Positions 1-44,738 of a stretch of DNA of 44,738 nt are shown piece by piece (positions within the stretch are counted from its first letter, which is position 1; each line of letters begins with the position of its first letter). The notes under the pieces are model-generated. The model searched no databases. It saw nothing but the letters and a program-made list of their open reading frames with translations, and was not told the DNA's origin. A program made the translations under genes and the position numbers. The DNA is from Ministeria vibrans ATCC 50519 (taxonomy: Eukaryota; Protista; Filasterea), in contig CALSCP010001415.1 of NCBI GenBank assembly GCA_943704425.1, positions 1 to 44,738 of the forward strand. The letters run 5' to 3'.

Positions 1-23
1 TTTTTTTTTCTCGTGTGTGTTAC

Positions 24-110
24 ATGGTTTGGGTCGTCAGCCAGCACAGCGTTGATCTGCTGCAACTGTACGCGCATCGACGCAATATTTGCACGTATTT
101 CGTCGTCCAT
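24..110 (-). CDS. First exon of an SMNDC1/SPF30- or ZGPAT-like protein (gene runs off the window start)
   Basis: ATG at 110 reads MDDEIRANIASMRVQLQQINAVLADDPNH, followed by a GTAAC donor at 23. This resembles the N-terminal helix LxxYxxQLQQVxxAL of SPF30/ZGPAT. Not in the ORF track. Confidence 0.6.
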
Positions 111-254
111 CGCGATTTGAATTTTTTACTGACTTGAGACTTTAGACTTATTTGATTTATTCGACGTTGGTTCTACTTTCTTCTTATTATAAATTATAAT
201 TACATTTCTTTTACCAACTTCTGCTCCGTGTGTGTCACATCCGCCGCAAGTGCC

Positions 255-498
255 ATGGAGACAGAGGATCGGAGTGCGCTGATGGCGCGGTTCAAGCCCA
301 AGGTGCAGCCGCACAATGTCGTTGTGGACGACGCCGTTGCGCTGGAAACAATGCTGTACAGCAGCCAGGCCCTGGGCGCCTTTGGTACGTGCTGCCGAGA
401 GATGCACGTGCACGCGGCCCCTGCAGTGGGCGGGCGTGCCTGGCGGGAGGCCAGTGGCTGCTAGACCTGTGTGTGAGACTGTGTCGTATTCATGTTTC

Positions 499-549
<51 letters not shown>

Positions 550-3500
550 CGCGCTATGATCCGCAGAGGAACAGGACGGCGTGCGTAGCTACCACCTAGG
601 AGACCAGGTGTATGGTAAGTGTCCCTGACAGCGTCCACAGAGGTCCCTTTGGACTTCTCTTTCCATTCGTTTCGTTTCTTCTTTTGTTTCTTTTTTTTTG
701 GCGCCAAGTTGAAAAAAATAATAAATCCATTTTCAGATTGTCTGAAGGATCTTATGATCTGCTTGCGTCGAGACGATCCGTTTACTCGGTGCAACCTACG
801 CCAGCTTGGGCTCTGGCACGTGCTGCAACAGGTAAAGAGAAACGGGCGAAGTGTGTTGATGTGAATAATACTCATCGCTCTCTGCAGGACCTGCTGCCCA
901 TTCTTGTGTACCACGGCGACAACGACCGCGTTGCGTACCGTACGCTGAAGCTTATTGCGACACTGACGCTTCCGTCGCGACTTCAGGTGATCTTTTTTCT
1001 TTTATTTTGTGATATGTTGACGCGTCAAGAGGAGTTTTTTCTCGAGTGGTAACAAATAGTTTCTGTGTTTGTGCAGTTTGACGACCGAATGGTGCGCGAG
1101 CGTGAGGGAGCCAAGGTGAACAACGAAAGCGAGAAACTCCAGCTGTTGGCTGCGTTGCGTTCGTACAAGGAGGTACCAACAATTGAAGGTGGGTGTTGGG
1201 TGAACTGGGCTCATTTGCATTGCATCCAGGCGTTTTGTTCGAGCGAGGTGATGGCGGCGTTTGTGCAACAGCTTATGCCGCCACTGGAGGTACCGGTGGA
1301 CGAACGCAGCGAGGACCAGCGACAGCGCCTTGAACTTTTGCTTGCAATTGTGCGCAATATCCTGCATGTGTCGGACGAGGCCGGCAGTGACTGTCACGAA
1401 CGTCTGCTGCTTGCCTTTGACGAATCCAAGATCCTCGACCTGCTCATTGTCTTGGCTAATCAAGTCGCGCAAGGTAAGAAATGGAAACTCTCGTTTAGAG
1501 CGTACTCTGACACGGATACACACTGTAGAAGAGTCAAGCAAGGGAAGTAGTCTGCAGCTGCTCGAGATAGTCTATTTAGTGCTGGCCGGACAGGAGCCCG
1601 CGGCGCTTCTCAAAGCACGAGCGGTATTGACACAACACAATGACATATACATAGGAGAGAGAGAGAGGAGGGAGAAACAAACAAGGTGATAGAGAGAGAA
1701 ACAGGAGGGAGAAAGAAACAAAGTGATACAGAGAGAGGAGGGAGAAAGAAACAAACGTGTGAGAGGAGGAGGGAATGAGAAGCTCATGGACGGATGCATA
1801 GGACTTTGCCAAGAACGGTGACGGGGCCAACAGCAGTGCGGCAATGCTGGCCGGCCAGGAGTGGCTGCGGGAGAAGGCTCACAAGCGCGACCTGATGGCA
1901 CAAGTCTCATCGCGCCATTCACGATTCCACGGGGCGCTCACGGTGCAACTCATTGACGGAAAGAAGCGCGTAAGATTATATTGAGGAGGAAGATTGTAGA
2001 GAGAAGGGTCTCTGTGCCTGGTGGGTGTGTAAGTACCGAGTGGTCTGACCTCTTTCTCTTCTGTTTACAGTTCTTCCGTCGGCCCATGACTCGACTGCAT
2101 GAAGCAAGCGACATGGACTTGGAAAAGCAGCGTCTGCGCAAGAAGGCACCCACCGGTGGATTTAACCAGATGTACGTCAATCGCTCTCGAATCACTATAC
2201 TTTTGGTCCTTTCTCTCTCTCTCTCTCTCTCTCCTCTTTATATATATCTTTTTTTCTATGTCACATATTTTTTGTTTCTTTCTCCCTTCTTTATCTTTAT
2301 TTGACGTTTCTCTTTTTCTCTTGTTAGGAACCGTCAATTCAGTGTCCGCGCTCAGTCGATACTCTGCTCATTTGCACTCGAATTTACGGAACACTGCTAC
2401 AACGACATTATGCAGACCGTCTTTGTACGAAACAAAGAGAACATGTTCAAAGAGTGAATGTTTGATTTGTGTAGAGCGAACTTAAGGACGACAGCGAGAA
2501 GAGCAACGACATCGACTTGCCCAACTACTTATGGTCGATGCGCTTCTTCATGGAGCTTAGTCGCCTGTCGCAGTCATCATCGGCTGACTTTGCCGTCGAC
2601 ATGATTGCCGTTTCCCTCTCCCGCGGTTCCTCCCACTTTCTCTTGAGCCGTATCAACCGCTTTCATGACAATCGGTACAAAGCACCCTCGCTCACCCGTT
2701 TTTTATATTTTTTATGAGATTAAGTTTGTTTGTTTGTTTGTTTTTATTTTTTCTTTATGCAGTGTTGGCGACAAGGACCGCACGGACTACTGGCGGCGTC
2801 GCGTGCAGCTGGGCCTGCGCGCCTTTCACGAACTGCTTACCCACGTCCAGTGCATGTCCCGTCCATCATCGTCACGCCTTCTCCGCAACAACGCCGTTCA
2901 AATGCGTCTCAACATGTTCTATGACTACGCCAATCTCGAGGTGTTCTCTGCGCTGACCAAAGACATCAAGTGCGTTTTTTATTTCTTCTTTCACTTTGCA
3001 TTGTTTTGCTTATTTGCATGTTTGTCGAACTTTGTAGTGTGAAAAAGCACGCAGTGGGCTACATGAGTGACCTAGTGCAAGTTGTGCACTTGCTAATGCT
3101 TGTCCTTGAGTCGCACGCTCAGGACGCTGCTCTGGTGGTGCGCAAGAAGCGCCGTGTCATCCGTGTCGAAGAGACAACTGTGGTGCCCGAAGAGTCCAAG
3201 CCTGCCTCGTCTAACACCAACATGGAGGTAACGGCTGTCCCCACTACGACGGAGGGTGCACCCAATGCGGGGCCTTCGACGGACGTAACACCTACCGAAG
3301 CCAAGGTGGCATCCGTCGTGACGTCTCGCATGAAGTCAACTGGTCTCGTCAACGCTCACGAGACCGAAACACCCGCCACTGCACCATTGGACGATTCTCT
3401 TTCCGCCTTGGTCCCCGACACCCTTCCCACGCCAACTGCCACGGCCAAAGGTCAAGACGGGACGACATCACCAACCCATGAGTTTGCACATGAGACGACA

Positions 3501-4719
3501 ACGAAAACAACAACAGCAACACCGACCACGACCACGGCCACGACCACGACGATGACGGATGCGCCTACGGATGCGCCTGTTGTTGCGCTTGCTTCCGCTG
3601 ACGCTGCGCCCAAGCCGACTGTCGAGAAAATTCGCAATGTGGAGTATGTGTCGACAGACGTCGCCTTCAACTTCGATAAGTACTTGCAGCAGTTTTGCAA
3701 GGTCCCAGTGGTGCGTGCTTATCTGGCTCTGCTTGCGCACTACCGCGAGAACAGCGACCTTACGAATCGCTGTGTGCTTAAGATGCTGCATCGCGTGGCC
3801 GTCAACCGCGAGTTTCGTCCCATGATGTATCAACTGTCGGCACTCATCACGTTCAACAAGATTCTGTCGGAGCGCGACACGAACCCATCACCAACGCTGC
3901 TTGAGCTGCGCAAGTTTGCCAAGTATATCGTGCGTGGACTGACCAAGCACTTGCAGCAGCGCCCGTCGCTTTTTGTGGAGCTTCTCTTTTGGAAGCCCTG
4001 CGGCACCGCCTACGACATCGAACACGGTGGCATGGGTTTGGCTCTGCCAGGCCAGGTCGCCAAGTGGAGCCAAGAGGAGGACGACTATCTACGTGAGCTC
4101 TTTGGCACACACCAGGTGGTACTGGAGGCATCGCGTGCACGACGTGCGCGACGTGAGCAGGCTCGGGCGCAAGGCGAGATTCTGGACGAAGACGAAGAAG
4201 AGGACGACGACGACGACCGGGACATTGCTGACTTGCTGTCGGACGAGCTGGAGACGCGCTCGCGTCGACAAGTGATCAATCGTCTTGTCAAGCTCGAGCT
4301 GGTGCAACGTGGCGAATTGCGCAAACGTTACGTGCCACGTCCACGTCGTGTGCAAGCACAGCAGACGGGCGGCACCGCAGACGCATCTGGTGGTGGCGAC
4401 TTGACAAGTGGTAAAAAGGGCAAGAAGGCCAAAAAGGTGGCGGTGCCCGAGAACCCTGAGTGGAGTCGCGCTGACGACTTACTGCTGCGCGAGCTACACG
4501 AGGAGTACCGTGACCTAGTCTCCTGCATTCCTATGATCAGTCTGGAGATGTACTCGAAGAAGGAGGCACAGATTGCGCAACGTCTGCGAGAGATGAGTCT
4601 TCAGGTGATGGGACCCGACGGCGAAATGGTGTTGCCCCAGGTGGCAAGCGGCGGTACCAAGGAGGCGGGTGCAGCAGCAGCAGCTGAGAGCAATGCGGAC
4701 GATGAAGGGGACATTGACA

Positions 4720-4751
<32 letters not shown>

Positions 4752-5213
4752 GAAGATGGTGGTGGTGTGATTGCACGTCAGCGACGAGTGGAGAGCGCAG
4801 CCGCACTTGTCGAAGTGCGTGATGCCGTCCTGTGGATCAAGCAAGATCTGGAGGATGCAGCGGAGGAGCGCGAAGACTCAACCGAGACGGACGAGACGAC
4901 CGCGCGATTGTTGCTGACGTTCACGGCGAACCACGACGTTTGGCTTGCCATGCCAACGGTGCTCGCGTTGGTGCGTGCCTGCGGCTACGAGCGCAGCGAA
5001 GATGTCGACCTGGTGCGCTGGCGTCTGCCTGCATCACTCTCGACGGATGCGCTGCGTGCTACGGTTATATTGATTGATCGAGGGTTGCAACGACAGGTGG
5101 AGCGCAAGCCTGCACCGGCGAGGAAGACGAAGAAGGCGGCGAAGGCCAAGGTGACCGCACCGGTTGTAAGAGTGAAAGAAACCACGAAGGAGGATGTGGA
5201 GGAGAAGAAGGCG

Positions 5214-5247
<34 letters not shown>

Positions 5248-6410
5248 GACGAGAGCTGGAGCAGGATGAAGTGGAGGGCGAGGATGCGGAGGCACGAAAG
5301 AAACGACTGCAAGAGGAGTTGGAGCGACAAGAGATCGAAGCGGAACTGGCCATGCTCGCGGATATGGACGTTCTTGGAGAAGGTCCTGACGAATTGAGTG
5401 ACGCCGACGACACAGAACCGACGACGGCGATTGGTGGGGCGGACGAAACGCCCAAGAGCAGCAGGTCCAAGAAGACTTCAAGGGGTGGAGATGACGCGGT
5501 GGATACGGAACGTCTTAAGGCTCGCAAACGACGTGACGGACTCGCCAAATTGCTGAAGAACAAGCGCGACCAGAAGAAGCGCGCGATCAAGTCGTTCATT
5601 GAGACGTCTGTCAAGTCGAGTGGACGCAAGAAGGAGTTGCGTCGAGCGCGACTGGAGGACGCTGTGGGCGACGGGGAGGATGGGAACGAGGAAGGAGTGG
5701 GCGGGGCCTCAGCCAAGAAGAGACGAAAAACCGTGGAGGAGAATGGCGCGATCAACGACGGCGTTGGTAATGATGACGATGGGGAGCGCAAAGGAGAGGA
5801 GGAGGAGGAGGAGGAGGAGGAGGGAGATGAGGAGGAGGATGACGAAGAGCAAGTGGTGCGGAAAAAATCGAAGCGACGGATGGTGGTAGACGATGACGAT
5901 GAAGACGAAGACGAGACCGTGCGAGCGCCAGCCAAGAAGAAGACGAAGAAGACAACCGCGACGAATGCGGCGGGCAGCGACGAGCGGAGCAAGAAGAAAA
6001 AGTCGGGCGATGATCAGCGCAAGAAGAAGCGACAGGCGCCGGCGAACGAACGGTGGACCAAGGCGGAAGATTTGCTACTGCTCGAGCTGTATGACGAGCA
6101 GATGAAGGAAGCGCTACCAAGTGCTACGAGCATTGCGCAGGACCTTTATAAGAAGTCGCCGGACGAGGTTGCGCAACGACTGCGCGAGTTTGGACTGGAA
6201 GTTTGTCACGTTTCGCATGGGACAGACACTGCGGCAAAAGCGGCAGAAAACCAGGAGATGACGAAGGAAGCAGAGACCGAAGCGCGAGAGATGTCGAAAG
6301 AAGCGGAGACGGAAGCGACTACGAATGAAGCAGAGACAGCAACTGAGACACTAGAGAACGCCATGGCAGAAGAGACTCCTGTCAGTTCAATGGAGACAGA
6401 GACAATGTAA
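255..6410 (+). CDS. TIMELESS: Timeless/Tof1 replication-fork protection protein (multi-exon)
   Basis: Exons 255-384, 567-614, 737-831, 888-987 and onward splice in frame to ALGAF...DCLKDLMICLRRDD...QLGLWHVLQQDLLPIL...LIATLTLP. Later motifs are SRHSRF, YLWSMRFFME, NRCVLKMLHRVA and FVELLFWK, Myb-like repeats, and a PAB-like segment (LWIKQDLEDAAEERE...WRLPASLS). A long terminal exon ends at TAA 6410. Confidence 0.93.
505..550. repeat. (CT)n microsatellite in Timeless intron 1
   Basis: Visible dinucleotide run. Confidence 0.95.
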
Positions 6411-6442
6411 ACATAAAGTTTTAAACTCATTACCCCCCCCCT

Positions 6443-6444
<2 letters not shown>

Positions 6445-6476
<32 letters not shown>
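6445..6476. repeat. Poly-T homopolymer
   Basis: 32 T residues between the Timeless stop and the MAGUK fragment. Confidence 0.95.
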
Positions 6477-6477
<1 letters not shown>

Positions 6478-6618
6478 TGGCTCATTTCTCAACTTTGCGT
6501 GAAACTTCGGGGGTGTTTCCCGACTGGTTCATTGTGCACTGTGTGCGTGTACATTGCTTGGCTTCTTGGAGTGTTTGATTTCTTAATAGAGCAATTTACC
6601 TTTCTTGTATTTTCATAG

Positions 6619-6768
6619 GGAAGCAAAGAGCGTCTTGAGCTGACCAAGATTGCGCAAATCTTCCGTCATCCCACCTACGGAGCGGTCGGTGGAGTCATTG
6701 AGGCGACTGGTAAGCTTTGGCCGGGTGATATCTCGCACGTTTTGAAAGGTGAACTCATTTGTTTTGTC

Positions 6769-6802
<34 letters not shown>

Positions 6803-7711
6803 GGGACACAGGCGAGAAACTGGAGCCCAAGGAGGTGCCTGCTGCTGCCAGCGTGGCTCCTGCAACGGCTACTGCAACGGCTACTGCAACAACCCCCACA
6901 GAGACAACCGATGTTGCTACTACTGCTGCTGCTGCTGCTGCTGCAGGAAGCGCGTCGACACTGATTCCGACTGGCGATCAGGCGCCGGCAAAAGCATCGA
7001 CGCTGGAGAATGTGCGATCGGTGACGCTTGTGAAGGGGTCGACGGGACTCGGTTTTAACATTGTTGGTGGTGCGGACCAGTCGACGGGGATCTTTGTGTC
7101 GCGCATTTTGGTTGGGGGAGTGGTAGACAAGAATGGACAGATCCGCAAGGGCGACCAGGTGCTTGCAGTGGACTCGACGCCACTGCACGCAAGAATGACG
7201 CACACAGACGCAGTCAATGTGCTCAAGGGCACCAAGGGCGAAGTGACGCTGGTGGTCGCCTCCAACGCAGTCGAGTACACGCGCTTTGAAGGGATCATTG
7301 AAGCGGCGAGCCAACGTCGCGCCTCCAAGGGCTCGATCAAGGCCAGTGCGCGCTCCTTCATTGTTCGCACTCTATTTGACTTTGATCCCAAGGAGGCCTC
7401 CGACATGCCTGGCCCGGGAATGAAGTAAGCACGTTGTAGAGGAGTGAGTCTGTGAGTTTGTATGAGTGAATGTCCTTCACACACACACATATATATAAAC
7501 AAGCACGCACTCACACATTCCGTTAGGTTCTGCAAGGGAGACGTGTTCCTTGTGACCAACGCAGACGACACAGAGTGGTGGCAGGCCAAGAAGATCGATG
7601 CAGGTGCAAGCAATCCGTCAACGACCTGTCGCACAGTCGTCATTCCGTCCAGTGGCTGGCAGGAACGAAAGGAATTGCGCAAGGCAAAGAAGGTATTTAT
7701 ACAACAACTTT

Positions 7712-7743
<32 letters not shown>

Positions 7744-7880
7744 TTGAGTTCTTTTTTGTCTTCTCATTTTCGTTATTTCTCTGTTCCGTTTTAGGTCAAC
7801 TTTGGATCCGACAATGAGTCTGAGCCCGAAACGGACAAGTTTGCGGGTCGTTCGTCAATGAAAATGACTCGTACTCTCAG
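6619..7880 (+). CDS. Dlg/MPP-type MAGUK fragment: partial L27, PDZ, SH3 and HOOK region; 5' and 3' (GuK) parts absent
   Basis: Exons 6619-6709 (L27-like ELTKIAQIFRHPTY), 6812-7424 (PDZ KGSTGLGFNIVGG...GDQVLAVD; SH3 start VRTLFDFDP), 7527-7692 (FCKGDVFLVTNADDTEWWQA...VIPS) and 7795-7880 splice in frame. No ATG lies between 6411 and 6618, and no GuK exon follows. Confidence 0.85.
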
Positions 7881-7929
7881 GTAACACATATTAACTAAGC
7901 GCACACACACATATATATATAAACTAAAC

Positions 7930-8059
<130 letters not shown>

Positions 8060-8090
8060 AAGATGATTTACTCTTTTATGTTGTTCTCAG

Positions 8091-8524
8091 GGCATTTATG
8101 GATCACAGGGCGCGTTGACGATGTCATCAATGTTTCTGGACATCGATTGGGCACAGCGGAGGTTGAAGATGCGCTGGACGAGCACGCGAGTGTCGCTGAG
8201 AGTGCCGTTGTAGGAGTCCCACATGGGGTCAAGGGCGAGGCTGTCTTTGCATATGTCGTGCTGAAGGACGGCTGTGCGGTCGCGCCTTCTGAGCTCAAGC
8301 GCGTCGTGCGTACTGCCATTGGCGGTTATGCCCAGCCCGAGCGCGTTGTGGTCTGTTCCGCACTTCCAAAGACCCGGAGCGGCAAGATTATGCGCCGAAT
8401 CCTTCGGAAGATTGCACAGGGAGAGACACATGTGAAGGCGCTGGGAGACCTGAGTACGCTTGCGGAGCCCTCGGTTGTACAAGGGCTCGTTGATGCACTC
8501 ACCACTGACACTGGTGATAAGTGA
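8091..8524 (+). CDS. acs: Acetyl-CoA synthetase, terminal exon only
   Basis: [26 protein letters not shown]...[18 protein letters not shown]...[13 protein letters not shown] is the hallmark ACS C-terminal domain. It is preceded by an AG acceptor at 8089-8090; the upstream exons are not in the window. Confidence 0.92.
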
Positions 8525-8575
8525 TTTACTTGTCGTGCATAACAATAACAATATTATTATTAGTGGTTTTTATTC

Positions 8576-9729
8576 TCACTCCTTTTCGCTCGTCTCAGTC
8601 TTCTCTTCAGCTGTTGTCTCAGTCTCTTCCGTCTTCTCTTCAGCCGTAGTCTCAGTCTCTTCCGCCTTCTCTTCAGCTGTAGTCACAGTCTCTTCCGTCT
8701 TCTCCTCAGCCGTGGTCTCAGTCAGTTCCGTCTTCTCTTCAGCCGTAGTCACAGTCTCTTCCGTCTTCTCCTCAGCCGTGGTCTCAGTCTCTTCCGTCTT
8801 CTCTTCAGCTGTTGCCGCAGTCTCGTCCGTCTTCTCTTCAGCTGCTGTCTCAGCCGCTTCCGCCTTCTCCTCAGCCGTGGTCTCAGTCTCGTCCGTCTTC
8901 TCCTCAGCCGCGGTCTCAGTCACGTCCGTCTTCTCCTCAGCCGTGGTCTCAGTCTCGTCCGTCTTCTCCTCAGCCGTGGTCTCAGTCTCGTCCGTCTTCT
9001 CTTCAGCCGTTGTCTCAGACTCTTCCGTCTTCTCTTCAGCCGTTGTCTCAGACTCTTCCGTCTTCTCCTCAGCTGTTGTCTCAGACTCTTCCGTCTTCTC
9101 CTCAGCCGTTGTCTTAGTCCCTTCCGTCGTCTCAACCTTCTCCTCCTTCTTCGCCTGCGCCTCTTCAAACTGCGCACTCTCCGCCGGCGTCAGACACACT
9201 CCCCCATACCACTCGCCCTTATACTCCCCGTGCTCCACAAACCTTCCCGCCTCCTTCATTTTGCTGTACTCGTCGCGTGATATGAACCGGTACACATCTC
9301 CGTCCACTTCGTCGTCGCGCCGCGCTCGCGTCGTATACCTACACACACAACGACATATCAAGATCTCCATCTTCTTTTTGGATCCACCCACCGAATGAGA
9401 GTGAGCGGTTTCGCGCCCGGTTTGAGCGTGCCATAGAGCTCGCCTTTGAGCTCGCCATGCTCGACAAAGAGGTCCGCCTGGATCATCGCCGTAAACGTCC
9501 CGTACGAAACAAAGTGGTAGCTTCTGCCCTCAATTTCTCCCGGTCGAGGCGCGCGTGTCGTGTAGGGAACACTCTCTTTGTACAGCAGCGCTTGGTAGAG
9601 CGGGTACTCGCGCGACGATTTTTCACACGGCGACTTCAGCAGCTGCGACACTCGTCGCGAGCCTACAGGAGTCATGAGCGAACAGCCCGCAGGTGTGGTG
9701 GTCGCACATGGGCATGCGCAGACACCCGA

Positions 9730-9770
<41 letters not shown>

Positions 9771-10167
9771 CAGACAGTCTGTACCTTTCGCGTTCTTCTC
9801 GGGCATCCGTCGAACGGCAAGAGTGACAGTGTTTCCACCGCTCTTCAATTCTCTCAGTGCCTCAGAGTGCGTGAAGCCCCAGACGATCTTGCCGTTTATC
9901 TTGGCAAGTTCATCGCCCGCCTACAACACGGTGGAAGGAGCCCATGTAAGAAAGCGAAGAGGTTTGAGATGAGTGTCGCAAAATAAATAAGTCAAGGAAA
10001 AAAAAAACTCAATTTTGCACCTGCACACCGGCACGGTCGGCCGTGCTGCCAGGAGTCACAAACGAAATCGACAGTGTAAGATCGCTCTCGACGCCCCCGA
10101 GAACAGCAAAGCCAAACGCTTCCGTGCTGGGCTTCTGCATTGCAATTTCGAGGAAGAGCGCACTCAT
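8576..10167 (-). CDS. MAGI-like scaffold: PDZ, two MAGI-type guanylate-kinase segments and an acidic repeat tail
   Basis: Approximate exons 10167-10021, 9920-9786, 9662-9391 and 9338-8576 give a PDZ (AFGFAVLGG...AGDELAKING...HSEALREL). GuK segments LYKESVPYTTRAPRPGEIEGRSYHFVS...EHGELKGELYGT and YTTRARRDDEVDGDVYRFIS...EHGEYKGEWYG follow, then TAEEKTEETET repeats. Confidence 0.82.
8585..9112 (-). repeat. Coding minisatellite, 33-bp unit, about 16 copies (TAEEKT[E/D]ETET)
   Basis: The 11-aa unit was counted directly in the 8576..9391 translation. Confidence 0.95.
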
Positions 10168-10334
10168 GTTCGTATTGTTGGCGAAACCAGCCCCACGTCT
10201 GTCAAAGGGTAAAGTCTCAGGATTCAAGTCAGCCAACGCTTGTAGACGAGCAAATCAAAAGGTTTTGATTAATTATGAAGGAGTGAACGAGTTGCGAGTG
10301 AGAAATTCGTTTAATTGATAATCACAATTCAATC

Positions 10335-12412
10335 ATGTCTCACGCTACGTTCAATGGCAAGTGGGCAAATGCGTCGCAGGAACTGGCAGTCATCTCGGCG
10401 ACGCTTGAGAATACAAAAGATGCGGCTCGACGCCCTCGCGTAGGACTTCCCTCTAATTTGGTTCTCGTTGTCATGGCAATCGTTTCGTTCTGTTTCATTT
10501 AGACTCGAGCTCAGGCCGTTGAGCATCTGGCCATCCTTTACGTCAAATACATTCAAATCTTCCGCGACTTGGAAGAGTCGTACGATCAGGTAAGTGAGAA
10601 ACGCTCGGAAAAAACGCTCACAAGCAAAACCTGGGCTGTATTGTAGATTGTCCACCCACAGAAGCGCCTTGTGATCAAACGCGTCCTCGAAGGAACCATG
10701 GGGCGCCTTGTGGAGGTACGTCATGTTTTGAATGCAGCTATATGAAAACACACACTCACTCACACAAACACTGTTCCCATTTTTTTTTGCTTTTCTCAAA
10801 CTGGTGTGACAGTTGAAGCACTCGCTGGTGAAACTGGTCTGTGACGATTTCCTCATTTTCGACGACATTCTCCTCGATCTCAAACTGACACCTCTCGATC
10901 TGGAGCTACCTATTCCTCGCTACTTTGCCGACGACGCCGCCAATGCTCGACGAGAGCGAGAAAAGTTGCTTGACGCCGCTATGGCTCGCCGTCCCACGGA
11001 CTACCAGCAATTTATGAATGGTCGCGAGCGCGTACGAGGCAAATATACTTATAAATGAGAGTATAATATATAATAATATAATTATAATTATTATTATTAT
11101 TATTATCTTTGTAATAATTTAGGAGGAGATGACAACGGCACAGGCCATTTCGATTGTACAGACAAACGAGCGAGCGCGTCAAGGACGAGTGCGGGCCAAG
11201 TGTATGCGCGAGATGCGATTGCAGGATGAGCGGGAGCGACGAGCTCAGTTGGAAAAGGATGGCATGGTGGTGGATCGAGATGCGGCGGCAGTCGTGATAC
11301 AGACCATGTGGAGGGGCTTTGCGGCTAGGCAAAGTGTGCGCGCGCTGCGTCGAGAAGAAAATCTGTTTCTTGGCATGACTTTGGGCGAAGAGCGACGGGG
11401 CCAGAGCAAGACAACCGCAATGCGTGTGATGCGGGCAACAGAACTGAAACGAAAAGGAACGCAGGAGATGCACGAGCAAGAGTACGTGTTGGCACTGGAG
11501 AGTGTCAAGGAGAAGGTGCGGGCAGTGGAGGCGCCGGACATGGCGGACGGAATGCAAGATGCAGTTCGGCAGTGGTATCTGGAGGAACGTGATGCGACAG
11601 GCAAGTTCCCTGCGTTGCCTGCAGAGAAGGACGGTGGTTCCAAGGTGGTGTTTATGACGGAGGAGGAGCGTGCGGCGTACGAAAAAGAGAAGGAGCGCAA
11701 GCGGAAGGAGAAACTGGACAAGGCCAAGGCGAGGAAGAAGGGTGGAGATGGGGTCAATTCGAAGAAGAATGGAAAGAAGAAGGGGAAAGGGAAGGAGACG
11801 GAGGAGGAAAAGCGCGCACGACTCAAGGCCAAAGAGAAGGAGATGAAGAAGCAGCGGGGGAAGAATGGGGATCCGGTAGTGGCGGATGCACTGAAGGAGA
11901 GTGTGTTTCGGCCATTGATTGACGGGCCAGTCACGGAGTTTGTGACGTTTTGGGAGGGACGGGATGAGAGTGACAATTTTAGACAGAGGTACGATGAAGG
12001 CATTGTGCGGGAGGAGAAGCGACGGGAAGTGGAGGAGGAAGTGCGATTGCAAGTGGATGAGCTGATGCGGGAGGAGTTGAAGCGACTGAAGGAGTCGGTA
12101 GATCATCAGCGAAAGAAGAAAGGAAAGAAGCGGAAGAAGGAGGGAAAGAAAGGGAAGAAGGGGAAGAAGGGGAAGAAGAAAACGACGAAGAAGGAAAAGA
12201 AGCGACGAAAGAAGAAGGCAAAGGATATGACGGCAGACCGGTCGATTGAAGGGCTGTTTGAGGAGCTGGTGGATATGGGGATAGTGCAACCGGTTGAGAG
12301 TCGGACGATGCGGGATTTTGTTGGGGAGTACACAGTGATGGGGGCGACACAGAGACAGAGTGGAACGAAGTTTGTACCGTCATTGGCAGATGTGCGCAGA
12401 GTTGTGACAGAG
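10335..12412 (+). CDS. IQCA1: IQ and AAA domain protein / dynein regulatory complex subunit 11, 5' part (AAA domain absent)
   Basis: Spliced MSHATFNGKW...[44 protein letters not shown]...FDDILLDLKLTPLDLELPIPRYF, IVQTNERARQGRVRA, IQ motif IQTMWRGFAAR and KDMTADRSIEGLFEELV match the IQCA1/DRC11 family. It ends at a donor after 12412, just before a (GA)n tract. Confidence 0.92.
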
Positions 12413-12418
12413 GTAGGG

Positions 12419-12530
<112 letters not shown>

Positions 12531-12660
12531 GGGAGAGAAACAAGTGATAGAGAAAGGAGAAAGAAACAAAGTGAAAGAGAGAGCAAAGTGAGAAATTGAG
12601 AGAGAAGGGGAAGAGACGAGAGTGGGTGGGAAAGTTCAACATTGAAAGGGACGCTGTCTT

Positions 12661-13304
12661 TTATGTTGTTCTTCGGACCTTTTGTATTCTTCGGAGAAGC
12701 TCGGGGTCGCATGCTTCGCGTGGGATAAGAAGGGATTTCCTCAGCATGAGCCGCGAAGTCTGTGTAAAGTGCAACCGAGTGAGCATTGTGGCGAGTGTCG
12801 TCTGTACACGCGCAGAGAGACCCCCTTACCCCTTCCAGTAGTGCGACATTGTTGCACAGCTTGACAATGTCGCCCGATACGCCGTATAGCAGACAAATGT
12901 GCGCAAATGTGTCGGTTGACTAAAAAAAGTAAGAGAGGAGTTTTTTTTTTCTTTTTTCTTTTTCTTATTTTGTCGTTTTTGCGGTCGACTCGGTGACAAA
13001 GTTGTGATTGAAATGGGAGTGTGAGGCGTGTAGGCGCCGCAGAGAAGGAAGCGGTGAGGGTGGGGGTGGGATGGTTGAGCAGAAGAAAGACACGTACGGT
13101 AATAATATGTTCGAGACACTCGTCTCGACCCCAGCGCATCTTAATGGGCCTTCTCATGGCCCCGTCGACAGAGCTGACACTCACAGCATCCGGTGCGGCC
13201 GTGCCGTATCCTCTTCGGGCGGATGCCTAATGTGCAAACGACGTTCAGGTGACACACTCTGTTGTCGATGGACGACTGACCTGTAGCCAGGAATTCTCGC
13301 TCAT
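12661..13304 (-). CDS. LysM-domain protein, LYSMD1/2-like (3' end uncertain)
   Basis: Phase-0 exons 13304-13281, 13226-13098, 12919-12830 and 12759-12679 give MSENSWLQASARRGYGTAA...LEHIITSTDTFAHICLLYGVSGDIVKLCNNVALLEGTSRLMLRKSLLIP. The gene either reads through to TAA at 12661 or splices after 12679. Confidence 0.78.
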
Positions 13305-13601
13305 CGTCTCAAAAAGAAAGATGGGTGGGGTCACAGTGGGCGGACTGGGCCAGCTGTTATGTAAAACGCAAAGGTAGAAAAACGAATATTAATTATTTTA
13401 TATTCGACTTCTTTTTGATGAAGAGTCAAGTTCATTCATGGGTTATGTGCGGCACTTAAACAATATTGATTTCGCCCGGAACAAAGCTCATCGGCACTCT
13501 ATGCTCGAAAACAAACACAGCTTAGGTCAGTCCTGTCGCTCAACTATACATGTATGAATAACGAATGTGATTGATTGGGTATGAATTCATCGCTTCATTA
13601 G

Positions 13602-15167
13602 TTATTCGAGGGGTTCAGGAGCCACTGACTTGGTGTCACCGGTGGGTGTGACGTAGGCAGCAGTGAGACCGCCGTCGACGGCGAAATCAGTGCCGGTGAC
13701 GTACGACGATTCGTCACTCGCCAGAAACAGAGCGCCCTTTGCAATCTCAATCGCCTGACCTACAGAGAGAAAGAGAAAGAAAGACAGAAAGAGATAGAGA
13801 GAGGGAAACAAAGTAATGGAGGAACAAAGTTTTGGAGAAACAAAGTGATGGAGGAACAAAGTGATGGAGAAACAAAGTGATGGAGAAACAAATGGAAGAG
13901 AAACACAAATAGAGAAAGTTCAGAAGAGCGAGTAAGTGAGTGACTCAGTCGCACCAAAACGGCCCATTGGGACGTGCACGAGACGACGCTGCTTCTTCTC
14001 CTCGGTGTCGAGGAAGTCCATGAGAAGAGGGGTCTGGAGGGGTCCCGGGCAGATTGAGTTGAAGCGGATGTTCTCGCGCGCATATTGGACAGCCATTTCA
14101 CGACTACAAACGGAGCACCAGAGCGAATAAAAAAAACGGCTCTCTGTTAAATAAATGTGTGGTTACGTCAATGCAAGAACACCTCCCTTTGAAGCAGTGT
14201 CTACAACACAAAAACACGAGTCAGTATCCTCTCTCTCTCTCTCTCTCTCTCTCTGTCAGTCTGTTCTTCTCACAGGCGCACTGGGACGTTGCTGCACCCA
14301 AAATACCCACAAACGACGCTGTGTTGATGACACTGCCTCCGCCGGCCCGCTGCATCGCCGGAACAGCATATCGGCAGCCCAACCACACTCCCTGGTGGGA
14401 TTCGTTTGCGGTGAGTCACATTGCATACAATATCACCACTACCTTACTTTGAGGTTGATGTTCATTGTGAGGTCCCAAATGCGCTCTTCCGTCTCGCTGA
14501 TACCGCCATCCTACAGTCCGAAATATGTTGGCTCGACTCTCAGTCTATCTTTGTGTAGCTTACGGCCGGATGCATAATTCCCGCGTTGTTGAAGATGATA
14601 TTGAGTTTGCCTGTGAAGAAGGGCAAAAGTGGGTTTAGTTTCGTCTTCTTCAATGTGTTGCTGTGTGTGTGGGGGGGGGCGCCTACCAAACTCCTTCTCT
14701 GCGGTAGCCACCATGTTCTCAGCATCGGCTGCCTTGCTCACGTCCGCGTGCACGTAGACAGCGCGAGGCCCCTCTTTGGCATTGATCGAGGCAATCGTTG
14801 CCTGTCCCGCCTACACCACACAGCGAGGAGAAAACACGCAGCGGTGGGTCAGATGCGCGTGTACAGCCCATAATGGTGGGTCCAAGGCGGTGAATGGAGA
14901 AGGAGGTGGACATTTCGTAGCGGATGGATGAGATGCACTTTCTGTCGTACTTCGTCATTCACATCGGCACCCACCACATGTGCGCCTTCCTGTGCGAACA
15001 GCAAGCATGCTTGCTTGCCGATACCGCTGCAACAGAGACCCACGAAATGAACCGTGATGAGAAGGAGACAGGGGATATTTATCAAAAGTGTATCGACGAT
15101 TTGGCTGTACACACACACACCTGCCGGCTCCCGTGATGATTGCGACCTTTCCATCGAGACGTCCCAT
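13602..15167 (-). CDS. Classical short-chain dehydrogenase/reductase (FabG-like), complete, multi-exon
   Basis: Contains TGAGSGIG, NNAGI, the catalytic YTASK (in a small exon near 14177-14210), [10 protein letters not shown] and [13 protein letters not shown]...VDGG, all spliced in frame. Confidence 0.92.
13803..13895. repeat. Intronic minisatellite, ~16-bp unit GA[A/G]AACAAAGTGATG, 5-6 copies
   Basis: Tandem copies are visible in the last SDR intron. Confidence 0.85.
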
Positions 15168-15266
15168 GACTGTATATAACTAGAGGTTCAAATAAACTTA
15201 TAATTATTTTGAAAATTGAAGGGTTTGAATTTTGATCAGTCAAAACGAAAAATGTGTGTATTTCGT

Positions 15267-16066
15267 TTAGCACTGGCCGCAGTTGTCAATGACAATCTTC
15301 TGGGAAGTCTTGCCAGACTCGGAGCCGTAGCCCTCAATCTACAGGAACAAAAAAAGAAAAGTGAATGAGTGAGAGATGGCGATGAAATGGGGTCGTGTAC
15401 CTTCTTGACGATGTCCATGCCCTCGACGACCTGGCCGAAGACGACGTGCTTGCCGTCGAGCCACGCAGTCTTGACGGTGCAGAGGAAGAACTGCGAGCCG
15501 TTGGTGTTGGGGCCAGCTGTAAGACAAACGGAGAGGCGAAGTGATAAGAGAGAGGGAAATGCAGCGTGATTAGAGTGAAAAGAGAGAGGAGAACAAAGTG
15601 ATGGAGAGAGAGAAAAGGAGAAAGAAAGAAAGAGGATAAGTCAAGATGATAATTAAAATGAACAGAAGAGTGTTTCATACCGTTAGCCATCTGAAAGTGT
15701 GCAACAGAAAATGAAAAGAGAGAGAGCGAGAGACAACATGTTAGGAAATACTACTGTTTTCTTGTGTGGAAGTAAGGGCGTACGGAGAGGATTCCGGGGC
15801 CGGTGTGCTTGAGAGTGAAGTTCTCGTCAGCGAACTTCTCGCCGTAGATGGACTTGCCACCTGCAAAGGACAACAACAACAAACAACCAGAACGACAAGG
15901 TATGAGCCAATGCGATGGAGTGCTTTGTGTGTGTGTGTGTGTGTACCAGTGCCGTTGTGGCGGGTGAAGTCGCCACCCTGGCACATGAAGTTGGTGATGA
16001 CACGGTGGAACGAGCAGCCCTTGTAGCCGAAGCCCTTCTCGCCGGTGCAGAGAGCGCGGAAGTTCT
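15267..16066 (-). CDS. PPIA: Cyclophilin A-type peptidyl-prolyl isomerase, lacking its N-terminal exon(s)
   Basis: [55 protein letters not shown]...GILS|MAN|[11 protein letters not shown]...[12 protein letters not shown]...IVIDNCGQC*. It includes a 10-nt exon at 15681-15690. No VFFD...PKTA segment was found upstream. Confidence 0.92.
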
Positions 16067-16487
16067 CTACGAACACACAAACGAGTGAGTGAGTCAAAAA
16101 AAAAAAAAAAAAAAAAAGATGAAAGACAGTGAACGATCGCGACAAGGGACTGGCGAGTTGAACGGGTGTGTAGAGTGCAGCGTATGCAGAGGATACGCAG
16201 CAGAAGCAGAGATGGGCAGGGTGAGCTGTGGCGAGGAGAGCAGAGAAGAGGACTTTTCGGGAAACGAACATTATGTTTTAACAGACAGTTGAAACAGCAG
16301 CAAGAGACGCATCGAACGGTGCAGCTCGAGCGAGGGCCGAAAAAACAGTCGTGTTGACAAAGTGAAGGGAGTGCGAGGGAGCAAGGGGCAGCGAGAGCGA
16401 CGAGAGACCTCAAAGACAGAATTCGCTTCGACGAAAAAAAAAAAAAAAAAAAAAAAAAAAACGAGAACGAAACGAAAACAAACTCAC

Positions 16488-16664
16488 CTGCAAAAGCATC
16501 GCGTTGGAAGCAGCTGCACGCTTCATCGACTTCACATAGGCTCGTTCAGACTCCACCATCATGTCAATTGATTCTGTCATAAAGCGCAACACTTGACCGC
16601 CCTCGCCAAGACGCCGGCACGTCGCCGCATACCCCGAGACCGACAGGTCGCTGAACGACGACAT
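16488..16664 (-). CDS. First exon of a probable F-BAR (FCH) domain protein; remainder absent
   Basis: [49 protein letters not shown] resembles the FCH pattern F.D...GY..L..R...G...E..Y.K.L. It ends at a GTGAGT donor. Confidence 0.6.
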
Positions 16665-17000
16665 TGGGGTGTCGCTTTGCAAGAAGACCCGATACTTAAT
16701 TATTTGTGATTGAATTTTGATTTTTGAAAATTGAAAGTACATCATTTACATTGACAGAACAGAACCGAACACGAATAGACAGACAACTATTGTGCTTCCG
16801 CCCATACATACCGTCATGGGCTACTGAATACAGAGTACTCCTACTTACTAGTCACTACTGAGTGCAAAGTAGTGACGGGAGCACTGACTCACGCAAATAT
16901 AATCGACTCCATCAATCAGTCATTCACTTCCCTCTCTCTTTACATCTCATGAGAAAGAATCAACTTCAAAATCCCATCAATTTTCTTTGATTTTTCTGTG

Positions 17001-20000
17001 ATGCTCTCCCTCCTACTGGTACTCCCTGCCTTGGCCTTGGCGTCGGCCCTGCAGGCGGGGACGCACAGAGAGAGAAGAGTTCACATGTTTGAACCAGACG
17101 AAGTGTACACGTACGCCTTCCACGGACAGGTACGCCACCCCCCGCCATGTGCATCCTGCCTCTCCCTTGCCCCTCTCCCGTCCGATTTCCTTCGATATCT
17201 GTCGCAAATTTAAAAAAAAGAAAAAAAAGAAGGAGGAAAAAAAGAAATCTTTCAAGAAAATCTAAATCTAAAGTGGTTCCGAATAGACCACATTGGCGAC
17301 GGGCTCAGCGTCCGCGACGCATTCTGGCATGGACGTGCGGTGTGTAGTCGACTGTCAGGCGGCGAGCGCGTCGGACGACCGCCTTGTCGTCCATTTTCAC
17401 GCGCGCAATGTGACGGTGCTCGAGTGGGACGGCCAAACCGCAGCCTTCCTGCCTTCGTCGATGTCGCCCTTTTACGACGCCTCCCTCAGCCGCCACCCCT
17501 TTTCAGCGGCCTTCGACCACGCCGGGAACATCTCCAGCGTCTGGCTGGCGCCCGAAGACGACGTTTGGGTGGCCAACCTCAAGCGCTCCTTTCTGTCAGC
17601 ACTGCACGTTCATCTGCTCGACGGCGATCTCTTCACATCGATGCACGCCGACCTCACCGGGACGTGCCGCGCGAGGCACTCGGTACGTCGTCGTGACGGA
17701 CAGGATGCCCTTGAGATCTCGCGTGTACGCGACCACTCCGATTGCGAATCGCGTGCGCTCCATCACAACATGCAGCACCCTTCGCACTTGACGCGCGTGC
17801 AACAAGACCTCTCGTCCAGTACCGACTCGCTCCACGTCCTCAACACCACGACACGTCTCGTGATGTCCGCCTCGCACTCCGAGTCGCATATTTACACGGG
17901 TCTCGGCGCCTCGCGCGTGTCTCATGCTGCATCACGCACGTCCCTCTCGCTCATGAGTAGCTCTTCTTCGCAGCACCGCCCCGTCATCAGCGTCCAACGT
18001 GAACACCTTGTGCTCACCACGCTTGCCTACGAGCACCCGGCCAAGTCGCTCGACGCAGCGTCAAGCGACGACGCCGAACACCTCGCCGCTGTGCGTCTCT
18101 CCATCCTTGCGCTCGTCCACAGCAACGCCTCGTCGCTCACCCCCGCCATCGAGTTGCTCCAACAGCACCCGGTCGTTCTCTCGTTGCTCGTCGACGACCT
18201 GCACAACCGCACGGCGCGCGGTCGTCTTGTAGACGTCATCACCGCCGTTGGCTCCAGTGACTCTCACCAGTTTGTGTGCAAGTATGTCCTCGACAACGTC
18301 CACATGCCTGTCGACGTGCGTCTGCGTGTTCTCATGAACACCGCCTACCTGCCACACCCGAGTCCCGCCATGTTCCGCGATGTTGCCCGCCTTGCCAGTG
18401 CCGCCACGGGCGCCGATACTCTCGCCGACAACGCCTTGCTTGCCTTCGCCTCCATGGTCTACGCCCAGCGCCAGGCCAACCCGGACCTCATGAAGCAGCC
18501 ACTGGCACCTCTCACCCGCGCCATCCTTGAACCAGTCGCTCGCACCCTCAAAGATTCCGCGTCCATCTCGCTCAACCGCAACCTCGAGCAACTTTACATA
18601 TCGACGCTCGGCAATGCGGGTCTCGTCGACTACATCGACTCGCTCCTCGCCGTCATCCTGCGCCCCACTATCCCATCTCCCGCCCTGCTCCATACCATGA
18701 GCGGCCATCAGGACGCACGCGTCTCCGCCATTCGCGCCCTGCGCCACATGCGTCCATTGCCCTCTATCGCCCGCAGTGCTCTCATCGTCATCTACTTTGG
18801 TCCGCACCTCAATGACAACAACAACGACATGAAGAAGGCGCAGGCTCAGCCGGACTCCGATGCCGTGCGCATCGCTGCCTTTCGTGCCCTCATGGACTCC
18901 AACGAGGACCTCTACTCGTCCGAAGTGACGCGTCTCGTGCAGTCGCTTGCTCATGAGTCCTCCGTCGAAGTAGGCTCCTACGTCCTCTCCCACTTCAAGT
19001 CGCTCGCCGCAAGTGCCACCGACGCCTCCCTTGCTCGCCACGTCCGCGGCATTCTCTCCGACATGCTCTCCTTCTCCGCATCTGTTTCCCTCTACGGCAT
19101 CGAACTTAACCTGGGCTTCTCCAAGTCCAAAGAGTGGCTTTTCCTGGGTAACACGGAGTTTGGCGCGTCCATTGGCTTCGACCTCGTCAACGAGGCGGCC
19201 GTCTTCATTCCCCGCAGCGGTCATGTGCGCTTCGACGCCGAAATCCGCAACGTCGGCTACCTTCGTGCCTACGCCTTCAAGAAACTGTACAACCTCGTCG
19301 AGGTGGGCTTCACCGTTGAGGGTCTCGAGTTTGAATTTGGCGGCATTGGCAATGGCGCGCGTCGTCGCGACGCCCACGACGGCAATGACATCACCGACAG
19401 CGAAGAGGACAACGTCGAACACCCCGCAGACGACGTCGAAGACGATCTTCTCTCCCTTGCAGACGACCCAAATGCCGTGCCTTACCACATCCACGAGCAG
19501 GCGGGTCACATTGAGTTTTACTCGCTCGAAGCGTACGCCGCCTTTGACAACGACACTCCCACCGATCAGGAAAAGGACCGCCAGACGCGCTGTACCCCGT
19601 CAGCGTCGGCCACATACGCGTGGGTCACCGCCCCGTGGGGCTGTTGCTCCAAAAAGTGCATGCCAGGCGGCAAGCAGACTCGCTCAGTCAAGTGCGCCTC
19701 GTACGTCGGCACCACCGTTGAGTGTGCCAATGTCGCCGCCGTCAAGTGCGCCGCCGTCGCCATGCCTGCTTCCGAGCGCACCTGCAACACCAATTTGCCC
19801 TGTCCGGTTGCCGGAAGCGTCGGCGAAATGGCCTGGTCCATGGCACCCACCTGTGAGACGTACAAGGGCACGCTCGGCCTCAGCAAGCAACTGCTCGAAG
19901 AGCTCAGCTGTATGCATCCGGGCAAACTCAAGAATGCCCTTGAAATTCCCGAAATCTGTGCCACATCAGGCGCCTTCCCGTGGGTCCAGGACAAGACCTT

Positions 20001-23000
20001 TGACGAACTGAAGGCGTCCGTCGAGGGCCAGACCAAATTCTACCAGATCAACTCGGCCATTCGCTCCATTGCGCAGCAGTACGTCCTCTACAAGTACCGT
20101 ATCTTTACCAAGGGCACCAACGGCACCTGCTACAAGTGTCGCCAGTCCAACATTGTCGGGACGCCTGGCAACAGTAACCACCAGAGTGGCGGTGCCATTG
20201 ATTTTGCTCAAAACTCGCGAGAGCGCTTCAAGACGGTCATGAACAGCAAATGGTCGCGCTACTCGGATCGTCATCCGGGCAGGGACAAACCCCACTACGA
20301 CCGTTGGCCCACAAGCGACCTTGTCTCGTTCAAGGCCGACTCCATTCGTGCATTCCAGCGTCTTCACAATCGCAACTGCGCCCCTCAGCCCAGCTGCAAG
20401 ATTGCCGAGACGGGCGTGTGGGTGTGGGATGGTGAACTCGATCGGGCTCTCTTTGATGCGCCTCGCAACGGTTACTCCGGCGGTGCCTCTTGCTCGACAC
20501 CACTGCCAGGCGCCAACGAACCCCCAAGCTGCTGCAGCAAAGACCTCAAGAAGAAGGGTCGCTGCATTGCGTCCTCCACCTGCAAGAACAACGGGGGCGC
20601 AACGCTGTCGGGCCTCTGTCCTGGTATCTCCAAGTGTTGCGTTGACGAGCCCGTCGATGGTGTCGAGGTTACCATTAGCAGCAAGAAGGAAGGCTCGGAA
20701 GATCTGTTCCCGGTGCCCACCGTCATGACCGAGCAGCAGGCCGCTCAGTCGCAAGAGACCGAGGACAAGACCGTGTCGGTGCCCGTCCCCAAAGATCTCT
20801 CTCCGACCAACCTTGACTCGCTTCGCAACATCGGCTCCTTCCTTCGTCCCAACCGCATTCGCATTCGCCTCACCAAGAAACCGACGGCAGCAGTGACTCT
20901 TACGCTGACGCTCTCGTGCTGCGAGCCCGACGGCCTTGGCAGCTGCAATCAAGTCACCAACAACAACGTTTATGGCTTTTTCGATGCGGGCGCCGCCACC
21001 ATCTACCCGTCGCAGCTTAATTTTGCTGCCAACTCGGACACCTACAAGGTCTATCAGTCGGTGGGCGTTTCCAACAACAGCCCGCAACCGCAGTTCTGCT
21101 CCGTTTCCATTCAAAACTATTCCCCAGCCGGTCCCTACGCCGGCTACCACATCACTTTTGATCTCACCCTGCCCGCCCTCAGTGTATGTCGCGCCTACAA
21201 CGAACAGGAAGTGGACTCCACGTCGGGCGGCGGCACTGGCCGTCGTCGTGGTGCCAGCACCGACGAGCAGGATCCCATTACCGTCGAGGTCAACGAGCAA
21301 GACGCGGTGCACGACGAGTCGCATCACGAACGCCACCAGCACACCCAGAGCCGTCGCAGCATTGATGGCGACGATGCGTCGCTCTCGTGCAACTGTCCCG
21401 AGGCCGCTCCCGAAGAGTGCCAGTCGGGCCTGTGTGCCGTCAACAGCGCCTTCTGTTCCTTCATCAATAGCCAGGAGCGTGCCACGAGCAACATGGACGG
21501 CACCGACGACAAGACGTGCGCTGTTCCCTCCGGCTCGACCGGCGCCCCCTCGTGCAACGTCTTTGGCAGCATGCCCTGGCTGTCGGACGGTCAGCAATTC
21601 AACTTGGCCGCAACGTGTCACGCATTGCTGCGCAGCGACGCCGACGAGAACCTGTTCAAGTGCGTGCAGAACAATCTGATTTCGGGGCTGCAGGCCGTCG
21701 ATTCGTCGTACCAGTCGGCTTACGCGGCTCTCAAGGGCACCGTGGTGCCCGGCAATGCTTTTTCGGCCGACGAGTACCACCGCAAGCTAGTGAACGGCGG
21801 CGGTGGTTTGCCGTCGCCGTCGCAGGCCGAAACTGTCTTCTCCATCTACAAGACGGCTTACGAGACGTGCTGTTGCGCCGAGACGCCTGGCCAGTACCTT
21901 GCCTGGATCGCATCGACGCCCGTCAAGATGGAGCCGGCCACAGTCAACTACAATCACCAGCTGTACGGCACATGCGAGAACCGTGCCACCGTGAGCGGCG
22001 ACAAACCCGGCATCACCGGCTATTTCTTCATCAATCTGCTTGGACAAGAGTGGAAGCGTTGGTATGTCTTTGGACAGGACCCCAACGATACGGGCGACCG
22101 TCGTCGTCGTCGTCAGCAGGTCATGAGCGAGTTTGACGAGCGCGGCGAGGCACTCGTCGCTTCGTTGCCGTCGAATCACCCAGCGCGTCTCGACCATCGC
22201 GCGCGTCGTGGCTTCATCAAGGACAACCTTGCGGATCTCATTGCCAACCTGGATCCGGCTCAGTACTGTTTGAGCTACCCTGCCATCAAGATTATGGACC
22301 TGTCGGTGCCTTTCTTTCCCCCGTACGTTCAGTATGTGCCTCTCATTCTGGGTGTTGCCCTGGAAATTCGCATTAGTGCCGGAGCCTACTTCCGCATCTA
22401 TGCCAATGCCGAGGTGTGTCCATTGGCGCTGTCCGCAGGCGGCTCTATTGGTCCCGACCTGGGTGCCGAGCTTGTGGGCTCCGTCGCGCTCAACGCCTTT
22501 GTAATTCGCGCGGGTATTACATTGAGCATCGAGTTGCTGCAGAACTCGCTGCGTTTCAGCGCGGACCTCGCGTTCGCCTCGAAACCCTTCCAGGTGTGCT
22601 TTGATTTGACGCGCGAGCAAAATCCCCTCACCTTCAAGTTCGAAGCGTTTGTTCAGTTGCGCACCAAAATCAAGTGGTGCAAGGTCTGGGGCGTGCCCAT
22701 TCCTTGTGGTCTCACCTGGGGCAAGCGCCATGCCATCACTCTTGGCTCAGGCTCACTCTCCTCCAATCATGTTATTGACGTCATGTGGACCAACTGCAAG
22801 GCGGACGTGAACACGCGACCCGTCGCGACTCCCGCCCAACTGACCGTTGGCGAAGACGTGCTGTACACGGGTACACTGGCTGGTACTGACTCGGACGGTG
22901 ACAGCCTCACCTTTGCCATTCACACCGAAGCGGACGGACTCGTGGTGCTTACCGACGAAACAAGCGGAACCTTCACGTACCGCAGTGCCAAGCACCGTGC

Positions 23001-26000
23001 GGGCACGGACACGTTTGGGTTCACGGCGAACGACGGCGAGGAAGAGAGCGAACCCGCCTTCATTACCATTACTGTCACTCCCATTTCAGACCCACCTGCC
23101 GTCACCGTCGAGCCCATGACCGGCACCCAGGGATCGTCGGTCAACCTCGACATTGAGGTGGAACTTGTTGACATTGACGGCTCCGAACAACTCTCGGTGG
23201 CCCTGTGTGACTGCTCGGCGTCGCTCGACGGCAGCGCCTGCTCCTCCACCGGCGCTTGCTGCCTCGAGATTCCCACGCGTCGTCTCGACTACCCTTCGGC
23301 CGGCATATCCTCATTGCTCAGTGGCGGCACATCACTCGTGCCCAAAAGCCTTCTGAAGACCACGAGTGGCTCGGGTTCTGGCTCGTCGCTGTTTCACTCG
23401 CGCGAGCGAGCCACTGGACCTGCCTCGCGTATTCATTGTGAAGCGCGCGGCAGTCAGGGCGAGTGTCAGAAACGCGCAGTGGCGCTCGGCGCCACCTTCC
23501 GCTCGTTTGCCGCCGGTCAGACGTGCGCCCAAGTGTCTTGCTCGCTGAGCACGCCCGGAACGCTTGGCGCCTGCTGCCTTAACAATGGGTTTAGTGGCAC
23601 TTGTCACGCACAGGCGAGTGCGGCCGACTGCCAGACGCGCGCCACGCTTCTTGGCTGGACCTTTGGCTCGTTCAATCCGTCAGCGACGTGCAGCGACAGC
23701 GCCAATGTGTGTCCCTCCATCATGACCGCCGGTGGCACGTGCTGCCTCCAGCAGGGCACCACGGCCATGTGCGAGCACCACATCTCCGAGAGTGTGTGTC
23801 GTGACCGTGCCACTCGCTCCGACAATGTCGTCTTTCGCTCGTTCACCTCGGGCCTCAACTGCCCCACCACTAGCTGTCCTGTGCTTATCACGCCGTGTCT
23901 CACGTCACCCTGCCGCAACGGCGCCACATGCACCGAAACGTCGACGACCACGTACACGTGTACCTGTGTGCCCGGCTTCCAGGGTACCGACTGTGAGCAG
24001 GACGTTGACGAGTGCGCATCGCAGCCGTGTGCCAATGGTGCCGTGTGTATTGATGGCGTCGACAACTTTGCGTGTCGCTGTGTGGCTGCTAATGGATTTG
24101 GCGGTGAGCTTTGCGACGCGCCCATTGACGAGTGTCTGTCATCGCCGTGCGAGAATGGTGGCACCTGTGTTGACAAGGTTGCTTCCTATGAGTGCACCTG
24201 CCTCGCGACCTTCACCGGCGACTCGTGTCAGACTGACTACAATGCGTGTACGTTGGTGCCGTGCAAAAATGGCGCCGCCTGCGCCTCCGATCCAATCACT
24301 GGCTTTGTGTGCACCTGCGCCACCGGCTGGCTTGGCACCACATGTGAGCAGCCCGTCGACTATTGTGAGTCGTCGCCGTGTGTCAATGGGGGTGTGTGCT
24401 CGCTCAACACCGCCTCTGCGACACCCTTTGCACAGTGTACCTGTAGCGCCGGCTACAATGGCGATGCGTGCGAGACAAACATTGACGAGTGTGCCGCTGC
24501 CCCCTGCCAAAATGGAGGCACGTGCCGTGACGGCGTTGCCTCGTTTGTGTGCGACTGTGTGCCTGGCTACCAGGGCACCGTGTGCGCCACAAACATTGAC
24601 GATTGTTCGCCGAATCCATGCTCGGTCAATGGCGTTTGCCACGACCTGGTTAACGGCTACCGTTGCGACTGTACCCCTGGCTACACGGATCCGCTCTGCG
24701 CGACCAACACGGACGAGTGTGCTACGTCGCCTTGCCAGAATGGCGGTGTGTGTGTCGACGGCGTGAACGAGTACGCCTGCTCGTGTGCCTACGGCTGGAT
24801 TGGCGTCAACTGTGACACGCTCGAGGATGAATGCATCTCGTCGCCCTGCCTCAACGGTGGTCAGTGTGTCAACGCCGACAACAAGTATGAGTGTCGTTGT
24901 GCGACCGGCTATGCGGGTGTTCAGTGCGCAACGGACATTGACGAGTGCGCCTCGATGCCGTGCCTTAATGGGGCCGCCTGCGTGAACGGCGTGGGTGGCT
25001 TTGCATGCACCTGCCTGCCCGGCTACCATGGAACGACGTGTGCCACGAACACGGACGAGTGCGCGATCGCACCATGCAAGAATGGCGCCGCCTGTGTCGA
25101 CGGCGTGAACATGTTCACGTGCACATGCGTCGCCGGCTACACCGGTCAGGTGTGCGATGTCAACATCGACGAGTGTGCCGCGGTCACCTGTCAGAATGGT
25201 GGTACGTGTCAGGATGGCGTCAACGACTTCACCTGTGTGTGCGAGCCGGGCTATGCGGGCGATCTATGCGACGTGAACATTGACGAGTGTGCCTCGACTC
25301 CTTGCATCAATGGAGGCGTGTGCATCGACGGTGTCGATGCCTTCTCGTGTACCTGTGTTGTCGGTTATGCAGGCGCACAGTGCGAGAGCAACATCAACGA
25401 GTGTGCTTCGACGCCGTGCGTCAATGGCATGTGCGTTGACGCGATAAATGCCTTTTCGTGCACCTGTGATGCCGGCTATGCTGGCACCTTGTGCGACACT
25501 GACATTGACGAGTGTACTACCACCGGGAATGGGTCGCCGTGCCTCAATGGAGGTGTGTGTAGCGACCTGGTGAACGGTTACAAGTGCACGTGTGCCGCCG
25601 GCTATGCGGGAGCGACGTGTGCCGAGAACATTGACGAGTGTGCCGCCAACCCGTGTTTGAATGGTGGCGTGTGCACCGACGGTATTAACCTGTACACGTG
25701 TCAGTGTGCCGTTGGCTATGAGGGCTCTGACTGCGACACCAACACGGACGATTGTGCGGCTGACCCCTGCCTCAATGGGGCCACGTGTGTCGATCGTCTC
25801 AATGCCTTTACGTGCAGCTGTGCCGCCGGCTACCGCGGTACACTTTGTGCCGAAAACATCGACGAGTGCGCACCCATCGCGTGTCAGAACGGTGGCACGT
25901 GTGTAGACGGTGTTGACCAGTTTCAGTGTGTCTGTGCGAACGGCTGGCACGGTGTGCTGTGCGAGACGGACACCGACGAGTGTGCCAGCAGTCCATGCCC

Positions 26001-29000
26001 GCGTGGCGAGTGCATCGCCGCTGTTGGTGCCTTTAGCTGTCGCTGTCCCACCGGCTATGGCGGCACCCTGTGCGAGACGGACATTAACGAGTGCGAGACG
26101 AACCCCTGCCTCCACGGAGGCTCGTGTACCGACACAGTGGGCGCGGCCGTGTGTACCTGTGTTGAGGGCTATGGCGGCGACACGTGCGCCAACAACATTG
26201 ATGACTGCGCTCAGAATCCTTGCGTGCATGGCACATGCTTTGACCGTGTTAACGCCTTTGAGTGCGTTTGTACCGCCGGCTACGAGGGTGCCACTTGCTC
26301 AGTGGACACCAACGAGTGCGCGAGCAGTCCATGCGACAACACTGGCGTCTGCAGCGACAAAGTCAACGGCTATGTGTGCGCGTGCCCTGCGGGCTTTGCC
26401 GGCACACACTGTTCACAAAACATTGATGACTGTGTTCCAAATCCCTGTCAGAACTCGGGCGTGTGTGCCGATGGTGCGAACGCTTTTACATGTACTTGCG
26501 CCGCCGGCTATGAGGGCGACACGTGCGCCGACAACATCAACGATTGTGCGACGCAGCCTTGCAAGAATGGCGCCGTCTGTCACGATGGTCTTCTCACCTT
26601 CACGTGTACCTGTGCTGCCGGCTACACCGGCGACATTTGCAACGTTAACATTGACGATTGCGCCGCGGACCCCTGCCAGCACGGCGGTACCTGTGTCGAC
26701 GCTGTGAACGGTTTCACGTGTACCTGTGTCGCCGGCTATGCCGGTGCTACATGCTCCCACGATGTCGATGAGTGTGCGGCGCAGCCGTGCCTCTCTGGCG
26801 GCACCTGTGTTGACGAAATCAACGGCTACTCGTGCACGTGCGCGACGGGTTACGCGGGTGCCACGTGCGCCGAGAACATTGACGACTGTGCGCAGCATGG
26901 TTGTGCCAACGGCGCCACGTGCGTGGACCATGTGAATCGCTACTCATGCAACTGCAAGCCGGGCTATGCGGGCACACTGTGCGAGATCAACGTGAGCGAC
27001 TGTTCGCCGTCACCCTGTGTCAATGGTGGCGTGTGCAAAGACGGCGTCAACTCGTACGTGTGCATTTGCCCTGTAGGCTACGCGGGCGCAACGTGCGCGA
27101 CGAATGTGAATGAGTGTGCGAGCAGCCCGTGCCACAATGGCGGTGTCTGTGTCGACGAGGTGGGCGCGTATGGCTGCATTTGCGCCGACGGCTATGGCGG
27201 CAACATGTGCCAAGTGAACATTGACGAGTGCGCCTCGGAGCCGTGCCTCAATGGTGCCACCTGTGTGGATGCGGTGGACGGGTTCACATGCAAATGTGCC
27301 GCGGGCTTCGCCGGCGATATGTGTGCGGGCAACATTGACGAGTGCGCGTCGACACCCTGCCAAAATGGAGGTGTGTGCACTGATCTTGTTAATGCCTTTT
27401 CATGCGCCTGTGCCAGTGGCTTCACCGACACAACGTGCAGCACGAACATTGATGACTGTAAGGCCGAATCGTGCCACAACGGTGGTACATGCGTTGATTT
27501 GGTTGACGCAGTGCGATGCACGTGTGCGGCTGGCTGGCAGGGCATCGCCTGCAACGAGCAGGTCCTTGAATGTGAGTCAAACCCGTGCGTCAATGGCGCG
27601 TGCGTAGACGCCACCAATGGCTACATTTGTAAGTGTGAGACTGGCTGGGCGGGAGTCGCGTGCGACTTTAACATCGACGACTGTGCTGGTTCACCGTGTC
27701 TCAACGGCGGTGTCTGTTCCGACGCCGTCAACGCCTTCACGTGTGCGTGTCCGGCTGGCTTTGCTGGCGCGACTTGCGGCACCAACATTGACGAGTGTGC
27801 TCCGGCGCCCTGTCTTAATGGGGGTCTTTGTGCCGACGCGATCAATGGTTTCAAGTGTACGTGCGCCACGGGCTTCTCGGGCACCACGTGCTCGGTTAAC
27901 AACGACGATTGCTCTCCGCAGCCGTGCAAGAATGGCGCGACCTGCACCGACCTGGTCAACAGTTACCGTTGTACCTGTGTGCCGGGCTACGCGGGCACTC
28001 TGTGCGACACGAACATTAACGACTGTTCGCCCAACCCATGTGCCAATGGGGCCTCCTGCGTCGACCAAGTCAACGCCTACAAGTGCCTGTGCCCCCCCGG
28101 ATTTGTAGGTACCACCTGTGCTACCAATGTGGACGATTGCGCCGGCAACCCCTGTGGCTCGTACGGCTCCTGCTCCGACGGTGTCAATGGCTTCACGTGC
28201 ACATGCGAAACCGGCTTTAGCGGGACCACCTGTCAGACGAACAACAACGACTGTGTCCACCATGGTTGCAGCAACGGCGCCACCTGCGTCGACGGGGTGA
28301 ACACATACACCTGCTCATGCACCACCGGCTACTCGGGGACCTACTGCCAGACCAACTCCAACGATTGCTTTAGCGGCGCCTGCCTCCACGGCGGCACGTG
28401 TGTCGACGGTCTAAACACCTACACTTGTAAATGTCTTGCGGGCTACTCGGGTTCGCGTTGCGCCACCAACGACAACGATTGCTCCCCAAACCCATGCGCC
28501 AACGGCGGTGCCTGCCAGGACGGCGTCAACTCGTACACATGCAGCTGTGCGACCGGCTGGACGGGAACTCAGTGTACGGTAGCCGTCAACTACTGCCAGT
28601 GCTCCCCGTGCCGAAATGGCGCCACCTGCACTTCACACTCGTCGGGCTACACTTGCGCGTGCGCACCCGGCTACTCCGGCTCGTCTTGCACGGTGAACAC
28701 CAACGAGTGCGCATCTGCGCCCTGCCAAAACCTCGGCACCTGTGTCGACGGTATCAATGGCTACACCTGCACCTGTCTCACGGGCTTTACTGGCTCGACG
28801 TGCGGCACTAATATCAACGACTGCGCTTGCAACCCGTGCCAGAATGGTGGCACATGCACGGACTTGATTAATGGCTTTACGTGCTCGTGTGCCACGGGAT
28901 ACGCCGGCTCGACCTGCTCCTTTGACATCAACGAGTGCGCTTGCAATCCGTGTCTTAACGGCGGCGCTTGTGTCAATAATGTGGGCTACTACACGTGTAC

Positions 29001-32000
29001 GTGTGCGTCGGGCTATACTGGCTCTCAGTGCGGCGAGACAATTGTCAATTCGTGTGCTTCAAGTCCGTGCAAAAACGGAGCCGGGTGCGTGCCAATCTCG
29101 CCGAGCGCTTACAAGTGTATCTGCGTCTCGCCCTATACGGGCACCACCTGCACTGAAGTAAATCGTCCGTGTTGCACACGATCGTCAGCTGGCGTCGGAG
29201 CCTGCTCGCTCCATACGAGTGCGTCGGCCTGCTTCTCGTATGCATCCTCAGCCAGTCGCACTTACGTCTCCTATTACTCGTCCTCCACCAGTTGCAGCTC
29301 TGTCATTTGTTCCGATGTATCCTCCACCAAATACGTTTGTTGCAACAGTGGTCAGCTGCGTCGCGACGCGCTCATTGTGCCCATTGAAGACGGCGCATGT
29401 ACACTGGAGACTGCTCAAGACTGTGTTGGCATTTCGATTCTCGGTGAGACCCGGTGCCTCTCCGACTCCTGCACACGTATACTTCAGCGTCGCGCCATCT
29501 CGTCCATTCCTGCCAAGACATTCCTCTCGTCGGGTGTTCTTGCGCCTCCCACATCATCTGCGACCTCCGTTTGCGGCTGCAACGGTCAAGTGCAGTTTCC
29601 CAGTGACGAGTGGAAGATTACCAAGAGTGGTGTGAAGCTGACGGATTCGGCGATGCAGTCGTTGTCGCTTGCCGACCTTGCTTCGCTTGAGGTGGTTCCC
29701 GACCCGGATTTTTCGGGCAAATTTGCCTTCCAGGTGGTAGGTCTGTCGCAGGAAAAGGAAGCGGGTATTCCCGCGGCCATTTCCAACGTGCCTGCCGGCA
29801 TGAACATCCTGCCAGTGAACGAAGCGCCTACCGTGAGTGCCACGCTCAGCTCGGTCAGCGTGGCCCTCGGTGACTTTGTCGCCTTGGGCTCGTTTACCGT
29901 GGCCGACTCGGACCTGGGCGGTGACGGCCTGCTTGTTGTCAACGTCGAGGCGTCCTTTGGTGACGCTCACCTGTGGGTTTCGACCTCGACAGGCGTCACC
30001 TTCCTGGGTGTGCCACCGGCCGACGTTGAAGAGCGCGGTGTGAGCGCCTATGTGGAGGAGACAGCGGATGCGTCGATCGAGAATGTCTACGTGACGTTGC
30101 GTGACGCTCTCTCTGTGGGCGTTGTCAACGGCAACAGCCGACTGCGCATGATGGGTACGCCCATTGCACTCAATGCGGCACTCTCGTCGCTTCAGTACGA
30201 GTCGGGCGCGGCTTTTGTAGGCGCCGACACGGTCACCCTGAGCGTGTCGGACCTGTTTGCGGCGGATCTTTTTGAAGTGGAAAGTGTCGGACTGTCCGCG
30301 TCCACCACCATTGCTGTCACTGTCACGGGTTCCCTTCCTGTGGGCCACATTGTGACGTCGGGCGAACAATCTGAATTCCAAGTGTCGTCGAGCGGTGCCG
30401 ACGATTCGTTGCAGAACCTCTTTGCGCTCTCGGTGCTGACCGAGACCAGTGACACCGAAGTTGAGCTTGAGTTCAGCTTCACAGACGCGCCCGATGCACT
30501 GACTGCCCCCACTGCCGCGACCGTGAGCAGCGCAAACTTGGGCACCTACGTAGTCGTATCACAGTCACCGACCAAATACCGCGTGCGTGGTACTGCCTCG
30601 TCCATTCTCTACATGCTCTCATTGTCGACGGTCGACGCGAGCAAGTCGACGACACACTGTCGCTGGCGCATGCTTGCGAAGCTCTACGTGAGCCCGACGG
30701 GTGCGCTCCTCGACACGCACGCCCTGTGGTACACCAAGAGTGGCTGTACGCCCACGGCGACGCTCACCATGGCACCGACACAGACGGTGCTGGCAACCAC
30801 CAGCGAGGGCACAGGCGTCACCATCACCAGTGCCAACTGGCAGCTGACGAGCACGGGCGCCAAGGTGCTGGTGTCGCTCGAGTCGGACGATGTCCACGTG
30901 ATATTTAGCAGTGTCGCATCGGGCGTGACCGTGTTCACCGCCAAGAGCTCGCAGGATCACTCGCTTATTGGCGGCACCACTAGTCTGCAGTTGTTGGGCT
31001 CGGCGGCTGCCGTCAGCAGCACACTCAACGCCATTGAGGTGCAGCCTCAGCTGCGTTTCAGCGGTATTGCCTCGATTCACGTGCGTGCTGTGGCGCTTGG
31101 TGCTCATGAAGAGCCCGTGGAGATGGTGAGTATGGATGCGGTGGCGCTGGTCATGTCCTCCCTTGTGGCCACCAATCTGATTGAGGTGACGGTGACCGAC
31201 GTGAACCACGAGCCGTCGTTGCTCTATCCATCGTACATGACGGTGAGCGAGCACGAATCGAACGAGGTGCACTCGTTTGGTGTGTTCGACGACGATCTTC
31301 TTGCCGTGGGCGGTTCGCTCGTTGTCCTTGTCGAAGTGACCGCGGGAACCTTGTCGCTGGCGGACCCCGCCATCGTGCAGATGATTCAGGGCACCGGCAC
31401 TGGCGATGCTGTCATGTCGTTTACGGGCTCTCTGCAGGCTGTGAATACAGCGCTATTTTCGCTCGTGTACAATGCTGGTGCGTGCGCCGAGGTGTCCTGT
31501 GGCGCCACCGACGAGTTCTTGCACATTCAAGTGACCGACTTGCCGTCGACGCCCAACCAAGCGTCGACGTCCATTGACGGCGTGACGCGTCTTGACATTT
31601 TGTGTGTGGCCAACGCGCCGCTTGTGACTGCCCCTGCAGCACTTGGGTGGGAGGACACCGACGTTGCCGTGTCGGTGTCGGTGACCGCTGTAGACACCAA
31701 GGAGCTTGTGTACGTGCACATGCGACTGCCCGAGCACGCGTCGTTGACCAATGGCGCCGACTTGGGCTACGACGGACTGTGGGAGCTGCAACTCAACGAG
31801 CTTGCGGGTCTCAAGGTACGACCTCTGCCCAACTACAATGGCCTCATCAATATTACTGTGATTGGCATTTCGATTGAGCCGTCGGTTGACGAGCGCGCCA
31901 CGACGGAGCGCACGCTCATTGTCGATGTGCGCGCCGTCAACGATGCGCCCACCATCAAAGTGCCGCCTTCGCCGCGTGTCTTTGAGGACACCTTGTCGCT

Positions 32001-35000
32001 CTTGAAGCCCATTGTGGTGCACGACGTGGACCACCAGTGGGGCGAGGGCGGCTCGTACACGGTTGTGGTGGGCATCACGCAGAATGGCAAGCTCAGTGTG
32101 AGCCAGACGCGTCTGCCGACGCTGCCTACGGGCGTCACGGTGACCAACGACGACTCAGCCTGCGTGCAGGTGTCGGGTCCACTTGAGGGTGTGAACACGG
32201 TCCTGAAGAACCTGATGTTCTTGGGCACAACCAATTTCAACGGACAAACTGTCCTGTCGGTGCTGGTTGACGACCAGGGCAGCTATGGTGTCATGTCGAC
32301 CACAACGGCTCCCACCACGACCACGGGGTTCAAGCCGCTGGTGTCGCCGCTGGCGCGTCGCCGTCGTCGTTCACTCTCCTCCTTTAGCGGCATCTTCAAG
32401 GACCTCAACAACATCAACAACATCAACGTCCATCGCCGCGGCCTCACCACCATCAATCCCAACTGTCCCCTGCCGGCAGGTGTCACGGGTCTCACTGCGT
32501 CCGCCTCAACCAACATTCACGTGCTGCCGGTGAACGACGAGCCCGTTATTCATCTTGCGGCCACCGCTTTGTGTTTCCAGTGCACGCCGGTTATCGACAG
32601 CTTTGCGCCGGCTGAGGAGCTTCTCACGGCTCTCTCAGGTTTGTCCGTGTCCGACGTGGACACGGTCGCGGCCACGGTGACACTCAGTGTACAAAATGGC
32701 TCGCTCTTCTTTGGCAACGACGTCGCGACGGTCGCCGATGTGCTTGACGAAGTGCCCATCACAACAGGCGAGTTTTTTGATCGTCCTGCTGGACTCACTG
32801 AGCTCGAGAGCTCGCAATTCCTGACGCGTCGACGACGACGCACCACCACCAGCAGTGGCAGTGGTGGTGGCGGCGGCGGCGGTAGTTCGATTTTGGCGCC
32901 ACAGTTGTTGCGGCGACGATCGCAGGAGGAGGTGCAAGAGAAGTTGGCCGAAGATTTGTCGGTGGACGAGCTGGATCTTGTTTCGGAGATCGCGGCGGAG
33001 ACGAAGAAGCAGAACCGAGTGACGCGTTTCTTTACGCGTCGTCGTCGTCGCACGGTACAACCGGCGGTGAGTGCGGTTAAGGTGACCTTTGAGTATGGCA
33101 GCAACAACACCCAAGTGATGCGCTTTGTGGGACCCATTTCGAGAATCAACACGATGATGGCGGGCCTCATGTACCGCGGCGTGGAAGATTTCAATGGCGA
33201 TGGTGAGCTCGTGGTGAGTGTGCAGGACTCGCCTGTGGACGGCACACCTTCCGAGTTTACGTCGCGCACCTTTGCCTTTGCCGTCACGCCCGTCAACGAT
33301 GCACCCAATGTGGCGTCGTTTGCTGCGCGATCGCGCATTCGCGTGGGTGGCTCGTCGACTGTGTCGTTTGCCGCCTTTGACGATGGCTCCGAGCTGGGCG
33401 ACGAGAACACCGACGTGGAAGCGGTGCTCACGACGGCGCACGGCACGCTTGCGTTGCCAGCCAGTGCATCGTCGGCGGCGGGTGTGACTGTGTCGGCGAC
33501 GACGGGCGCTGCGATTACGCTGCGTGGCCGCGCGAACGTAGTGAACGAACTCATGACGGGCATGACGTTCACGGCGGACGCGTCGATGGTAGGCACGTCG
33601 TTGAGCACCAGCGAGTGTGTGGTCTTTGCCTCCATTGATGACAATGGCAACCACGGTGCGGGCGGCCCCATGTCGGCCGACGCCAACGTGACCATGGTCG
33701 TGCTGGGCTGTGCGGGCACCGTGACGCGACGCAACCTCAAGGGGTTTAACACGGCGTGGCGCTACGAAAAGATCCCGTCGGCGCAGGTGGTGCAGGAAAC
33801 GCTGACGTCGCGCACGACGAGCATTCGCTTCTTTCCCTCCGAAGATGTGGCACCTTCGAAGATTCTGCGCACACTGCAGACAACCACCGGAGGCTTTGGG
33901 AAGCTGGGCGCTCGCGAGTGTCCCGAGAACACGCAGGCGTACCTCAACACGAACACGGAGGGCGATCTGTCGCTGCGCAGCACCTTCTATGTACCCGAAG
34001 AGACGCTGTCAGTGTACGTGCGCGTAGTGACGGATGGCGAGGCGGCCGTGTACCTGAGCGACGAGTTTCTCTTTACGCATGTGTGGGACGGCTCGGGCTG
34101 TACGACCGAGACAATCTTTGAGGTGCCTTTCTGGGAGTTTGGCGCGAATGCAATTGCGGTGCGCGTGTACAACCACACGTACATTGATGTGGCAGTTGAA
34201 GCGGATGTGTGTGGTGCAGTGCGCCCCCCCTCGGGCTGTACCGACGACCGCGACTGCTGGCCCGGTGCCAAGTGTGTCGGCTCGCCCGGCCAGTGCAAGG
34301 TGAGCGTGTGTGGCGATGGAATTGTTGACTTTGACGAGTTCTGCGACGATGGCAACCGCATTGACGACGATGACTGCGACAACGAGTGTGGTGTGTCACG
34401 TCTGACGTGCAAGCCGCACAAAGTGACCGCGTCAGATCTGACGGATGCGGCGGATCTGGCGGCGCTTGCGGCGGGCACCGGCAACGGCTTCATCAATGGC
34501 TTTGACCGGGACGGCCTGCAGTGCACGGGCTCGTGCAATGGCGGCAGTGGCATGGGCTGCTACGCACAGTGGAGCAACGCCGGCAAGACATTGCAGACGT
34601 GCTTGTGCACGGACGGTGCGCAGGTGCAGGCGCCCGGCTGTGCCGTGCGCATCAACAAGCTGCGTGCAGGCAGCAATGGCGAGACGGACGGGTATGATTC
34701 GGCGGGTCGCTACTGCGGCGGCACGTGTTCGGTGACGGGCGCGAGCTGCGAGGGCAAGTGGGCAGACAGCGGCACGACACTTGTGTCGTGTGGCTGCAAG
34801 ACACCCGTGCAAAGTGGCTGTCGTCTGGACAATCGCAACAACATGTGTGTGGGGCAGTGTACGGTTACGGGTGCGACGTGTCGCGCCGTGACCCGTATCA
34901 ATGGCCGTGTGACCGGCTGCACGTGTGCGCCAGTGGTTGCTGGCGATTCGTGCAAGCTAGAGCATCGTCCCAATGTGTTTAGTTTGCGTCGTCTTGCGCT

Positions 35001-36723
35001 GCCCTTTGTACAGCTGGAGCCCTACTGCTCGGGCACGTGTCAGGCGACGGGTCGCTCGTGCACCCTCCAGACTGTATTCGGACGCAGTTCGTGTGCATGC
35101 AGCGGAGCGGTGCCGCCCGAGCCCACAGTGTGCACAGCGGATTATGTGCGCAACGAGTGCACGGGAACCTGTGTGGTGAATGGCGTGAAGCGCTCGTGCG
35201 TGGGCGACTATGTGAACCGCAAACTGCGAGGGTGTGGGTGTGGCACGTTTGACACGGAGTGTACGGTGTCGGGCGAGACCTGCTCGGGCACGTGCAATGG
35301 ACAGGCATGTGTGGCGACGACGACAACCAAGCCGGGCACTCTGTTCAGTCGACCGCGTACGGTGCTGACGGGTTGCCAGTGTGCGGCGGTGACGCCGTCG
35401 CCCACGGGCTGCGTGGCCAACTACTTTAAGCAGACGTGCACAGGCTCGGTGGGCACGCCACCGCGCAAGTGCGTTGGTCGCTACCTCGGCTTTCGTCTGG
35501 TGGGCTGCGAGGCAACGCCCGAGGTGATCACCTCATCAGGCTGCTATGTGCGCAACAAGATCTGCTATGGCGTGTGCTCGGCGACGGGCTCGCGCTGTTT
35601 CCCGAGCACCTACAACGGTGTCATGACCAAGTGTTCGTGCGCCGAAGTACCCGGTACCGACTGTGGCACGGGCGGATTTTTGCGACGCGGCAAGATGTGC
35701 ATTGCGCAGCCTAAGCCCCGTGAAGTCTTGGGGGTGCCTGAGCCATCGGTGATCACCATGGAGGAGACCGTGTTGGGCCTGGATGATTCACTCGAGGTGA
35801 GCATTCCACCGACACAGCTGACACGCGACCGATCCAACGGAGTCATGTATGTGATTGAGCGGGACCCACTGCCGACGTGTACCAGTCGTTTCCGGGGTGA
35901 CTGTGTTGAGGCGCCCGAGGAGCTCAGTGAGTTTATTGCGGACCCTCGATCGACGTCGACGACGCGCGCCGAGGATGAGCGTCCCGAGGACGTCGAGAGC
36001 ATCGAGCAGGTGTTTACCGTGACGGCGTTTGAGTCGCCGCGTCTGCGACATCAGACCGAAGCGCTTGAGTTGGCGTCGGTTGAGAATGAGGAAACGGACG
36101 ATGCGGAGCCGGTGCGCGTGCGAACGAACCATCTGATTGAGCCATTGGAGCTGAACGTGCCCATTCCGTCGACGGTTGACCCTGAGCGAGTGAATGTGCT
36201 CATGCTGGACCTGTCTGTGCCGACGCGGCCCAAGCGCCGCTCGTGGTTGCCCGTCTCGAGCTCGTGCAGTGCGGCGAAGCGCAAGCGAACGTTGTTTGGC
36301 CGACGTCGACTGCGGGTGAACACGTGTCACTTGACGCAGTTTGCGGTGGTGGTGGCGCAGTGTCCAAGCACGTGTCCGTCGTGCGTGTGCTCAGCTGGGG
36401 TGTGTGAGTGTCCAGCGTCGTCGTCGTCCGTGGCGGCCATTGGCGGTGGAGTGGGCGCTGCGCTGCTCATTGCACTGCTTGCGCTTGTCATTGTCATTGT
36501 GGTGGTGCGTCGTCGTCGCCAGTCGAGTCGCTCGGCGCTTCTGGGGTCGGCGCTGTCGCTGCGTCGCCACGACTCCGTGGTGAGCACCATATCGGAGGTG
36601 GTCGAGGAAGAGTATCAGGCGGTGGGCATGTCGGACAATAGCATGATGATTATGGACGAGTCGTCGACGCTCGCCTATGCTCCTTTGGGCACGGCTGCCC
36701 TTCGTTACTCTGAAGACATTTGA
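17001..36723 (+). CDS. Giant (~6521 aa) type I membrane protein: signal peptide, vitellogenin/LLTP-like module, TSP1, M15 Zn-peptidase, peptidoglycan-binding domain, bacterial-type Ig/cadherin-like repeats, 46 EGF repeats, Cys-rich repeats, GPS-like motif, single TM and short tail
   Basis: Exon 1 at 17001-17129 (MLSLLLVLPALALASA...FEPDEVYTYAF) splices in phase 0 to exon 2 at 17287-36723, which is an uninterrupted ORF. Domains were recognised from motifs detailed in the findings. Confidence 0.93.
23893..29157 (+). repeat. Tandem array of 46 Notch-type (mostly calcium-binding) EGF repeats
   Basis: Counted by hand; consensus NIDEC.S.PC.NGG.C.D.VN.F.C.C..GY.G..C, about 38 aa per unit. Confidence 0.95.
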
Positions 36724-36728
36724 GTCTT

Positions 36729-36802
36729 TAGAGAGAGAGAGAGTTAGAGGGGAAGAGAGAGAGAGAGAGTTAGAGGGGAAGAGAGAGAGAGAGAGTTAGA
36801 GG

Positions 36803-36879
<77 letters not shown>
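36729..36879. repeat. (GA)n microsatellite with three GTTAGAGGGGAA interruptions
   Basis: Visible immediately after the stop of the giant gene. Confidence 0.95.
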
Positions 36880-36880
<1 letters not shown>

Positions 36881-36947
36881 AAGAGAGAATGTCTTATACA
36901 TAAAAGAGAAGAACAAATTTATTTTTACAACAGCTTTGAAGTACAAT

Positions 36948-37245
36948 CTACTCGTTGTCTATCTCGGGAATGGCAGTTTCGATCCAGCCTGCGCGATGCG
37001 GAGGCCAAAGAACGGCGGGAACGCGAGCGGTGACAAGGGCCAAAGGCACTGGACCAAAGCGATAGCTATCACGACTCACTGGGCCATTGTCGCCGGCAAC
37101 AAAGCAGTGGCCCTTGAAGAGGAGAAGGAAAAGAGGGAAGTGAGAAACATGCGACATGTATGAGAGGGGTTGTGGTGAGGAGTACCGGGGGGACAACGAC
37201 TATGCCTTTGTCGCGGCGCAGCTTGACAATGTCACCCTGTGTGTG

Positions 37246-37316
<71 letters not shown>

Positions 37317-37820
37317 TGCGAGTGAGTGTGTGTGCGTGTATGTATGATGTATGTGTATTATGGTGTGTGTGTGTGTGCGTGTATGTATTTGTATTATGGT
37401 GTGTGTGTATGTGTGTGTGAGTGCGCTTGGTGTCGATTCTCGTGTTGGAAAGCTATACCTCAAGTGCAATAATGCGCTTGACCATGAGCAAGTCGGGTTT
37501 CTCCGGTGATCTACGCGACTGTGTGAGTGTTGGTCAGACGCAACAACCTGTTTCGTACTGCAAACAGACGACTTCGCCTCGTTTCAGGCACCCATGACCA
37601 AGGAGGTTAAGTACGAGCTTATCCAGCAGGATAACATCGGTCACATTGGGCTCTTCGGGGTTCAGTAAAGGCTGAGGAGCGGCGTGGAGTGAGAGCGGGG
37701 CGTTTTCACTTTCCTTGACACGCGAACCTGCATTGATCGACCTTCGACTCGGGCTGGCGACGAGACAAATGTCAGCGTGACTATGGTCACGGGCAAGGTG
37801 TTGACCATTGCCCGTAACAT
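36948..37820 (-). CDS. IMMP2L: Mitochondrial inner membrane protease subunit (IMP2-like, peptidase S26)
   Basis: Spliced ARVEGRSMQ|PLLNP...DVILLDK...RGEVVCLQSPEKPDLLMVKRIIALE|GDIV...VPP|GHCFVAGDN...SRDSYRFGPVPLALV...VLWPP. The catalytic Ser and Lys are present. Confidence 0.88.
37238..37419. repeat. (GT)n microsatellite in an IMMP2L intron
   Basis: Visible run; the flanking exons splice in frame. Confidence 0.95.
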
Positions 37821-38605
37821 TCTAAGGGAGGAAAGAAAGAAATAATTTTGATTTTTATTTTTGACAAATAAGTAGGTTGAATAACTCATGAGTAGCTACC
37901 TGCGCAGTGCGCAGAGTCGATAGAGTGTCGGAAATGACTATTGATTAATGGATACTGACTGCTCCGTACTCCTTCGTACGAAGTACGGAGAGTGAGGTCT
38001 GAAAAGTAAGGTTTGCTTACTGACTCACTCACTGTCGTGTTGGTTGATTTTCGCCAGGAGCAGCTTCTGGAGCGCTTATGGGACAGGAATCTTCCGACAG
38101 TTCTACGTGAGTTTCTTGGCATCTCTCTTGTAGAGCAGGATGACGCGTGTCGATCGCCATGGTTGTCGGGATCGCCATTGCATTTTGATCGTTTCACCTT
38201 TCCGCCTTTGGAGTATGAACGCGCCCTGCCCAATCCATCATGTACATCATTGCACCGTTGAGTCAATCGTTGACTGTCAAGACCCGTTACGCTCTTGGGA
38301 CGCGTACGGTTGACACTGTGAAATTTCACATCAATCGACTTCATTTCGACTTCATTTCGGCTCGGAACCTCTCAGACCTGTCAGTCTGCCACAGGTACGT
38401 TTGCATTGAGAGTTTGAGACAGGATTGTCAGAAGAGAAAGCTCAGAAGTGAGTTGACGATTGTTCAAATGCGGATGACGCGTGACGCGGCGCGTTTGTGC
38501 TGTGTCGCGCGTTCGTCTCCAACGCGTTTTTTATTCAAACTTTTTTTTTTCATTTTTACTTTTTTTTCTCTCTTCCCCCCCTGAGAACGATTTAAAAAAC
38601 GAACA

Positions 38606-39550
38606 ATGACAACTGAAACGACGATCGTACCCGAGGAGGTTGCAGTAGAGACGCCTGTGAAGGACGTGGAGATGAAAGACGCGACGGCCGCGGTGGAGGA
38701 GGCGATTGGCGACGCGCAAGAAGAAAAACAGGAGACGAGTGTCGTGCCCGATGAGGACAAGGCGGACGGTTTGGACGCGAGCGCTAACGACAATGAGGCT
38801 GTGCCTAGTCAAGAGAAGGTTGTGGCGAAGAAGGCGACGACGGAGAAGAAGGTTGAGGCGGAGGTGGCGAACGTGCGTCGATCGCGTCGCGAACGAAAAC
38901 CGCGCGTGTTTGAAGATCGCGCCAAGGAGGAAGATCTCGCGATGAGCCTTGAGGATGAGGATGAAGATGAGGATGAGGGTAAGGAGGACGACGACGATGA
39001 TGATGACTACGAGAAGAAGATGGCGAGCGAGGGCGAGGAGGAATATGAGGCTTACGACGACGAAGAAGTGCCCGACGAGGACGATGGCGACGACGCCGAC
39101 GACGCCGACGACGATGCTACTATGAAGAAGAAGAAGAAGACGGGCAGCAAGCGAAAGTCACCTGCAAAGAAGAAGGATGCGACTGAAGAGCCTCGCAAAC
39201 GTGCGAAGAAGGGCGTGTCGCCGACAAAGAAGGAGCCCGCGAAAAAGCCTCTTGCGCTCAAGTCGTCCAAGTTGGTTCAGCCGAAGAAGACGGTTCTGAA
39301 GACAAAAGAGAAAGAAGAAGAAGAAGAAAAAGAAGAAGAAGAAGAAGAAGACAGTGAGAAGGAGGGTGAAGAGGACGCGGGCTCGTCGTCGTCGTCGGGA
39401 AGTGGGAGTGAGGAGAATGACGCGAAGAAGAACAAGGCGATGCCGACTGTCAAGCCGGGCCTGAAGAAGCCATTGACGCTGGGCGGTGGCCTCAAGAAGC
39501 GTCCTTTGGGATTGGGTCCCAAGAAGCCCTTCAAGCCTCTTCTGACCTAA
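38606..39550 (+). CDS. Hypothetical acidic/Lys-rich low-complexity protein, 314 aa, single exon, probably nuclear
   Basis: Long ORF with coding-like codon usage, E/D tracts, RRSRRERK and multiple basic NLS-like clusters. No recognised domain. Confidence 0.7.
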   Translation: MTTETTIVPEEVAVETPVKDVEMKDATAAVEEAIGDAQEEKQETSVVPDEDKADGLDASANDNEAVPSQEKVVAKKATTEKKVEAEVANVRRSRRERKPRVFEDRAKEEDLAMSLEDEDEDEDEGKEDDDDDDDYEKKMASEGEEEYEAYDDEEVPDEDDGDDADDADDDATMKKKKKTGSKRKSPAKKKDATEEPRKRAKKGVSPTKKEPAKKPLALKSSKLVQPKKTVLKTKEKEEEEEKEEEEEEDSEKEGEEDAGSSSSSGSGSEENDAKKNKAMPTVKPGLKKPLTLGGGLKKRPLGLGPKKPFKPLLT

Positions 39551-39742
39551 ACCTCTGTGTGTGTGAATACAAAATTCATGAAAAAGAACGAATTTTCCCT
39601 ACGTCTAATAATAAAAAGAAGAATAATAATAACAACTTGCTTATTATTATTATTATTATTATATTTTTATTAATCATTTTGTACACTAATAGTTAATAAT
39701 AATAATTATTAATAATATTATTATTTGATGGACGTTGTGCTG

Positions 39743-42187
39743 TTAAATGTCTGCTTCGGGGGCATCCTGAAGGTCCATGGCCATGGCGTTGGGATAGGAA
39801 ATTTGGGTGTCGCCAGAGTGAGCATTGTGGACAACACGAAAGGTGGGAAGAAGAGTTCGACGGGAGGAGGAGATGGGGGCGGCACTGAGCGGGTGGATGG
39901 GGGCGTGTGAAAAGTCAGCGGTGTCGCGTGGGGAGACGAGGGCAGGAGGCGAAGCGACGGGAGTGGAACTGGTGTCGCTAGCCCAGACTGATTTGGGGTG
40001 TTTTGAGGGTTTGGTGCTTGTGGTGAGATTTGTGGTGGAACGGGCTTTGCGGGGTGCCTTGACAACGGTGGTGACGACGGAACCGATGGATGAGGCGGAG
40101 TCGGAGCGATTGGAGCGCGCCGTCGCAGGGGAGGAAGCACCACTAAGGAGTTTTTGGATATTCTGTTGAGTTTGGGGGGAGCGACCAGGCAAAGGAGGGG
40201 ATTGGGGCAGAGGGGGAGGGGGGATGGAGTTGAGATTGGTGGAGGCAATGGAGAGTGAGGAGGTGTTCATGTTGGCGGTGTTGTCGTTGAGGTTGGTTGA
40301 GCCGAGGGCGTTGTAGGCGGAGGAGGAGAGGAGACCGCGACGGGAGTGGGAAGGAGCTGCGCTGGAAGGGACATAGGCAATGCTTGTGCTGCTATTTGAG
40401 GGGTTGAAGTGAGGAAGCGTGCGGAGGGATTCGTTCATCATAAGGTCGTTGATGGTGGTGGGCGGTGCCTCAAAGGCAAAAGCGCTATCCGAGTCGGCGT
40501 ACGTCGTGTCATCCCTGTTGTGCATGGCAGTGGTGTATGAGATGGGTCTGGGTCGGGCAGAGTGGGCAGGGGTGGAGGTGGCGCGCGCCGCAGTGTTGCT
40601 GCTGAGGCCTTTGCCGCCGTAGCTGAGACTCTGTGCGAGCGGAATCATCTCAGTGTCGTCGTCGAATTGGTCCATTTGGTAGCCATGGCCGCTCGTGCGA
40701 CGGATTCCACTGTTGTCTAGCGTAAAGTCGGTTGTGTCGCCATCGAGTGTTACTGTTGCTGCAATGTCCGTGATGTCGTCAATGTCGTGGCTAGTGGTGT
40801 TGTGGGTGCTGCGCAAATCTGCGTCCCAGTGCTCCGATGTGGGATTAGTGGGTAGTGTACCGCTGCCAAAGATCCTTTGCAATGAGCCCAAGTTGAGTGC
40901 GTCGACTGTACTTGCACCATTCAAACTGGCAAGCGACACGGCCGGCTGTGAGTGTCGGGCCCAGTAAGGCTCTTCAAAGTCATCGGGATCCGGCTCGAGA
41001 GGATCCTTTCTGCTGTCGTTGTGCTGCGGTTGCTGCTTTGGTTTGTTCAAGGGTCGAGTTGGACCAGGTGAGGTGAGAGAGGTGCGCGCAAGTGAGGCAG
41101 TGATAGAATTGACACGCTTGAAAGGCTGAGTGGGTTCGTCGCTGACAGCAAAGGTGCGTACAATTTGCGGGGGTCGTGGAGGAGCGGGGTACTTGGTGAG
41201 ACTAGTGTTGCTTGTGGCGACGTGTTGCGTCTGCGTTGCGATAGTCGCCTCTGATGTCTCGTCTTCGCCACAGATGAGGTGACGCACTGCGGTCGGCGAC
41301 GCAAGACTGCCAGCAGCGTAGCGACTGGGACGTGTCGTCTTTTTTTCGGGCGAAGTGGGACGCAAAGAAGCCTGATCGTAGTGAATAACTTCGTGGGCAC
41401 TCGGGTCGACATGATCGACATTGGTGGCACTTGTTGACATAATCAGAGTGGAGGGCACATTAAACGTGTCGTCGAGAGAGCCGAGTGAAGGACGCGTTGG
41501 CGGAAGGTCATCGGGAAAGTCACTGACGTTCACCGTTGCATTCATGGTGGTCAAGTCGTTGTAGACGCCCGACGATTCCAACAGGTACATGTCGCGCACT
41601 TCGAGACGGTGACGGTCGTCAATGACAAACTGTTCGGTCGGCGTTGGCTCGCTCTTTTGTCGAGTGAGCGTCAGTCGTCGACCCAGACTGCGACTGGCAG
41701 GCTCGGGCGGCATCGACGGCCACAAACTCCGTTGCTGCAGCTGTCAGGGGTGATTTGAAAAAAAAAGAAGAAGAAGAAGAAGAAGAAGAAGCACAAAAGA
41801 AAGATTGAATGGTGTCATTTTACAAGAGAGGGAGTCAACAGGGGAGTACCTTTCTTCGTTGCCGTATCTTCAGGTAGACGCGTATGGCAATCGCGGCAAG
41901 GACAATGGCCAGAGCGCCAACTAAAATGCCCACAATGGGTTTCCAGGCTGACAGCGAATCGGGAGACAGAGCGACAGTGAGAAGACATGAGACCAAGACG
42001 AGTGTGTGCGTGCATCATCGGTGAAGTGAGTGCGCGAGAAATCGACGCGTGTGTAAGCTGATTTCGCGTTTTTTGAGCCGAGGTGAGAACACGACTTTTT
42101 TTTTTTTTTTTTTTTCTTCTATTATTAATTCTCATAATAAATATATTATAATACTTCAGTTGTCGATTGGCGTGTACCTTCAACCAT
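39743..42187 (-). CDS. Single-pass membrane protein with an N-terminal TM and a long S/T/P-rich disordered tail (~700 aa)
   Basis: Exons 42187-42178, 41947-41850 and 41740-39743 splice in frame to MVEAWKPIVGILVGALAIVLAAIAIRVYLKIRQRRKLQQRSLWPSMPP. The true start may lie further upstream. Confidence 0.72.
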
Positions 42188-42325
42188 GGGCTGGTAGGAG
42201 CCTAAATCACAGTGTGCGAAAGTGAGAAGAGAGATGAATAAGTGACTGTCCGCTGTCGCAAATTCGTTAAGGCGAAGAAATAAAGGAGGAAGATACAAAG
42301 TCATAATAATAATTTAAAAGGCTTA

Positions 42326-42362
<37 letters not shown>

Positions 42363-43185
42363 ATTAAAATTATTATTATCGATGGGCTTTTTTCGGGACT
42401 TACTCATCTAGATTCTAGAAGTCTATTGCCGAAGTTAGAAAGTATTTGCTATATAGTATTGCGATGCTTCGCCTGCTTGCCTGCTTCTTGTTTTGACATT
42501 GAGTACAGCTCTCGATTGTTCATTGTTGAAAATTATATTTGAGACAAAACCGCAACTTCACCAAAACTCATAACACACCACCTCTCTTACGCCGCGAGTA
42601 CGACGAGTGTCGACGACTCGACGTCTCGGCTCTCGACAAGTGACGACTACACCATCCATCGATCTGTTTGATCGTTCGGTTGTCTGCTCGCGGAATACGG
42701 GGGATGTGTCACAGGGAATCGCAAGATGTTGCAGTGCAACGGATTCGATATCATTGGTTGCGACGGCAGCGCTTCACTGTTTCCCGCCTAAGATTTAGGG
42801 GTGTGTGTGTCGTGTACCTGTTCGCCTGTCACCTGTGGGTAGTGGCATGGAGCGCGCCGTTCCGCTGTAAGGCGAAGGGCGGTCGCCACAGCTTGGTCCC
42901 TTGAACGCAACTTCCAACACAACCGTACACGGCTTGCCGAGGCATATCCTGTGGAGACACACTCTCTGGCGTACTGACTAGAAGCTGTGTAGACCGTAAC
43001 GAGTCCGTGCACAGTGCCTACACTCGTAGAAGTCGACAACAGGCGATAATCATTTGTCGGGATGAGACATTTGCGGCTTGCGGGTTTGAATAAGGATCCT
43101 TAGAGTGTCGCGGACTGTCTCCGATTCCCGATTCCACATTTAATCTACAGAATATTTTCACTTTTTCCACCCACTCTAAGGCCAC

Positions 43186-44738
43186 ATGAAGTACATCTCT
43201 GTTCTCCTTCTCCTGGCGGTGCTGGCATTGTCTCTCTCTGCTGTCGTCGCCACTGAAAACTCTCACTTTGAGAAATCTCGTTTTGCGCGTTCGTCCTACC
43301 TACCGACGCTCAGTCGCCAGGCGCGGGCCGCACCAAACTGTGCAGCGGGCCGGTACCGCTACTCATCCTCGTCGTGCCAAGAGTGCAAGTAAGCGCAATT
43401 CCTTTTTTTTTTTTTCTTCTCTTGTTGCTTTTTTTTTTTTGGCTTGCGGTTTGGCCTTTTTCGTGCGACGCTCATTGCTGCCACTTCCCGTCCCCGATAA
43501 ATTGCGCACCGAGCGCTAAGCCAGTCCACATGCAGTGTACACCGTCCCTGTATCCTTTGATTGAGTGTACTCACTTTCCTGGCGACACACACACAAAAAA
43601 AAACAAAAAAAATTTCGTTTCTTATCACGATTTCGCTCTCTCAACCGAAAATTGTGTCTTAGCTCTTGTGATTGCGGCTGGTTCAATTGGAGTTGGTGCT
43701 CTAACGACTGTGGCGATTGCGGCTGCAACCATTAGTAAGAAATATCGAATCGTTCTCATCCTTACCCACAAGTTCACACAAGGACTGACTGTGTTGTTTT
43801 CCTCACACAGTCTCGCTTGCGCCAACTGTTCTCCTGGAAGGTACTCAAGCACCACCAACGCAGGCAGCTGCACCGCATGCGCCGCTGGTCGGTACCAGGG
43901 CGCCAGTTCCGCCACATCTTGTCCAAACTATTGCGCTGCGGGCAAGTACTCGCCCTCTGGTGCATCGGTACACAATAATATGAATAATAATATTAATCAT
44001 AATAATAATTCATACATACTAATTTTTATTCTACTTTCTCACTTGTTGGTACAACAGGTGTGTACCGACTGTGGATACGGTGCGTATTCGGCGTCAGGTG
44101 TTGGTAGTTGCACCAACTGTGTGGCAGGAAAGTATTCCTCGATCACAACTGGAAGGTTCGACTTGTGGTTTATTGAGGATTTTTTAATTACTATTATATC
44201 TGTAGTGCTTGTCCGGCATGCGCCAGTGGAACATACTCAGGCGCTAAAGCCTCCGGATGCACAAATTGCGCAGCAGGCAAGTACGCTCCTTCGGATTCAT
44301 CGGTACGGTATGTTTTGTTTTGAGGTTTGTTACTTAACCCTCCAATCTCGCTCGATGTAGACGTGCTACGATTGTCTTGCTGGTACCTACAGGTAGACAA
44401 CAGTCCTAAGTCAAAAGCAACGGTGGATATCATAATCATACACTTTGCCATTCTTCTTAGTGGATCCAAGGCAGGCAGCTGTACCTCATGTTCGGCCGGA
44501 ACGTTCAGTGGTGCCATGGCGACCACTTGCACCAGCTGCACGGCCGGCAAATTTTCTCCAGCAAAATCGTCCACGTGCAGTAACTGTGGCGCAGGAAAGT
44601 ACAGCGCGGCTTCGGCGGGACTGTGTCTTGATTGCGCGGCCGGCACCTACTCTGGCGCCGTTGCGTCGTCATGCACGTCGTGTCCCAACGGAAAAATCAG
44701 CCCTGCCGCCTCCGCCTCCTGCACCGACTGTGGTGTTG
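43186..44738 (+). CDS. Secreted/surface Cys-rich protein with GCC2/GCC3 (ephrin-receptor-like) repeats, running off the window end
   Basis: Signal peptide MKYISVLLLLAVLALSLSAVVA and an RQAR site are followed by many small exons encoding C..C.AG.YS repeats (e.g. CTACAAGRYQ, CTNCVAGKYS). Confidence 0.85.

Follow-up and report, generated by a model that had tools for sequence, protein, structure and literature searches.

The window analysed here, a stretch of 44,738 nucleotides, contains a genuine and transcribed gene of a marine heterotrophic holozoan, formed by two exons and encoding a protein predicted to be a type I membrane glycoprotein of 6,521 amino acids, with a head of the LLTP type mounted upon a very long stalk of repeats. 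The best explanation for this giant, to which we give about an even chance, is that it presents an M15 cell wall peptidase to captured bacteria. The combination of an LLTP head with a peptidase of bacterial cell wall type and a stalk carrying 46 EGF repeats was not found elsewhere, either in protein searches or in the literature.

All features described below lie on the plus strand. Exon 1 (17001-17129) begins with an ATG and has 43 codons, in which a hydrophobic start resembling a signal peptide and the first residues of the LLTP region, YTYAF, can be read by eye. Exon 2 (17287-36723) has no further intron and extends over 6,478 codons plus the stop, an open frame that cannot arise by chance; its sum with exon 1 matches the approximately 6,521 residues given in the initial annotation. 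The intron between them (17130-17286, 157 nt, GT..AG) is kept in DNA contigs (X3) and absent from an RNA contig of an independent study (X6), from which the predicted 157 nt have been removed exactly, joining position 17129 to 17287. This RNA contig, about 8.3 kb long, is continuous from 16985 to 22899 within the stretch that was compared (16900-22899), and has a further 2,520 nt outside it. Over the same compared stretch, fragments of polyA metatranscriptomes match the gene with at least 99% identity. Could such a gene be an artefact, namely a chimera made in assembly, a bacterial contaminant or a gene no longer functional? The bacterial affinities of its M15, tandem-95 and myxo cysteine repeat domains would fit this possibility, as would the fragmentation of the assembly in 2,860 contigs and the restriction of the RNA comparison to 16900-22899. 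Nevertheless, we consider it hardly credible: A spliceosomal intron has been spliced out of the RNA, the spliced contig runs unbroken from the LLTP region through TSP1 and M15 into the following domains, independent DNA contigs of 2022 agree with the gene sequence (16900-22899 compared), the frame of 19.4 kb is uninterrupted, the neighbouring genes are eukaryotic ones with introns, and a collinear paralog is present in the same genome. The continuity of the frame, for which a check against chimerism had been advised, is upheld.

Domain searches were run on exon 2, the numbering of which is used here for amino acids. The vitellogenin-like region initially proposed for the N-terminus coincides with a match to Vitellogenin_N (PF01347, β-barrel plus helical domain) at aa 10-570 (17314-18996), with an E value of 1.2e-34 and 120.4 bits (cut-off 24), covering profile positions 24-589 of 590. 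The same proposal had named DUF1943 together with Vitellogenin_N; while the latter lies far above its cut-off, Vit_open_b-sht/DUF1943 falls below, with a weak match (E 0.056, 13 bits vs. a cut-off of 23.7) at aa 612-683 (19120-19335) that may represent the start of the LLTP open β-sheet. Similarity to all LLTPs is remote, the best E value being 2e-18 with metagenomic fragments in a library of 1.8 billion proteins, and phmmer found no PDB sequence matching the LLTP region. Distal to this region, and separated from it by a cassette of about 590 aa containing TSP1 and M15, two further domains are conserved. The first, mostly helical and without an assigned family, bears the motif TCCCAxTPGQY (21367-22086), as deduced by aligning it with the paralog and with relatives from metagenomes; AF2 predicts a helical bundle with moderate confidence for aa ~1421-1530 only. 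The second is rich in β-structure, ends with KIKWCKVWGVxxPCGLTWG (22204-22791) and shows 28% identity with the paralog (E 3e-64). It is possibly the distal lipid-binding sheet of LLTPs, given the match of aa 1729-1798 to MTP_lip_bd (E 7.5e-4, 19.4 bits, below the cut-off of 27), a profile matched in 2 of 6 relatives, one relative being hit besides this protein. Modelling of aa 1361-1850 by AF2 with a six-row alignment produced a poor model (pLDDT 39), and an Atlas feature search with the same segment was uninformative (scores 0.85). Since the open β-sheet and MTP_lip_bd matches are both below cut-off and the AF2 model is poor, the lipid cavity is putative.

LLTPs such as yolk proteins, apoB and MTP are regarded as soluble lipid carriers of animals. 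The present protein has in common with vitellogenin, apoB, apolipophorin II/I and MTP the Vitellogenin_N module, a putative signal peptide and polybasic sites of convertase type, but departs from their soluble, secreted or ER-luminal condition by its predicted membrane anchor. It differs also in being ten times as long as MTP, in having the TSP1 and zinc peptidase cassette inserted between the N-terminal module and the region of aa 1361-1845 common to both paralogs, in the absence of any detected vWD domain and in the unicellular nature of its host. The initial annotation had stated that no membrane-tethered LLTP of such architecture was described, and our searches concur. No protein of comparable length was found in a whole-length search with aa 1-1150, the sensitivity of which was limited by a word filter; phmmer with aa 1-1200 against 1.8 billion representatives returned nothing below E 1e-30, its matches being to the M15 part or to the LLTP part, with none spanning the two; a whole-length search with aa 1361-1991 retrieved only bacterial tandem-95 giants, which match the cadherin-like part; and nothing relevant on membrane-bound or pre-metazoan LLTPs was found in the literature.

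The cassette opens with a thrombospondin type 1 repeat at aa 779-836 (19621-19794), recognized above cut-off by TSP1_ADAMTS (PF19030, E 1.3e-6, 29 bits), and continues with the M15/LAS zinc peptidase (19849-20511), which has its VanY/M15 match at aa 904-980 and belongs to a subfamily rich in Myxococcota; both domains had been correctly recognized at the outset. The peptidase keeps the catalytic set of H965, D972, D1000, H1003 and the arginine in NSAIRS, and its residues S, R, H, D, D and H align with invariant or nearly invariant columns among 81 relatives, as well as with Ply500. Profile matches in PDB comprise Ply500, LysB4, LdcB and VanXY (E 8e-7 to 2e-5), and the AF2 model, the core of which has pLDDT above 90, retrieves with Foldseek only LAS peptidases as top matches (LdcB, VanXYc, Ply500, VanY and VanX, with probability of 0.96-1.0 and modest E values of about 6e-3). 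Hence, the domain is predicted to be an intact-looking peptidase of cell wall type, which by analogy would hydrolyse stem peptides. It shares SxHxxGxAxD, DxxH, the conserved Arg and the predicted fold with LAS peptidases of M15B/C type (VanY/VanXY, LdcB, Ply500 and LysB4) and has 29-39% identity over about 220 aa with secreted members of the Myxococcota subfamily, including their C-terminal AFQRL...N helices, but is embedded in a giant membrane protein of a eukaryote. Those helices form a half motif resembling PG_binding_1 inside the subfamily domain, not a separate domain: PF01471 has no match in this protein at E up to 1 and is carried by only 4 of the 81 family members; the distinct peptidoglycan-binding domain initially assigned here was not confirmed. 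A short Cys-rich knot without family match, read directly from the sequence, follows the peptidase (20491-20643).

Regarding its ancestry, a contig search with a seven-row profile retrieved 381 bacterial M15 relatives, of which the best 80 come almost entirely from Myxococcota, predatory organisms. The relatives sit in bacterial gene context, and one family member is fused to phage lysozyme. In a FastTree analysis the domain groups with sequences from a sponge (Oscarella), Paulinella and metagenomes, with weak support (0.79). A sponge protein also combines the same type of M15 with HH_signal, and this leads to a different view of the whole molecule. LAS domains can cease to act as enzymes, Hedgehog being an instance, and the Hedgling or Hedgehog-N giants of sponges, cnidarians and choanoflagellates are type I proteins having a LAS-fold domain near the N-terminus followed by cadherin-like and EGF repeats. 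The same layout of very large size, N-terminal LAS fold and repeats recurs here. However, the LAS domain of our protein is of VanY type with the full catalytic set and has no match to HH_signal (PF01085) at E up to 1, its cadherin-like units are of the bacterial tandem-95 type, an LLTP head is present, and vWA, Ig and SH2 domains were not detected.

Might the protein then be an adhesion or aggregation receptor, the stalk of which mediates contact with cells or substrates, while lipids or cues resembling lipoproteins are sensed by the LLTP head and M15 either remodels the cell's own matrix or, like Hedgehog-N, binds or acts as a ligand without catalysis? Adhesion proteins of metazoans typically have EGF arrays, cadherin-like repeats, a GPS-like motif and a single TM, the astacin of the paralog is an enzyme of the matrix-processing type, and Hedgehog-N domains do appear among the Foldseek matches of the M15 model, even if they rank below every peptidase. 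Moreover, filastereans aggregate, Capsaspora doing so in response to lipoproteins (PMC13366479). We hold this alternative to be possible though doubtful, because every catalytic residue of an active LAS peptidase is kept, while HH_signal is not matched, and the nearest M15 relatives are secreted bacterial enzymes. To our knowledge, holozoans make no peptidoglycan, and therefore the obvious substrate of the domain would be bacterial.

The remainder of the ectodomain is dominated by repeats. Tandem-95 or bacterial cadherin-like domains occupy aa ~1840-1990 (22804-23256), with matches to Big_9 (E 2e-10), Cadherin_4 (E 1e-7), Cadherin_5 and NCBIfam tand_rpt_95 (NF012211, domain E 6e-12); assignment to tandem-95 followed from matching NF012211 or one of PF17963, PF17803 and PF17892. 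They precede Cys-rich repeats of CC...FRSF type (23254-23886) and then 46 consecutive EGF-like repeats at aa 2204-3955 (23896-29151), counted by regular expression of six-Cys patterns and matched by Pfam EGF, hEGF and EGF_CA; most of the repeats have a prefix of Ca-binding type. After this array comes a Cys-rich stretch similar to the preceding one (29152-29586), both having been read directly and lacking a family match, and then low-Cys repeats, bounded by VN(D/E)(A/E)P motifs and spanning some 1,350 aa (29584-33636), which are conserved with the paralog and appear to be of divergent tandem-95 type (tand_rpt_95, E 1.3e-7 and 1.7e-3, plus a weak Cadherin_4 match). Next are a cysteine-rich acidic repeat of DUF4215/myxo_disulf_rpt type at aa ~5664-5703 (34276-34389), just under cut-offs and found also in the paralog, and about eight copies of a repeat with CxGxC...CxC at aa 5740-6130 (34504-35676), to which no family is assigned and which has similar repeats in the paralog. 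The number of EGF units and the Cys repeats agree with the initial annotation, and of its Ig/cadherin-like repeats the cadherin-like part was recovered while no Ig domain was found. Giant adhesins of bacteria with tandem-95 units are alike in repeat type and size, with 30-43% identity over single repeats, but they are without LLTP, EGF, eukaryotic TM and tail, and only 12-26% of the queried region was matched.

Polybasic sites are scattered along this ectodomain, which contains five R-x-K/R-R sites besides the juxtamembrane one. Four of these are RRRRR: one at aa 1605 (22099-22113), where convertases might cut and where the paralog has RRR in the alignment, and others at aa 5024, 5181 and 5251. 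The protein could accordingly be imagined as a polyprotein precursor with an anchor needed for sorting only, from which convertases would set free a soluble LLTP lipoprotein that transports or stores lipid, together with secreted enzymes and EGF fragments; insect and crustacean LLTPs do undergo convertase processing. (For background on LLTPs, see PMC1783640.) Yet the paralog has few polybasic sites and the putative distal LLTP sheet follows the site at aa 1605, so that cleavage there would split the LLTP module; we judge this precursor scheme quite unlikely.

Near the membrane, the sequence CHLTQFAVVV (36325-36354, aa 6347) precedes the transmembrane helix by 25 aa. Its CHLTxF signature with the HL/T cleavage triad is retained as CHLTAF in the paralog, and an upstream Trp and Cys are likewise conserved between the two. 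The GPS-like motif of the initial annotation is consequently present, but a GAIN/GPS domain around it is not backed by profiles: GPS (PF01825) had no Pfam match in this protein, and a two-sequence juxtamembrane profile against PDB gave no match at all at E up to 10. The juxtamembrane C-H-L-T-x-F element recalls the autoproteolytic GAIN/GPS proteins (adhesion GPCRs, polycystin-1), which differ in having 7 or 11 TM instead of one. The hydropathy scan confirms the single transmembrane helix, followed by RRRR, at aa 6382-6407 (36430-36507). The tail of 71 aa (36508-36720), predicted to be cytoplasmic, does contain the expected tyrosine motifs, read from the sequence as YQAV, YAPL and YSED; these are not conserved in the paralog, and the inward signalling once suggested for them is not supported.

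The paralog, about 19.7 kb long and collinear with the gene, has the same backbone without the EGF array. Its LLTP N-terminal module has 25% identity with that described here (E 3e-47) and its end is alike, with CHLTxF, TM and RRRR, whereas the TSP1 and M15 cassette has no counterpart and is replaced by an astacin protease (E 4e-16 and 1.6e-8); LysM was not detected on its contig by a six-frame Pfam search. On sequence grounds, the two giants, both membrane proteins with an LLTP head, make up a small family in which the protease slot can be exchanged. Because an astacin is held at the same slot, the scaffold looks like a general platform for presenting proteases rather than a device specific for peptidoglycan; astacin not being a cell wall enzyme, the common theme of the family may be proteolysis in general.

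How would a presenter of the M15 wall peptidase work? The genome, in which T-box and integrin-beta genes are present and no LHC was found, and for which the matching runs are marine, is that of a holozoan other than a choanoflagellate; by the same genes a photosynthetic alga resembling Nannochloropsis was rejected as the host. HSP70, with about 70-73% identity to animals, proved too conserved for naming the organism, and Ns interrupt the HSP90 locus. A filasterean feeding on bacteria is the probable host, which fits a role in handling bacteria, and Ministeria vibrans, as the likely source, engulfs bacteria with filopodia (PMC13366479). The protein would be located at the surface of the cell or on its filopodia, and would pass into the phagosome together with captured bacteria. 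Its LLTP head might bind lipids of the bacterial envelope, as animal vitellogenins bind microbial surface molecules, while the M15 domain would cut stem peptides of peptidoglycan, so that we infer binding and cutting of bacterial envelopes either at the surface or in the phagosome. Convertase cleavage at RRRRR sites, possibly with autoproteolysis at HL/T, could free the head or loosen it from the stalk, and the family could then be a modular platform presenting proteases to prey. Of the surface stalk initially envisaged to present or release a wall-cutting head with a lipid module, what stands is the expressed, predicted type I giant with its LLTP head, M15 domain and repeat stalk; its separate peptidoglycan-binding domain and inward signalling are not supported.

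In evolutionary terms, LLTP heads on giant membrane stalks in a close unicellular relative of animals, with the protease slot filled differently in two paralogs, would offer a testable picture of what the LLTP fold did before yolk and lipoproteins. We speculate, while thinking it unlikely, that the fold served first in unicellular holozoans as a membrane-tethered head recognizing microbial envelopes, with a shuffled zinc protease slot (a bacterially derived M15 wall peptidase here, astacin in the paralog), and that receptors of this kind, used to handle prey, gave rise to the soluble carriers of yolk and lipoprotein in animals and to the pathogen binding that these carriers show as a side function. 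Vitellogenins act in innate defence against microbes (PMC4632452), and the present picture would also link their known microbe binding to feeding on bacteria. The protein is, in addition, a clear case of a bacterial cell wall peptidase domain, of Myxococcota type, incorporated in a surface protein of a eukaryote. A test of the idea is practicable, since the likely host can be grown in culture and has RNA-seq time courses in which the prey bacterium is defined.

The giant gene of the window consists of two exons on the forward strand: exon 1 (17001-17129) has 43 codons, beginning with the ATG at 17001 and ending at a GT, while exon 2 is a 6,478-codon open frame (17287-36723) with an AG just before it. 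Together they give 43 + 6,478 codons across one intron, i.e. the single protein of 6,521 amino acids that had been proposed from the sequence. Exon 1, which we read by eye, opens with a hydrophobic stretch resembling a signal peptide and carries YTYAF; domain searches were run on exon 2, and residues are numbered from its first codon (nt 17287 = 1; full-protein numbers are higher by 43). Could such a frame be an artefact of assembly? Public sequencing runs were aligned to window positions 16900-22899. An RNA contig of 8,278 nt, from a study of 2025 that carries another organism label, begins at 16985, which is 16 nt upstream of the ATG; it omits 157 nt with GT..AG ends that match the predicted intron exactly, continues unbroken to 22899 and comprises 2,520 nt more beyond those compared. 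In DNA contigs from a 2022 study, which are collinear with the window, the intron is retained, and a polyA marine metatranscriptome contributes at least eight fragments with at least 99% identity; the runs bearing the sequence are marine. Because these RNA, DNA and metatranscriptome data agree over 16900-22899, the gene is real, spliced and expressed, and the junctions between its large lipid transfer protein (LLTP) head, TSP1 and M15 domains are not an assembly chimera. For the 3' 11 kb of the gene, the unbroken frame and the homology with a paralog argue against an artefact. At four positions (19422, 20166, 21543 and 22739) a single base distinguishes the window from other runs of this organism, which looks like strain or allele variation.

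Domain calls from Pfam and NCBIfam, with EGF units counted by regular expression, bear out most of the architecture described in the initial annotation. The LLTP-like N-terminal region matches Vitellogenin_N at aa 10-570 (E 1e-34), after which come a weak match to the start of the open beta-sheet (aa 612-683), an acidic linker, TSP1 (aa 779-836) and VanY/M15 (aa 904-980). The repeats considered Ig/cadherin-like correspond to tandem-95/Big_9/cadherin-like domains at aa 1840-1990, and the EGF array does contain 46 consecutive six-Cys units (aa 2204-3955). Similar Cys-rich stretches of the CC...FRSF/YVSY type, with no family match, lie on either side of this array (window 23254-23886 and 29152-29586). 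The protein also contains roughly 1,350 aa of repeats poor in Cys, which have boundaries of the VNDAP type and match tandem-95 weakly, an acidic, cysteine-rich repeat of the myxo type at aa ~5664-5703 and about eight Cys repeats without family. The C-terminal part reads as expected, with the GPS-like motif CHLTQFAVVV at aa 6347 and a single transmembrane segment (aa 6382-6407), after which come RRRR as stop-transfer sequence and a tail of 71 aa with three Tyr motifs. Six R-x-K/R-R sites, including one in juxtamembrane position, are present in the ectodomain, and four of them have RRRRR; the protein could alternatively be a polyprotein precursor that is sorted.

The genome assembly of M. vibrans (29.7 Mb in 2,860 contigs) has three Vitellogenin_N loci and one VanY locus. 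One of the former belongs to a paralog of ~19.7 kb on contig C2840 (~10300-30000; loci L019, L021 and L022), which is collinear with the window protein and matches it at aa 56-768 (25% identity, E 3e-47), 1361-1845 (28%, E 3e-64), 1856-1991 (35%), 4095-4349, 4483-5001 and 5259-6356 (E 2e-59), with a common CHLTxF-TM-RRRR ending. This paralog has no EGF array, TSP1 or M15, and at the position of TSP1 and M15 in the window gene it has an astacin domain that is divided between two exons, with Pfam E-values of 4e-16 and 1.6e-8. The comparison of the two predicted proteins thus shows a swappable protease slot. Because the paralog is collinear and places astacin in this position, the common core is formed by the LLTP N-part and the protease slot, next by two domains, one helical (TCCCA) and one beta-rich (KIKWCKVWG), and by tandem-95 repeats, and then by a variable middle, a C-terminal module of ~2,200 aa, the GPS-like motif and the transmembrane segment. 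Two short marine metagenome contigs have the KIKWCKVWG domain and then a Big_9 domain. The KIKWCKVWG domain may be the lipid sheet otherwise lacking from the LLTP: MTP_lip_bd matches it in two relatives out of six with scores under the cut-off, and the AF2 model of the region is poor. The paralog has several introns and housekeeping genes such as HSP90 have many exons separated by short introns, whereas the window gene has one intron in 19.7 kb. The third Vitellogenin_N match, on contig C1920 (37273-37755, reverse strand; locus L003), is partial (E 7e-8, profile positions 432-580) and shows no similarity to the window protein by tblastn; it may be an MTP-like gene.

A phmmer search with aa 1-1200 against 1.8 billion representatives returned 507 matches, none combining LLTP and M15 in one protein, and nearly all of the best 150 were restricted to aa ~850-1080, with ~35% identity. 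In an alignment of 81 sequences, the M15 subfamily has the consensus NSALRT, SNHESGLAxD and DPVHFDY, and the window protein retains the Arg, H965, D972, D1000 and H1003, a catalytic set which, as judged from this alignment, is intact. The M15 profile matches Ply500, LysB4, LdcB and VanXY in the PDB; the core of the AF2 model exceeds pLDDT 90, and LAS peptidases alone make up its top Foldseek matches, Hedgehog-N ranking lower. The peptidase assignment therefore holds, but the separate peptidoglycan-binding domain initially claimed does not: PF01471 (PG_binding_1) has no match in the window protein and is present in only 4 of the 81 family members, and the supposed domain is the C-terminal helical part of the M15 subfamily's own domain. 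Bacterial species-representative genomes yielded 381 M15 relatives, the best 80 of which are almost all from Myxococcota (Polyangiaceae, Kofleriaceae, Labilithrix, Haliangiales, Sandaracinaceae and Bradymonadales); the one bacterial homolog checked has ordinary bacterial genes as neighbours. In a FastTree phylogeny, the window M15 shares a small clade (support 0.79) with one protein from a sponge, one transcript of Paulinella and several metagenomic sequences without a name, so the domain may have been transferred once or more often. The same subfamily is found in a protein of Oscarella pearsei (P0087, 2,253 aa), at aa 716-956 together with Trypsin, PLAT and a Hedgehog N-terminal domain, so that two LAS-fold domains lie in one protein. 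In a metagenomic protein of 803 aa (P0111) it is joined to a phage-type lysozyme, a fusion that is consistent with a cell-wall-lytic role of the family.

Every part of the window protein belongs to a known family; what is new is their combination, together with the protease slot. Whole-length protein searches found no proteins of similar length sharing the head or aa 1361-1991, and the literature searched, with most subscription journals outside its coverage, contained no membrane-bound or filasterean LLTP. Within the same coverage, no earlier family with this architecture emerged, as initially suggested. What could such a protein do? M. vibrans, the genome of which was published in 2022 (PMC9492541), has been described with RNA-seq both as feeding on bacteria by filopodia and as aggregating (PMC13366479). 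Beyond the demonstrated architecture, expression, catalytic set and slot, the head might bind lipids of the bacterial envelope and the M15 domain would cut stem peptides; on the surface or within the food vacuole, the head would be loosened by cuts at polybasic sites and perhaps also at HL/T. One rival is a receptor for adhesion or aggregation in which the LAS domain is non-catalytic.

The genome has T-box and integrin-beta genes, and no LHC gene was found in it; with the many short-intron exons of HSP90 and the marine runs, this indicates a unicellular holozoan other than a choanoflagellate. The runs with the sequence, DNA and RNA from 2011, a 2022 study in which another organism is included and an RNA series from 2025, are in keeping with M. 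vibrans. A run of N, either an assembly gap or withheld sequence, breaks an HSP90 gene on contig C1392 (~44400-46100, locus L012). In the flanks of the window, long open frames at 2970-6410 and 11129-12547, both on the forward strand, have at most borderline Myb-like and IQ-motif matches, and other long frames have no family match. Upstream of the giant gene and on the opposite strand lies a cyclophilin-type exon (15741-16271; Pro_isomerase, E 5e-11), separated from it by a stretch that includes a 30-nt poly(A) tract (~16434-16463).

Follow-up and report, generated by a model that had tools for sequence, protein, structure and literature searches.

A bacterial VanY/M15-type peptidase domain within a giant membrane protein of Ministeria vibrans

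In this study, we analysed a 44,738-nucleotide stretch of DNA from Ministeria vibrans (contig CALSCP010001415.1, hereafter the window) and show that residues 853-1070 of a giant protein encoded on its forward strand match a bacterial VanY/M15 subfamily, within the LAS/M15 superfamily, over its full length. The features of the sequence support a eukaryotic type I membrane protein with this domain in its ectodomain. Taken as a whole, the domain is probably an acquired bacterial LAS/M15 peptidoglycan peptidase, predicted to be catalytically competent, that is part of a surface protein and acts on bacteria.

Results

A signal-peptide exon, one ORF of 6476 codons (17293-36723, + strand) and a single membrane-spanning helix together make up one gene, and all features described here lie on the + strand. 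By direct reading of the sequence, exon 1 (17001..17129) contains the start codon and the signal peptide (MLSLLLVLPALALASA...) and is followed by a GT donor at 17130, with the intron extending to the AG at 17285-17286; this exon was kept unjoined to exon 2 in all searches. According to the ORF list and a Pfam scan, exon 2 (17287..36723) is an uninterrupted frame that encodes a giant ectodomain and then the membrane helix with its short tail. The ectodomain contains a Vitellogenin_N domain, as found in large lipid-transfer proteins (aa 9-568, 17317..18996; Pfam PF01347, E 3.4e-34, and own-genome search), and a thrombospondin type 1 repeat (19621..19794; Pfam TSP1_ADAMTS, 31.6 bits, E 2e-7) immediately 5' of the peptidase domain. 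About 46 EGF repeats are present in the protein, together with a bacterial-type Ig/cadherin-like module (Big_9/Cadherin_4/5 in the Pfam scan), which the initial annotation had taken for the cadherin of a Hedgling-like stalk. At 20530..20640 there is a basic cysteine-rich module (CC-x9-C-x5-C-x11-C-x5-CC) without a match in Pfam or among PDB sequences; its cysteine spacing resembles that of beta-defensins, a likeness of spacing alone. A hydropathy scan places the single transmembrane helix at 36430..36507, after which come RRRR and some 70 tail residues. With this arrangement, the peptidase domain should be located outside the cell or in a lumen. No furin-like site was found between aa 700 and 1603, and the domain is tethered rather than secreted.

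The whole domain (aa 853-1070, 19849..20502), with an N-terminal helical cap, a catalytic core and a C-terminal extension, was delimited with a leave-one-out family HMM, an AlphaFold model and a structural search. The HMM, built from 231 bacterial relatives with the window's own sequence left out, has one match only in the 6476-aa protein, namely to aa 853-1070 with 127.3 bits and E 2.8e-41, spanning all 218 residues. Pfam VanY (PF02557) matches a stretch of the catalytic core (aa 902-978, 19996..20226; profile positions 11-81 of 132) with 27.2 bits and E 3.6e-6, which is above the gathering cut-off of 25 and agrees with the earlier assignment to Peptidase_M15/VanY. Judged from the sequence, the VanY/M15 match is far beyond chance, and the four family-conserved cysteines (C854, C873, C946 and C1067) are all retained. 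The initial observation of an M15-type domain inside a giant eukaryotic protein is confirmed, and the peptides quoted for it are all in the frame of ORF 17293-36723: INSAIRSIAQQY at 20047-20082, with the Arg924 codon starting at 20062; PGNSNHQSGGAID at 20164-20202, with His963 at 20179 and Asp970 at 20200; DKPHYD at 20284-20301, with His1001 at 20293; IRAFQRLHNRN at 20344-20376; and ALFDAPRNGY at 20446-20475. The position first given for the domain, 19850-20478, needs slight correction, as its start is one base out of codon frame and the HMM-delimited extent is 19849-20502.

The M15/LAS zinc-peptidase motif set had been described as intact, and this is borne out by the Pfam match, the conservation within the family and the alignment to LysB4, in which R924, H963, D970, D998 and H1001 correspond, via the family profile, to R50, H80, D87, D129 and H132. 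The roles of these LysB4 residues have been established experimentally, and the R50Q substitution abolishes activity (PMC6354061). Arg924 (20062..20064), the counterpart of the oxyanion-stabilising Arg50, is invariant in the 231 relatives. Based on alignment and conservation, His963 and Asp970 within SNHQSGGAID (20173..20202), an SxHxxGxAxD motif as defined previously (PMC6354061), are predicted to be the first two zinc ligands. In DKPH (20284..20295), a DxxH motif that is 98-100% conserved in the family, Asp998 is predicted to activate water and His1001 to be the third ligand, as judged by alignment to LysB4 D129/H132 and to KDYPHFE of Ply500. The family profile also matches LdcB (E 1.8e-8) and Ply500 (4.4e-8), and its alignment to Ply500 and LysB4 extends through the DxxH motif. 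From the alignment and the order of the secondary-structure elements, we infer that the three zinc ligands are co-located. The window's copy has kept 35 of the 50 columns that are at least 85% conserved, every catalytic one included. Several other family-conserved residues are altered, including a conserved Trp in the GFRWLG region; PMC10487532 reports the importance, for M15C enzymes, of a conserved Trp close to the active site, which may or may not be at the same position. Two loop insertions (aa 934-956 and 971-997) lie close to the active site, and there the pLDDT of the AlphaFold model drops to 58-76.

The AlphaFold model of the domain has a pLDDT of 86.1 and a pTM of 0.86. In an unbiased structural search, ranks 1-13 of 48,161 PDB chains were LAS enzymes only (Z 8.2-4.7) and the next matches had Z≤2.8, so that the LAS fold, too, was correctly recognized from the outset. 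The closest structures are VanX, VanXY, VanY and LdcB (Z 7.2-8.2), while the Hedgehog N-terminal domain (Hh-N) scores lower (Z 5.5-6.0).

For the C-terminal extension (aa 1010-1070, 20320..20502), the proposed peptidoglycan-binding domain stands as a likeness at the level of profiles and, at low Z, of structure, but not as a Pfam domain, since PG_binding_1 was not called in the domain even at E≤10. An hhalign comparison of the family's extension with PG_binding_1 gave a probability of 96% and E 2e-9 over the first 34 of 56 positions (shuffled control sequences, <1%), and the isolated extension is modelled as helix, loop and helix with a pLDDT of 85.7. Going by the entry titles and by what is known of these proteins, we take 12 of its 17 best structural matches (Z≤4.1) to be peptidoglycan-binding domains. 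The motif has decayed in the window's copy, with W1025H, D1040T, G1046D and T1049L at family-invariant positions and two small insertions, and we regard the extension as a PG_binding_1-like remnant.

Relatives of the domain comprise 443 genomic and 405 metagenomic sequences, none more than 39% identical. The source bacteria are mostly predatory myxobacteria: Myxococcota account for 70 of the 80 best named relatives, with some cyanobacteria as well. No eukaryotic-looking relative is among the matches listed from a 1.84-billion-protein library, word searches and the ESM Atlas, although weakly similar orthologues from eukaryotes may lie below the 150 best matches of the deep search. The bacterial relatives are fused to Amidase_3, glucosaminidase, phage lysozyme, GH108, SLT, GH19 and PG_binding_1 domains, and the best-matching phage family, phrog_2649, is an endolysin family. 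Within the 29.7-Mb genome the domain is a single copy. A paralogous lipid-transfer gene (contig C2840) aligns to aa 54-700 and 1359-1985 and has nothing corresponding to aa 700-1359, so that the peptidase domain is absent there. A bacterial origin, as proposed initially, is therefore upheld by relatives that are all bacterial as far as detectable, by the single copy and by the lack of the domain in the paralogue. In GC3 and codon usage, the segment matches the remainder of the ORF (GC, GC3 and synonymous codons within 1 SD). In a tree with the bacterial relatives, the branch of the window's copy measures 2.94 substitutions per site and no donor was supported; this very long branch could mean a changed or relaxed function. 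An old horizontal transfer from a bacterium, with the domain fully adapted to host codon usage, is likely.

Discussion

We suggest that a bacterial domain would have been acquired and then built into the extracellular part of a single-pass membrane protein bearing a signal peptide. His963, Asp970 and His1001 would hold one zinc ion, Asp998 would activate the zinc-bound water, Arg924 would stabilise the tetrahedral intermediate, and the enzyme would cleave a peptide bond within the peptidoglycan stem peptides of bacteria. The designation as a D-Ala-D-Ala peptidase was too specific, as the second motif is DxxH, as in LysB4 and Ply500, and not ExxH, as in LdcB (PMC4087270). Because of this motif and the lytic company of the bacterial relatives, an L-Ala-D-Glu-type endopeptidase is favoured over a D-Ala-D-Ala carboxypeptidase, a predicted specificity drawn from one motif and its context. 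The targets may be bacteria retained on the cell surface or inside a phagosome, and the purpose feeding or defence.

It is less likely that the domain is a sensor that binds peptidoglycan fragments, with the giant protein as a pattern-recognition or phagocytic receptor and catalysis weak, absent or just signal-terminating, comparable to the division between receptor-type and catalytic PGRPs. The receptor-like layout with a membrane helix and short cytoplasmic tail, the loop insertions around the cleft, the long branch and the tethering without a furin-like site would all fit. However, the catalytic residues have all been kept while about two-thirds of positions have changed, whereas enzyme-derived modules that do nothing but bind tend to lose such residues, and the likeliest binding part, the PG_binding_1-like tail, is the decayed one.

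We think it improbable that bacteria are no longer involved and that the peptidase cuts the organism's own matrix or the giant protein itself, similar to what has been proposed for the Sonic hedgehog zinc site. Matrix-type modules (TSP1, EGF) do surround the domain, its branch is long, and animal LAS domains have been argued, in passages of PMC8052667 and PMC6027127, to act on matrix components. Against this, the domain belongs over its full length, peptidoglycan-binding-like tail included, to a bacterial subfamily of cell-wall hydrolases and is closer to VanX, VanY, LdcB and LysB4 than to Hh-N. Furthermore, D-amino-acid or gamma-linked peptides are not known from any eukaryotic substrate.

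Vertical inheritance, without bacterial transfer, from an old LAS domain of eukaryotes akin to the N-terminal domain of Hedgehog or Hedgling is very improbable. The fold is common to Hh-N, an EGF-rich giant membrane protein recalls Hedgling, and the codon usage is fully host-like; yet HH_signal has no match in the domain or the genome, eukaryotic relatives are lacking among the matches listed, the in-genome paralogue is without the domain, and its family-specific elements at both termini and its four cysteines recur in one bacterial subfamily. A specific relation to Hedgehog and Hedgling, put forward initially as one possibility, is also not supported: the Hh-N scores are lower, and the domain is internal, after the vitellogenin-type lipid-transfer domain and TSP1, and not N-terminal. 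Bacterial contamination or a chimeric assembly is hardly credible: the relatives are bacterial throughout, and the assembly is broken into 2860 contigs, but the domain lies 2.5 kb within a 19.4-kb uninterrupted frame, in frame with Vitellogenin_N and TSP1 upstream and EGF repeats downstream, has GC, GC3 and synonymous codon usage like the remainder and has no bacterial match above 39% identity.

The acquired peptidoglycan peptidase that we favour is most similar to VanY-subfamily hydrolases from Polyangia (Myxococcota) and from filamentous cyanobacteria, such as P0001 and P0002; P0002 comes from a Coleofasciculaceae cyanobacterium MAG and carries the name 'peptidoglycan-binding protein'. The whole 218-aa domain can be aligned to these hydrolases with 29-39% identity and shares with them the cap, the R...SxHxxGxAxD...DxxH core, the four cysteines and the AFQRLWNRN...EDG tail. 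These relatives are secreted enzymes of 200-1000 aa that often carry a complete PG_binding_1 domain and another lytic domain, whereas the window domain is internal to a membrane protein of about 6.5 thousand residues and has two loop insertions and a decayed tail motif. The catalytic domains of the phage endolysins LysB4 (6akv) and Ply500 (2vo9), which are L-alanoyl-D-glutamate endopeptidases, share the fold of the domain (Z 6.5 for LysB4 and 6.3 for Ply500, with an rmsd of 3.2-3.4 Å over 116-117 residues) and have the same five catalytic residues, with Asp rather than Glu three before the last His; however, they are 18-19% identical to the domain, lack the cap and the PG_binding_1-like tail and have separate cell-wall-binding domains. 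VanX, VanXY, VanY and LdcB, M15 D,D-/L,D-peptidases, are the best structural matches and have the Pfam family and the first motif in common with the domain, but they trim stem peptides or dipeptides without wall lysis. VanX, VanXY and VanY, like LdcB, use ExxH, where the window domain has DxxH.

Among eukaryotic proteins, Hh-N and Hedgling share the LAS fold and zinc site. Hedgling carries its LAS domain on a large adhesion-type membrane protein, but its peptidase motif is incomplete (PMC6027127), whereas that of the window domain is complete. Hh-N belongs to a different LAS branch and is nearest, by Roelink's account, to the bacterial Hh/DD-peptidases (PMC6027127), which a passage of PMC8052667 describes as a calcium-binding M15A subgroup. 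The comparison with Hedgling is thus best read as an analogy only. Acquisition of M15 peptidases by eukaryotes is already known, for example from rusticalin and rusticalin-like proteins of ascidians, placozoans, corals and some fungi, whose peptidase is of bacterial or phage origin, is similar to Ply500 and has been interpreted as horizontally transferred and antibacterial (PMC6339383, PMC7379824). As in the window protein, a eukaryotic M15 peptidase there adjoins cysteine-rich, defensin-like modules, although the cysteine modules are likened by description only, and rusticalins are small and secreted, with N-terminal cysteine repeats and other M15 Pfam families (PF13539/PF08291). The domain described here would therefore stem from an event of a known kind, a eukaryote having most likely borrowed a bacterial weapon, although the protein that carries it is unusual.

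Sequence and family of the peptidase domain

The giant protein encoded by the long reading frame at 17293-36723 was matched once, at aa 853-1070 (nt 19849-20502; 127.3 bits, E 2.8e-41), by a family HMM built from 231 bacterial sequences with the window left out. Since this match runs over HMM positions 4-200 of 205 and is thus full-length, the peptidase domain is a complete member of one subfamily of VanY enzymes. Three features mark this subfamily: a helical cap at the N-terminus, a set of four conserved cysteines and a tail at the C-terminus. The window has all of them, the tail with a changed motif; the retained cysteines are C854, C873, C946 and C1067, all aligned to cysteines of the family HMM, and C854 and C946 are among the most conserved columns of the family alignment.

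The initial annotation had recognized an M15-type peptidase from the sequence, and every peptide that it quoted is found in this frame at the place given: INSAIRSIAQQY at 20047-20082 with Arg924 at 20062, PGNSNHQSGGAID at 20164-20202 with His963 at 20179 and Asp970 at 20200, DKPHYD at 20284-20301 with His1001 at 20293 and, in the same frame, IRAFQRLHNRN at 20344-20376 and ALFDAPRNGY at 20446-20475. The start that it gave, 19850, is one base off the frame, which is without consequence. The M15/VanY profile check was positive: Pfam VanY (PF02557) matches aa 902-978 at E 3.6e-6 with 27.2 bits, the cut-off being 25, and in a scan of the window's genome the match scored 28.7 bits. This match is modest, yet above the curated cut-off. 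In NCBIfam, only a VanXY match below threshold was obtained.

A word-indexed protein search returned a single domain-size relative, the bacterial subfamily member P0001, which shares 31% identity with the window over 190 residues, including the stretch past the catalytic core. When a profile of the window and P0001 was searched against 1.84 billion representative proteins, 1633 relatives were found, 340 of them with E<=1e-30. The best 150 of these 1633 all span the whole profile of ~230 columns, and when P0001 is counted with these 150 representatives, VanY is recognized by Pfam in 143 of the set. Among proteins of 3.5-11 thousand residues the word-indexed search found no relative with the M15 region or the lipid-transfer region, and tblastn against 50,697 phage records gave no match. 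The bacterial relatives often also carry an amidase, glucosaminidase, lysozyme, GH108, SLT or GH19 domain and therefore look like lytic enzymes. The VanY subfamily (loci L004-L083, genomes G001-G203 of our survey) has no family name of its own.

Predicted fold and active site

The LAS fold that had been proposed for the domain is borne out by an AlphaFold2 model (pLDDT 86.1, pTM 0.86; 71-row alignment), for which LAS enzymes occupy the top structural ranks. Foldseek matched the domain model to M15/LAS enzymes and Hedgehog N-domains (Hh-N) only, with E values of at least 2e-3. With VIA-align 2, Z scores of 8.2, 7.8, 7.5 and 7.3 were obtained for VanXYg, VanX, the bacterial M15 peptidase LdcB and VanY, followed by the two phage L-alanoyl-D-glutamate endopeptidase endolysins LysB4 (6akv; 6.5) and Ply500 (2vo9; 6.3) and by Shh-N (5.5-6.0). 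In a Foldseek-independent search of 48,161 chains, ranks 1-13 were all taken by LAS enzymes (Z 8.2-4.7) and the next matches had Z<=2.8. The individual Z values computed from the model are middling; the clean separation of ranks and the agreement with the sequence make the assignment of the predicted structure to the LAS fold secure.

The single-sequence search of PDB sequences gave at best only LdcB/YodJ, at E 1.3. Unlike that search, the search with the family profile brought out the relation to PDB entries, with E values of 1.8e-8 for LdcB, 4.4e-8 for Ply500 and 5.5e-7 for LysB4, and the alignments to Ply500 and LysB4 cross both catalytic motifs. The first of these, SxHxxGxAxD, reads S961-N-H963-Q-S-G966-G-A968-I-D970 in the window, and the second, D998-K-P-H1001, was aligned to D129/H132 of LysB4 and to KDYPHFE of Ply500. 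The M15 catalytic motif set is intact, as had been claimed: Arg924, His963, Asp970, Asp998 and His1001 align to R50, H80, D87, D129 and H132 in the active site of LysB4, counted along its chain, which bears a 20-residue tag. In LysB4, zinc is held by H80, D87 and H132, the attacking water is bound by D129, and the R50Q exchange abolishes activity (PMC6354061). The equivalent arginine, R924, is invariant among the 231 relatives. LdcB has a Glu three residues ahead of the last His (PMC4087270), whereas the window has an Asp at this position, which is the endopeptidase type. Overall, 50 columns of the alignment show a conservation of 85% or more among the bacterial sequences, and the window retains 35 of them, including R924, S961, N962, H963, G966, A968, D970, D998, H1001 and D1003. 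In the model, His963 is placed in a helix and Asp970 and His1001 in strands, and their LysB4 counterparts lie in the same elements (H80 in alpha4, D87 in beta2, H132 in beta3).

Judged by these motifs and by the model, the domain is predicted to bind zinc and to hydrolyse peptidoglycan stem peptides, and the DxxH motif and its context suggest that an L-Ala-D-Glu-type endopeptidase cut would be preferred. The enzyme would probably serve the host in feeding on bacteria or in defending itself against them. Next to the active site, two loops of the window's copy contain insertions (aa 934-956 and 971-997), both of low pLDDT. Along with a CxxxxxC stretch inserted into the tail, they may change how substrates reach the cleft.

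Two rival readings accept the enzyme and differ on its use. According to the first, the domain would serve as a sensor that is not lytic, and the insertions by the active site can be set on its side; on the other side stands a catalytic centre that has stayed complete despite very deep divergence, an argument that it is still in use. The second rival would keep the activity and direct it at an endogenous substrate; membership of a subfamily of lytic-looking bacterial enzymes speaks against it. Of the three, hydrolysis of bacterial peptidoglycan is the reading that we prefer.

C-terminal tail and cysteine module

A peptidoglycan-binding domain following the peptidase had also been claimed, and this stands in part: the similarity to PG_binding_1 is found at the profile level, but the window's copy has no Pfam match and its motif is decayed. 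No match to PG_binding_1 (PF01471) was obtained at E<=10 in aa 1004-1136 or in a 315-aa stretch around the domain. P0001 carries a canonical PG_binding_1 domain at aa 304-359, downstream of the shared AFQRLWNRN...EDG stretch. When the family tail was compared by hhalign with 26 genuine PG_binding_1 domains of the same bacterial proteins, 34 columns aligned with a probability of 96.2% (E 2e-9), from position 2 to position 35 of 56, so that only half of PG_binding_1 is covered; with one reversed and 19 column-shuffled targets as controls, the probability was at most 0.8%. All 26 target domains lie outside the primary family domain, and the secondary family-HMM matches that fall within them reflect this very similarity, viewed in reverse.

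The tail of the window's copy (aa 1010-1070), modelled in isolation, has a pLDDT of 85.7 (41-row alignment) and is predicted to form two helices and coil. Foldseek gave no match for this isolated model. With VIA-align 2 against the 48,161 chains, 12 of the 17 best matches were PG-binding domains, judging by entry titles and by what is known of these proteins, at Z scores of only 2.7-4.1; among them are SleC, SleB-N, SltB3, L,D-transpeptidases, the AP3 endolysin and phiKZ gp144. Of the family pattern AFQRLWNRN...EDG.YGP.T, the tail retains AFQ.L.N.N; it is changed at four nearly invariant family positions (W1025H, D1040T, G1046D and T1049L) and contains two small insertions, CAPQPSC and VWVW. 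Our reading is that the tail is probably a PG_binding_1-like remnant.

Directly after the peptidase follows a basic cysteine module, CC-x9-C-x5-C-x11-C-x5-CC, at aa 1080-1116 (20530-20640), for which no Pfam or PDB sequence match was found. Its spacing is close to the beta-defensin consensus. In view of what is known of vitellogenins and beta-defensins, the vitellogenin-type domain nearby and this module would fit an antibacterial theme.

Architecture of the giant protein

The frame at 17293-36723 is uninterrupted over 6476 codons. Exon 1, on the + strand, begins with an ATG at 17001, has 43 codons encoding a typical signal peptide (MLSLLLVLPALALASA...) and ends at a GT donor at 17130; as read from the sequence, an AG at 17285-17286 leads in phase to the long frame, starting at 17287. 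Each exon was read and searched on its own. By Pfam, the protein has a Vitellogenin_N domain at aa 9-568 and a TSP1 repeat at about aa 777-834 ahead of the peptidase. A weak match to an MTP lipid-binding domain at aa 1727-1796 and about 46 EGF repeats along the long frame were also found. One hydrophobic helix was found, spanning aa 6380-6405, after which come RRRR and ~70 further residues. A type I membrane topology is therefore predicted, which puts the peptidase on the extracellular or lumenal side.

A Big_9/Cadherin_4/5 module of bacterial type lies at aa 1838-1929 (22804-23079). It is the sole cadherin-like module of the protein, which has no classical animal cadherin repeat (PF00028), and it is a second bacterial-style module in addition to the peptidase. 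Runs of five arginines (RRRRR) occur at 22099, 32356, 32827 and 33037, and RARR at aa 1636; the RRRRR runs could be convertase sites. None of these candidate sites falls within aa 700-1603, so that the peptidase would stay joined to the N-terminal lipid-transfer part if the protein were cut.

Origin of the domain

The bacterial origin proposed by the initial annotation is upheld: all relatives found are bacterial-looking, the genome has one copy, and a paralogue of the gene lacks the domain. Relatives are encoded by 443 stretches in contigs of bacteria and archaea, sampled at one genome per species, and the 80 closest to the window belong to Myxococcota (70, mostly Polyangiales), cyanobacteria (3), organisms labelled delta-proteobacterium (4), Pseudomonadota (1) and organisms labelled only 'bacterium' (2). 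The subfamily is present in 17 of 101 sampled Myxococcota genomes, often in 2-4 copies, and in 5 of 101 Cyanobacteriota genomes; with its frequent fusion to other wall-lytic domains, this suggests a toolkit for predatory lysis. A profile-based scan of metagenome contigs yielded 405 further relatives, and a close-relative scan of such contigs gave no match. In the protein library and among genome and metagenome contigs, none was more than 39% identical to the window. The nearest ESM Atlas clusters are bacterial or phage, and among phage families the best match is one of endolysins. No relative of eukaryotic appearance came up in the deep library (best 150 of 1633), in the word searches, among ESM Atlas clusters or when metagenome contigs were scanned for close relatives. 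The metagenomic family member P0133 (L169 649-1827) is fused to two Somatomedin_B domains, a module that is usually eukaryotic. P0133 and the subfamily member P0096, which are cysteine-rich or Somatomedin_B-bearing, were considered as eukaryotic relatives and rejected, as their contigs are short, gene-dense and bacterial-looking; that of P0133 is 2 kb long.

Within the window's 29.7-Mb genome the peptidase domain occurs once. A paralogous lipid-transfer gene (L088, G000:C2840:9000-18999, nt 1382-7726) matches the giant protein over aa 54-700 and again over aa 1359-1985, with 26-35% identity, and has no counterpart of aa 700-1359, which hold the TSP1 repeat, the peptidase and the cysteine module. 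This cassette therefore looks inserted or replaced in a lipid-transfer backbone. Its peptidase segment is host-like in GC3 (0.714 vs an ORF mean of 0.723, SD 0.038) and in codon usage (synonymous codon log-likelihood -0.967 vs -0.993, SD 0.075). In a maximum-likelihood tree with the bacterial homologs (232 rows), the branch leading to the window measures 2.94 substitutions per site, the median being 0.3, and the window has no supported sister or placement, so that the donor lineage cannot be named. The best reading is an acquisition from bacteria that is old or fast-evolving; a myxobacterial source is suggested solely by the present-day carriers of the family.

Vertical descent from a Hedgehog-like domain, the rival account of origin, can point to the fold that the domain shares with Hh-N. 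Set against it, Hh-N is structurally further from the domain than the VanX/VanY group, HH_signal (PF01085) has no match in the domain at E<=10, and none was found in the window's genome at E<=1, although this last negative is weak, the control genomes being all prokaryotic. A plastid (endosymbiotic) origin was rejected, as light-harvesting genes gave no match in the window's genome and the domain sits in a secretory-pathway ectodomain. That the domain is an artefact is the weakest alternative, contamination being rejected on the continuity of the frame and on codon usage. The intron, the signal peptide and the EGF and TSP1 modules mark the host as a eukaryote. Integrin_beta was found at three loci of the genome (G000:C749:7094-7843, C376:53094-53858 and C2390:41136-41972), which, with the lack of a light-harvesting or HH_signal match, suggests a host related to animals or apusomonads and lacking photosynthesis; genome size and the number of beta-integrins would suit a filasterean such as Capsaspora.

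Implications and comparison with known systems

Bacteria-derived cell-wall hydrolases have been taken up several times by eukaryotes, which have repeatedly gained antibacterial immunity or the means to feed on bacteria in this way. If the acquisition is confirmed, its source family, a subfamily concentrated in predatory myxobacteria, would be unreported in the literature searched, and so would its setting, since the enzyme lies inside a giant lipid-transfer and EGF-rich membrane protein and is not small and secreted; its catalytic centre would have been kept intact over that divergence. We consider it rather unlikely that the protein serves a phagotrophic protist as a 'catch and lyse' receptor complete in itself, in which the lipid-transfer domain would grip lipids of the bacterial envelope and the myxobacterial-type endopeptidase and the defensin-like module would breach the wall, all on an EGF-rich membrane stalk. 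Were this true, it would represent a type of phagocytic or immune receptor that brings its own lytic chemistry and is undescribed in animals and their unicellular relatives. If the host is indeed a non-photosynthetic relative of animals or apusomonads, the protein informs on the pre-animal organization of phagocytic recognition and killing.

The initial annotation was right on the enzyme and its bacterial origin and partly right on the binding domain, while the relation that it drew to Hedgling is not supported, given the HH_signal result, the greater structural distance of Hh-N and the internal position of the domain. Hedgling has an N-terminal LAS domain, classical cadherin repeats, EGF repeats and a membrane helix. 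The EGF repeats and the membrane helix are common to both proteins; in the giant protein, unlike in Hedgling, the domain starts only at aa 853, after Vitellogenin_N and TSP1, and the cadherin-like modules are Big_9/Cadherin_4/5 only and not PF00028. The parallel is an analogy of layout. Furthermore, the peptidase motif of Hedgling is described by Roelink as incomplete, and Hh-N is placed nearest to bacterial Hh/DD-peptidases (PMC6027127), a group that a later study (PMC8052667) calls a calcium-binding M15A subgroup. As the domain belongs to a different LAS branch, our finding has no direct bearing on the origins of Hedgehog.

A closer precedent is rusticalin of ascidians, with relatives in placozoans, corals and fungi, in which a Ply500-like M15 domain is combined with defensin-like cysteine repeats and which has been attributed to horizontal transfer (PMC6339383, PMC7379824). 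With rusticalin-like M15 proteins already described, this kind of event is known. In the giant protein, the M15 domain adjoins a basic module of six to seven cysteines, which recalls the cysteine repeats of rusticalin-like proteins and is a candidate counterpart of them; domain order and the Pfam M15 subfamily differ.
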